Below, piece by piece: positions 1 to 53,845 of a stretch of DNA of 53,845 nucleotides. Location of the stretch: IMG/VR virus record IMGVR_UViG_3300032288_000426, positions 1 to 53,845 of that record; one strand, 5' to 3'. Position numbers and translations under genes: made by a program. Source of the DNA: a virus. Its lineage: Duplodnaviria; Caudoviricetes. Position 1 is the stretch's first letter; each line of letters begins with the position of its first letter. Below the pieces are notes generated by a model, which had not been told where the DNA came from, ran no database searches, and saw only the letters and a list, made by a program, of their open reading frames with translations.

Positions 1-1064
1 AGCTGAGCGTTGGAAATTGTGCCAGACAGATCCGTAGTCGGGATGGTAGCCGACGCCGTGATGGGCGACGTACCACTACCGATCAGATAGCCAGTCAACG
101 TAGCCGCGCCCGTGCCGCCACTGGCGACATTTAATGTCCCGCCCAGCGTGATAACGCCAGCAGCCACCACAGGGCCGCCTGTTGTGGTCAGGCCGGTAGT
201 ACCGCCCGACACATCCACTGAAGTCACAGAACCAATGCCAACCGCCGCCCAATAGGTATTGGAGCCATCAGTCGCAAGAACCTTGCCATTTTCACCAGTT
301 TGAAGCGGTAGAAGATTAGTCAACGCACCATTTGCAGTGCTTGCTCCAGTGCCGCCACGCAGAACAGGAAGCTGCCCATTGGTAATTTGGGAGGCATTAA
401 TTGAGATCGCTATTGATCCAGCAGCGGTCAACCGGCCATAGTCATCTACCGTAAAGGTAGAAACTGAGGATGCTGAGCCATAACTGCCACTCGACACACC
501 TGTGGTCGGCAGGCTAATCGTTGGATTTCCAGAGCCATTCCCATTGGCAACATCAATCTGACCAGCCGTGCCAAGGATGCTGACACCGCCTGCGGTAGTG
601 CCATTTTGCACCGCCACAATGCCAGTGCCGCTAATGTTGGCGAACGCAGCGGCCAAACCGCTCAAAGACAGGGTTGGATTGCCTGAGACGCCGCTACCAT
701 TAGTAATCGACAATCCAGCGCCAGAGACCGCTATAGAACGGGCTGTGACGGCGTTTGAGGCCGTCTTGACTATTACACCAGTGCTTGCCGCCTCAAGGCT
801 GCCAGAAGCCCCATTTAGCGTGATTGTGAGTGCTGCCTGAGCACCACCATCTGTCAACCCAATGCCTGTCCCGCTGGACAAGCGCCGACTATTGGGCAAC
901 GAAGATTCCTGATTTAACGTCAAGAAAGTTTGCTGCAAATTCGGGGAGGCCGCCACCTGCCCGGTCGTAGTGCGTACAGTAATCCCACCCTGAACGATAG
1001 GAACAAGCTCCGAGCCATCTAATGGCAAGGCGGCTGGCAGATCGGTTATGGCTACGTTTGGCAT
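1..1064 (-). CDS. Tail/head fibre-like virion protein, truncated at the window edge (not in the ORF track)
   Basis: ATG at 1064 overlaps the upstream TAA (TAATG). Translation MPNVAITDLPAALPLDGSELVPIVQGG...; G/T/S-rich repeats (SGVSGNPTLSL, NGSGNPTISL, GGTGAST, LNVASGGTGAATLTGYLIG). Frame is open to position 1. Confidence 0.75.
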   Translation of the reverse strand, partial: MPNVAITDLPAALPLDGSELVPIVQGGITVRTTTGQVAASPNLQQTFLTLNQESSLPNSRRLSSGTGIGLTDGGAQAALTITLNGASGSLEAASTGVIVKTASNAVTARSIAVSGAGLSITNGSGVSGNPTLSLSGLAAAFANISGTGIVAVQNGTTAGGVSILGTAGQIDVANGNGSGNPTISLPTTGVSSGSYGSASSVSTFTVDDYGRLTAAGSIAISINASQITNGQLPVLRGGTGASTANGALTNLLPLQTGENGKVLATDGSNTYWAAVGIGSVTSVDVSGGTTGLTTTGGPVVAAGVITLGGTLNVASGGTGAATLTGYLIGSGTSPITASATIPTTDLSGTISNAQ

Positions 1065-1420
1065 TATTCTGGCGAAGGTGTGACCTGCAACCCATCAAGA
1101 TTGCCGTCGTTGTTATTGGCCTGCGGATCTAAATTTTGCTGCGCAGAAATCACATAACCGCCATACCCACCCGTGGACAGGCCGTTGGGATTCGTTGCAA
1201 CGCTCACATCAGGCCGGGGAAAACGCAAAGTAATCCTCTCTGTCTTCCTAGCTGGAAGACGATAAGGATCAAACTGATCCTTGCAGCCTTGCTCACACAC
1301 CATCAGACCCGGGAAATTCGGGTCTTTGGATAGCTCGGCATGGGGGCGTTTCATCTTGCAGCGATCACAAACGGCAATCGCTATGTCTGAATATCCCCGA
1401 GTATCAAGGAAGATCGCCAT
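1064..1420 (-). CDS. Conserved phage protein with Cys motifs (CDRC...CEQGC), possibly Zn-binding
   Basis: 118 aa, coupled by TAATG overlaps on both sides within the virion operon. Confidence 0.7.
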   Translation of the reverse strand: MAIFLDTRGYSDIAIAVCDRCKMKRPHAELSKDPNFPGLMVCEQGCKDQFDPYRLPARKTERITLRFPRPDVSVATNPNGLSTGGYGGYVISAQQNLDPQANNNDGNLDGLQVTPSPE

Positions 1421-2493
1421 TATCTTGTGTACACACTAATGTTTGGAGCCAGATAAATCGGCGACTTATCGCGCTCTTCAGATTCAGCCAAATTCAGGTA
1501 TTTCTCTGCCTGCACCTCAAGGTACTGGACGCGCTGCAGGTCAACGCCCGGCAATTCCATCGCCATCTGGTGCGCCAACATGTTCTGCACGGCCAAATAC
1601 CAACGGTCAGGGATCTCAAGCTGCCCATTCAAAGCGCCTACGTCCATCACCTGCCGGGAATACCAGACAACCATCTGCACAAATGGGTCAGACGGTGTCG
1701 GCCAGAGGGTAATCTGCGGGAATGGGATCGTGCGGTTGAACCAGAACTGGTACGGCTGGTTGGCCGTGAAGTTCTTGTTGGGCAGAGAGGTGTAGTCATC
1801 CCGATTCAGACGAGCCATCGGGACTTCACGGCTCATGTTGCCGACGTAGAACTCACGCACCTGCAGTGTATTGCCGCCAGTCTCACGCATACGGTAATAC
1901 TGGATGCTTGCACCCGGATCAATCTGATACCACAGCCACTGGCTATCCACCCAAGTGGTTACGCCGCAGTCATGCAGCAGTGTCCAAGTGGAACCGTCAG
2001 TGGAGACTTCTAAAAGGATGTGAAAAGATCCAGAAACGCCCGGCAAAATACCAATAGAGCCAGAGTAAATAGGGTTGTCAGTGCCATAATTGATCGAAAT
2101 GTTGCCATCAGGGGTTGTCTGAACAGTCTTTGTGTCGATGTTGCTGTCAAAAGCATTAGCCACCTGACCACCAGCAGACGAGGCATACCCACCAAAAGCA
2201 TTGGGCGTAGGCCGGTTCATCGTCCGGTAGTTCACATTCAAAACATCAATCGAACCAGCAGGGAGCTCATAGACGAATTTGGCCGCATTCAGGCCAAAAA
2301 CCTTCTGGTCGATAGCCCAATAGTTGATGCCAATGTTTGAGAGATTGCTCAGCAGGAAGAAAAGAGACTGCTTGGCAGCGTAAATCTGCTCAGAAGTCAG
2401 CTCCTCAGCAAGCTTCCCAGACCGTCTAGCCCCGTGATCGATCAGATCTTGGACTGAAACGACTGTTTGTCCTACGGTTCCAGAATACGCCAT
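1420..2493 (-). CDS. Putative head-tail adaptor/connector with an inserted discoidin (F5/8)-like domain
   Basis: Adaptor-like N-terminal helices (DLIDHGARRSG...AKQSLFFLLSNL), LPNK...QPYQFW, ITLWPTP and C-terminal EIPDRWY. The central insert has NAFD...LEVSTDGSTWT...YYRMR. Confidence 0.6.
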   Translation of the reverse strand: MAYSGTVGQTVVSVQDLIDHGARRSGKLAEELTSEQIYAAKQSLFFLLSNLSNIGINYWAIDQKVFGLNAAKFVYELPAGSIDVLNVNYRTMNRPTPNAFGGYASSAGGQVANAFDSNIDTKTVQTTPDGNISINYGTDNPIYSGSIGILPGVSGSFHILLEVSTDGSTWTLLHDCGVTTWVDSQWLWYQIDPGASIQYYRMRETGGNTLQVREFYVGNMSREVPMARLNRDDYTSLPNKNFTANQPYQFWFNRTIPFPQITLWPTPSDPFVQMVVWYSRQVMDVGALNGQLEIPDRWYLAVQNMLAHQMAMELPGVDLQRVQYLEVQAEKYLNLAESEERDKSPIYLAPNISVYTR

Positions 2494-2502
2494 GACAATC
2501 CT

Positions 2503-2805
2503 TTACCACGAAGACGCTTTTTTTGATTTTTGATGTGTCGAAACTTTTGACTTCGGAACATTTATGCTGCCACCACCTTTTTTGCCCGATGCCTTCCTTC
2601 TGGCTGCTGCGCGTTCTTTAAGACCTTTTATATCGGCGTCAAAATCTTCAAAGCCGGGTGTTGGGGCTTCACGAAAATCCTTCATCGCTTTGTCAGCAAG
2701 CGCCTGACGCTTACTGTATTCATCTGGCGAGACCTCTTCATTATTGTGGAAGTATTTACCGCCAACAATACGGAAGTCATTTATGTTTGGTAGCACATCG
2801 TCCAT
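2503..2805 (-). CDS. Hypothetical virion-associated protein
   Basis: RBS AAGGAG; basic C-terminus with KKGGG. Confidence 0.6.
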   Translation of the reverse strand: MDDVLPNINDFRIVGGKYFHNNEEVSPDEYSKRQALADKAMKDFREAPTPGFEDFDADIKGLKERAAARRKASGKKGGGSINVPKSKVSTHQKSKKASSW

Positions 2806-2815
2806 ATTAATCTCC

Positions 2816-3220
2816 TTACCAGCCCGGACAATTCCAGCGTTTCATTGATGCCCTTGCGCGTGATCCACGCTCACTTTTCTCTGCAACGGCTCCCATTCGG
2901 GCACAGAAAGAGTCTCGACGCTTCCCGCCTTGGGGCTGCGGAGCCTTCAGATTGCTGCCTGTCTCCCGGTTGTATTTCGCTCGACCCTTCGCTGTCAGAC
3001 CCGCGCCCTGATCTGCCGATAACTTCTCCCCCCGACCTACGGAAAGAGAAGGGCCGCCGTCTTTCATCTTCTCTGGCAGCTTCCCGTAAGCCTTTTTTCC
3101 TACATTAGACTGCGTATATTCATCTGCCACATCCTCAGAGATGCCAACTTTCTTGGCAAACTTTGGGTTGTTGGCAACCGCCTTCATCAACCGAAATTGG
3201 GCTTTGGACTTGGCTGGCAT
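2816..3220 (-). CDS. Basic hypothetical protein (RRDSFCARM...RWNC type, two modules joined at MKDGG)
   Basis: 134 aa, in-operon spacing, very Lys/Arg-rich. Confidence 0.7.
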   Translation of the reverse strand: MPAKSKAQFRLMKAVANNPKFAKKVGISEDVADEYTQSNVGKKAYGKLPEKMKDGGPSLSVGRGEKLSADQGAGLTAKGRAKYNRETGSNLKAPQPQGGKRRDSFCARMGAVAEKSERGSRARASMKRWNCPGW

Positions 3221-3805
3221 TTAGGCCACCTGAATCATGCTTGCAATCATCGAAGGGATTGCAGGGTAAGCAGGAGAAACACTGGCAGGCAAATGCTCCA
3301 ACGTTACAAGAACTGAAGTTGGAACCCAAAAGATTTCAATGTAATCATTGGCCGCCAAGTCCAACAAGAATGTTAAAGATGCGACGTTGTAGCCAAAAAT
3401 ACCGGCACTTTTTCTTGCGGGTATTGTGTATTGCGTAGCAGAGTTTGCAATATCCACACCATTTAAACGCAACCACAAAGTGGCATCATGCTGTGTATTG
3501 TCTGTGTTTTTGAACTGGGCACTAAACTGGAAAGAATATTTGCCAGTGCTGGGTACGGTTACCTGTGAATTACTTACCAGAGTTACGCCGTCGGCGACAT
3601 CTATGGTGTTAAATGTAATGACCGTACCAGCAGATATGTTTCCAGTCTGATCTGTGCTATCACTAAAACCGCCATAAGCGGCGTTGAAAGCCCTAATATC
3701 AGCTACGGTAGATTTGACGTTTGCGCCGCTCTGAACTAACGGCACAAGCTCTGTGCCATCCAACGTCGCTGCTGATGGCATTGCGGAAATTTTTTGATCG
3801 GCCAT
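3221..3805 (-). CDS. Virion protein with a C1q/TNF-like beta domain
   Basis: VITFNT...VTVPSTGKYSFQFS...LWLRLNGVDI...LDLAANDYIEIF pattern typical of C1q-like heads. Confidence 0.6.
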   Translation of the reverse strand: MADQKISAMPSAATLDGTELVPLVQSGANVKSTVADIRAFNAAYGGFSDSTDQTGNISAGTVITFNTIDVADGVTLVSNSQVTVPSTGKYSFQFSAQFKNTDNTQHDATLWLRLNGVDIANSATQYTIPARKSAGIFGYNVASLTFLLDLAANDYIEIFWVPTSVLVTLEHLPASVSPAYPAIPSMIASMIQVA

Positions 3806-4044
3806 TACGAAGACTCCAATACGATCTTGTCATCATTCTCCTGAAGTACATACCCCGGAGAGGTCTCATCGGCGATATAAAAAATCGTGGTTGGTGTTGC
3901 GCCATACATATCAACAACACCACTATCGCCAACATCCAAACCAAAATCAGTTCCGCCTACAATGTTTTGTGCGCCAATACCAGACGCAAATCCATCGCTG
4001 GTATTCGCCTGATTGGCTACATTGCTGTAACCGACCTTGCCCAT
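3805..4044 (-). CDS. Hypothetical virion protein
   Basis: 79 aa, stop/start overlaps on both sides. Confidence 0.6.
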   Translation of the reverse strand: MGKVGYSNVANQANTSDGFASGIGAQNIVGGTDFGLDVGDSGVVDMYGATPTTIFYIADETSPGYVLQENDDKIVLESS

Positions 4045-4346
4045 TAAATGCCTGCCTGAATAAGTTTCAGGGTTGCCGTTCCGGTTCCGCTATTTACAAG
4101 CACCTTGATACCAGACACGGGGAAAGCATAGTTGCCGTCAGCATTTGCCGTCTCGCCAGCAACGCTGGGGTGAGAAAACCAAGTGGTAAACCCAGTCGCT
4201 GGGTCATCAAAGGTATGCTGAACTGTGTAATCCACTGTGCCAGTCACAATAACGCCAAAACCCACGTTAAATGGGCTAATGTTGTCATTCATGGCAATCG
4301 CGGCGCTACTTCCAACGCCAGTCTTAGAGACAGTTTGAACTCTCAT
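4044..4346 (-). CDS. Small beta-rich virion protein
   Basis: Likely start MRVQTVSK at 4346 with RBS GAGG; alternating beta-strand pattern. Confidence 0.65.
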   Translation of the reverse strand: MRVQTVSKTGVGSSAAIAMNDNISPFNVGFGVIVTGTVDYTVQHTFDDPATGFTTWFSHPSVAGETANADGNYAFPVSGIKVLVNSGTGTATLKLIQAGI

Positions 4347-4360
4347 ATCAAACCTCAATT

Positions 4361-4386
4361 GAAAGAGGGGGCACGAAGCCCCCACT
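4361..4386 (-). terminator. Probable intrinsic terminator
   Basis: GGGGGC-TTCG-TGCCCCC hairpin followed by TCTTTC just after the stop at 4392. Confidence 0.55.
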
Positions 4387-4391
4387 TGTTT

Positions 4392-5444
4392 TTAACAACT
4401 GCCACCACGCTTCTTGCTAGGGACAACAGTACGAACGACTTCGCGCTCTTTTGTGCTGACAGAGCCCTTGCCGCCTAATGCATCCATGGCTTCACCAAGC
4501 TTACGGGGAATCTTTTTAAGGGTGCTGATCGGGTTTTTTAAAGCCCTCATGAATTGATCACGAGTCTCCCGATTTTCCTTCTCTTCATCCTCATAAAACT
4601 TGTTGTAAGCCATTTCGTTGTCGCTTACACCACCGCCACCATCGTACTTCTTCACCTTGCCGCCCTTTTTATAGGTGCCGGAAAGCTGATTGATACTTAC
4701 AGGTGTTGGGGGACGTTTGTTACCTTGTGGCATTTTGACGGCACGACCATCGTCCTGCACAGCCCCGCCGTCAGCATACTTTTTTGGGGCACCGCCCTTC
4801 TTGTAGCCACCGCCATTACCCTTCTTAACGCCACCAGTAGTTGTACCAGTCACGCCGGGAGGAGTAGTGCTGACATTACCTTCAACGCCACCACCCTTGG
4901 CATACTTAGCTACGCCACCTTTCTTGTAACCACCGCCGTTACCCAACTTCACGCCGCCAGTCTTAGCAGGCGAACGATCAGGGGTTGCTGTGTGCATCTT
5001 GGTCTCAACGTAACCCTCGGCACCTTTTTTAGATGCGCTCACAGGAATTACGCTGCCACCATCTTTGTAGCCACCTTGACCCATGACTACACCACCAGTT
5101 TTCAGACCTTTGTGAGCCTTAGAAGCTGGCATGTCTGCGTGCTTTTTCAAAGCTTCAGGCATACCGCCTTCCTTCATCACAGGGCGTACAGGCATTTTGG
5201 ATGCCATCATAGCCTTGCGACGAGAAGCCATTGAAGGCTTCTTAGGGGATGGGCCTGCGGGCATGGCAGGCATTGAGGACGGCATGGTAGGCGCAGACAT
5301 CGCACCCAGACCACCCATCGCCATTTTCTTGGCTTTAGTGGTCGAACCGCCTTTTTTCATCTTTACCGCACCGCCTTTTGCGAGTTTGAGCTCAACGGTA
5401 GGCTCCGTGGTCATCATTTTGACCATTGGTTTGAATTGGCCCAT
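4392..5444 (-). CDS. Basic low-complexity head protein with many (Y/M/L)xxGG motifs
   Basis: Start MGQFKP at 5444 (RBS GAGG). Motifs LAKGG, MKKGG, MKEGG, LKTGG, YKDGG, YKKGG, YAKGG, YADGG. Confidence 0.7.
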   Translation of the reverse strand: MGQFKPMVKMMTTEPTVELKLAKGGAVKMKKGGSTTKAKKMAMGGLGAMSAPTMPSSMPAMPAGPSPKKPSMASRRKAMMASKMPVRPVMKEGGMPEALKKHADMPASKAHKGLKTGGVVMGQGGYKDGGSVIPVSASKKGAEGYVETKMHTATPDRSPAKTGGVKLGNGGGYKKGGVAKYAKGGGVEGNVSTTPPGVTGTTTGGVKKGNGGGYKKGGAPKKYADGGAVQDDGRAVKMPQGNKRPPTPVSINQLSGTYKKGGKVKKYDGGGGVSDNEMAYNKFYEDEEKENRETRDQFMRALKNPISTLKKIPRKLGEAMDALGGKGSVSTKEREVVRTVVPSKKRGGSC

Positions 5445-5452
5445 AGTTAGCC

Positions 5453-5899
5453 TCAAACTTTCTGAGCGTATACCACTGTGAAGCGGTAGATGCCCTGAGT
5501 GGTGCTGATGGTGCCGTTGGGATCAACCGTCAGGAAGACGCCGGTATTGGAACCAACATCAGCCATTGCAGCCAATTGAGCGGCAGTAAAAGTCAGCGCA
5601 GCGCGACCGCCGCCGATGACATCAGTAGCCGACAGGTACTGAGTACCAGCAGCAGCAGTGCCTACGGTTGCATTGATCGCAGTTGCAGTACCACCACCAA
5701 CCGATTCATTCTGAGTTTGATCGATAAGAATATCGATAATCTGAGAATTAGCCGGGATGGTGACACTGGTGCTAGATGCTGTACCGTCTGCGTTCGTGGT
5801 TACGGTGCTAGTCTGCATCAAAACGACGAAGCCGCCGTCAGTTGAATCAGTCAGCGTGCCAGAACCAGAACGGAGTGTCGAACCAAAATAGGTTTGCAT
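5453..5899 (-). CDS. Putative capsid decoration/minor head protein
   Basis: Directly after the major capsid gene; TIPANSQIIDI beta-sandwich-like; RBS AGGAG. Confidence 0.6.
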   Translation of the reverse strand: MQTYFGSTLRSGSGTLTDSTDGGFVVLMQTSTVTTNADGTASSTSVTIPANSQIIDILIDQTQNESVGGGTATAINATVGTAAAGTQYLSATDVIGGGRAALTFTAAQLAAMADVGSNTGVFLTVDPNGTISTTQGIYRFTVVYAQKV

Positions 5900-5916
5900 T
5901 TCATTTCTCCTGTAAC

Positions 5917-5938
5917 GAGGGAGGCCGAAGCCCCCCTC
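5917..5938 (-). terminator. Hairpin after the major capsid gene (weak terminator or mRNA stabiliser)
   Basis: GAGGGGGGC-TTCG-GCCTCCCTC with a UUCG tetraloop; no clear U-tract. Confidence 0.5.
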
Positions 5939-5944
5939 ACTGGT

Positions 5945-6859
5945 TTAGACGCCCGGTGTGCCGTACATTGCACGCCAGTCAGTGAAGCCAACGTCGTAAC
6001 GCTCAGTGGCCTTGTAGCGCATTGAGTCAGTCTCGAAGTCACCTTCCATGGTCTTCTCCAGCTTACGACGCATCAGAAGCTTCATGCCTTCTGGAGCATC
6101 GGTCTGAACCCACCATGCGGTAGCAGAAGTCAGACGCGACAGAACTGCAGCGCCTTCGTCCAGCAGGCCGATTGACTTGATTGGGTTGATGTCGTTGTTA
6201 GCGTTGCCGCTACGCAGAACCGACTTCAGGAGAACTTCAGCTTGGAAGATGTTGCCGGGTGCGACCACCAGTTGGCGGGGAACCAGACGGATCTTCTTGC
6301 CGTTGTTGTCCACAGCTTGGCGGATCTGAATCAGCATCTGCTCAAGCGAGGTCTGCGACAGGTTGGCTGCTGTTGCCAGCAGGTTGGAAGCGGTACCGTT
6401 AACGATTGGGTGCGAAGCCGAGTTCAGTTGCACACCGTCGCCGCCGGGGTAAGCCGAGTTGAAAGCGCGATTCAGCACGTTGGCCGACAGCGTTTCTTTG
6501 GTCTCAATCAAAGACTGAGCCAAGTGACGGGCATACACCTGACCGATACGGATATGGTCACCGTCTTCAACCAGAACTTTGGTCAGAGCAAATGCCAGAC
6601 CATAGACGGAGTAGACGTAACGCTTGAGGAACAGCACGCCACCCTGCTGATACGATACCGGAGTACCGTCAGGCAGTTGTGGGGCTGCGCCAAAGCCGTA
6701 CAGCACTGGCTCTTCATGGTAGTTACGGGGGATGCCCTCTTGCTCACGGAATACGCGAGACCATTCATCTGTACGCTGATCGTAGACACCGTCGAAGCAC
6801 TCATTCAGGATAGGTTCGACAATGCTACGAAAGTCGGTACTTCTCATTGGAGCTGCCAT
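5945..6859 (-). CDS. Major capsid protein (HK97 fold, Mu gpT-like)
   Basis: 304 aa; YGLAFALTKVLVEDG, GGDGVQLNSASHP, PRQLVVAP, EGDFETDSMRYKATERYDVGFTDWRAMYG; position after scaffold and cement genes. Confidence 0.9.
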   Translation of the reverse strand: MAAPMRSTDFRSIVEPILNECFDGVYDQRTDEWSRVFREQEGIPRNYHEEPVLYGFGAAPQLPDGTPVSYQQGGVLFLKRYVYSVYGLAFALTKVLVEDGDHIRIGQVYARHLAQSLIETKETLSANVLNRAFNSAYPGGDGVQLNSASHPIVNGTASNLLATAANLSQTSLEQMLIQIRQAVDNNGKKIRLVPRQLVVAPGNIFQAEVLLKSVLRSGNANNDINPIKSIGLLDEGAAVLSRLTSATAWWVQTDAPEGMKLLMRRKLEKTMEGDFETDSMRYKATERYDVGFTDWRAMYGTPGV

Positions 6860-6875
6860 GGTTCACTCCTCCTTA

Positions 6876-7451
6876 TTAGATGGCGGTGCCAGCAGCAGGA
6901 GCAAACTGGTACTCACTGATGTTGGCGCGGACGATCACATACGAATCGCCCCAAGCGTTATCGGTATACGGAGCAATGTCAATAATGCGCATTTGCGCAC
7001 TGTTGCCAGCACCAACGAGGGTTGTGGATATAGTTGCCTGAGAAAGACCAGTAACGTTCGATCCAGCGGTTGTGTTTGAAAGGTCGGCTTCATCACCAAT
7101 CGAAGCTTGAGTCAGTGTGCCGTCCGACTGAATTTCATACACGATGTTTTGATCAGCGTAGAAGTACGCAATGCACGAACCAGTCTGGTATGCAGTGCTT
7201 GCAGGCCAGTAGTTCGATACACGGCGACGGCCAGTGGTATCAGTCCATTCCACACCAGCAAATGCGCCAACGAAGGCATCACCGGCTGCTGCAGGTTGAA
7301 TGGTGCCACCAGTGACATACTTCACAGGTTGACCCTTGAGAATATCGCTTCCATATGCAGAAACGATGCCGCCAGCCAGAGCTTGAGCGCGATCCAGACC
7401 CGAAGGATGAAACGCAGGGCGCAGGCCGAACGGAGCATTAGTGCTAGACAT
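6876..7451 (-). CDS. Capsid cement/decoration protein
   Basis: NAPFGLRP N-terminus, GAFAGVEWTD; directly upstream of the capsid gene. Confidence 0.65.
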   Translation of the reverse strand: MSSTNAPFGLRPAFHPSGLDRAQALAGGIVSAYGSDILKGQPVKYVTGGTIQPAAAGDAFVGAFAGVEWTDTTGRRRVSNYWPASTAYQTGSCIAYFYADQNIVYEIQSDGTLTQASIGDEADLSNTTAGSNVTGLSQATISTTLVGAGNSAQMRIIDIAPYTDNAWGDSYVIVRANISEYQFAPAAGTAI

Positions 7452-7480
7452 AATTAACTCCTATCAGTTTAACAATTGCC

Positions 7481-8020
7481 TTAACCAGTAAATGTTGGCG
7501 CAGGCAGTGGTTTGTCCAGTTGCTCAATGCCCTCACCCTCGACTTGCCCGAGCCTCTTGCCCGAACTATCGCGGCCTTGGATGTTCTCTGCTTGCATTCG
7601 GATCTTGTTGGCCTCCTCAAGAGGAGCCTCGTGATGGAAGTGCGCCATGATGTCTTGGTACATATCCATCGGGATCTTGAACAGCAGCATCTCATTACAC
7701 GCGATATAACCAGTATGTTCGCCAGCCTTTACACGGTAATTCTCAAACCCTTTTACGTCCTGTTCCATAACAGGGACATAACCGAGACGGATCCGCTTAT
7801 CGATGCTGTCGTAACTATTGGTTGTCGATAGCCAGCAAACATGCCAGCCGGGAATAACGGGAGCATTTGGCAATGCGCTTTGTGTCCATTCATCTTTCCA
7901 CATCTTTCGACGTTCATCAGAAGACACAAATGTTTCCTCCGGTGCCTCACGAACCGAGTCGTGACTAGCGCGAGATTCGCGCCCACCTGCAGAGAGAGAT
8001 TTTTTCAGACGAGAATCCAT
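7481..8020 (-). CDS. Conserved head-module protein
   Basis: Likely start MDSRLKK at 8020 (RBS AAGGAAGGA); LPNAPVIPGWHVCWLS...RLGYVPV...EMLLFKIP. Confidence 0.7.
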   Translation of the reverse strand: MDSRLKKSLSAGGRESRASHDSVREAPEETFVSSDERRKMWKDEWTQSALPNAPVIPGWHVCWLSTTNSYDSIDKRIRLGYVPVMEQDVKGFENYRVKAGEHTGYIACNEMLLFKIPMDMYQDIMAHFHHEAPLEEANKIRMQAENIQGRDSSGKRLGQVEGEGIEQLDKPLPAPTFTG

Positions 8021-8022
8021 GA

Positions 8023-9036
8023 TTAGTTCCTTCCTTGACGGTTGCGGGCTTCCATTGCGTAGCGTTTGATCATGCGATTTCTGGACTCTATGTTGTCCCA
8101 CATGCCAGCTTCTTTGATAGCGTCCACCTGTGCCTTCGACAAGGTGAATGTGTTCCTGCCTCCGCTATTACTCGATGCTATCTCACGCCCACTGCTAGTT
8201 ACCGCGCTCCGAGGACGGCGCTGTGCCGGTTTCTCGCTGCTGTGACCATTGTAGCGGCTCGGTAGCCTTTCTGACAAGCGATTGTCAAGCTCTTCCCAAT
8301 AATCTGGCGTAGCCGGATCCCAGCCCTCTTCAGCCAAGGATTGATCAATGGTAAGAGCGATCTTTGAATCAATATCACCACCCTGTGGGTCGTACCAAGG
8401 ATGGTCTGCCAGCCACTGGGAAGCGTACCGCTGGACACGGGGATCCTGCCGAATCGTCGTTTGGCGCTCAGGCTGAACCATGCGCTGTTTGTACGACTCC
8501 AAATCCTCTGCCTTGCGGCGTGCCTCAAACCACATCTCCTGAGCCGATGTCAGCAAAGAGCCGTCACCGTTGGAGGTGGCCTCAGCAATCTTGCGCTTGG
8601 CAAACTCAATCCGGGTGTATTGATCTTCAATCGCCTTGTCCAACCGGGCTAATTCGCTACCGGCTGTTTTCTTTTCAACAACAGAAAGGCGTTCCAAGAG
8701 TTCTTGGTTTTGACGTTGCAGGTTTTGCAACCGAACGTCTTTTTCATTGGCCTGCTGGCGGTGGTATTCCTTGCGGGCTTTACGCTTTGCCCGCTTGGCA
8801 GCACGGATGCGCTCCTGCTCCGGGTCTACCTCACCATTGGCCTCGATTTCAGCCGCCTGAGCAGCCTCATCGTCCTCATCTGAGCCATGATCATCTTCAG
8901 CGGCGGCAGCACCACCCTGTTTCAGCTCCGGCTCATCCCCTTCCATTCCTTCGGGCAACGTTACGGTCGCAGAACCGTCTTGCCCCTCGTTAACCAGCAG
9001 ATCCTGCGTCTGCTTGTCTGTTGTGTCAGTAGCCAT
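8023..9036 (-). CDS. Putative capsid scaffolding protein
   Basis: Acidic N-terminus, long coiled coil, C-terminal helix (TLSKAQVDAIKEAGMW); upstream of the capsid genes. Confidence 0.65.
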   Translation of the reverse strand: MATDTTDKQTQDLLVNEGQDGSATVTLPEGMEGDEPELKQGGAAAAEDDHGSDEDDEAAQAAEIEANGEVDPEQERIRAAKRAKRKARKEYHRQQANEKDVRLQNLQRQNQELLERLSVVEKKTAGSELARLDKAIEDQYTRIEFAKRKIAEATSNGDGSLLTSAQEMWFEARRKAEDLESYKQRMVQPERQTTIRQDPRVQRYASQWLADHPWYDPQGGDIDSKIALTIDQSLAEEGWDPATPDYWEELDNRLSERLPSRYNGHSSEKPAQRRPRSAVTSSGREIASSNSGGRNTFTLSKAQVDAIKEAGMWDNIESRNRMIKRYAMEARNRQGRN

Positions 9037-9045
9037 GTCTACCCC

Positions 9046-9483
9046 TTAAATAAAAGCCCGCATTTCCAGCGGATCACCAGTGACTCGTGCAATGAGTTCA
9101 TGGTCGTTCAAGATCATGAATAGCGCCGGGTCTTCCAGATCATCGTCTCCGGGAACTTTGACTTCCCAACGATCACCACCCCACTTTGGGACACGGATGT
9201 AGTCACCTACCTGCGCCCATGCACCTTCAGGCCACGGCTCCATCGTGTCGCGCTTTTTGAACGCCAAAGGGCCAATCATCAGCACCTTGGCTACCATGTT
9301 GTTCCACTTCTCGGTCTCTTTGGTTTCTTCAACCAAGATAATCCCGGCACTGGTTGCTTTCTTCTTGGTACGACGCAGTTGCACCAAAATCCTTGCTCCA
9401 AGAGGTTCCGCACCGGGGTTAACGCTCGGGAATGCCCAAGCTAATTCAGCTTCGCTAGAAGCTACCGGCTCATTCATGTTCAT
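9046..9483 (-). CDS. groES: Phage co-chaperonin GroES (Cpn10)
   Basis: EPLGARILVQ, mobile loop TSAGIILVEETKE, VLMIGP, QVGDYI, ILNDHELIARV. Confidence 0.85.
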   Translation of the reverse strand: MNMNEPVASSEAELAWAFPSVNPGAEPLGARILVQLRRTKKKATSAGIILVEETKETEKWNNMVAKVLMIGPLAFKKRDTMEPWPEGAWAQVGDYIRVPKWGGDRWEVKVPGDDDLEDPALFMILNDHELIARVTGDPLEMRAFI

Positions 9484-9655
9484 CTTCTTCCTTTAGTAAA
9501 TTATTAAGAATATCAAGGGCATATTCCAGCCCTTGGTGCTGTCCAACCAGCCTCTGATATGTCTCAAAGTTGACGCAATTACCCGCTGCCAACGAAGCGG
9601 CAATCTCGTGCTGACGCGCTTTTACAGCGCCTATGAAGTCACCTTCGTATCTCAT
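9470..9655 (-). CDS. Small conserved helical protein
   Basis: Likely start MRYEGD at 9655 (ATGA overlap); FETYQRLVGQHQGL. Confidence 0.65.
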   Translation of the reverse strand: MRYEGDFIGAVKARQHEIAASLAAGNCVNFETYQRLVGQHQGLEYALDILNNLLKEEDEHE

Positions 9656-9834
9656 GCGTTGTCTTTGTTTACGCCCTTTGAACCCCCTTGGAAATTGCCA
9701 TGATCTGAATTGGCTTTTGGTTGAGTGGCAGATCCCTGCTCCTTGTACTCCTGACCAGTGATCCATGCGCCAGCGGCATTGCGGTGCTGCTGACGTACTG
9801 CTTCAGACTGCTCTTCTTTCAAAGTAACGGCCAT
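9652..9834 (-). CDS. Hypothetical protein
   Basis: 60 aa after the portal gene, RBS AGGAG. Confidence 0.6.
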   Translation of the reverse strand: MAVTLKEEQSEAVRQQHRNAAGAWITGQEYKEQGSATQPKANSDHGNFQGGSKGVNKDNA

Positions 9835-9836
9835 GA

Positions 9837-12323
9837 TTAAACTCCTAAGTTGCGTTGTGCTGCTTCCTGCAGCGATAGGGCAGTTTCCTGCTGTTCCTTC
9901 TGTAACTGGACGCCATCGACCGTAATCTCAGCCGCCTTCATCCTTTCCTTCGTCAGGTTGTTCTCAGTGTTCATGGCAATATCAGCCTGCAACTTCTGAG
10001 TCTGCAACTGGATGTCGCTCTGATCACGCATCTGACGGCGCTGAGTCTCAGCCATCGACGCCTGAAGCACTGCCTGCGACTCAGGATCAGCAAGCTGCAT
10101 TGACTGCTGGCGCTGCTGAGTCATCTGAGACACCGTCTGACCCAACTGCTGCAGGGCAGGCATCACCTTCTCAAAGACCTTCTGCGTATCTATCTTCACA
10201 TGCTCAGAGGCCACAGCCACCGTCTGGTCAATCGCCTTAGTCATGCCTTTCTCGTCGTACTTGCTCAGGTTGATGCCGGTATCGCCAGAGGCGTACTGCG
10301 TCATCTGATCCTTGTACCAAAGCACCATGTGCTGCTTGATGTGCTCCATTTCCTGCGGCAGGCAGGCCATGGCAATAATGGGGTTGCTACCCAGAGTCGG
10401 ATCCAAAGAAAAGTTCAGGTGGCTCATAATATGAGCTAGATGATCCTGACCGGGGTACGCAAAGGCAGGCTTGCCCAACGCCATCGACATGTTCTCTTCA
10501 ATGGCATTCATCTCGCCCGGCTTGATTGCAGCAGGCATCAACTCGGCCACATTAGGCACCTTCATTTGCTTTAAAGCCCGAGAGATCACGGCACGGCGGT
10601 CAAACAGGTCAGGATTGTCTTTGGCAAACTGCACAACCGTCTGAATTTGCGCAATACGCTGGGTTTCACTGAAGATATGCGGGTCAGAGACTGGCACAAT
10701 GTCAGAATTGCGCTTGAAATCGTCTGTAGAGATGGGCAAATCAGCGACAACGTCACCTTTTTGCTGCTCATCCAGATACCAGCGGTTAATCCGACCCAAA
10801 ATCATCAGAACGCGCTTCTGAGACTCGTGTAAACGGGCGTGAATGGCAGAAAATACCGCTGCGCCCTGCTCAATCAGCGCCTGAGTCGTGCCAACAGGGG
10901 CTTGTGCGGTCACATCAGCGATCTTTTCCTCAGCCGTAGTCACCACACCCTTGGCCTGCGTGGTCAACCAGCCCAAAAGCTCAAACAAAACGGCGCTTGG
11001 CGGGTTAAATGGCAGTGGCATGGCGATTTTTCGCACATCATCCACGCCCGGAGCACCCTCAACCTCGATAACCTGCGTCACATCAATCTGATCTGACTGG
11101 CCGGAGATCTTCCCGCCCTTCAGTTTCATCATCGTGGCGCTGTTATTGATATGCGCAGTGTCCAAAAGCGCTCTCAGAGCGCCTGTAAGGGCTGCAGACA
11201 TGCCACCAATGATGTGAGGCAGGCCAACAGCGTAGGCTCCACGCCATGGAATGAACTTAAACTCGACGATCCAGTCCAACTTGGTCATCGTCTCGTCGCC
11301 TTCTTCCCAGTTCCGGTACAAACCAAGTAGCTCATGGTCTTGATCATCGATCATCATGATGTACGGAGCCGTCTTGCCATCAGTGCGACCGTCTTCTTCC
11401 AGATCCAACCATGTGTAAATGTGGTAAATCGTGCGCAAACCATCGACGTTGTCACTCATCGACTTGCCTTCGATCTTGTCATTGGCCTTCTGAGCACCAC
11501 TTTGCTCGGGTTCCAGCGTCGATCTGACAAAGGTTACGTCCCGATACAGGCCGCGCTCGATCCGCTGCTTGTACTCAAAGTCCGTAATCTCATGCACCTC
11601 AGTCACACGCTGGGCGGTGTAGAAGTTACCGGCTGCAAATGGCAGGTAAATGTTGTCGATAGGGATGAATTCAGCGCATGGACGGCGCTTTTTATCGTCG
11701 TACCACATCTTCAGGTACTGTGAGCCACCCAACGGGAGTTGAGTCAGCATCTGTTCCTGCTCGTCGCGGTACTCTTCGATCTGCTCAGTAAGCTGCCAGT
11801 TCATGTAGTCGCGCTTACGCTCTGCCACCTCAGTCTTCTCAGGCGTCACCTCACCCAAAATCTTGGTGCGGGTCGGGCCATCAGGTGGGAACATCTCCTT
11901 GATTGCACGGGAAGCAAAGTCAATACACGCCTCAACCATGATTGGATGCACCACCTTTGAGGCACCATTAAAGTTGGCACCACCCGGAGCGTCATTACCC
12001 ATACCAGTACGGCGCAGGCCATCCTCATATTGCTTGTCACGGCCTTTGCGGTCTTCCTTATCCTTCTCAATCAGGTCAAGGTAACGCATGGCAATGACGT
12101 TCAGATCCATGGGATTGAACACCTCGGCAAGGTTTTGGTAAAAGTCCTCGTCCTCACTGGGCGTCTTGAAGTTGCCCTCCATGTTTACCACCACGGAACC
12201 ATCAGGCATCTCTTCAATCTCGCTCTCTTCAAGGTCAATATCAACCTCGGCACCACCGTCTGGCATCTCTTTTAAGCCACTGATAAAGCGCCCGAACTCG
12301 GGGTCAATAGGCATATCGGCCAT
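9837..12323 (-). CDS. Portal protein (P22-like, long C-terminal helical barrel)
   Basis: 828 aa; GASKVVHP, MLTQLPLGGSQYLKMWYD, PVGTTQALIEQG, IVPVSDPHIFS, Gln-rich coiled C-terminus; between terminase and head genes. Confidence 0.85.
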   Translation of the reverse strand: MADMPIDPEFGRFISGLKEMPDGGAEVDIDLEESEIEEMPDGSVVVNMEGNFKTPSEDEDFYQNLAEVFNPMDLNVIAMRYLDLIEKDKEDRKGRDKQYEDGLRRTGMGNDAPGGANFNGASKVVHPIMVEACIDFASRAIKEMFPPDGPTRTKILGEVTPEKTEVAERKRDYMNWQLTEQIEEYRDEQEQMLTQLPLGGSQYLKMWYDDKKRRPCAEFIPIDNIYLPFAAGNFYTAQRVTEVHEITDFEYKQRIERGLYRDVTFVRSTLEPEQSGAQKANDKIEGKSMSDNVDGLRTIYHIYTWLDLEEDGRTDGKTAPYIMMIDDQDHELLGLYRNWEEGDETMTKLDWIVEFKFIPWRGAYAVGLPHIIGGMSAALTGALRALLDTAHINNSATMMKLKGGKISGQSDQIDVTQVIEVEGAPGVDDVRKIAMPLPFNPPSAVLFELLGWLTTQAKGVVTTAEEKIADVTAQAPVGTTQALIEQGAAVFSAIHARLHESQKRVLMILGRINRWYLDEQQKGDVVADLPISTDDFKRNSDIVPVSDPHIFSETQRIAQIQTVVQFAKDNPDLFDRRAVISRALKQMKVPNVAELMPAAIKPGEMNAIEENMSMALGKPAFAYPGQDHLAHIMSHLNFSLDPTLGSNPIIAMACLPQEMEHIKQHMVLWYKDQMTQYASGDTGINLSKYDEKGMTKAIDQTVAVASEHVKIDTQKVFEKVMPALQQLGQTVSQMTQQRQQSMQLADPESQAVLQASMAETQRRQMRDQSDIQLQTQKLQADIAMNTENNLTKERMKAAEITVDGVQLQKEQQETALSLQEAAQRNLGV

Positions 12324-12334
12324 GATTGTTTCCT

Positions 12335-15300
12335 TTAATTAACTGTCCAGATTGATTTCACTGCGCCGCCATCAGCAAAGGCTGGCCCTTGAATAAAACG
12401 ACCACCATCAGTTGTGTCGGGGTCTGCATCATAGGTATTTACTTCGCCGCCTTCTGCCATGCCTTGCACATGCCTCTGCAGCATCTCGTTAAAACTTGTC
12501 TCGTAGTCCACAGCGCCGCCTTTAGCCATGCCAGCACCCTCACCCAAGCTGCTGACGTATTGCTGCAGCATTTGGTTTGCTTTTGCAAAAGTAAGCTGAC
12601 CACCTTCGGCCATGGTTACTGCGCCGCCATCTTTATACGATTGGCCTTTGGCAGCAGATTCGCGCATCTTTGGCGTCACATCAATGTAGTAAACCTTCTC
12701 GCCATGTTGATGCGCATACTTCGGCAACAGTTTATTGAAGATGCTGGAATACTGCTCATCAGATAACATCAATGGGCCTCTGTGGCCGCTCATCTTCATA
12801 AAGTCATCAAACCATCCGGGGGTCTTCGTAATTGCTTCAATCTCTTGCGATGAAAGTTGATTCATCTTCTTGGATGCGGCAGGCAACGTAGTCTCCCCTA
12901 CCGTCGCACCAAACTGCTTGGCATACTTGTCGAGGTAGTTCTTGTAGGTCTTGTCGTAATATTGACGCATACCTTCACCGCCGACTTTAAGGTCGAGGCC
13001 AGATAAAGATTTTGTCCCATATTCATTTGAACTCTGCCCAAGCAATTTTTTGGCTGCATCTTTACCAATAAAGTCGCTTAACTTATCTTCAGGCACATCA
13101 ACTTTGTCTATAACTAAATTTCCGTTTTTGTAGCCATGCAAAGTGCCATTCTGGTAAACAAGCTCATCAATATGCTTGCTCAGATCATAGCGATCAGCCT
13201 GCCGCTGACCTGTAGTCAGATACACGCGATCCATGCCGGTGTCTGCGGCTTCTTTAATCGCACGCTTTAAGCCAAGCTGATACCAGTTGTCTTTGAACGG
13301 TGCGTCTGGAACACCTTTTTCAAAAGCGTTGTAATAACGAGCCCTATCCATTACGTGATCTTTTGTGCCATAAGCCACAGGCATATCCAAGCCTCTTTTT
13401 TGCAAAGAAAAGAATCCCGGCTCTTGTTCAACAATTGAATAACCAATTCTTAATTTATCGCCATATCCTTTATCCCTACCCTGCTGATGCCAGTCAGACT
13501 GCAACTCATCAATCAGCAATCCCTTCTTGCCATCAACGTCAGTGTGATCAGCTACGCGTAGGTGAAATAGAACATTAGGCTCATCACCGTGGTGGGTTGA
13601 GTTTATGAAGTTGTAGTTTTTCTTTTGCCCTTTGTTTATGGTACTAGCAAAATTTTCTAACGCCTCTTCGTCTGATCCTCCAAACCCGCTGCGTGACGCC
13701 ACCCATTGACCAAATTGATCACGAATTTCAATTTCGCGTTGACCAGTATATTTATTGTCGCTCACCGTTCTAACGGTGTACCCGCTTAAATCTGGAGCAG
13801 GAGCAGAGTTTTCTGGCAAAGCAACACGGATCTCACGGTAGTTCGCGCCACCGGGCATGTTGTAGTCGGCATGAGTCTGAGGCCCGAACATAGCCCGCTT
13901 GGCTTGGGACTCTGCCTCATATTCTTTCTGCAGCCTTGTCAAAGTACGATCAGCCTCAGCCCACTCCCGGCTGTCGCTGTCCATGTAGGACATGTCATCT
14001 TTGAGCTGATATATGTTGTCGCTGAGCTCTTCCAAACTCTCCTTACCCTCTTTAAGGACAGTCTCACGCAACGGTATGCGGTTCTGCTCAGCAGCAGCCA
14101 GCACCTCTTCTCTTGTCACCTCTGGACGGGACGCCAGATCACCCAGCCCAAGCTCTGCAAGGCGCTCGTCATTCACGCCCGGCGTCTTCTTCAGGTCGGA
14201 CACAAACGCAGAACCTTGACCCTTCTTGCGCTGCACATTCAACGCCGCCTTCTCAGCAGGGTTGTAAAATCCAAGATCATTGGCAGGGGCTTTGAGCTTG
14301 CCTGACGGGCCGCCTTCAGGGACGATGCTCATACGCATCGGTGCAGTCATGTTTTCAAGCTGCGTCTCCAAGATGTCTGAGAACGTTGGCGTCAACGCCT
14401 TGGCGCTTGCTCTGCCGTATTGCAGCGCCTTCTGTGCGGCAAACGGAGCCGTAATCGCAGTGCCAAGCTCCAGCAGTGGGCGCTCTTCGCCTGTAGTCAG
14501 TCCTGCTTGGTTGAGCCTTTCTTGGAAGTGCTCTGTGCCGTAAGGCATTACGCCCTGCGGGCCTACTTGCACCTTGGGCGCATATCCCATCTGTGGCGAA
14601 CGTTTGTCAACGACAGATGTTTGTTGATCCATCACAGACGCTTTCTTGCGCAGGCCGGGGATCTTTGTCTGCAGGTAATCAATGCCCTCGCCAGCCATGC
14701 CAAGCAGATCCATTGGTGTGCCAACAGTAAATGCAGCAGGGCCGCGCAGCAGCACATCTGTCACGGCTCCGGGCTTGCTCATCGACCGCTTCTCTCTGCT
14801 GAACTGGCGCTTGAACGCATCTGCCAAGTCAGTCAACGGCTGAGGGATTGTGAATGGCTTGGGCTTGAACATGTCGCCAGACACCTCACCCGGATCGCCG
14901 CCACCACCCATGTGAACAACGCCACCGTCCTTCTTGCCTGTCAGTTCTTTGATGCGACGGCGGTATTGCTCAAGCTCGTCAAGCAATTGGTTATCGATGA
15001 TCTGCTTACCGCCCAGCATCTGCAGGGTGCCGAACTCACTGGCCGCCTGCTTTGGGTTGGCACGGATACCGGCCACCGTGTCAGGGAACGTCATCTCATA
15101 AGGCATCAGCACATCTGTGCGGCCAAGGAACTTGCCGGGGATGTCATGCGAATAGGTCGGGTGCATTGAAGGCTTCAGGTTCGCCACACCGGGCTCCATC
15201 TGCATCACAGAGAACCCGGTCATACCACGCTCCATGTCGCGCAGCTCAGGCTCACTGACTGCATGGCGCACATTCAACCCGCTCGGCAGGCCAAGCTCTT

Positions 15301-16528
15301 CGGTTGTCTTAGTGAGCTGCATCACTGAGTTGTAGTGCTTGCGTGCCTCCGGGTTTTCAATCATGTACAGATACGACGCCTCTGGATGCTCAATGCCGGG
15401 GAAGTCAGGAAACTCGGCCTTCGCGTTACCAGAACGGATGATTTTGTTGAAGTGGTCTACATTGCGTGGCGTCATCTGCTCTGGCTTTGACAGCTTCAGC
15501 AAGGCGTCAGCGTAGTGCTCGGCATAGTTCAAACCCTCTGGCCCCATCGCCATGAAGTTTGCCAGCACAGGTGCGCCACCGTACTGCTCAGAAGCGCCAG
15601 TCACCCGACGCTGGAATCCAGCAGCAGGCACCAGACCAGATGCCCAACCAGCCTCTTCAGGATGGCCGAGGCCAAAGCGTGGGCCACCGTACTGACGGGA
15701 CGGCATACGCAATCCCTCACCACCAATACCAAAGATGTCGTAATCAGCGATTGAGATGTCGCCCGGCAGTGACAGCATCACGCTGCCTCGGTGTGGCTCC
15801 AGATCAATGTTCTTGGCCTCTGGTACCTCACGGCTGCGCTGGATGTCGTGCTGCAATTCCTGCTCAAGATCAAACTGCTTCTTGCTCTTACCGGCCACGC
15901 TCACAGACTCGCCCGGCTTGGCACGGACAAACTCGCCCGTCATCTGCGGGGCTACGCGCTCAGCAATGGCGTTGATCTCGGCTTTAGTCTTGGGCTTTGC
16001 GCGGGCAGGCTTCGGGCTTGGCCCCTTGGACTTCTTGGCCTCCACTGGCGCAACCTCGGCAGGCCGCATACGAGCAAGCTCCTCCGCCTGCTTGGCGGAC
16101 ATCTCAGCAACGAACTGGCGCTCAGCCAATGACAACGGACGATTGGAATCCATTAGGTTACGAGCCGCCTCAAAAGACTTCTCGCCCTTACCAACGTTGC
16201 TTGCCCTTCTGAATAGCTTGCCACCACCGGCCATGTGCACGCCGCCACCATGAGCCTTAGTGATGTCGGGACTCTTTGGCCCGAGAATGCGTCTGATCTC
16301 ATCTAATGAAGCGTTGCCACGCTCAGTTGCCGGGTTTACTGGCGCATAGCGTGCTGCCTGCTCTTCCTGCAAACGCCGGAACATCAACTCGGCCTCAAGC
16401 TGCTGCTGTGGCGTGCCCTTCGGCAACCTACCGAGAAGCTCGTCAAGATCCGGCGCGTTGCCCGCAGCCTTCGTGCCTTGGGTTGCTTTGAATACCTTTT
16501 TGATGTCTTTAGGGGTAGGCATGGTCAC
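12335..16528 (-). CDS. Large multidomain (polyvalent) protein, probably head-internal and injected
   Basis: 1397 aa between terL and portal; domains separated by xxGG linkers; PGGANYREI...FHLR...LLIDELQSDWHQ...VPDAPFK domain. Confidence 0.65.
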   Translation of the reverse strand: MTMPTPKDIKKVFKATQGTKAAGNAPDLDELLGRLPKGTPQQQLEAELMFRRLQEEQAARYAPVNPATERGNASLDEIRRILGPKSPDITKAHGGGVHMAGGGKLFRRASNVGKGEKSFEAARNLMDSNRPLSLAERQFVAEMSAKQAEELARMRPAEVAPVEAKKSKGPSPKPARAKPKTKAEINAIAERVAPQMTGEFVRAKPGESVSVAGKSKKQFDLEQELQHDIQRSREVPEAKNIDLEPHRGSVMLSLPGDISIADYDIFGIGGEGLRMPSRQYGGPRFGLGHPEEAGWASGLVPAAGFQRRVTGASEQYGGAPVLANFMAMGPEGLNYAEHYADALLKLSKPEQMTPRNVDHFNKIIRSGNAKAEFPDFPGIEHPEASYLYMIENPEARKHYNSVMQLTKTTEELGLPSGLNVRHAVSEPELRDMERGMTGFSVMQMEPGVANLKPSMHPTYSHDIPGKFLGRTDVLMPYEMTFPDTVAGIRANPKQAASEFGTLQMLGGKQIIDNQLLDELEQYRRRIKELTGKKDGGVVHMGGGGDPGEVSGDMFKPKPFTIPQPLTDLADAFKRQFSREKRSMSKPGAVTDVLLRGPAAFTVGTPMDLLGMAGEGIDYLQTKIPGLRKKASVMDQQTSVVDKRSPQMGYAPKVQVGPQGVMPYGTEHFQERLNQAGLTTGEERPLLELGTAITAPFAAQKALQYGRASAKALTPTFSDILETQLENMTAPMRMSIVPEGGPSGKLKAPANDLGFYNPAEKAALNVQRKKGQGSAFVSDLKKTPGVNDERLAELGLGDLASRPEVTREEVLAAAEQNRIPLRETVLKEGKESLEELSDNIYQLKDDMSYMDSDSREWAEADRTLTRLQKEYEAESQAKRAMFGPQTHADYNMPGGANYREIRVALPENSAPAPDLSGYTVRTVSDNKYTGQREIEIRDQFGQWVASRSGFGGSDEEALENFASTINKGQKKNYNFINSTHHGDEPNVLFHLRVADHTDVDGKKGLLIDELQSDWHQQGRDKGYGDKLRIGYSIVEQEPGFFSLQKRGLDMPVAYGTKDHVMDRARYYNAFEKGVPDAPFKDNWYQLGLKRAIKEAADTGMDRVYLTTGQRQADRYDLSKHIDELVYQNGTLHGYKNGNLVIDKVDVPEDKLSDFIGKDAAKKLLGQSSNEYGTKSLSGLDLKVGGEGMRQYYDKTYKNYLDKYAKQFGATVGETTLPAASKKMNQLSSQEIEAITKTPGWFDDFMKMSGHRGPLMLSDEQYSSIFNKLLPKYAHQHGEKVYYIDVTPKMRESAAKGQSYKDGGAVTMAEGGQLTFAKANQMLQQYVSSLGEGAGMAKGGAVDYETSFNEMLQRHVQGMAEGGEVNTYDADPDTTDGGRFIQGPAFADGGAVKSIWTVN

Positions 16529-17976
16529 ACCGCATAAGGGTTGGAGCGCTTGCGCTCGGCGTAGACGTAATCGTCATCGTCATCCTCGATTTTGGGATCT
16601 ATGTCAAGCCATCCCGCATCTCGCAAGTATCTCAGAGCCTGCGTGCAACTGTCCACGAAATCATCGTGTGTTGATTCGGGGAAAGAACAGATCTGGCTGA
16701 CAAACCCTTCAGCCCAATCCCTCACATAACCCTTACGTTGTGTGCTCTCAGGGATGTACACCCGCTTGTGCGCAATGATGTTCGCCACGATGGACAGCCG
16801 CTGGATCTTGTCTGCCTTGCCGGGGTTGTACGCACGCACTGGCAGGTGGGCACGCTGCAAGTCTTGGATCAGTGAGATGCCAGCCGCCTTATCTTCAATA
16901 AGAATAAGATCCACCTTTTTCCCGCCGGTAAAGTTTCCTCTGCCCTCTTCCTCGGGATCAGCGCCGTATGACACCTTGTACTCGTCAATAACCTTCGGAC
17001 GTAGATCCGGGTACTGAAGCCGATCCTGCCATGCATCGATGAGCATGACAGCCATGGGGCCGTCTTCGGGTTTAAACACTCCCCAAGTCGTTGCAGCCGT
17101 CGGGTCGTTGACAGTCTTTTCCGTGTACGCACAGTCATAGCTCTGTAGGATGAACTCAAACTTGGGGAAGGGTTTGTGTGGCGGCCACAGGCGGAACATC
17201 TCCCGCTTCACGATGCCGGACTCTTCAGGGTCGATCAGCTCGGCCTCGATCTCCTGCCTGCCCAGCCGGGTGCCCTCGTACTGCAGGATCTGCTTCTTGA
17301 AGTTGTCCGCCAGATTGTCGATGTTGGCATACGTCGAGGCGCGGGTGATCACCACATCGTCGCCCTCCCGGCCCACCAGCTCCACGATCAGATCCTTCGG
17401 CCTCGGGGTCGTGGTGCAGATCAGCCTGACCTTCTTACCCAGACGCAGGCCGAACTGCATCATGTCCCATGCGTCTTGTAGGTAATCCCATGCAGCCAGC
17501 TCGTCACACCAGCCACCATGGAACTGCGGGCCTCGGAAGCGCTCAGGCTCGGATGCCGGGATGCCCTTGATCAGGCTGCCGTTGATCAGCACAAGCTCAT
17601 GCAGCGCCTTGTTGTAGTCCTTGACCAGCATGTTGGGGATCACTGAGAGCAGGCCAGAGTCGCCCTCAAAGCAGGTGCCACGGACATCTGCCGAGGTCGG
17701 GGCGGCCACTACCCAGCGGGTGCCGGGGTTGCTCCATGCCCACCAGCCAAGCTCTTCAGCAGCCGTTCTGGTCTTGCCTGCGCCCCGGCCAGCCAGCATC
17801 AGCCATACGTCCCACCACTCACCGGGCGGGCGGACTTGATGATGGTGTGCTTTGGTAAGCCAAAGGGAGCGCCACTCAAAAGCAGCGCGGTAAGTAGCGG
17901 GCAGCTTGACGTATTGCTGGCGGAGCTCAGGATCCTTCAGGAGCTCAGCAACGTCGCCCATCAGGGGCTGCTCCAC
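16525..17976 (-). CDS. terL: Terminase large subunit
   Basis: Walker A AGRGAGKT, ERFRGPQFHGGWCDELAAW (Walker B), ICTTTPRP, nuclease motifs QSYDCA, LIEDKAAG, HDDFVDSCTQAL. Confidence 0.95.
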   Translation of the reverse strand: MEQPLMGDVAELLKDPELRQQYVKLPATYRAAFEWRSLWLTKAHHHQVRPPGEWWDVWLMLAGRGAGKTRTAAEELGWWAWSNPGTRWVVAAPTSADVRGTCFEGDSGLLSVIPNMLVKDYNKALHELVLINGSLIKGIPASEPERFRGPQFHGGWCDELAAWDYLQDAWDMMQFGLRLGKKVRLICTTTPRPKDLIVELVGREGDDVVITRASTYANIDNLADNFKKQILQYEGTRLGRQEIEAELIDPEESGIVKREMFRLWPPHKPFPKFEFILQSYDCAYTEKTVNDPTAATTWGVFKPEDGPMAVMLIDAWQDRLQYPDLRPKVIDEYKVSYGADPEEEGRGNFTGGKKVDLILIEDKAAGISLIQDLQRAHLPVRAYNPGKADKIQRLSIVANIIAHKRVYIPESTQRKGYVRDWAEGFVSQICSFPESTHDDFVDSCTQALRYLRDAGWLDIDPKIEDDDDDYVYAERKRSNPYAV

Positions 17977-18143
17977 GGACGGTTAAGAAGCTTGCGGCGG
18001 TCAGCCGGGGATGATGTATCGCATGGCAGGGCGCTGTCCCGAGGCGTTGATCTGTAGTGCACAATCCCAAAGGCTAAGGCCAGCCTGACCACGGCGGCCA
18101 TCAGGGAGAAGCCACAGATGAAGCCAAGCAGGAAGTCAGCCAT
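17961..18143 (-). CDS. Small membrane protein
   Basis: N-terminal hydrophobic helix; lies between terS and terL. Confidence 0.5.
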   Translation of the reverse strand: MADFLLGFICGFSLMAAVVRLALAFGIVHYRSTPRDSALPCDTSSPADRRKLLNRPWSSP

Positions 18144-18531
18144 TGGATCCCCTTGCGCGGATAGCAGAGGCGGCTAACTTTGGAGTAAATCCGCACATCA
18201 AGCAACCATCATGTTCATTTTTAGAGAAGTCAACCAATGGCGGAGCATCTTCAATCATTTGCGCCACCTTTTCACGCTCGGCTGCTGCAGCTTTGGTAAT
18301 GCGCTCATCAGCCTGCCAGCCCAGCTCAGTCAGCAGGTCTTCAATGGTGTCGCCATGGCCTGTGGCATAGCCGTGCTCGATCATCCAATGCGCCAACTTC
18401 TCACGCTCGGTTGCGGCAGCGGCCTCCAACATACGGCTGATAACCCGCAACGGGATGGCGTACTCCTGCCCATCAATCGGTGTATCGGGGTGCAAGTCTA
18501 AGAACCTGCGGATGATGTCATCCCGGTTCAT
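18136..18531 (-). CDS. Hypothetical mosaic protein (repeated AAAxEREK motif, ends AIRARG)
   Basis: 131 aa; ATGA overlap with terS. Confidence 0.65.
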   Translation of the reverse strand: MNRDDIIRRFLDLHPDTPIDGQEYAIPLRVISRMLEAAAATEREKLAHWMIEHGYATGHGDTIEDLLTELGWQADERITKAAAAEREKVAQMIEDAPPLVDFSKNEHDGCLMCGFTPKLAASAIRARGSNG

Positions 18532-19040
18532 TTCTTGGCCTGCTTAGTCAGCTCAAGGTTCTGCAGCAGGGTGTCGAAGATCGTGGTCTCCACCGTCATC
18601 GCCAGCGGGTTCTCTTTGTCCCCAGATATGATCTGCCGGTCGCCATACTTCTTCGGGTGCCACTTCGCCAGAAGCTTCAGGCGCATCTCAGCGCGGTTCC
18701 TCTGCCACGTTACATAGCCAGAATCCACAGCCTCCCCAGTCTTAGTCAGGACGTATTCAGGCGGGCTGTCGAGGATCTCCAGCGCCTCCTCAGCAATAGC
18801 GTCTGCACCCTGTTCACGGGCGCGCGCGATGGCTCCTGAAAGTGCTTCGTCGCGCCCCATCCAATCATAGATCCTCGTCCACGCTGGCATATGATCATCC
18901 CGGCATATCTGCCTCAGTGGTTCCCCATTGGAGAGGCGCTCACATATCTCTGCTGCTAGTTCTGGGGTGTACTTTGATGGTCGCCCCATCTTCTTTCGGG
19001 GCTTTGATTGCTCGGCGGCAACTGTGGTGGGATCAGACAT
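18528..19040 (-). CDS. terS: Terminase small subunit (Sf6/P22-like)
   Basis: GRPSKYTPELAAEICERLSNGEPLRQIC, AIARARE, LKLLAKWHPKKYGDR. Confidence 0.9.
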   Translation of the reverse strand: MSDPTTVAAEQSKPRKKMGRPSKYTPELAAEICERLSNGEPLRQICRDDHMPAWTRIYDWMGRDEALSGAIARAREQGADAIAEEALEILDSPPEYVLTKTGEAVDSGYVTWQRNRAEMRLKLLAKWHPKKYGDRQIISGDKENPLAMTVETTIFDTLLQNLELTKQAKK

Positions 19041-19092
19041 ATCTCAGTCCTGTTGAATGGTTGCGGATGCTGAGAGTGTAATGTCCTGTTGA

Positions 19093-19317
19093 TTAATGCG
19101 CAACGGCACTCTGGCCTTCAAGCGCTTGTGTGGCTATCTTCACAATCTCGCTGAGTGCGCGGCTGTGGCTGGCTGAATTGTTCGGCACCTCAATGATCAT
19201 CTCCAATGCGTGCATCAGACGGTCGATTGTCTCTGCGGCGGTGAACATGTCATCAGCTATCTGGTTCAGCATGACCTTGGCTTTTACGAGATCCAACTCG
19301 GTTATTTGATCTGCCAT
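19093..19317 (-). CDS. Hypothetical protein
   Basis: 74 aa, RBS GAGGAGG. Confidence 0.6.
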   Translation of the reverse strand: MADQITELDLVKAKVMLNQIADDMFTAAETIDRLMHALEMIIEVPNNSASHSRALSEIVKIATQALEGQSAVAH

Positions 19318-19358
19318 CTTTCCCTCCTCAAGGTATTCGATTTGACTGTTGCTTTTAG

Positions 19359-19553
19359 TTAACTAAAGAACTTCTTCAGAAACTCTGCTGCGGCTCCGGG
19401 GCCAAGTAAGACCATGATCATCACGCCATACAGCAGATACTCAATCTTCTGCATACGGTCAGCGCCCTTTTCAAGCTGCTCTTCTATCTTCTTTGAGCGC
19501 TCATTGCAGATTGCTTCATGAATTGCAAATCGAGTTTCCAAGTCGTGATCCAT
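19359..19553 (-). CDS. XhlA/holin-like small membrane protein
   Basis: HEAICNER coiled coil followed by one C-terminal TM helix. Confidence 0.55.
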   Translation of the reverse strand: MDHDLETRFAIHEAICNERSKKIEEQLEKGADRMQKIEYLLYGVMIMVLLGPGAAAEFLKKFFS

Positions 19554-19574
19554 TTCATTCTTCCGGGCAATTGT

Positions 19575-19760
19575 TTACTGCGGCACTGCCTTTTCCTGAT
19601 TCTCTTCGGCAACTTTGGGCAGTTGCGGCATAGCCTGCATCTGAATATTGTTGATCATCACTGCGGACTGGTTGAAAGGCAAAGCGCCCAACAATGTCAG
19701 CAGGTGATTGATCTCCTCAAGATTGTATTGCAACGTGATGCTGATGTCTTTATTTTCCAT
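19575..19760 (-). CDS. Conserved small phage protein (LGALPFNQS motif)
   Basis: Likely start MENKD at 19760 with RBS GAGG; first gene downstream of the structured RNA block. Confidence 0.65.
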   Translation of the reverse strand: MENKDISITLQYNLEEINHLLTLLGALPFNQSAVMINNIQMQAMPQLPKVAEENQEKAVPQ

Positions 19761-19780
19761 TATTTTTCCTCTGTAGTTAG

Positions 19781-20234
19781 GTTGTTGGCGAGATGTTTTG
19801 CAGTCGAGCCGACTTGTCCGTATTCTTTCAACGGTGAGCTGATAGCTGTTACTCATCACCAACACGGCTGAGGACTGTTCTTGATGGGCTGCCGGAATCG
19901 AACCGGACTTACGTCAAGCCGTAGTAACCTTGCCCACAATCCTCATGCGTCTTAGTTGTTGGGCTCGATTTGGTCTTCAGCTACGGCAAACCGGAAAGCC
20001 AGAAAACAGTCTGCGTTGACATCCTCGATTGCTGGCTTAACACCCAACACGGCTGACCACTGCTCTTTCCCCGTCTTCCTGCCAAAGCGACCTAGTGTTC
20101 TTTGGCTTTCCGGTTCTGGGTTAGTTCGCTTTCCGGGTTCGCGCCCAGCAATGATCATGCGTCTTGGTGGGTTAGGCTGCAGCGCCGGGGTGAACTGACC
20201 AAAGTCCCCGAAGCCAGCACTACAGCCCCCCATT
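19781..20234 (-). ncRNA. Putative large structured RNA: five tandem hairpin domains joined by conserved linkers
   Basis: Repeats CCAACACGGCTGA (19859-19871, 20044-20056) and TCATGCGTCTT (19943-19953, 20155-20165). The closing stems pair fully only on the minus strand (G-U wobbles), with compensatory changes between copies. TATAAT lies just upstream. Confidence 0.7.
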
Positions 20235-20237
20235 GAA

Positions 20238-20243
20238 ATTATA
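20238..20243 (-). promoter_or_regulatory. Consensus -10 box for the RNA array and late packaging operon
   Basis: TATAAT a few nt upstream of the first hairpin; no good -35, so possibly activator-dependent. Confidence 0.45.
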
Positions 20244-20245
20244 TG

Positions 20246-20392
20246 TCAGTTACAGGTGGTATTACAGTTTCCAGCGTAACAGCAGGTGGTGCAGTAGACA
20301 CACTGCCCATTGCTGCAATAGCTGTTGTAGGTGCAGGCTGCGTAGCTCATGGTGGCCGTAGCTGCCAGCCAAAGTGCGATCAGGTATTTCAT
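20246..20392 (-). CDS. Secreted cysteine-rich peptide (8 Cys)
   Basis: RBS GAAGGAGG; MKYLIALWLAATATMSYA signal peptide then ACTYNSYCSNGQCVYCTTCCYAGNCNTTCN. Confidence 0.75.
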   Translation of the reverse strand: MKYLIALWLAATATMSYAACTYNSYCSNGQCVYCTTCCYAGNCNTTCN

Positions 20393-20404
20393 ATGTCCTC
20401 CTTC

Positions 20405-20490
20405 AGGTTGTTGGGTACTCGCTGCGTCTGTCTGCAGTACCCACCGCGTAGTCGCAGCAAGTCGCACGGCAGCATCCGCTTTCCCCGTGG
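20405..20490 (-). ncRNA. Putative structured RNA or 5' leader element
   Basis: GGGGAAAGCGGAUGCUG...CAGACGCAGCGAGUACCC; GGGUACU/AGUACCC inverted repeat; ends in CCAACAAC like the array domains. Confidence 0.45.
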
Positions 20491-20500
20491 TTAATGTAAC

Positions 20501-20698
20501 TTAAACTTCTTCAACTGTAACCCTGTACTTCTTGCCGTACCGATCCTCAACGTTGAGGGTCTTCTTGGTGCTCAGGAAGGCTCCAGAAGCCGCCAGATGA
20601 AGCTGTGGGGCTGAAACGCTGGACAGTAGCTTGTCTACGTCATTGGCCTTCAGGTTGCCCCGTATAAGGGCTGCAATGTAGTCGCAATAGGCAAGCAT
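20501..20698 (-). CDS. Hypothetical protein
   Basis: 65 aa, RBS GGAGG, ends YRVTVEEV. Confidence 0.65.
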   Translation of the reverse strand: MLAYCDYIAALIRGNLKANDVDKLLSSVSAPQLHLAASGAFLSTKKTLNVEDRYGKKYRVTVEEV

Positions 20699-20863
20699 TC
20701 AGTCCTCCAGCATCTCGCGTAGGTTCTCAATGGCCTCTTCAGGCGTCGCACCATGCGCACAGGTATCGTCACCGCAGGTGCCCTTGACGTAAGCAACGTA
20801 GGCGCACTGCTTGAACAGGAAAGCGCCGTCAGACTCCCAAGCTTCGTATTCGTATTTAGTCAT
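20699..20863 (-). CDS. Small HicB-N-like protein (not in the ORF track)
   Basis: MTKYEYEAWESDG...CAHGATPEEAIENLREMLED; RBS GAGGAGG; GxTxEEAxxNL motif. Confidence 0.55.
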   Translation of the reverse strand: MTKYEYEAWESDGAFLFKQCAYVAYVKGTCGDDTCAHGATPEEAIENLREMLED

Positions 20864-20865
20864 GA

Positions 20866-20991
20866 TCAATCCTCCTCGCTGTCGTAGCGGTCATCGTACA
20901 TAGCGTCCAAGCGGGCTTCTTCGCGGCGCTCAAACTCCCAATCAACATGTTTTGCCCATTCTGGCAAGTAAACTGGTGATGTATTTTCCAT
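20866..20991 (-). CDS. Small acidic protein, 41 aa (not in the ORF track)
   Basis: MENTSPVYLPEW...; preceded by AACTGACCATG, as are the genes starting at 21343 and 23078. Confidence 0.5.
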   Translation of the reverse strand: MENTSPVYLPEWAKHVDWEFERREEARLDAMYDDRYDSEED

Positions 20992-21003
20992 GGTCAGTTT
21001 TCG

Positions 21004-21027
21004 GAAAATGCCCGGATTGCTCCGGGC
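21004..21027 (-). terminator. Intrinsic terminator
   Basis: GCCCGGA-GCAA-TCCGGGC followed by ATTTT. Confidence 0.6.
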
Positions 21028-21034
21028 GGGTTAA

Positions 21035-21343
21035 TCAGAAGTTGTAGTCGTGGAACTTACGGGGCTTGTCAGCAAGGTTGTAGCGGCCACCGTGGGCGTC
21101 CTTCCAGCCATGCTTGCCGAGGCGAATACGCTTAACTGGCGCGGTCTCGTCGCTGGTGATGATCCACTTCTGCTGGTTCTGGTTCGAGCAGTGGGCTGAG
21201 AAGCCGCCAACATGGAAATCCAGCTTGACTGAGTTGTCGCGCTCGGCTTTCATAGGACGGATCTCGATGGTCTTGTCGCTGATGACGCGGACAACCTCGT
21301 ATGGGTCAACGTCGCTATACATGCAGTGGTTTGCGTAGTTCAT
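21035..21343 (-). CDS. Conserved early hypothetical protein
   Basis: Start MNYAN with RBS AAGGAG; YSDVDPYEVVRV...PRKFHDYNF. Confidence 0.7.
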   Translation of the reverse strand: MNYANHCMYSDVDPYEVVRVISDKTIEIRPMKAERDNSVKLDFHVGGFSAHCSNQNQQKWIITSDETAPVKRIRLGKHGWKDAHGGRYNLADKPRKFHDYNF

Positions 21344-21437
21344 GGTCAGTTCTCCTTTTCGCATCCTGACTAACGTGTCAGTGGTGTAATCTTAGATTAA
21401 ACGATTAGGGGGGGTCAACCCCCTTTTGCAAATATTT
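21344..21437 (-). promoter_or_regulatory. Early sigma70 promoter/leader cassette, copy 1
   Basis: TTGACC-18-TAAGAT, AT-rich upstream tract, leader hairpin CTGAC-N6-GTCAG then ATGCGAA and RBS. Confidence 0.7.
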
Positions 21438-22190
21438 TTAAATTATTTTTGGGCGCTGGACAATTGTCTGTTTGACACCTTCACGCTCACCGTGCTCGGC
21501 GACGGTTGCCATCATGCGGATAGCGTCGCCCTTTGAACCGAGGTAGTTGCCACGGTAAACCACGACGTTACCGTTGCAGCGGATGATGTTGATGTGCTTG
21601 ATGCCAAACTGGGTTTCCATGCTGATCACGCGCTCGATGGTGCCTTCGATCTCGATACGGGCTCCGATGCTGCCGATATGGGCGCTGGTAGCGTTTTGCT
21701 GGCGCTTGGCTATCTCACCCTCAACCAAAGCGATTTGGCGCTCTGTGGGCTCTTTCATGCGGTTTGCCATGTCATTGCGAAGCCGAGTCCAGAACTCGCC
21801 GCCCAGACCATCGAGGGCATCGAAGAAAGGCTTGTGCAGGCCGATGAATGCATCTTTGGCCGCCTGATGCTGGGCTTGAATGGCAGCGTGCTCGGCAGCC
21901 TTGGCAGCGGCACGTTTGGCAGCAGCAGCGTCAAGCTTGGCAAGCTGCTCAGCAGTGTACAGAGGGGCGGTCTTAATGCTGGTGAAGCCGGTGTTGTGGC
22001 ATGTCCAGCAGTCAAAGCCAGTGAGGCTGTATGGGCGGTCATTGTGGATGCCCATGATCCACATGCGCTTGCCGTCGATCTCAACACAGCGAGTGCAGGC
22101 GACTTTGTAGGTGTAGGTGGGCTTGCCCTTGAGGCTAGTCTGAACTGCGCCTGTGTACTCAGTGCCGCTACGGGTGAAAAGTTGGGTCAT
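21438..22190 (-). CDS. Early protein with a Zn finger (CxxC...CxxC) and a C-terminal OB-like domain
   Basis: CTRC...CWTC; HIGSIGARIEIEGTI...ATVAEHGEREGVKQTIVQRPK. Confidence 0.65.
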   Translation of the reverse strand: MTQLFTRSGTEYTGAVQTSLKGKPTYTYKVACTRCVEIDGKRMWIMGIHNDRPYSLTGFDCWTCHNTGFTSIKTAPLYTAEQLAKLDAAAAKRAAAKAAEHAAIQAQHQAAKDAFIGLHKPFFDALDGLGGEFWTRLRNDMANRMKEPTERQIALVEGEIAKRQQNATSAHIGSIGARIEIEGTIERVISMETQFGIKHINIIRCNGNVVVYRGNYLGSKGDAIRMMATVAEHGEREGVKQTIVQRPKII

Positions 22191-22281
22191 GATTCGCTCC
22201 TGTTCGCATCCGGTCTCAAGTGACCGTGATGTAATCTTAGGTTAAACAATCATGGGTGTCAACACCCCAGAGCAAAATAAT
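22191..22281 (-). promoter_or_regulatory. Early sigma70 promoter/leader cassette, copy 2
   Basis: TTGACA(22262-22257)-17-TAAGAT; hairpin CGGTC-N6-GACCG then ATGCGAA; RBS AGGAG. Confidence 0.75.
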
Positions 22282-22368
22282 TTAAATAATTCCTGCTGCT
22301 ACCAAGACGGCAACAAAGCACGCCATCAAGATGCAGCAGACCCAGACGATGTCATCAACGTCCATCAT
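22282..22368 (-). CDS. Very small membrane peptide
   Basis: MMDVDDIVWVCCILMACFVAVLVAAGII; ATGA overlap with the upstream gene. Confidence 0.4.
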   Translation of the reverse strand: MMDVDDIVWVCCILMACFVAVLVAAGII

Positions 22369-22514
22369 CGGAACCACAGGTAAAAGCCGTGCAGGATCCC
22401 AATGGGGAACATGATAGCCCCGGCAATCAGGAAGCCCCAGAGCCCCTCTGCAAAGCAGGTGAAAATGTGCGTCAGCCACGCAGCGAAACAACCGATACCA
22501 ATAACCCAGCCCAT
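22365..22514 (-). CDS. Small 2-TM membrane protein (not in the ORF track)
   Basis: MGWVIGIGCFAAWLTHIFTCFAEGLWGFLIAGAIMFPIGILHGFYLWFR; RBS GAGGGGG. Confidence 0.65.
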   Translation of the reverse strand: MGWVIGIGCFAAWLTHIFTCFAEGLWGFLIAGAIMFPIGILHGFYLWFR

Positions 22515-22523
22515 AATTCCCCC

Positions 22524-22757
22524 TCAGTTAAGTAAATAATCTTGCCACTGCCCATTGGCAGCAATCTCGTTCCCATACTTCTTGGCCTGATACAGGTTCG
22601 GGAAATACTCCACATCATCCCCGCAGGGATCCCCTTCCCGGTAAACGCTTAGGAAGTAATCTCCGGCCCGTGATTTCTCGACCTTGATGAAGATCTCGTC
22701 ATTGATGGGGAGCAGGTGGACATGCCCCCCTTCATCTCGTTGTGATGTCCAGCTCAT
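22524..22757 (-). CDS. Hypothetical protein
   Basis: 77 aa, RBS GGGAG. Confidence 0.6.
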   Translation of the reverse strand: MSWTSQRDEGGHVHLLPINDEIFIKVEKSRAGDYFLSVYREGDPCGDDVEYFPNLYQAKKYGNEIAANGQWQDYLLN

Positions 22758-22769
22758 GATGGCTCCCGA

Positions 22770-23078
22770 TTAACGTGAAGTGACTTTGACGGTGAAGACC
22801 GCAGAGGTCTTGGTGTACTTGGCGTAAACGTCAGCACCAAAGTCCTTGATGAATTTTTTGCTGTCGAAGGTAGAGCGATTGGAGTCGCTGTAAGTGGCAC
22901 GGAAAAGATTGCCATCGATAAAGCGCACGCCATCTTTGCCTACTTCCAGTAAGCCATCAGCGCCAGCTTCTTTGATGGAATCCTTGATGGCCTCGGCTTG
23001 CTTGGTGAGATCAGCGATCTGAGCCAGCAGTGTGCCCAGCTTGTCTACTTCGGTGAGTGGAATGTCGTTTGTCTTCAT
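22770..23078 (-). CDS. Conserved early protein
   Basis: VDKLGTLLAQIADLTKQAEAIKD coiled coil plus basic C-terminus; first gene after cassette copy 3. Confidence 0.7.
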   Translation of the reverse strand: MKTNDIPLTEVDKLGTLLAQIADLTKQAEAIKDSIKEAGADGLLEVGKDGVRFIDGNLFRATYSDSNRSTFDSKKFIKDFGADVYAKYTKTSAVFTVKVTSR

Positions 23079-23175
23079 GGTCAGTTCTCCTAGTTCGCAT
23101 CCGGTCTTGATCGACCGTGAACAGAGTTTAATCCTGACTTAAACGATATGTCAACTACTTTATTAAAATATTTTT
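23079..23175 (-). promoter_or_regulatory. Early sigma70 promoter/leader cassette, copy 3
   Basis: TTGACA(23154-23149)-18-TAAACT; hairpin CGGTC-N6-GACCG then ATGCGAA; RBS AGGAG. Confidence 0.7.
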
Positions 23176-23456
23176 TCTTCTTGCTCAAGTGGCAACCCAT
23201 CGGTCAGCAGGCGCTGGATGGTGATGTTCAGAGCGTCGAGCTCGTCCATCTTGCGGATAGCCCACGCCCGCTTGTTCCCATGCCAGCCCATCATTGACCC
23301 TTGGTGGCAGTCATAGCAGAGCGCTACAGTGGTGTACTGCTGGCCTTGATTGATGTGGTGGGCAGAGCTCGGCGGCGGAGCATTGCAGACACTGCAGGGC
23401 AGGCTCTTCACCCGTGCCAGATGCTTGCGATCAGCCGCCGTCAGTTTGTTGTTCAT
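23163..23456 (-). CDS. HNH-type (Ref/DUF968-like) nuclease
   Basis: HLARVKSLPCSVC...AHHI...VALCYDCHQG. Confidence 0.7.
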   Translation of the reverse strand: MNNKLTAADRKHLARVKSLPCSVCNAPPPSSAHHINQGQQYTTVALCYDCHQGSMMGWHGNKRAWAIRKMDELDALNITIQRLLTDGLPLEQEEKIF

Positions 23457-23785
23457 AGGGTGACTTTGCCCTCAACCCGATTGGTGGCCTCCTGAGATCG
23501 CCAGACCTCAACCCTAGCCTGTGCTGCCACCATGTCCCAACGGAGCTTCTCTTCGGCCTCTACGGCCTCCCTAAGCCCCTCTAGTAGCTGGACATACTCC
23601 GGGTGACTGTACGCCTCACGCTCCTGCGCATTGACAGCAGTCTCCATCGACCGCTTCATCAGAATTGCTTTCAAGCTCTTGCGGTACTCTTCCATGTAGA
23701 TACGGTCAGCCTTGGCCTTGGCATAAAACTTCCCATTGTCCCGGATGTAATCGACCGCCCGGTGCGGATCAATATCACGTTCCAT
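23453..23785 (-). CDS. Conserved helical phage protein
   Basis: AQEREAYSHPEY...RVEVWRSQEA. Confidence 0.7.
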   Translation of the reverse strand: MERDIDPHRAVDYIRDNGKFYAKAKADRIYMEEYRKSLKAILMKRSMETAVNAQEREAYSHPEYVQLLEGLREAVEAEEKLRWDMVAAQARVEVWRSQEATNRVEGKVTL

Positions 23786-23945
23786 TGAATTCCCCCTTCA
23801 ATTCCATCTTTAATCGGCAGTCGCCACACACCCAGCGTTGACGCATGCCGTTCTCAATCAGCTTGTACCCGCCGTTCTTTGTCGGCTTCCTTACCCTGCA
23901 ATTGGTGCACAACCTCGGTTCCGATGCTACGTTCTTCAACGACAC
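23775..23945 (-). CDS. Small Zn-ribbon protein (not in the ORF track)
   Basis: GTG start with RBS GAGGAGG; CTNC...RWVCGDC, 56 aa. Confidence 0.55.
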   Translation of the reverse strand: MSLKNVASEPRLCTNCRVRKPTKNGGYKLIENGMRQRWVCGDCRLKMELKGEFNGT

Positions 23946-24057
23946 GATTGACTATCCTCCTCACCTGCCCTTTGTCCATTTTGTTTTTCTTTGCAATTGC
24001 GCCGATGGACTCGCCGCGCATAAATGCCTGATAGATCTCAGTGTCTAGTGCTTGCAC
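23854..24057 (-). CDS. Small HTH-like protein
   Basis: EIYQAFMRGESIGAIAKKNKMDKGQVRRIV. Confidence 0.55.
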   Translation of the reverse strand: MQALDTEIYQAFMRGESIGAIAKKNKMDKGQVRRIVNRVVEERSIGTEVVHQLQGKEADKERRVQAD

Positions 24058-24223
24058 CTCTGACCCCCATCATCATGTCGGCCATATCGAATGCAGCCTC
24101 AGCAATGAACCTACGGTTGTGTTCGCTTTCCAGTATCTCTGGGTCTACTGCAGCCATCAATCCCTGCAAAGCAAACGCAGCAAACGCACACCGCATCTGT
24201 TCTTCTGTGTCAAACATACTCAT
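24038..24223 (-). CDS. Conserved small phage protein (FAAxALQG...ADxMM family)
   Basis: Same motif family as 32614..32847. Confidence 0.65.
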   Translation of the reverse strand: MSMFDTEEQMRCAFAAFALQGLMAAVDPEILESEHNRRFIAEAAFDMADMMMGVRGASTRH

Positions 24224-24681
24224 GAGAAAGTCCTCCTCGCATATTCCGCTATCAATAAAGCTTCAGCCTTGCCGTGATCCTTCTTCAGTAAAAGCTTCGC
24301 CTGTGGGAAAGCAATCCTCGCAGCAGCAAGTGATCTTTCTTTCTCTGAGTTCAGGCTCATGGCTTTTTTCCATACTTGAGGTATAACGTAAAACACCCGA
24401 TCAGCAGAGAGTTCAGCAACAGCGCCAATAGAACCAAAGGCACGCATAAAACGCCCACTGCTAACAAGCCCTTGTTTGGGCATGACGCCCACCTGCTCAA
24501 TACAGATCGCATAGTCATCTCCCGGAGGCACCATCCTTAGAATTAACTGCTTCAAGCTTCTTGCGTCAATCTTGTCACCAACAGACTCAATGTCCTCTGC
24601 AGCAATGAACCCACCGTTATGATCAATCGCCGCAATAGCCCCAGAACGAAGTCCGGGGTCAACACCAATCCAGATAGTCAT
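24220..24681 (-). CDS. ruvC: RuvC-like Holliday junction resolvase
   Basis: Start MTIWIGVDPG; CIEQV, PQVWKK, GKAEALLIA. Confidence 0.8.
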   Translation of the reverse strand: MTIWIGVDPGLRSGAIAAIDHNGGFIAAEDIESVGDKIDARSLKQLILRMVPPGDDYAICIEQVGVMPKQGLVSSGRFMRAFGSIGAVAELSADRVFYVIPQVWKKAMSLNSEKERSLAAARIAFPQAKLLLKKDHGKAEALLIAEYARRTFS

Positions 24682-24956
24682 TGCCGTTGTATAGGTATGC
24701 GATTGAGTATTGCATTGGCTGCATTCTTCAATGCCGTGCAAAGCTCACCTTCTTCTTCATCGTCTGCAAGCTTCATCACCAACTCAGCACACGCTTCACG
24801 CTCAATTCGAATGGCCGTCTTTGTGGTTTCAATTGCCACCGTCATGATCTCAGCCTTTGCCAGCACCAGAGCATCATCAAATTCTTTTTGTGTAAAGACC
24901 TGCACGGTGCCACTGCTTGCCAAGAACTGCTTTTGGAAGTTGCTTAACTCACTCAT
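24678..24956 (-). CDS. Hypothetical protein (EREACA motif)
   Basis: ATGA-coupled within the replication operon. Confidence 0.65.
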   Translation of the reverse strand: MSELSNFQKQFLASSGTVQVFTQKEFDDALVLAKAEIMTVAIETTKTAIRIEREACAELVMKLADDEEEGELCTALKNAANAILNRIPIQRQ

Positions 24957-25144
24957 CTCCAATCCCCTTTCTCACCTCTGTTGCCCTTCGCCCATTGATC
25001 CTTGACATCAGCCCTAAGCTTCTCGTCATTATGATTTTTTTCCCACATTCGCAGAAAGTCATGAGCTTTGTCTCGGTCTTTGATCCGCATTCGGATAACC
25101 TCTCGAACGAGAGAAGTCCATATCTCGGTTTGTACATCGTTCAA
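24953..25144 (-). CDS. Hypothetical protein
   Basis: QWAKGNRGEKGDWR C-terminus; coupled to the helicase gene. Confidence 0.65.
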   Translation of the reverse strand: MNDVQTEIWTSLVREVIRMRIKDRDKAHDFLRMWEKNHNDEKLRADVKDQWAKGNRGEKGDWR

Positions 25145-26097
25145 AAATCACCTTTCTGATCAAACGCTAATGGTAGCCCATTAAACTTGTCGATGAACTG
25201 CTGACTGTCACCGTGAAAATAAAATTCAAACCACGGCTCACGCTCACCGTTTCGTTGCTTCTCGCACATCAGGTACGCATCAGGCGTCATTGGATCAACA
25301 TCCTCACCACGCTCCATGCTGTGCTGCTTTTTCTTATTGCGCCACAGAATCAGGACATTGTCCACCTGATCTGTGATTGATGACGAGCCACGGAGATCTG
25401 ACTTGCTCGGTCTTACCTCTTCGCTGGCAAGCTTTCTGATGTGATGCACCAGATGAATGTGAATGTCCTGATCACGAGCAATCGCTGTCAGCTTGTCCAC
25501 AAAGTTCTTCTGCTCGTTGTAGCTGTCTTCGCCCGGCACGCACTTCATCAGGCTGTCAACGAATACATGCTGCACACCTAGCTTAGTCGCGCAATGGTGG
25601 CAGACCGCCTCGATCATCTGAGCATTGACCGTGCCCTGCTGGTCGTACAGGTACAGCTTCTTGTCTACAAAGATCTTGAACCTGCCATAGGCGTCCCGCT
25701 TCTGTGAATCAGGCGTCTGGACGTAGTTGTTGGACTCCAGAGACTTCCCGGCAAACTGCCTAATCATCCGCTTCAAGGTGATCTTCGGCTTCATCTCAAA
25801 GCTAGCTATGCAGATCTTCTGACCCTGCTTCATCAGACCCAAGGCAACCTGCCCGGTCATCAGGGACTTGCCCGAACCATTGCTGCCAGCCCACACCGTC
25901 ACCTCACCAGGTCGGAAGGCAAAGCTGTCCATCGTAGTGCTCCAAGGCAACAAAACAGATCTGTCCACCGGAGGGTTGACCAGTTCCTCTTCAAGCTCAT
26001 CCACCCAGACACGGGCTTCTTTGACCTTGGCCTCATGGTCAGTCATCGCCAGATAGGCGTCGAAGTCAATATCGTCATCACTCAGGTACATAGCCAT
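25141..26097 (-). CDS. SF4 (DnaB/T7 gp4-like) replicative helicase, no primase domain
   Basis: FRPGEVTVWAGSNGSGKS, IASFEM, VFVDSLMK, IHLVHHIRK, DLRGSSSITDQVDNVL, CEKQRNG. Confidence 0.9.
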   Translation of the reverse strand: MAMYLSDDDIDFDAYLAMTDHEAKVKEARVWVDELEEELVNPPVDRSVLLPWSTTMDSFAFRPGEVTVWAGSNGSGKSLMTGQVALGLMKQGQKICIASFEMKPKITLKRMIRQFAGKSLESNNYVQTPDSQKRDAYGRFKIFVDKKLYLYDQQGTVNAQMIEAVCHHCATKLGVQHVFVDSLMKCVPGEDSYNEQKNFVDKLTAIARDQDIHIHLVHHIRKLASEEVRPSKSDLRGSSSITDQVDNVLILWRNKKKQHSMERGEDVDPMTPDAYLMCEKQRNGEREPWFEFYFHGDSQQFIDKFNGLPLAFDQKGDF

Positions 26098-26422
26098 CCC
26101 ATTCTCCGCTTTCGCTATCGATTATCAAATCACCACAAACGGTGATCACCCTTCCTGCTGCCGCCCGTCTTAAAGCATCGTGCAGCTTCTTTGCAACTTT
26201 GTAATCACTGCACCCAGATACATGAACCGTAAGACCCACCACAAACCGCAGATCCAGTACCTCCGGGTTCTCGGTCGGCAGGATCTCGATCTCCGGGTAA
26301 GGCAGGGTGTCTAACGCCAGATGCCAAGTCATGCAGTCAGGAGACCGTCTGTGGCTTATCCAGACGCCCTGTGGGCGCTTTTTTTCGCGCCGGAGGGTCA
26401 GGAGTGCTTGATGACCCCTCAT
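26078..26422 (-). CDS. Hypothetical replication-associated protein
   Basis: LDLRFVVGLTVHV; lies between initiator and helicase. Confidence 0.65.
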   Translation of the reverse strand: MRGHQALLTLRREKKRPQGVWISHRRSPDCMTWHLALDTLPYPEIEILPTENPEVLDLRFVVGLTVHVSGCSDYKVAKKLHDALRRAAAGRVITVCGDLIIDSESGEWDGYVPE

Positions 26423-27087
26423 GCGCCTGTAGCCCGCTTTGGAGCCCAGTCGGGTACTGCTGTCGGTTTGGCGGCAGCTTTAGTTCCACCACCAGCCTTT
26501 TCGTTACGAACCCAGTTTCGCCACGTTGCATCCCAGTCAAGCTTTACGCCCTTCGTGCCGGGCTGCGCAATCCAGAAGTCTCTAAAGCGGTCAGCAACCG
26601 CCTTTGGGTTTAGGTCAGGCCGCTCCGTTTTGCAAAACGCTGTTTGGTCTTCCGCCGGAACCCAGTCAGCAGGCAGTCGAGTTCCACGAGACTGCTTTGG
26701 TTTTGCCTCTACATTGGTTATTGGTTCTTGGTTATTGGTTGGTTGAACGTCCGTTGAACGGGCGTTGCTCCTGCGTTGAGCGGATGCCTTACCGGCTCTT
26801 GATGCTTGTTGTTTTTTAGCTTGGAAATGCTCAATTTCCCGATCCGCCCGACGGCTGACCCAGCCATCATCCGTGAGCTCAAAGAACTCCTCAAGCACCG
26901 CTTTTACTTCAGTTTCATGGTCACGCATGTTGATCTGACGAGCAACGGACGTTACACCGGCGTTCAACGGGCGCTCTTGCAAATAGTACGCATCAAGAAG
27001 CCTGCGGTATGCAAGATCCTCAAGCAAATTTAAATGTCTGGTATGGCTGGCGTAGTCGCCAATGTTGAATTGGTAATAATGCATCAT
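26419..27087 (-). CDS. Replication initiator (YdaU/DUF1376-like)
   Basis: MHYYQFNIGDYASHTRHL...AYRRLLDAYY; C-terminal RLPADW...FRDFW...DWDATWRNWVR. Confidence 0.8.
   Translation of the reverse strand: MMHYYQFNIGDYASHTRHLNLLEDLAYRRLLDAYYLQERPLNAGVTSVARQINMRDHETEVKAVLEEFFELTDDGWVSRRADREIEHFQAKKQQASRAGKASAQRRSNARSTDVQPTNNQEPITNVEAKPKQSRGTRLPADWVPAEDQTAFCKTERPDLNPKAVADRFRDFWIAQPGTKGVKLDWDATWRNWVRNEKAGGGTKAAAKPTAVPDWAPKRATGA
26714..26782. repeat. Candidate replication origin (iterons inside the initiator gene)
   Basis: TTGGTT(A/C) x4 with 7-bp period (26714-26740); GTTG-starting units at 26742, 26753, 26764 and 26775 (11-bp period, GTTGAACG consensus). Confidence 0.5.
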
Positions 27088-27120
27088 AGCCTCACGTTAT
27101 TGGCTCGTTACAAAATAGGT

Positions 27121-27176
27121 GGGACGCAGCAGGCCGGTAACGAATCGGCTTTTCAGGAGCTACCCTAGCTGTTCCC
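27121..27176 (-). ncRNA. C4-like antisense RNA
   Basis: Three-stem fold GGGAACAGC/GCUGCGUCCC, AGG-GUAGCU-CCU, GCCG-AUUCGUUAC-CGGC. The loop is complementary to GUAACGA and UAACG upstream of the initiator RBS. Promoter TTGCGT-18-TATGAT lies upstream. Confidence 0.65.
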
Positions 27177-27186
27177 GTTAATCATA

Positions 27187-27387
27187 CTAGCCGAAAATGT
27201 CGGCACGCAAGGCTTTTCTGCTGACCTTGCCTTTTGTCATGCCGCTAATCGCCACAGCCAGTGCTGGGCTTGGCAACTCCTTGCCAGAGACGATCAACGA
27301 CAACCACGTTTTGCTAATGTTCAGGGCACGAGCCATAGCGGCCTTAGATCCCCGTGGCTGGGAAGAAAAGTATTCTTGTAGAGTCAT
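27187..27387 (-). CDS. Cro/YdaS-like HTH regulator
   Basis: Start MTLQEYF; KAAMARALNISKTWLSLIVSG...LAVAISGMTKGKVSRKALRADIF. Confidence 0.8.
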   Translation of the reverse strand: MTLQEYFSSQPRGSKAAMARALNISKTWLSLIVSGKELPSPALAVAISGMTKGKVSRKALRADIFG

Positions 27388-27404
27388 AGTGAATCCTTGT
27401 TGAA

Positions 27405-27480
27405 TGCCCAATTACACCACGATAAAAAAAATTGCGCAAGAACTTGTAATGCACAATTAAATGTTGTATTGTGTGAATAC
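27405..27480. promoter_or_regulatory. Divergent promoters with a palindromic operator
   Basis: Leftward TTGCGC-17-TGTAAT with extended TG; rightward TTGTAA-17-TATTGT; CACAAT-N10-ATTGTG at 27452-27473. Confidence 0.55.
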
Positions 27481-27499
27481 TTAACTGGAGGTTACACAA

Positions 27500-27727
27500 A
27501 TGGAAGACGGCGAAAAGAAAATCACCCCATACCGCACTTCGACAGGAATCATGATCGGGCAGTTCTATGAGCGACGCCAACCCATGGAGTACACGCGTGA
27601 CATGGGGTTGATACAGGTTGCTCTGATCAGTGATCAAAACTTTTTGCGCAAGTTCTGGCTCAAGAATGTGGCTTACGTTGTAAGCGTTGTAGTCGCTATT
27701 GTGTCTCTTGCCATCTTTACAAAATGA
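27500..27727 (+). CDS. Hypothetical membrane-anchored protein
   Basis: RBS GGAGG; TPYRTSTGIMIG motif; C-terminal TM. Confidence 0.7.
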   Translation: MEDGEKKITPYRTSTGIMIGQFYERRQPMEYTRDMGLIQVALISDQNFLRKFWLKNVAYVVSVVVAIVSLAIFTK

Positions 27728-27822
27728 TGACGTTCGGCATCCTTCTGATAGGCGCTGGTCTTTGCCTGCTGGTGATTGCCATATCACTGGGCATCTACCT
27801 GATGATGGGAGATGAGGAATGA
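27724..27822 (+). CDS. Small TM peptide (not in the ORF track)
   Basis: MMTFGILLIGAGLCLLVIAISLGIYLMMGDEE; ATGA overlaps at both ends. Confidence 0.5.
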   Translation: MMTFGILLIGAGLCLLVIAISLGIYLMMGDEE

Positions 27823-28001
27823 AGCCGCCTGAAATCATAGCCGTCGCCTTTTACATAGCCATAGCCATGTTCACTCTGTACTACGGCAGCAGGGTCATGT
27901 TGGAAGAGCCAAAGCTACCTTGTGGGGTGGCAGAGATCAGCCCTGACTTTGACAGCAAGCACAGGGAGCAGTGCAGACAGATGAGGGGGCATAAGTTATG
28001 A
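27819..28001 (+). CDS. Small membrane protein (C-x-VAEISPDF...C motif)
   Basis: N-terminal TM and a Cys pair. Confidence 0.65.
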   Translation: MKPPEIIAVAFYIAIAMFTLYYGSRVMLEEPKLPCGVAEISPDFDSKHREQCRQMRGHKL

Positions 28002-28168
28002 ATGACAACGAAAAAATACAGCACGATGACTTTACGGCTTTACTGAGAGATGTACTGGAAACCAATCACGCCATAGTCAAACAAAATGCGCTGATCGTGC
28101 AGGCGCTGACAATGCCGCGACTTTTAGTAAAAGCTGATCCTGTATATAGCCCTTGGGATAAGTTATGA
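27998..28168 (+). CDS. Hypothetical protein (not in the ORF track)
   Basis: MNDNEKIQHDD...PWDKL; ATGA-coupled. Confidence 0.55.
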   Translation: MNDNEKIQHDDFTALLRDVLETNHAIVKQNALIVQALTMPRLLVKADPVYSPWDKL

Positions 28169-28404
28169 ACGAGATTGCTTTGTATAACTTGACGTTTGCC
28201 TTGCCTACCTGTGCGGTATGTAACAAGCCGGTGGAAAAGATGGACTCCATGTACCTGCCAGAGTATGACGGCAAGCTGTTTCGGGCGCACTGCCACGGAA
28301 AGACAGAGGATTACATTCTTGGCTCTTACACGATGCTGGATGCCACAGAGATTACGTTTGGCAAAGCGTTTACTGCGCCGCAATTAACAAGAGATGCGCC
28401 ATGA
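28165..28404 (+). CDS. Hypothetical Zn-binding protein
   Basis: PTCAVCNKPV...AHCHG. Confidence 0.6.
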   Translation: MNEIALYNLTFALPTCAVCNKPVEKMDSMYLPEYDGKLFRAHCHGKTEDYILGSYTMLDATEITFGKAFTAPQLTRDAP

Positions 28405-28583
28405 CTGCTATCGGATTTTCCATGTTTATTACTGGTTGGCTATTGGTCAGAACCTATGGCTCACCTTATGAAAGCACCGAAACATACAATCTTGCCGACT
28501 GGGTTGGATTGCTTATGGTGATGATTGGCTTTGTTCTTGCAAACATTGGCGTATTTATAAAGCTATGGGAGTTCATGCCATGA
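28401..28583 (+). CDS. Small 2-TM protein
   Basis: Two hydrophobic segments; ATGA-coupled. Confidence 0.55.
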   Translation: MTAIGFSMFITGWLLVRTYGSPYESTETYNLADWVGLLMVMIGFVLANIGVFIKLWEFMP

Positions 28584-28882
28584 CTGACAAACAACCCGAA
28601 GCACTGCGGCTGGCTGATAGATTGGAAGCGGATGCTCAAGGTTTAAACCTTGGCGCTGAAGGTATGGGCTGGGAGCCAAGCGCAAACAATATGCACGATG
28701 CAGCGACCGAACTACGCCGCTTGCATGAGGTGAATGCTGAGTTGGTGGAGGCGCTGAAGTTGGCGCGAGAAGAAGCCGTTGGTTGGTATGACGATTCGCG
28801 TGGGTTTGATGCTAAACGTCCTCCAGCATGGCTAAAACCGATTGATGACGCCATTGCCAAAGCTACAGGAGAACAACAATGA
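28580..28882 (+). CDS. Hypothetical protein (PEALRLAD...ELRRLHEVN...AIAKATGE)
   Basis: Start MTDKQ by ATGA overlap. Confidence 0.65.
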   Translation: MTDKQPEALRLADRLEADAQGLNLGAEGMGWEPSANNMHDAATELRRLHEVNAELVEALKLAREEAVGWYDDSRGFDAKRPPAWLKPIDDAIAKATGEQQ

Positions 28883-29040
28883 AGCTAAAACCGATTGATG
28901 GGCACAAATACTTTGTCCATCGGTACAAGTGGACGCATGAGGCTAAGCGCAAACAGTTTCTTCGTGCATTCAAGGAAGGCAAAGCAGTGTTGATACAAAG
29001 CACGAGAGATGGGTGGCTATATCAATGGGGTCAACAATGA
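28879..29040 (+). CDS. Small basic protein (not in the ORF track)
   Basis: MKLKPIDGHKYFVHRY...YQWGQQ; RBS AGGAG. Confidence 0.55.
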   Translation: MKLKPIDGHKYFVHRYKWTHEAKRKQFLRAFKEGKAVLIQSTRDGWLYQWGQQ

Positions 29041-29228
29041 CCATCACACTAACACGCGAGGAAGCGCAACAGGTGCTGGATGCGTTGGACAAGGTTTTTG
29101 ACCATAACGCTTGGGACTGTTGGCAAACAGCAGTTGATTTGCTCCGCGACCGACTCGCGCAGCCTGAACAAGAAATCGACATGAAGAAGTACCTTGCAAG
29201 CCCTAATCCTTGGAAGTTAATGCCATGA
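29037..29228 (+). CDS. Hypothetical protein (ITLTREEAQQVLDAL)
   Basis: N-terminus paralogous to 29536..29901. Confidence 0.6.
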   Translation: MTITLTREEAQQVLDALDKVFDHNAWDCWQTAVDLLRDRLAQPEQEIDMKKYLASPNPWKLMP

Positions 29229-29539
29229 CTGACCGAGAACTAATGCGACAGGCGGTGGTTGCGCTGGATTTAGCAATGCTGCATGGGGAATATCCGCAAG
29301 ACGCTGGCATATTCCGCGAAATAAGTAATGCGGCTAACGCCCTTAGCGCCCGACTCGCGCAGGAGACACCTTATGAAATAGGCCAGCGCCTGTACCAAGA
29401 AGGCAAAGGCATCTCTGACATACCGACTGCGGTTTATTCCGATAGGGATATTGCTGATGCCTTGCATGGGTATGAAACAGCCAGACGCGCTTTATACGAC
29501 ATGAACAAAGCAGCAGAACAGAATGGGGAGGAGTTGTGA
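29225..29539 (+). CDS. Hypothetical protein (MTDRELMRQA...ARLAQ)
   Basis: ATGA-coupled. Confidence 0.6.
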   Translation: MTDRELMRQAVVALDLAMLHGEYPQDAGIFREISNAANALSARLAQETPYEIGQRLYQEGKGISDIPTAVYSDRDIADALHGYETARRALYDMNKAAEQNGEEL

Positions 29540-29901
29540 TTACCTTGACCAAAGAGGAAGCGCAGCAAGTGCTGGATGCCATGACAAGAATTAGATGGGC
29601 GGCAGGTGAGCGCGATAAGAAGAACCGAGTTCGTGATTTTGATGAAGCAATGGATGTCTCTGGTGAAGCAATCGAAACCCTCCGCGCCCGACTTAGCGCA
29701 CCTGAACCGGAGCCGGTGGCTGACAAGTATCTAATGGAAGTTGAATGCACAAAGTGCGGTGCAAAGCAGGATGGCATCTTGACCGTCAACGCCCCACCAC
29801 AGCGCGAATGGCAGGGGCTGACGGATGAAGAAGCCGCTGAACTTTGCCATGCGCCTATTGCAGTTATCGAAGCCAAACTAAAGGATAAGAACAGTGGATG
29901 A
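29536..29901 (+). CDS. Hypothetical mosaic protein
   Basis: ITLTKEEAQQVLDAM...RARLSAPE...CTKC...EWQGLTDEE...IEAKLKDKN. Confidence 0.6.
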   Translation: MITLTKEEAQQVLDAMTRIRWAAGERDKKNRVRDFDEAMDVSGEAIETLRARLSAPEPEPVADKYLMEVECTKCGAKQDGILTVNAPPQREWQGLTDEEAAELCHAPIAVIEAKLKDKNSG

Positions 29902-30187
29902 CAAAGAACTGATGCAAGGCGCATATATAAAAGCACCATCCCGCTCCTACACGTTGTGGGAAAACACTATGTGCAATCCTCTTGGAGATATGAGAACACA
30001 GACGCAGAGTGCTTGGCATGACGGATACGCCAGTGCGAAAGTGGAAAAAGAATGGTATGGGCTGACGGATGAGGAAGCAGCAGAAGTTGAACGGTGGGTT
30101 GAGTTTAAAGAAGAAGGAAGCGGTCGCATACCAACCGGCAAACTAATCCGCTACATCGAAGCCAAGCTCCGGGAGAAGAACGCATGA
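29894..30187 (+). CDS. Hypothetical mosaic protein
   Basis: EWYGLTDEEAAE...IEAKLREKN. Confidence 0.6.
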   Translation: MDDKELMQGAYIKAPSRSYTLWENTMCNPLGDMRTQTQSAWHDGYASAKVEKEWYGLTDEEAAEVERWVEFKEEGSGRIPTGKLIRYIEAKLREKNA

Positions 30188-30369
30188 CTGACGCCGAATA
30201 CCAGCAGATGATGCTTGAGCGCCAGCACATACTTGAACAAGCGTTTGACAACGCATACAAAGGTTTTGCCACCGAAGAAGACTGGGCGATTCTTCGATCT
30301 GAATGTGGTCTACCCGCCCTGAAGCGAAAGGAAAATCATGTCTTTAATAGCGAAAGCAGAGTCCAATAA
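30184..30369 (+). CDS. Hypothetical protein
   Basis: YQQMMLERQ...DWAILRSECGL. Confidence 0.6.
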   Translation: MTDAEYQQMMLERQHILEQAFDNAYKGFATEEDWAILRSECGLPALKRKENHVFNSESRVQ

Positions 30370-30970
30370 CTCTTCATTCACACCAGTCCCTCCGGGGATG
30401 CACCTTGCCCGTTGCTTCCGCATTGTTGATCTTGGCACGCAAAAGTCCACCTACATGGGTAAGGATAAGTTCCTGCGCAAGATCTTGGTGCAGTTTGAGA
30501 TCCACTCAGAAGACGCACAAGGCAACCCTCTGCTGACTGAGAAGGGTGAGCCACTGTCAATCTCAAAACGCTACACCCTGTCCCTTGGTGAGAAGGCTAC
30601 CCTGTCTCAGGATCTTGAGTCATGGCGTGGGTCGGCATTCACCGCAGACGAACGCAAAGGCTTCAACCTTGAGAAGCTTTTAGGCGTCTGGGCCATGCTG
30701 AACATCACAAAGAGCGTGGGTGCCGACAACAAGGAATACACCAACATTGAGACCATCAATCCGGTGCCTGCGCAGATTAAGAAGGCTGGCCTGCCTGACC
30801 CTCATAACGAGACCATGCTCTACAGCATTGAGAAGAGTGACGAGGATACCTTCAACAAGCTATCTGAGGGTGTACGCAAGACCATTGCAAACAGCCCTGA
30901 GTATCAAGCCCGAAACAAGAACGCCCCATATGACGATGGCTTTGGCGACGATCCCAACGAACCATTCTAA
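30338..30970 (+). CDS. Putative single-stranded DNA-binding protein (OB-like, acidic tail)
   Basis: FTPVPPGMHLARCFRIVDLGTQ...; C-terminal DDGFGDDPNEPF typical of SSB tails. Confidence 0.65.
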   Translation: MSLIAKAESNNSSFTPVPPGMHLARCFRIVDLGTQKSTYMGKDKFLRKILVQFEIHSEDAQGNPLLTEKGEPLSISKRYTLSLGEKATLSQDLESWRGSAFTADERKGFNLEKLLGVWAMLNITKSVGADNKEYTNIETINPVPAQIKKAGLPDPHNETMLYSIEKSDEDTFNKLSEGVRKTIANSPEYQARNKNAPYDDGFGDDPNEPF

Positions 30971-30980
30971 GGAGAAGTAA

Positions 30981-31193
30981 ATGTACCTAGCGCATCCGCT
31001 GCTGGATTTTTTGAAGAAGGAATACGGGCTGAAGAATGACGCAGCTTTGGCGAAGGCGCTAGGTATCAAGCCTCCGACCATCAGTAAGATCCGTGCCAAC
31101 AGAAACGTTGTCAGCGCGGAGATGAAGATCATCATCCACAAGAAAACCGGGATGTCGATTGAAGACATTGAAAGCTTTTTGGGGGAGAAATGA
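30981..31193 (+). CDS. XRE-family HTH regulator
   Basis: LKNDAALAKALGIKPPTISKIR. Confidence 0.8.
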   Translation: MYLAHPLLDFLKKEYGLKNDAALAKALGIKPPTISKIRANRNVVSAEMKIIIHKKTGMSIEDIESFLGEK

Positions 31194-31492
31194 CCGTTAC
31201 TTCGACTTCGATAGAAGCCTACATCGAGCATAAAGATACCGGGAAGCTGGGGAAACAAGCGTCAGCAGTTCTTGAACGAATGTCCCCAGCCAAAGACTAC
31301 TCAAGGCGGGAGCTTGCAAGTTTGACCGGGTTTGATCTGTCTGCAATCTGCGGGCGGGTCAACGAGCTTCTAGCCCTTGGGATGCTAGAAGAACTGTCGC
31401 CCCGTAAGTGCTCAATCACAGGCAAGAACATCCATCCAATAAAACTTAGGACACCACATGTCACTCATAGCGAAACAGGTTCACTCTTCTGA
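31190..31492 (+). CDS. Winged-helix DNA-binding protein
   Basis: TSIEAY...SRRELASLTG...ICGRVNEL...RKCSITGK. Confidence 0.7.
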   Translation: MTVTSTSIEAYIEHKDTGKLGKQASAVLERMSPAKDYSRRELASLTGFDLSAICGRVNELLALGMLEELSPRKCSITGKNIHPIKLRTPHVTHSETGSLF

Positions 31493-32231
31493 AAGTACAC
31501 ACTGGTACACCCGAGAGGGGGAACCAATGTACACAGTGCCATCAAAGAAAGATGGCTCACCACGGAACACCACCCTGCGGGACGCCAGAGAGCTCAACCT
31601 GATCCCTAGCGTCACCACCATCCTGAATGTGGCCGCAAAGCCGGGGCTAACCGCTTGGCTGCAGGAACAGGCCATTCTGGCAGCCTTGACCCTTCCACGG
31701 GACGAGGATGAGCCAGAGTCAGTATGGCTAAAGCGGGTGGTACAGGACTCCAAACAGCAGGGCAAAGATGCCGCAGATAAGGGCACAGAGATCCATGAGG
31801 CCATCCAGAGCTATTACGAGGGCAAGAAGGAGTCCAGATACCCGTTCCATGTCTCAGCCTGCGTCAACCTGATTAAGAGCCACTACGGCGATCTGAACTG
31901 GATTGCTGAACGATCCTTCGGCCATGAGCTTGGGTTTGGCGGTAAGTGTGACATGCACACCACAGACGCAGGCGGAATCGTGGTGGACATCAAAACCAAA
32001 GAGTTCACAGACGCATCCAAGCCCCTATGGTACGACGAGCACCTGCTCCAGCTTGCTGCCTACCGGGTAGGGCTAGGGATGCCGGAAGCCCGGTGCGCAA
32101 ACGTCTTTGTGTCCCGTAATGACCCTGAGTTAGCTGTAATAAAAGAGTGGGAAGAGGATGATCTGAAGCGCGGCTGGGAGATGTTTACGCACCTTCTGGC
32201 GTACTGGCAACTTAAAAATCAACACGAATGA
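31458..32231 (+). CDS. PD-(D/E)XK (Cas4/RecB-like) exonuclease
   Basis: IPSVTTIL, GTEIH, FGGKCD...VVDIKT, QLAAY. Confidence 0.85.
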   Translation: MSLIAKQVHSSESTHWYTREGEPMYTVPSKKDGSPRNTTLRDARELNLIPSVTTILNVAAKPGLTAWLQEQAILAALTLPRDEDEPESVWLKRVVQDSKQQGKDAADKGTEIHEAIQSYYEGKKESRYPFHVSACVNLIKSHYGDLNWIAERSFGHELGFGGKCDMHTTDAGGIVVDIKTKEFTDASKPLWYDEHLLQLAAYRVGLGMPEARCANVFVSRNDPELAVIKEWEEDDLKRGWEMFTHLLAYWQLKNQHE

Positions 32232-32244
32232 AAGGGGTACTGAC

Positions 32245-32613
32245 ATGTTAGAGATACAAAAATCTGTTTTGACCAAAGCCATGAAACTGCTCAACTCCAT
32301 TAAAGTTGAATACGCCATCTTGGCAGACGGAGAAAAGTACGGGACGTTAGAAGTTGCTGGCAAGAAGAGAACAGTCGGCAAGAGAGCCTTTGCTGTCAAA
32401 TATGGAAGAAACGTTGTCTTAAATTATGTAAAGCCTTACATAGACAACCTCAAGGTTGGTGAAATCATACAAATACCTTTGGGCGAATATGACCTTGATG
32501 CAATCGCTGCCACATCAGCTTCTCATGCGCACAAAGTGTTTGGCACTGGCGGCCATACAAGCAGAAAAGACAAAAAGAACAATACCTTTTCAATTATGCG
32601 ATTGGAGGTTTAA
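32245..32613 (+). CDS. Hypothetical protein
   Basis: 122 aa, in-operon. Confidence 0.65.
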   Translation: MLEIQKSVLTKAMKLLNSIKVEYAILADGEKYGTLEVAGKKRTVGKRAFAVKYGRNVVLNYVKPYIDNLKVGEIIQIPLGEYDLDAIAATSASHAHKVFGTGGHTSRKDKKNNTFSIMRLEV

Positions 32614-32847
32614 ATGAAAGCATTTCCAAATACACCATTTAGTGATGCAGGTAGACAGCAAGACACCGGCATGGACTTACGAGATTACTTCGCGGCTAAG
32701 GCAATGCAGGCAAAATTGACACGCGAGATTCCTGCTCAAGTGATAAAACATGTTGTAAGTGGCAAGACGATAGCAGAATGGATGGCGAATCAGGCTTATG
32801 TAATGGCAGACGCAATGATGAAAGAAAGGGAAAAGACAGGTGAGTAA
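32614..32847 (+). CDS. Conserved small phage protein (AFP...GMDLRDYFAAKAMQ...AYVMADAMM)
   Basis: Recognisable widespread phage motif; RBS GGAGG. Confidence 0.75.
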   Translation: MKAFPNTPFSDAGRQQDTGMDLRDYFAAKAMQAKLTREIPAQVIKHVVSGKTIAEWMANQAYVMADAMMKEREKTGE

Positions 32848-33091
32848 AGAACTGCGCGAAGAAGCACAGAAGTTCGTCAACGAAGACATCATCAAGCAGG
32901 TGTTCTTCCAATGTGGCAACACCATGCCAAACGGGATGTACGTTGATGAGATTGAGCTAATTGAATACTCAGAGAAGCTTATCCTTGTGGTCGGCAAAGA
33001 CATTGCCAAAGCTGAACGTGAGGAGATTCTGAAGATTCTGGATAACGTCAACCCAGAGGTTGCCAAGCTCATCAGAGAACGCAGGGGTTAA
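32840..33091 (+). CDS. Hypothetical protein
   Basis: Last gene of the plus-strand operon. Confidence 0.65.
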   Translation: MSKELREEAQKFVNEDIIKQVFFQCGNTMPNGMYVDEIELIEYSEKLILVVGKDIAKAEREEILKILDNVNPEVAKLIRERRG

Positions 33092-33122
33092 AAAAACCCC
33101 CGAGGAAGGGGAGCTCGGGGGG
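33090..33122 (-). terminator. Intrinsic terminator at the convergence of the two operons
   Basis: CCCCCGAG...CTCGGGGG followed by T7 on the minus strand; a second hairpin CCACCCG...CGGGTGG at ~33141-33166. Confidence 0.65.
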
Positions 33123-33174
33123 CATCCACCAAGGATGAAACCACCCGTCGTTGCAAGTCGGGTGGCACTACAGA

Positions 33175-43164: not shown

Positions 43165-43413
43165 TTATCTTGGTTGAACGGCTCCTACAACAGCCTGTGC
43201 CCAATCCTGCCAGTCATTAAAGACGGCTGGCCCCGGTATACCTTCATTGGTGAAAACGTCAATGGCCTTCAAACCCTCGCCCCATTGACGCCAATCTGTG
43301 CCCTGCATAGGTATTGCCAACTGCTGTGTTGCGTACAACTCACACATCAAAGATGCCCACGACTCAAATGTATGCCCCCTCGGATCATAAATAAGCGATA
43401 CGTCAGACATCAA
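43165..43413 (-). CDS. Small Trp-rich conserved tail-module protein
   Basis: FESWASLM...DWRQWG...FNDWQDWA. Confidence 0.65.
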   Translation of the reverse strand: MMSDVSLIYDPRGHTFESWASLMCELYATQQLAIPMQGTDWRQWGEGLKAIDVFTNEGIPGPAVFNDWQDWAQAVVGAVQPR

Positions 43414-45215
43414 TAACCCCTTACGTCGCCAACATTGGCTGACAGCAATAACCGTCCAAGCTGGTAATTACCGTTGACGGTATTTGACACAAACTTCAGT
43501 CTACATTCACGGCGCTGTTCACGCATGTCAATTTTTCCAGTTGTGGGAGAAAAGACATAAGCCGCAGAGGTTTGATCCTCTTCCTGCGCATAGGGGCGGC
43601 CAGTGACGTAGAGCTCCATGTTCCCAGATTGCAGGAAATCAGGTTCTACACGCTCCAGATGCAGCCAGAAGTTATCCCCAGCGAGTGACGGCTGTGCTGG
43701 GCCGCCACCAACCCAACCAAGGTCTGAGGTCTCAAAGTAGCTCTCAATGGCGCTGACTTGGATCCCCTTAATCTCATCCGTGCCAAACTCATGCTGCCAC
43801 AGGGAAACAAAGCTCATGACATATGTAAGCGTGATCTTAAAGTTGGATCCGCCGCCCGGCAGGGCATACGTCAATTCATCGCCAACCGTATAGTTAATGC
43901 CATTGGCCGTAATAACGACATCCGTTACTATGCCGCCAGCTACGGTAATCGTGGCCTGAGCGCCAGTTCCAGTGCCGCCAGTCATGGCAACGTCAGTGTA
44001 GGTGCCGTCCGTATAGCCAGAGCCAGCCGTCAACGTAAACAGGTTTGCGCCACCCGTAGCATTGATGGTTGTCCCGGCATTTACAGGGAAGGGGAAAACC
44101 TGCGAGAAGAACCCAGCCGACCGTCGGGCACCAAGTGCCTGACCAGCGTCATACCAAGTCTGCTCACGGATGTTATAAACAATCGCATCATTGCACTCAA
44201 CAGAGTCGCCGCGAGGGTAGAACCACCAGATCTCGCCATACCGAGGAACCTTGGACACATAGACCTTCTGGCGCTGCGCATAGTTCAGATTGTCAAAGAA
44301 CCAGTTCTGGTTCATGTTGTTCGGGATCTCTTTGACAACACCGTTGTACATCAGGAAGCGGTCAACGCCACACCAATAATAAACACCGTCGTATTCGATA
44401 ACCGACTGCGCAGACAAGATTGATGACTGGCTGGAAACAATGTCATACCGCCAAAACAAGGTTGTGGTTGTGACGCCATTGGAAATGGTGGTCGGGTTGT
44501 ACGAAACCCGGATCAGGGAGTCCAAAGACCAAAAGAGGCCGGATGGTGAGTTGGAACCACCTCGCACTGGCAAGCCCTGAACGATCTTTGTACCCGCCAC
44601 GTTTGTCTCGTTGGCGTCAGCCCCACTCCAATCCGTGGGATCCCCGGCAGCGCAGTTCTTGATCAGGCCATTATTGCCGTAAACAAAAAGGTAGGGGTGC
44701 AAGACTACGCATCCACCGCTGACCTCAACAGGGCTCGCCCCATCCATAACGGCGGTCATGCTTGTGCCTGTAACATCACCAATCAAGACTGGCGTATTGA
44801 CGGTGTTTGAAATATCACTGAGGTTTTGTCCCGGATGGGCAACTAATGACTCTTGACCGCCGCCAGTGGTGTCGTAGAGCGTGTCAAACTGCCAAAGGTT
44901 ATCAACATCTGGGGTAAAGTCAGTCAGGGTGAAATTACTTACCCCAGATCCAATGCCGTTGTTATCAATAGGGATGACCTGCAAGCCATCAGAATACCCG
45001 TTGAAAACATAGTTGAAGTTGTCTTGGACGTTGATGTAAATGCCCCGAGATGGCCCAGCCATATCCCCAACAATCTGGCGATAGCCAAGCATCTTTCTTG
45101 GGCGGCCACGCTGAAAGCGAACCCAACGGCCATCGTTATAGAACATCTTGTCCAGAACAGTGCCGTCCCGCTGAACTCCGGGCTTTGTATCTGGGCTAAA
45201 TACCTTCTTGGTCAT
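43410..45215 (-). CDS. Tail hub/DNA stabilisation protein (P22 gp10-like beta-propeller)
   Basis: 601 aa; WVRFQRGRPRK, YYWCGVDRFLMYNG, GEIWWFYP, IESYFET, RVEPDF. Confidence 0.7.
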   Translation of the reverse strand: MTKKVFSPDTKPGVQRDGTVLDKMFYNDGRWVRFQRGRPRKMLGYRQIVGDMAGPSRGIYINVQDNFNYVFNGYSDGLQVIPIDNNGIGSGVSNFTLTDFTPDVDNLWQFDTLYDTTGGGQESLVAHPGQNLSDISNTVNTPVLIGDVTGTSMTAVMDGASPVEVSGGCVVLHPYLFVYGNNGLIKNCAAGDPTDWSGADANETNVAGTKIVQGLPVRGGSNSPSGLFWSLDSLIRVSYNPTTISNGVTTTTLFWRYDIVSSQSSILSAQSVIEYDGVYYWCGVDRFLMYNGVVKEIPNNMNQNWFFDNLNYAQRQKVYVSKVPRYGEIWWFYPRGDSVECNDAIVYNIREQTWYDAGQALGARRSAGFFSQVFPFPVNAGTTINATGGANLFTLTAGSGYTDGTYTDVAMTGGTGTGAQATITVAGGIVTDVVITANGINYTVGDELTYALPGGGSNFKITLTYVMSFVSLWQHEFGTDEIKGIQVSAIESYFETSDLGWVGGGPAQPSLAGDNFWLHLERVEPDFLQSGNMELYVTGRPYAQEEDQTSAAYVFSPTTGKIDMREQRRECRLKFVSNTVNGNYQLGRLLLSANVGDVRGY

Positions 45216-46450
45216 GTGAATACACCCCCGGCAATACCTGTCGTAAAGTTTCCAGAGCCCGTCACATTCACCCCGGTCGCGCTAAACGCAACCCGATTTG
45301 TACCCAAAATAGAAATGTTCATTTGTCCAGCGCCCGGACGATAAATACCTGTGCTTGTCTCACCGGCAAAGTTAAGCGCAGGCGTGCCCACAGTTCCGTT
45401 AACCAAGCTGATCGCAGTAGCACCCGCCTGAACCGTGTTGGCGTTCAAAAAGTTGGTGCCGTCACAGATCAACGTTACTTGCTGACCCGGAGGAACAATC
45501 GCATTCGCGCCACCCACAACACCAGTGGTAATGGTCAGTGAATAGCCGTTATCTGTTACCTGATTGGAAATGATGTACAGGTTGACTGCAGGCGGATACT
45601 GGGCGATTACGTTACCCGTAAGGCTGCCAACATACTCCTGAATCGTGTTTGAAGCTTCACTGGGCGTAATCAGGTAAGTGCCAGTGGTGACCGGCTTTAC
45701 CAGTGCAGTAAAAATAAAGTTGGCGCTCTGACCGTAGCCTACAGTGACAAATTCTGAGCCTGTACTAATGATGAAGGCAGACTCATCTGGGGCAAAGTTC
45801 TTAGTGGCGCTACCGTCAATCGTGTTTGCGCCAGAGCAGGCAACGGTCAATGTGCCTGTGCCGTTGTTCTTCAGCAAGAAGAACCAGTTGTTGCCAATTG
45901 TGCTGGCATCCGGCAGGGTGACAGATCCAGCACCAGAAGCCCAAACCTTGGTCTGTGCCCGGTCATTCGCCACAAACGTGTAGCCATTCACAAAGGATGA
46001 GGCTGGATGGCTTTGATTCAGGGTGGTCGATATAGCCACCAGCCCAAGCCCAGCCAATACGCTGGCATTGGATGTAGTCGTGGTCGAACCAAAAGCAATA
46101 ATGCCCCAGACACCGGCAGCAGAGGTGTTGTCAGTAATGTAAATGTACTGAGCCTCACCTGACGCCACAGTGCAAATTACACCGCCGTCGTTATCCAGAA
46201 CATCAACGTCAAACCCGCCGAAGTTGTTGATCAGGGAGTCTGTACCCACGGACACCTGATCAGCCGCAGGCATCGTCAAGGTGCGGCCTGAAGCGTTCGC
46301 TGTGATGTCAATGATCCGGGAGGCATAAAGCTGGCTACCCGTAGCAAAAGTCGGCCATACAAGCGTCTTGTTCGTTGTCAGGGATATTTCTTGGTAACTG
46401 ACATCGGTTGGGACAATGACATCCCCAGTGAACGGGCTGGTAAAGGTCAT
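45212..46450 (-). CDS. Tail structural protein
   Basis: T/G/S-rich beta repeats; C-terminal NGTVGTPALNFAGETSTGIYRPG. Confidence 0.65.
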   Translation of the reverse strand: MTFTSPFTGDVIVPTDVSYQEISLTTNKTLVWPTFATGSQLYASRIIDITANASGRTLTMPAADQVSVGTDSLINNFGGFDVDVLDNDGGVICTVASGEAQYIYITDNTSAAGVWGIIAFGSTTTTSNASVLAGLGLVAISTTLNQSHPASSFVNGYTFVANDRAQTKVWASGAGSVTLPDASTIGNNWFFLLKNNGTGTLTVACSGANTIDGSATKNFAPDESAFIISTGSEFVTVGYGQSANFIFTALVKPVTTGTYLITPSEASNTIQEYVGSLTGNVIAQYPPAVNLYIISNQVTDNGYSLTITTGVVGGANAIVPPGQQVTLICDGTNFLNANTVQAGATAISLVNGTVGTPALNFAGETSTGIYRPGAGQMNISILGTNRVAFSATGVNVTGSGNFTTGIAGGVFT

Positions 46451-46452
46451 GA

Positions 46453-47082
46453 TTAGCTATCCTGAGCAATCGCCTGACGGTCACCCAGACGCTGAATGTT
46501 CTCTGTTTTCAGTTGGGTAACAATCTTGTTGTACTCCGCTTGCCACATAGGCATACGCTCATCGTTCTTCAGGAAGGGCATAGCCTGCAGCAGGGAGCCA
46601 TACAGCATGGCCTGCGGAGCATATTGAGTGAACCAGTTGGTTTGATTGGTGGCGTCCAGAGGCTGAACCTCTTCGTAGTACATCACCTCAAAGTCATAGG
46701 CTACATCCGGGGTAGGCACCACCAGCCAGTGCGTATAGTCGTAATCCCCATAGTATTTGGGCGCACCTTCTTCAGACTCATCAGGCCAGTATTGGCGCAT
46801 GAACTCATAGGTACGCAAGAAAACAGGCTGCCGTGCACCGTCTACCGTGACATTCATGGAAACTGTCTTGCGCCAGCGGGCAGGCTTGGTGATCACCGGG
46901 TTACCGGCCACCATATTTGACTCATTGACCGTCAGATTGCCAAGAAACTTGATCTCGCTGGCAAGGGTCTGCTCAGCCAGCATAATGAAGGTGGGGATCT
47001 TGTCTAACGTGGCAGTATCTGTACGCTCCAGATAGCTGGAGATGTCGTTGTACAGAGAGGTGTAGGTCATTGAGACGGCCAT
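46453..47082 (-). CDS. Head-to-tail adaptor (P22 gp4/T7 gp11-like)
   Basis: TYTSLYNDISSYLER, IPTFIMLAE, PTPD, NWFTQYAPQAMLYGSL, FLKNDER. Confidence 0.75.
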   Translation of the reverse strand: MAVSMTYTSLYNDISSYLERTDTATLDKIPTFIMLAEQTLASEIKFLGNLTVNESNMVAGNPVITKPARWRKTVSMNVTVDGARQPVFLRTYEFMRQYWPDESEEGAPKYYGDYDYTHWLVVPTPDVAYDFEVMYYEEVQPLDATNQTNWFTQYAPQAMLYGSLLQAMPFLKNDERMPMWQAEYNKIVTQLKTENIQRLGDRQAIAQDS

Positions 47083-47249
47083 TACCAGTTACCTTTCTTG
47101 GCCTTGGCACCGTGTAAATTAGCCACCAAAGAGGGGTACTTAGTGCCAGTCTTTTTGGCAAAGGCTTTGGCGGCCTTCTTTTGATTCGGGCTCAGTTTTT
47201 CCGGCTTACCCAGATCTTTTGGCCTTGGCTTCTCCCAAACGTCTTTCAT
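47082..47249 (-). CDS. Small basic protein (not in the ORF track)
   Basis: MKDVWEKPRPKDLGKP...YPSLVANL; RBS GGAGG. Confidence 0.65.
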   Translation of the reverse strand: MKDVWEKPRPKDLGKPEKLSPNQKKAAKAFAKKTGTKYPSLVANLHGAKAKKGNW

Positions 47250-47272
47250 TTTTCCTCCGCCGCATTGTGTTT

Positions 47273-47785
47273 TTAGGCAATCATCGTCTCAGCATGAGTC
47301 TTGGCCTCCGCCACCCGGCGCAGCCAGCCCTTACCGAAGGTCGCAAACGTAGGCAGACTGCGGTAAAACGCTTCCTTTTCTGCACTGAATTTTGCCACTA
47401 ATTCCCCCTGATTGGCATCTTTTAATGCCTGCATGGTCTTAGGGCCGATAGCACCGTCCGGGGTTGCCCCTACAGCCTTCTGCATGGTCTTAATCGCTCT
47501 GCCGGGGCCAGCGTTGACCGCAAAGTCAAACATCAGGTAATCCAGCCCGTCAGGCATCTCATCAGCCCTTACGGCATCCCAGTATTTCTTTTTGTACATT
47601 GGGGCGACAATCTCAGGGGTCAGGGCACGCATTGCCGCCTCATCCACCACCTTGCCTACCCACTCTTCCCACACCTTTTTGGTCACACCCAGATTGGTCA
47701 TGCCGCCGGGATCTTTGGGATGGTTTACAAAGCCACCCTCGTGTTTAAGGATTGCCTTCAGGGCTTCGTCAAAGTTCTCTTTCAT
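47273..47785 (-). CDS. Endolysin (GH108 lysozyme plus peptidoglycan-binding domain)
   Basis: HEGGFVNHPKDPGGMTNLGVT, FDFAVNAG, DGAIGPKT, FGKGWLRRV. Confidence 0.9.
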   Translation of the reverse strand: MKENFDEALKAILKHEGGFVNHPKDPGGMTNLGVTKKVWEEWVGKVVDEAAMRALTPEIVAPMYKKKYWDAVRADEMPDGLDYLMFDFAVNAGPGRAIKTMQKAVGATPDGAIGPKTMQALKDANQGELVAKFSAEKEAFYRSLPTFATFGKGWLRRVAEAKTHAETMIA

Positions 47786-48192
47786 TTCTTCGCCCGCATA
47801 TCAATGATCTTTTCAAGCGTTCTGCCGCCAAAGTAAAAAGACATCACGAGCATCCCCCACTGGCCTAGCAGTTCAACAAACGAGTCTGCAATGTCAACCA
47901 GCGCAGCGTCAAGGATTGCCAGTGCCATGTAGGCAACCAAGATGTACACCAGCGTCAGCGGTCGGATGTTCTTGGACAGCCAGCTATCGCTTGCCATGTC
48001 GGCTTTTAAGCGCTCAGTCAGGTTGTTCTGCTCAGACTTGTACAAGTCCGTTTCATTCGCCATCTTGGCAAGCTCACCATCCTGAGCCATCTTGGCAAGC
48101 TCAAGCTGCGCCTTAGCCTTCTGTTCAGGGTCAGGAATCAGTTTGTCGATCAGTTTGCCGCCAATGCCCAGCAGCGCGTCAAGTCCTAGCAT
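47782..48192 (-). CDS. Holin (3-TM, GTA-holin-like)
   Basis: Start MLGLD; KLIDKLIPDP, DMASDSWLSKNIRP, SFYFGGRTLEK; coupled to the endolysin. Confidence 0.8.
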   Translation of the reverse strand: MLGLDALLGIGGKLIDKLIPDPEQKAKAQLELAKMAQDGELAKMANETDLYKSEQNNLTERLKADMASDSWLSKNIRPLTLVYILVAYMALAILDAALVDIADSFVELLGQWGMLVMSFYFGGRTLEKIIDMRAKK

Positions 48193-48193
48193 G

Positions 48194-48811
48194 TCAACCT
48201 CCTTGTTGGAACATCCACCGCATAAAATAACCAAACCCGACAATTAATGCGAATACAACAACCATCGCCCCCACGGCCTGTATCGTCTCAAGCTGCTTAA
48301 CTCGGGCGCGGCGCTTCTTCATCGCTTCAGCCTTCTCATGCAGCCGCTTTTCAGTCTCTGCTTGACGCAGGGCTTCGGCTTTTGCCTCACGCTCGGAGCG
48401 AAGCTTACCCATGCGTTGCCAGAACTCGTCCCACATTCCGGCTTCTTGAAAGTGATAAGTAAAGATGTGCTTGATGTTGTCGTAATACTGCTTGATCTGA
48501 CGATCAATGATCATCAATTCCATGACGTACTCAGCGTCTGAGACGTAATCAGGTACGGGCTCACCTTTTGCAACCGCCGCCTCTTGGGCTACCTTAGCCT
48601 CTTCAAGCTGTGTTCGTTGGTGTTCGTATTTGCCCGCAGCCGAAAAAAACTTGGTGACACCCGACATGGAGTCGGCCAGCGTCTTTCCTGATTCCACCGC
48701 GCCATTAATCTCATCAAAAGCTTCTTTGGCAAGAGCTGCGGCTTCTTTTACTCCGGTAACAACAGCTTTAACCCCAGCAACAGCCAGACCAATTGTTACC
48801 GGGTCGATCAC
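48194..48811 (-). CDS. Membrane protein of the lysis cassette
   Basis: MIDPVTIGLA N-terminus, coiled coil, C-terminal TM. Confidence 0.6.
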   Translation of the reverse strand: MIDPVTIGLAVAGVKAVVTGVKEAAALAKEAFDEINGAVESGKTLADSMSGVTKFFSAAGKYEHQRTQLEEAKVAQEAAVAKGEPVPDYVSDAEYVMELMIIDRQIKQYYDNIKHIFTYHFQEAGMWDEFWQRMGKLRSEREAKAEALRQAETEKRLHEKAEAMKKRRARVKQLETIQAVGAMVVVFALIVGFGYFMRWMFQQGG

Positions 48812-48814
48812 TTC

Positions 48815-49369
48815 TTACTCCCAAAGAATATTGATTGTTCCTGCATCAAAGGTATCTGTGCCGTTGACTGTGGTGATACGGACTATATCTAAAGCACCAC
48901 CAAGTGTTACTGATCCAGCAATAGAATTTACGCTTGGAAGCGACGTACCTATAGTTCCGTTTGCGGTCCAAGCATTACTGCCCAAGAGGGTAAACACAAT
49001 ACTTCCGTAGCCAGCAGTTGCAGCACTCAATCCACCATACATATCAAAACCTGCGGTAAAAGACTGAGTTGGTGGTGTGCCATTTGCGTTAGAACCTGTC
49101 CCCAAGTACCCAGATGTTACAACCGTACCGCCCGTTCCTAGCCTAAAACGCAGTGACGAACTTCCACTAAGACTAATTCCATTTAACATCACCGTAACCC
49201 GCTTTGCCGTACTAGGTATACCAGTAAAGTCAACGCTAGTACCTGATGCTGTAACAGCCGTACCCGACGTTATAGTCGTAGACCACGCACCATCACCACG
49301 CAAAAACGTAGAGGAACTTGCGGTGCCTGTTGCCTCAAGAAGTCCGGGCTGTACTTTAGTCAAGGCCAT
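48815..49369 (-). CDS. Tail fibre-associated protein (paralogue A1)
   Basis: TFLRGDG; ASGTSVDFTGIPSTAKRVTVM...VRITTVNGTDTFDAGTINILWE. Confidence 0.7.
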   Translation of the reverse strand: MALTKVQPGLLEATGTASSSTFLRGDGAWSTTITSGTAVTASGTSVDFTGIPSTAKRVTVMLNGISLSGSSSLRFRLGTGGTVVTSGYLGTGSNANGTPPTQSFTAGFDMYGGLSAATAGYGSIVFTLLGSNAWTANGTIGTSLPSVNSIAGSVTLGGALDIVRITTVNGTDTFDAGTINILWE

Positions 49370-49372
49370 AGC

Positions 49373-49894
49373 TTATTCCCACAAAATGTTGATTGTGCCA
49401 GCGTCAAAGGTGTCTGTGCCGTTGACGGTGGTGATACGGACGCGGTCAAGAACCCCAGCTAAAGTTTTTGCCCCAGAAGAAAAATACATAAAATCACCGC
49501 CGGTAGTGTTTGACACCGAACCTGTTTCAGTCCACGTATTGCCCGTTAGGTTTGTTATTGTCATTGAGCCATTAAAATTATAAGACGCTCCAATATTATG
49601 GAATTGAAATCCGGTAGTTGAATTGACAGCGTTAAGACCGCTTGTTGAACAATACATACTAGCCGAAGCGTATCCGGTAGCTTCTACCCCACCTGATGTG
49701 CCTAATCTTATTTGCCAACTGCTTGAGCCGTTTGTACTTACTGCACTAAACATCACAGTAACCCGCTTTGCCCACGACGGGATGCCTGTGAAATCAACAG
49801 ACGTACCAGAAGCACTTACCGCCGTACCGGAAATAATCAGTGTGCCGTTCTCGTTGGCATTACTACCTACCGCAGCTAAAGCTGTTGCTGTCAT
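49373..49894 (-). CDS. Tail fibre-associated protein (paralogue A2)
   Basis: Same flanking motifs as 48815..49369 with a divergent middle. Confidence 0.7.
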   Translation of the reverse strand: MTATALAAVGSNANENGTLIISGTAVSASGTSVDFTGIPSWAKRVTVMFSAVSTNGSSSWQIRLGTSGGVEATGYASASMYCSTSGLNAVNSTTGFQFHNIGASYNFNGSMTITNLTGNTWTETGSVSNTTGGDFMYFSSGAKTLAGVLDRVRITTVNGTDTFDAGTINILWE

Positions 49895-50061
49895 TCTGTC
49901 ACCTCTGCTGGTTCAGGTACGTTGCCCTCGGCAAGCCATGCGAGATAGGCTTGGTAGTCGGTGTTCGCGGGGTCGAAGGGGATGCTATAAAGCACTTCTC
50001 CGACTTGCTTATTTACGACATTTATTAATCCAGTAACCGGGCTTTTTACAAGTTTGTACAT
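49891..50061 (-). CDS. Small tail-fibre assembly/chaperone-like protein (not in the ORF track)
   Basis: IPFDPANTDYQAYLAWLAEGNVPEPA; follows the fibre gene. Confidence 0.7.
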   Translation of the reverse strand: MYKLVKSPVTGLINVVNKQVGEVLYSIPFDPANTDYQAYLAWLAEGNVPEPAEVTE

Positions 50062-51666
50062 TTATAACTCCGCTTGAAATGCAACAAAGGCAGAAGCATT
50101 AAGTGTACGAACCATCCCTGCCCAACCAACTGTTCCAGATACCTCAGAAGTATTGTTAAGCTCCACCACTTCAGTCGAAGCTGCTTCCAAAGTTAAGCTG
50201 TTAAACGGGTCATTACCACCGTTCCTATAAAAAGTGTAATAGTTTGTTCCTGATGTTGATGCAATGGTTGGCGCAGTCCTCATTGAAACTTTAAGCGGTA
50301 CAGACATATATACAGAAGTCGCTGTGTATGCACCCCCTAAACCAATTGAAACATTGTTCCCGCTTGCTAAAACTTGATAATACCGCTGGCACATCGCTAA
50401 CTCACGCCCATAATCCCTGAACTCAAACGACGTTGCGTTGCTGCCGCGCTCTAGCTGGACTCCGGTGATGTAGAAGGTGGCTCCGTTGGTTCCTACGACT
50501 GATGTTGCGCCTGTAGCGGACAAGTAAAGCGAACTAGACCATGAGCCAGCAGTGCCGCTGTATGTAGACCCAGTACCAAGTGACCAATTTACCGATATGC
50601 CCCTGCCGTTATTTGTCAGCCAAGTACCACTAGTATCGCCCGCAATAGTGATCGTTTTCTGTTCCCAAGTATTAGCGGCGCTGATTGTGTAACTAAACGG
50701 ATACGATCTATTTACTGCGTTATTAACAAGAGAACCACCAAATGTTCCGGTCAATGAACTACGAACCCAGAAAGACAGAGTAATTGTTGCCGCTGACGCA
50801 GAACCCCAACCAAGGTCTGCAATGTTATAGCCTTCAATGTGCTGTCTGATAATAAAAGCTTCAGCCGAACCAACGGTGTATGCTGACGAAGACGTAAACA
50901 GTAGTGAGTTTATAAAACCTGTTGGCGCAGTGGATGACTGCTGCGATGTGCCTTTACTACTTTGCGACATGGAGTATTGAAACCTATCTACGCCCCACAC
51001 GTTATCGTTTGCCGTAACACTCGCCCCAGCATTCCTCTGGTCAATCACCATCCCCGGATTGATGATCCGGTTCTTGAATCCTGTGAAGCCCGACACTGCT
51101 GCGCCGTTGACTGTCAGGGTTGAGTTGAATGTGGATGCGCCGGTGACTGTGCCGCCCGTCAAGGGTAATGCGTTTGAGATAGACGTTAGGGTATAGACCT
51201 CGATGACTACGATGTCGCCAGCCGTACAAGCGTTGTTCAGCACTACCGTTGTTCCGTTCGTTGCTGTGTAGTCAGCAGGGGCAAGCTGGGAGCCGTTACG
51301 GATGACGTTGATGAAGCCGACAGTGTAGCTGCCGCTTGGGGTGAACGTAGTCTGACTTGCAGTTGCTGTAAACGAAGTCGATGAGAAGTACGCCGTGTTG
51401 CCCGGTGACGATACGCCAATGACAGGCAAGCCCAGATACAGCACCGAGATGTTGTTCGTACCCGATGGCGGTGCGCCTGAGAATGTCAGGGTGGTGCTGA
51501 TTACGGAGTATGTGTTTGGGTTCTGAACTACGCCCGATACTGCAACAATAATCGAACTTGTGCTGGCTGGCGCATAGGTCAGTGTGAAAGCCGTAGTTGA
51601 TCCGTTACCGCTGAACTGATCGAACGGGAATGAGCCGGTAGTTGGTTGTGCGCCGATGTAACTCAT
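50062..51666 (-). CDS. Tail fibre/receptor-binding protein
   Basis: FSGNGSTTAFTL, KNRIINPGMVIDQRN, ITGVQLERGSNATSFE, ELAMCQRYYQ, MRTAPT. Confidence 0.8.
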   Translation of the reverse strand: MSYIGAQPTTGSFPFDQFSGNGSTTAFTLTYAPASTSSIIVAVSGVVQNPNTYSVISTTLTFSGAPPSGTNNISVLYLGLPVIGVSSPGNTAYFSSTSFTATASQTTFTPSGSYTVGFINVIRNGSQLAPADYTATNGTTVVLNNACTAGDIVVIEVYTLTSISNALPLTGGTVTGASTFNSTLTVNGAAVSGFTGFKNRIINPGMVIDQRNAGASVTANDNVWGVDRFQYSMSQSSKGTSQQSSTAPTGFINSLLFTSSSAYTVGSAEAFIIRQHIEGYNIADLGWGSASAATITLSFWVRSSLTGTFGGSLVNNAVNRSYPFSYTISAANTWEQKTITIAGDTSGTWLTNNGRGISVNWSLGTGSTYSGTAGSWSSSLYLSATGATSVVGTNGATFYITGVQLERGSNATSFEFRDYGRELAMCQRYYQVLASGNNVSIGLGGAYTATSVYMSVPLKVSMRTAPTIASTSGTNYYTFYRNGGNDPFNSLTLEAASTEVVELNNTSEVSGTVGWAGMVRTLNASAFVAFQAEL

Positions 51667-51675
51667 TATTTGACC

Positions 51676-52158
51676 CTAATATTTGATACAAGCAAGTAGA
51701 GCTACGTTTACAGGTCTTGTTTCATTCCCGAACCTAACTGTCCCATTACTTCCTGTAACCGGATCACCAGTTTTTAATGTGTCTCCAAATGATCCTGTAC
51801 CCGTATAAGTAACAGCAACGCCTGAAGAATTTATTACTCCGCCATGCCAATGGCCTTGAAATTGGTCGGTTTGTGTTGAGCCAAAAGCACGTCCACTATC
51901 TACTGATCCATTATCTACCCAACCACGAGCAAATTGTCCGCGCATATCAGGCACGTTAAAAGTAGTAGACCCATCACCAACACCAAACGTGGTACCGATT
52001 GCAGAAAATAAGGCTGCGTAAGTAGTGCGTGATATTGCCGCACCGTTGGCTTTTAAATACCCATCTGGTGCGGTGTTCATAGCAACAAAAATAACGGCAC
52101 CAGCGGGCATAGCTGCGCCGGGAGAAAGTCCTTCTGCTGGTATCGTGCTTATTGGCAT
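51676..52158 (-). CDS. Phage tail collar domain protein
   Basis: PAGAVIF...APDGYLKANGAAISRTTYAALF...FNVPDMRGQFARG...ETRPVNVAL. Confidence 0.85.
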   Translation of the reverse strand: MPISTIPAEGLSPGAAMPAGAVIFVAMNTAPDGYLKANGAAISRTTYAALFSAIGTTFGVGDGSTTFNVPDMRGQFARGWVDNGSVDSGRAFGSTQTDQFQGHWHGGVINSSGVAVTYTGTGSFGDTLKTGDPVTGSNGTVRFGNETRPVNVALLACIKY

Positions 52159-52389
52159 TTAAATCCCCAGAGCTGCTTTAATCTCGTCAGGTGTTGCTGC
52201 TGCGTCGATGTTAGTTTGAATCACAGCGTACTTCTCACGGATGGCTTGACGAGCAGCTTCTGCGCCTTCGGCTTGACCCGGAATTTGCTTTGCAATAGCG
52301 TCGTCGTAAGGCTTAAATTCTTCAGCCCTAGCAGCACGACGCATATCGTGACCAATGGTTTTGGCTTTGTCGATGTTGATCTTGATCAT
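52159..52389 (-). CDS. Tail fibre assembly chaperone-like protein
   Basis: IKINIDKAK...IDAAATPDEIKAAL. Confidence 0.65.
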   Translation of the reverse strand: MIKINIDKAKTIGHDMRRAARAEEFKPYDDAIAKQIPGQAEGAEAARQAIREKYAVIQTNIDAAATPDEIKAALGI

Positions 52390-52577
52390 GCTTCATACTC
52401 CCATGCGTTACGGAACGTGCGATCTGAGGGCACGTCGCTTACATCCACAATCTTATAGGGCTTGCCCATCGGGACATCCTTGGCTGCGATCTGCTGAATC
52501 GTCAGGCCACACTCAGCCGTTGGGATAATGACAGCAACACCGCCGTCATCAGTTGGGTAAATAATTCGTTGGCTCAT
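52386..52577 (-). CDS. Tail fibre assembly-like protein
   Basis: GGVAVIIP...AAKDVP...PSDRTFRNAWE. Confidence 0.65.
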   Translation of the reverse strand: MSQRIIYPTDDGGVAVIIPTAECGLTIQQIAAKDVPMGKPYKIVDVSDVPSDRTFRNAWEYEA

Positions 52578-52589
52578 GTTTACTCCTTG

Positions 52590-52952
52590 TTAGCGGAAGA
52601 TCGAGACATTACAGTACAACGGATCAACGCCAGCGCCGCCGTCAGTTACTAAAAATCTTACTGAAGTTGTGGTGTACGACCGAGGAGAAAACCCTCGTTC
52701 TGTGTTACCCGCGACAATAGCGTCACTTAAAGTACAAGTCCCATTCGCAGCATAGTTCGCATCCGTCAGCGCATTCGTAAAGTTGACCGTATAGTCCCCA
52801 GTACCGTTATCCGTAATACTCGACACATTAAACGATGCGCGAATAGCGACAGTGCCGGTTCCGTTGAAGTTGACCCAAGCTTTTGCCAAGCCATCAATCG
52901 TCGGTTGCCCGCCTGATGGATTCGTTACTGTAGTGACTCGTAGTGTGCTCAT
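52590..52952 (-). CDS. Tail fibre tip-like protein (paralogue B1)
   Basis: AKAWVNFNGTGTVAIRASFNVSSITDNGTGDYTVNFT. Confidence 0.7.
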   Translation of the reverse strand: MSTLRVTTVTNPSGGQPTIDGLAKAWVNFNGTGTVAIRASFNVSSITDNGTGDYTVNFTNALTDANYAANGTCTLSDAIVAGNTERGFSPRSYTTTSVRFLVTDGGAGVDPLYCNVSIFR

Positions 52953-53332
52953 CGGAATACCCCAACGCAAACTGTATCAACGTCAGATACTCCAGCAGTT
53001 TGTGTAATAAATGAATTTATCCTGCACGACCCCGCTGCAAATCTTGTACCCGCGCCGGGATTATTGAAACCATAACTACCAAAAGAATTACCACTACCTG
53101 AACTTCCCATAATAGAATAATTTGCATCCGCAAACGCAGTCGTAAAGTTCAATGTGTAATCACCTGTACCGTTATCCGTAATCGAACTCACATTAAAACT
53201 CGCCCGGATAGCCACTGTGCCCGTACCGTTAAAGTTTACCCATGCCTTGGCACTACCGTTAATCACGGTCTCAGACGGAACCGATGAGGAACCTGTCTGG
53301 TTGGATATGGTGGTTAGTCTTAGTGTGCTCAT
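52949..53332 (-). CDS. Tail fibre tip-like protein (paralogue B2)
   Basis: Same conserved core as B1. Confidence 0.7.
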   Translation of the reverse strand: MSTLRLTTISNQTGSSSVPSETVINGSAKAWVNFNGTGTVAIRASFNVSSITDNGTGDYTLNFTTAFADANYSIMGSSGSGNSFGSYGFNNPGAGTRFAAGSCRINSFITQTAGVSDVDTVCVGVFR

Positions 53333-53335
53333 GGT

Positions 53336-53716
53336 TTAACGGAAGACTGAAACATAATACGATGCTGGGTCATAAAAATTTGCCGCACCTTGAATATCTG
53401 TCCAGCAGACTCTAATTTGAGTTGTAGATTGCGTAGTTGGTGTCCCAACAGACGCGCTGCCATAAATTCTTGCAACAACAGAACCATTTGACGTTGTATA
53501 CATTGGGGCAGATACATTTACGCAATAATTTGCATCCACCATAGCCACCGTAAAGTTCACCGTGTAGTCGCCTGTACCGTTATCCGTAATGCTTGATACG
53601 TTCCCTGAAGCTCTGATCGCAACCGTACCTGTGCCATTAAAATTAACCCAAGCCTTCGCCGTGTAGACCTCTACACCAGCCTGAGTTGCAATAGTCGTGA
53701 CTCGTATGGTGCTCAT
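53336..53716 (-). CDS. Tail fibre tip-like protein (paralogue B3)
   Basis: Same conserved core as B1 and B2. Confidence 0.7.
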   Translation of the reverse strand: MSTIRVTTIATQAGVEVYTAKAWVNFNGTGTVAIRASGNVSSITDNGTGDYTVNFTVAMVDANYCVNVSAPMYTTSNGSVVARIYGSASVGTPTTQSTTQIRVCWTDIQGAANFYDPASYYVSVFR

Positions 53717-53845
53717 ACAATAGCCCAGTTACCGCCAGTAGAGATAGTCACCGTTACGCCTGTAGCAATCGTAATCGGGCCTGAACTCATAGCGTTAGTT
53801 GTACTGCCAATGGTGCGGTTTGCTGTCACCGTCTGACCGTTCTCG
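53713..53845 (-). CDS. C-terminus of a tail fibre protein (start outside the window)
   Basis: ENGQTVTANRTIGSTTNAMSSGPITIATGVTVTISTGGNWAIV*. Confidence 0.65.
   Translation of the reverse strand, partial: ENGQTVTANRTIGSTTNAMSSGPITIATGVTVTISTGGNWAIV

What the first reader, a model, noticed from the sequence alone, without database searches (positions are those of the whole stretch)
19781..20234. Array of alternating RNA hairpin domains with conserved linkers and variable interiors, upstream of the packaging operon
Seen on the minus strand, 5'->3' after TATAAT: domain E (14-bp stem GGCUGUAGUGCUGG/CCGGCGCUGCAGCC, 3 G-U) - AAGACGCA - domain D (UGAUCAUUGCU/AGCAGUGGUCA) - GCCG - domain C (UGUUGGGU/GCCCAACA) - AAGACGCA - domain B (UGAGGAUUG/CAGUCCUCA) - GCCG - domain A (UGUUGGUGA/UCGCCAACA) - RBS of 19760. 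The linkers are identical between copies. The B and D stems show compensatory changes (GG/CC versus UC/GG), and all wobbles work only on the minus strand. The interiors are unrelated in sequence, and each folds into further arms (A is a 4-way junction). This repeat-cargo layout is neither CRISPR nor tRNA. Inference: either a polycistronic precursor cut at the linkers into several small RNAs (regulators, decoys or anti-defence RNAs), or one large folded RNA. Its position before terS/terL also allows a late-leader or packaging role.
Basis: partly seen in the sequence, partly recalled or inferred. Interest (0 to 1): 0.85.

Follow-up and report, generated by a model that had tools for sequence, protein, structure and literature searches.

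The report
Phage array of adaptor-clamped RNA cassettes
Ahead of its DNA-packaging genes this uncultured freshwater phage carries a chain of folded non-coding RNAs, each held in one of two standard adaptor stems that many other uncultured phages use to carry about a hundred different RNA shapes; I found no description of this layout, and its purpose is unknown.

Summary
On the minus strand, 19779-20231 holds five hairpin domains (E-D-C-B-A) joined by repeated sequences that chance does not explain. There is no tRNA or Rfam match.

The "linkers" are not single-stranded. CYAA(G/C)ACG (alpha) is complementary to CGUGUUGG (beta), and this helix closes a roughly 19-position stalk around cargos D and B. 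Beta can also pair with CCAACA (gamma), closing cargos C and A.

The same two adaptors occur in 171 of 196 fetched virus loci and give 181 distinct modules. The first scan's 184 modules fall into 96 cargo clusters. Cargo families C and D show compensatory changes. Cargo A lies unannotated in the tRNA operons of cultured T4-like, Acinetobacter and Salmonella phages. Real tRNAs directly precede alpha in other loci. Metagenome contigs swap or delete cargos exactly at the adaptors.

Best reading (0.55): a polycistronic operon of small structured RNAs. Host RNases probably release them at the adaptors, which also serve as recombination handles. Cutting and function are not shown.

The scan noted this class before on other DNA (e1-5892829, e1-5611399, e1-5699318).

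The parts
20405..20487 (-). Module F: a hairpin of the 'GAAAGCGGAUGCUG ... GCAGCGAGUACC' sub-scaffold ending in CCCAACAACC. It lies upstream of the 48-aa micro-ORF.
   Evidence: Read. The same sub-scaffold closes H2 modules in L008, L010, L061, L064 and L090, and it directly precedes alpha in L213 and L242. Its own fold is not significant (z -0.84).
20238..20243 (-). TATAAT, 7 nt before the first G of domain E. A possible -10 element.
   Evidence: Read. The consensus scan lists no full sigma-70 site here. In L010 and L075 a TGnTAnAAT element sits at the same distance before alpha (my reading).
20165..20231 (-). Domain E: an 18-bp bulged hairpin ending in ACCA. It occupies the slot that true tRNAs or short hairpins fill in other loci.
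   Evidence: Fold -38.7 kcal/mol, z -3.95. Of 172 distinct alpha contexts, 73 follow a hairpin, 44 an H2 module, 4 a tRNA and 51 something else. Contigs of relatives keep E but lack D-A.
20160..20167 (-). alpha-1 (CCAAGACG): the 5' strand of the outer adaptor helix. It includes the CCA of E.
   Evidence: Complementary to beta in 7 of 8 positions.
20054..20157 (-). Adaptor-1 inner stem (UGAUCAUUG/CAGUGGUCA) enclosing cargo D.
   Evidence: D-type family: 13 distinct sequences; 5 of 27 predicted pairs show changes on both sides; 1-nt indels are present.
20044..20051 (-). beta-1 (CGUGUUGG): pairs with alpha-1, or through UGUUGG with gamma-1.
19957..20049 (-). Adaptor-2 module (UGUUGG...CCAACA) with cargo C, followed by the tail ACUA (19953-19956).
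   Evidence: C-type family: 12 distinct sequences; 12 of 25 predicted pairs show changes on both sides. A likely pseudoknot AAGCCAG/CUGGCUU is my reading.
19948..19955 (-). alpha-2 (CUAAGACG).
19869..19945 (-). Adaptor-1 inner stem (UGAGGAUUG/CAGUCCUCA) enclosing cargo B. B is a small tRNA-like fold with a GGUUCGAUUCC T-arm.
   Evidence: Fold z -2.47. The cargo cluster has 3 distinct members. Contigs keep the stem but skip exactly the 59-nt cargo.
19859..19866 (-). beta-2 (CGUGUUGG).
19783..19864 (-). Adaptor-2 module with cargo A, a 4-way junction, followed by the tail ACCU (19779-19782) and the RBS/ATG of the ORF at 19760.
   Evidence: The core is 88-100% identical to unannotated elements in 49 cultured-phage records. 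7 of 9 copies fold to the same junction with different closing helices.

Best explanation
The region is a polycistronic operon of small structured non-coding RNAs, read from the minus strand. It probably starts at or just before domain E and runs into the small ORFs and terS/terL.

Each RNA ('cargo') is clamped in one of two standard adaptors.
- Adaptor 1 is a stalk of about 19 positions. Its outer helix is alpha CYAA(G/C)ACG paired with beta CGUGUUGG. A 2x2 loop CA/GY follows, then the inner helix UGAnnAUUG/CAGUnnUCA.
- Adaptor 2 is a tRNA-acceptor-like helix UGUUGG(+2)/(+2)CCAACA followed by A-C-Y.

Beta is shared, so it can pair backwards with alpha or forwards with gamma.

Inferred mechanism, not shown. 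The stalk forms first during transcription and is cut by a host double-strand RNase (RNase III type) near its internal loop. That frees beta to close adaptor 2. Adaptor 2 is then trimmed like a tRNA or minihelix, by RNase P at the 5' side and 3' trimming to A-C-Y. Separate stable small RNAs result.

Because the adaptors are nearly invariant across phages, they also act as homology handles at which cargos are gained, lost and swapped. What the cargos do is unknown. A and B are tRNA-like, and C is probably a pseudoknot.
For: Shown here:
1. The stems and repeats are real and strand-specific.
2. The adaptors form a family: 171 of 196 fetched virus loci have at least one full adaptor-1 module, giving 181 distinct modules.
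3. In the junction-anchored scan, which left alpha free, 48 of 77 matches had the inner 5' strand. Among the 47 with full upstream sequence, alpha reads C39/Y47/A38/A46/C42/A46/C45/G47, complementary to beta at every position.
4. Across all 181 modules, alpha positions 1-2 are C or U (pairing with G) in 177 and 181 cases.
5. The inner stem covaries. Pair 3 is AU 141, GU 21, GC 14, AC 5. Pair 4 is GC 134, AU 19, CG 14. Pair 5 is GC 152, CG 17. Pair 7 is UG 170, CG 7, UA 4.
6. Adaptor-2 extension pairs covary. Pair 7 is UA 96, UG 32. Pair 8 is GC 88, AU 30.
7. Cargos are independent units. The 184 modules fall into 96 clusters, and one cluster occurs in both adaptor types. The D and C families carry compensatory changes. 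Cargo A occurs with unrelated closing helices beside tRNAs in cultured phages.
8. True tRNAs with encoded CCA abut alpha: 7 of 14 ARAGORN tRNAs, plus tRNA-Asn in GenBank MW202484.1. At least those transcripts must therefore be processed.
9. In the orthologous locus of L242 and L213 the array is F - adaptor 1 (other cargo) - adaptor 2 (C-type), followed by the homologue of ORF 19575-19760.
10. Metagenome contigs join 19769 to 20164-20166, leaving out the D-C-B-A block, and join 19877 to 19937, skipping the B cargo only.
11. The window's genome shows no RNase III, CCA-adding, RtcB, Ro60 or Nop gene, so any processing enzyme would be the host's.

Inferred: the RNase III and RNase P steps, the order of folding, and the handle role in recombination.
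Against: - No RNA 5' or 3' ends were seen. The only RNA-library data are low-depth contigs covering 20077-20249 (X15) and 19607-19843 (X16), and these may be DNA carry-over.
- Alpha, beta and gamma hardly vary, so the alpha:beta helix rests on one-sided C/U changes and complementarity, not on two-sided covariation. In 100 of 181 modules it has a G-G mismatch, a share inflated by my first search pattern.
- In the window's B-A unit the two pairings are iso-energetic (-53.4 against -53.2 kcal/mol), and the free-energy minimum uses only ACG/CGU.
- The tails in the window are ACUA (C) and ACCU (A), not CCA. Across the family A-C-Y follows gamma in 87 of 167 modules.
- D and F are not more stable than shuffles.
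- The whole-region fold prefers a 13-bp D-C pairing that would tie two 'independent' domains together.
- No sigma-70 site was scored before E.
- The strict sequence conservation of the adaptors exceeds what RNase III or RNase P are known to need (recalled).
Confidence: 0.55

Rival explanations
1. The array is one cis-acting leader RNA. It stays intact and acts on the transcript that carries it, either as a processive antiterminator in the manner of HK022 put (two stem-loops that bind RNA polymerase) or as a 5' stabiliser or insulator of the downstream mRNA. The cargos are tolerated decorations.
For: The adaptor pair is a two-hairpin unit with near-invariant basal sequence. Arrays sit at operon starts: ahead of cro-like genes (18 loci, median distance 61 nt), terL (12 loci) and terS-like genes (9 loci), and a terS homologue lies in 21 of 195 other virus loci. 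Alpha lies about 7 nt after -10-like elements in L010 and L075 (my reading). A terminator-like hairpin lies within 130 nt downstream in 16 of 106 arrays and within 70 nt upstream in 17 of 106, as expected if read-through is controlled. putRNA is about 70 nt, has two stem-loops and lies just downstream of PL (PMC9378689, passages read).
Against: Cargo families are conserved with compensatory changes and recur independently of the adaptors. True tRNAs are part of the same chains. Units are repeated up to 3 per locus. None of the adaptor motifs occurs in the HK022 immunity region. Some units end in a terminator with no gene behind them (L019, L020, L251).
Confidence: 0.2
2. The conserved sequences act as DNA, not RNA. 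They would be imperfect inverted repeats serving as sites for a recombinase or transposase (MITE-like or integron-attC-like), and the RNA folds would be a by-product.
For: Cargos are flanked by 19-position imperfect inverted repeats. Cargo gain, loss and exchange occur exactly at them. One contig joins two CCAACAAC copies, 19960 to 20414.
Against: The mismatches are G-U-type and strand-specific: U-G at inner pair 7 in 170 of 181 modules, and C/U opposite G in alpha. On the other strand these would be A-C. The GTTGG...CCAAC order is the reverse of attC (RYYYAAC...GTTRRRY, recalled). No protein family is shared by all loci; the commonest occurs in 25 of 91. The cargos are diverse conserved RNA structures rather than deletion derivatives of one element.
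Confidence: 0.08
3. The adaptor pair is a new self-cleaving ribozyme that trims the RNA upstream of it, for example the CCA end of a tRNA, as HDV-like theta ribozymes do in gut phages (recalled).
For: Conserved unpaired nucleotides (CA/GY and the tail A-C-Y) lie at a helical junction, and alpha begins exactly at the CCA of tRNAs.
Against: No match to any Rfam ribozyme model in the window or in 13 related loci. The conserved nucleotides are almost all explained by the two alternative helices.
Confidence: 0.05
4. The stretch encodes the 93-aa ORF 19952-20233.
For: An open frame spans E-D-C.
Against: No Pfam or PHROG match. D-type relatives differ by 1-nt indels and paired substitutions. Relatives delete or swap parts at the helix borders.
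Confidence: 0.01

Closest known systems
Small stable RNAs in phage tRNA operons: T4 rnaC and rnaD (species 1 and 2 RNA).
   Same: These are non-tRNA structured RNAs co-transcribed with tRNAs and partly tRNA-like at the 3' end, with unknown function. T4's record annotates both directly after tRNA-Arg. rnaC ends in a T-arm-like GGUUCGAAUCC.
   Different: I saw no sequence likeness to any window domain. T4 has no shared adaptor helices and no known cassette exchange. That these RNAs are processed by host RNases is recalled, not checked here.
RNase III processing stalks (phage T7 early-mRNA sites, pre-rRNA stems)
   Same: Irregular helix of about 20 bp with an internal loop, repeated between units of a polycistronic transcript (the structure was counted).
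   Different: Here the stalk sequence is nearly invariant across 171 loci, carries a structured cargo on top, and shares one strand with the next helix. Cleavage is untested. The features of the T7 sites are recalled.
RNase P-processed phage regulatory RNAs (P1/P7 c4, P4 CI; Rfam C4) and other minihelix substrates
   Same: Small RNAs cut out of an operon leader, with an acceptor-like helix followed by an RCCA-like tail (recalled). In this family, A-C-Y follows the helix in 87 of 167 modules.
   Different: No match to Rfam C4 even at E up to 10. I found no antisense target.
HK022 put antiterminator RNA
   Same: Two adjacent stem-loops just after a promoter at the start of long operons (PMC9378689, passages).
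   Different: put is about 70 nt without cargo. There is no motif similarity. Here the units repeat and include tRNAs.
Repeat-plus-variable RNA arrays: CRISPR pre-crRNA and TIGR arrays
   Same: Conserved repeats alternate with variable inserts in one transcript that is processed at the repeats (TIGR: PMC12045711, passages).
   Different: The inserts here are 20-218 nt structured RNAs of recurring families, not 9-36 nt guides. The window's genome has no Nop-domain gene. Two adaptors alternate and share a strand.
Engineered tRNA scaffolds and polycistronic tRNA-gRNA arrays (recalled)
   Same: A cargo RNA is placed inside or between tRNA-like frames so that host tRNA processing releases and stabilises it.
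   Different: Those are man-made. This would be a natural counterpart with its own adaptor sequences.

Membership tests
tRNA (ARAGORN; Rfam RF00005) | Cloverleaf with anticodon arm that scores above threshold | tested here: not met
   0 tRNA genes in the window. No RF00005 match at gathering score or at E up to 10. Only B has a canonical T-arm motif.
Any Rfam 15 family, including hammerhead, HDV-like, hatchet, pistol, twister, C4, pRNA, GOLLD, ROOL, Y RNA and tmRNA | Covariance-model score at or above the family's gathering score | tested here: not met
   0 matches in the window. At E up to 10 the only match in 19700-20520 is a chance snoRNA hit on the plus strand. In 13 related loci only tRNAs matched.
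CRISPR array | One direct repeat of 25-36 nt alternating with unstructured spacers of near-constant length | tested here: not met
   Two different adaptors alternate. Adaptor-1 cargos range from 20 to 218 nt (median 51) and adaptor-2 cargos have a median of 80 nt. The cargos are structured and recur between phages.
TIGR-Tas | 8-12-nt edge and loop repeats with 9-nt spacers, beside a Nop-domain Tas gene | tested here: not met
   The dimensions differ (against PMC12045711). No Nop domain (PF01798) in the window's genome.
HK022-type put RNA | Sequence or structure likeness to putL/putR | tested here: not met
   None of six adaptor motifs forms the pattern in HK022 24000-32000.
HK022-type put RNA | Makes RNA polymerase resistant to terminators in cis | not testable with these tools
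   Only position is known: arrays lie at operon starts, and terminator-like hairpins lie nearby in 16 and 17 of 106 arrays.
RNase III processing stalk | Double-stranded helix of about two turns, often with an internal loop | tested here: met
   8 bp + 2x2 loop + 9 bp, with few non-pairs across 181 modules.
RNase III processing stalk | Cleavage by RNase III | not testable with these tools
   No end-resolved RNA data.
RNase P minihelix or tRNA-like substrate | Acceptor-like helix followed by an RCCA-like 3' tail | tested here: inconclusive
   In the window E ends in ACCA, C in ACUA and A in ACCU. Across the family the tail is ACC or ACU in 87 of 167 modules. Gamma was located by a pattern, so the core pairs are met by construction.
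Integron attC | RYYYAAC ... GTTRRRY order, with an IntI integrase | tested here: not met
   The order here is GTTGG ... CCAAC on either strand. The commonest protein cluster is shared by only 25 of 91 loci. IntI itself was not searched for.
T4 rnaC/rnaD homologues | Sequence likeness to T4 species 1 or 2 RNA | tested here: not met
   No shared stretch by eye with the T4 sequences. T4 is not among the 49 phage records hit.

The most novel reading that the evidence does not exclude
Phages of uncultured freshwater bacteria share a natural 'RNA cassette' system. Two universal adaptor helices, linked by one toggling strand, let a phage express many unrelated structured small RNAs from one promoter. 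Host tRNA and rRNA processing enzymes would release them, and recombination at the adaptors would trade them between phages. This would be an RNA-gene counterpart of the integron. The cargos (tRNA-like minihelices, pseudoknots, 4-way junctions) would be decoys or sponges for host factors, for example defences that target tRNA acceptor ends or anticodon loops.
Probability: 0.25. Interest if true: 0.92.

Novelty: new variant of a known kind. Interest (0 to 1): 0.8.

Why it matters
If the reading holds, a large and so far uncatalogued pool of conserved structured RNAs travels between phages in a standard frame. The first scan alone gave 96 cargo clusters from 184 modules. This would bear on three points:
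- It could explain the unexplained "extra" RNAs in phage tRNA operons, an open question since T4's species 1 and 2 RNAs.
- It would give a simple rule (the adaptors) for finding new functional phage RNAs in metagenomes.
- It would be a natural precedent for the tRNA-scaffold and multiplexed-RNA designs used in synthetic biology.

Cargo A is nearly identical in phages of Aeromonas, Enterobacter, Serratia, Pseudomonas, Acinetobacter and Salmonella. It can be tested directly in culturable systems.

Tried and rejected
- Known RNA families: ARAGORN and Rfam at gathering score and at E up to 10 found nothing but tRNAs in related loci.
- HK022 put: no motif likeness.
- TIGR-Tas: wrong dimensions and no Nop gene.
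- Phage-encoded processing enzymes: no RNase III, CCA-adding enzyme, RtcB or Ro60 domain in the window's genome.
- A universal partner protein: all-against-all clustering of 4151 ORFs from 91 loci gave no family present in all. The commonest, an ERF-like annealing protein, is in 25 loci.
- A second array in the window: GAAAGCGGATG and GTGTTGG near 40751-40810 lie inside a 609-aa ORF and are chance matches.
- Closest GenBank relative by TerL (MW202545.1, 65% identity): its unannotated 1.4-kb gap before terS shows no adaptor motifs and looks coding.
- Cultured phages: blastn with the two junctions found no adaptor in 50,697 phage records. The one exception is the uncultured MW202484.1.
- Bacterial and archaeal genomes: 70 junction-pattern matches in the species collection, of which only L147 (a Burkholderiales MAG, 2 matches) and L142 (a Bacteroidota MAG) carry the inner 5' strand. 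The rest fit chance. No host can be named from this.
- RNA evidence: four runs were laid, all as contigs. X15 and X16 are RNA libraries. They cover 20077-20249, 20228-20440 and 19607-19843 at low depth and leave other parts uncovered. This shows neither transcription nor its absence, and no ends. X17 and X18 are probably DNA.
- Literature: a full-text search for six adaptor and cargo strings found only unrelated primer matches. Word searches found no description of this layout. Fremin et al. 2023 (PMC10690425, passages read) predicted 8495 candidate structured RNAs in IMG/VR. Their lists are in supplements that I could not open, and some cargos here may be among them.
- The 'same-strand ORF downstream' count (155 of 160) is too permissive to count as evidence.
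Full report
**Observation.** AAGACGCATGA occurs twice in the window against 0.03 expected (0 of 100 shuffles reach 2). TCAGCCGTGTTGG occurs twice against 0.01 expected. CCAACAAC occurs six times against 2.28 expected (3 of 100 shuffles reach 6), with three copies at 19781, 19955 and 20407.

Folded alone, each domain gives the stated closing stem. E (z -3.95), B (-2.47) and A (-2.12) are clearly more stable than shuffles. C (-1.63), D (-0.97) and the upstream module F (-0.84) are not. The whole 491 nt gives z -2.87 on the minus strand and -0.94 on the plus strand. ARAGORN finds no tRNA. Rfam 15 finds nothing at gathering score, and at E up to 10 only a chance plus-strand snoRNA hit. The window is a virus record of 53.8 kb, estimated 95% complete.

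**Anatomy, revised.** The "linkers" are helix strands. Most also carried G(C/U)CGUGUUGG 50-130 nt downstream and CCAACAAC after that, although neither was in the pattern. A second scan, anchored on the junction CAGUnnUCAGYCGUGUUGG, again stopped at 120 loci, 72 of them new.

That second scan left the upstream sequence free. Of 77 junction matches in the new loci, 48 had the inner 5' strand UGAnnAUU. In the 47 with full upstream sequence, the eight bases before "CA" read C39, Y47 (C29/U18), A38, A46, C42, A46, C45, G47. This consensus CYAACACG is the exact complement of CGUGUUGG. The window's AAGACG form, with a G-G mismatch, is a variant that my first pattern enriched.

Counting all 181 distinct modules from 196 loci gives the following:
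- The outer helix (alpha:beta) has C-G or U-G at positions 1 and 2 in 177 and 181 modules. Positions 3, 4, 6, 7 and 8 are paired in 173-181. Position 5 is G-G in 100 and C-G in 73.
- The next two bases are CA opposite G(C/U) in 180 modules.
- The inner 9-bp helix covaries at pairs 3, 4, 5, 7 and 9 with very few non-pairs.
- The U-G at inner pair 7 (170 of 181) and the C/U opposite G in alpha work only on this strand.

Beta's UGUUGG also pairs with a downstream CCAACA (gamma). I located a gamma by pattern in 167 distinct modules; 29 further junction matches had no gamma within 300 nt. Among the 167, the two further pairs covary (pair 7: UA 96, UG 32; pair 8: GC 88, AU 30), and the tail is ACU or ACC in 87. 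Beta therefore has two partners. In the window's B-A unit the two conformers are iso-energetic (-53.4 against -53.2 kcal/mol). The unconstrained minimum stacks a 3-bp ACG/CGU on the GUUGG/CCAAC helix.

**Distribution.** 171 of 196 fetched virus loci hold at least one full adaptor-1 module: 96 of 120 from scan 1 and 71 of 72 new loci from scan 2. 135 loci have one module, 34 have two (as the window does) and 2 have three.

In the collection of 185,579 species genomes the junction pattern matched 70 places. Only L147 (a Burkholderiales MAG contig, 2 matches) and L142 (a Bacteroidota MAG contig) carried the inner 5' strand. Among 50,697 GenBank phage records only the uncultured MW202484.1 has the junction, and there it follows a tRNA-Asn. 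Runs that hold the window's stretch are mostly labelled freshwater.

**Cargos.** The 184 modules of the first scan fall into 96 clusters: 47 in adaptor 1, 48 in adaptor 2 and one in both. 64 clusters have a single distinct sequence.
- Cargo D belongs to the largest cluster. Its 13 distinct sequences show 5 of 27 predicted pairs with changes on both sides, plus 1-nt indels that exclude coding.
- Cargo C has 12 distinct relatives, and 12 of 25 predicted pairs show changes on both sides. Its invariant AAGCCAG and loop CUGGCUU keep pairing through two one-sided wobble changes, which suggests a pseudoknot (my reading).
- The core of cargo A is 88-100% identical to unannotated stretches in 49 cultured-phage records: Aeromonas 33, Enterobacter 5, Acinetobacter 5, Salmonella 3, Serratia 2 and Pseudomonas 1. 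These stretches lie inside or beside tRNA arrays. 7 of 9 copies fold into the same 4-way junction, closed by helices of 9-14 bp whose sequence differs in every phage. The three inner hairpins do not vary, so they neither support nor oppose the fold.
- Cargo B is a small tRNA-like fold with a canonical T-arm.

**Context.** terS (Sf6 type) is 18528-19040 and terL is 16525-17976. The array lies about 740 nt upstream of terS, with three small ORFs between.

In other loci the array stands ahead of cro-like regulators (18 loci), terL (12) and terS-like genes (9). A terS homologue occurs in 21 of the 195 other virus loci. Of 172 distinct alpha contexts, 73 follow a hairpin, 44 follow an adaptor-2 module, 4 follow a true tRNA (Met twice, Tyr, Asn) and 51 follow other sequence, including promoter-like repeats. 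In one search, 7 of 14 ARAGORN tRNAs end in CCA exactly where alpha begins. In L010 and L075 a TGnTAnAAT element ends 7 nt before alpha. In the window TATAAT ends 7 nt before E (my reading), but the consensus scan scores no sigma-70 site there. Terminator-like hairpins lie within 70 nt upstream of 17, and within 130 nt downstream of 16, of 106 arrays.

The orthologous position in L213 and L242 holds F, one adaptor-1 unit with another cargo and one adaptor-2 unit with a C-type cargo. The homologue of ORF 19575-19760 follows directly.

Metagenome contigs laid on the window show three kinds of joint:
- joints from 19769 to 20164-20166, which keep E and drop D-C-B-A;
- a joint from 19877 to 19937, which skips only the B cargo;
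- a joint between two CCAACAAC copies (19960 to 20414).

In the same data, word depth over cargo C (19981-20054) is 214-456, against roughly 0-22 in the other bins, spread over 8-13 contigs.

**Mechanism.** Shown: structure, family, modularity, the link with tRNAs, and exchange at the adaptors. Inferred: the transcript is a precursor. Adaptor 1 has the build of an RNase III stalk. Adaptor 2, like domain E and the tRNAs, is an acceptor-like helix followed by R-C-Y-A, the build of an RNase P substrate. No such enzyme is encoded in the window's genome, so host enzymes would act. Because beta is shared, cutting or melting of the stalk would be needed before adaptor 2 can close, and that would impose an order of processing. 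The near-invariant adaptors of 19-27 nt also explain how cargos are exchanged by homologous recombination.

**Rivals.** A cis-acting leader (put-like antiterminator or stabiliser) fits the position and the invariant two-hairpin base. It does not fit the conserved, independently recurring cargos or the embedded tRNAs (0.2). A DNA-level recombination site is disfavoured by the strand-specific wobble pairs (0.08). A new ribozyme (0.05) and the 93-aa ORF (0.01) have little support.

**Comparison with what is known.**
- The nearest natural precedents are the small stable RNAs in phage tRNA operons, such as T4 rnaC and rnaD. The T4 record annotates them as small stable RNAs, and I saw no sequence likeness.
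- Other precedents are RNase III stalks, RNase P-processed c4/CI RNAs, put RNA (PMC9378689, passages) and repeat-plus-variable arrays such as CRISPR and TIGR (PMC12045711, passages).
- None of these has universal adaptor helices carrying diverse structured cargos.
- My full-text searches found no description of this layout. The candidate lists of Fremin et al. 2023 (PMC10690425) are in supplements that I could not read.
- Earlier notes of this scan describe the same kind of array on other DNA (e1-5892829, e1-5611399, e1-5699318). They are unchecked AI notes and not independent evidence.

**Limits.**
- No end-resolved RNA data.
- Both virus scans were capped and pattern-anchored.
- Gamma was found by pattern.
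- Alpha, beta and gamma are too invariant for two-sided covariation.
- The host is unknown.

Noticed in passing
window 20246-20392 (-): A 48-aa micro-ORF with a signal-peptide-like start and about 10 cysteines sits between RNA modules F and E. tblastn finds homologues (57-90% identity) in 8 of 195 other array-bearing loci, and L202 has two copies. No Pfam or PHROG match.
   Followed up: partly
L001-L004 and L272-L275 (cultured phages, for example MF448340.1, MN882610.1, PQ785583.1, KM672662.1, MW082584.1, OM982621.1): The roughly 52-nt core of cargo A is an unannotated, nearly invariant element inside the tRNA operons of T4-like and other cultured phages. It has three mini-hairpins in a 4-way junction and a 9-nt loop UGAAAGAAU. 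It is usually closed by a phage-specific helix right after a tRNA.
   Followed up: partly
window 20103-20115 and 19989-20001 (-): Cargo D's AACCGGAAAGCCA is perfectly complementary (13 bp) to cargo C's UGGCUUUCCGGUU, and the minimum-energy fold of E-D-C uses this pairing. It overlaps C's putative pseudoknot strand. This is the inter-domain complementarity of the same-genome note e1-6286413. I did not test whether it is conserved where D- and C-types co-occur.
   Followed up: partly
window 19981-20054: In two aquatic runs (X17, X18, probably DNA) word depth over cargo C is 214-456, against roughly 0-22 in the other bins, spread over 8-13 contigs with different flanks. C-type cargo is therefore carried by many different genomes in that habitat.
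   Followed up: no
L015, L019, L043, L045, L057, L092, L202, L214 and others: Many adaptor-2 cargos share a nested sub-scaffold: two hairpins whose loops GGCUGAU and AGAUCAGC are complementary (a likely kissing pair), with a variable region between them. A second nested sub-scaffold (GAAAGCGGAUGCUG ... GCAGCGAGUACC, with an AGUA/GAA loop-E-like motif) is the one used by module F (my reading).
   Followed up: no
L014, L023, L053, L065, L253, L261; L040, L061, L063, L064, L217: Two phage-specific promoter-like repeats end directly at alpha: ACACTTGACyACnACATC after an A/T-rich tract, and TTAAGTTTACAGT, which is often doubled.
   Followed up: no
L002 about 3280-3430 (Enterobacter phage vB_EclM_CIP9): An unannotated stretch closely resembles T4 rnaC, with the same GCCGAGUAGCG and GAGUAGCGUCAAC motifs and a T-arm-like 3' end.
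   Followed up: no
L270 1994-3369 (MW202545.1): The 1.4-kb gap left unannotated before terS in the closest GenBank relative has no adaptor motifs and appears to hold unannotated ORFs.
   Followed up: partly
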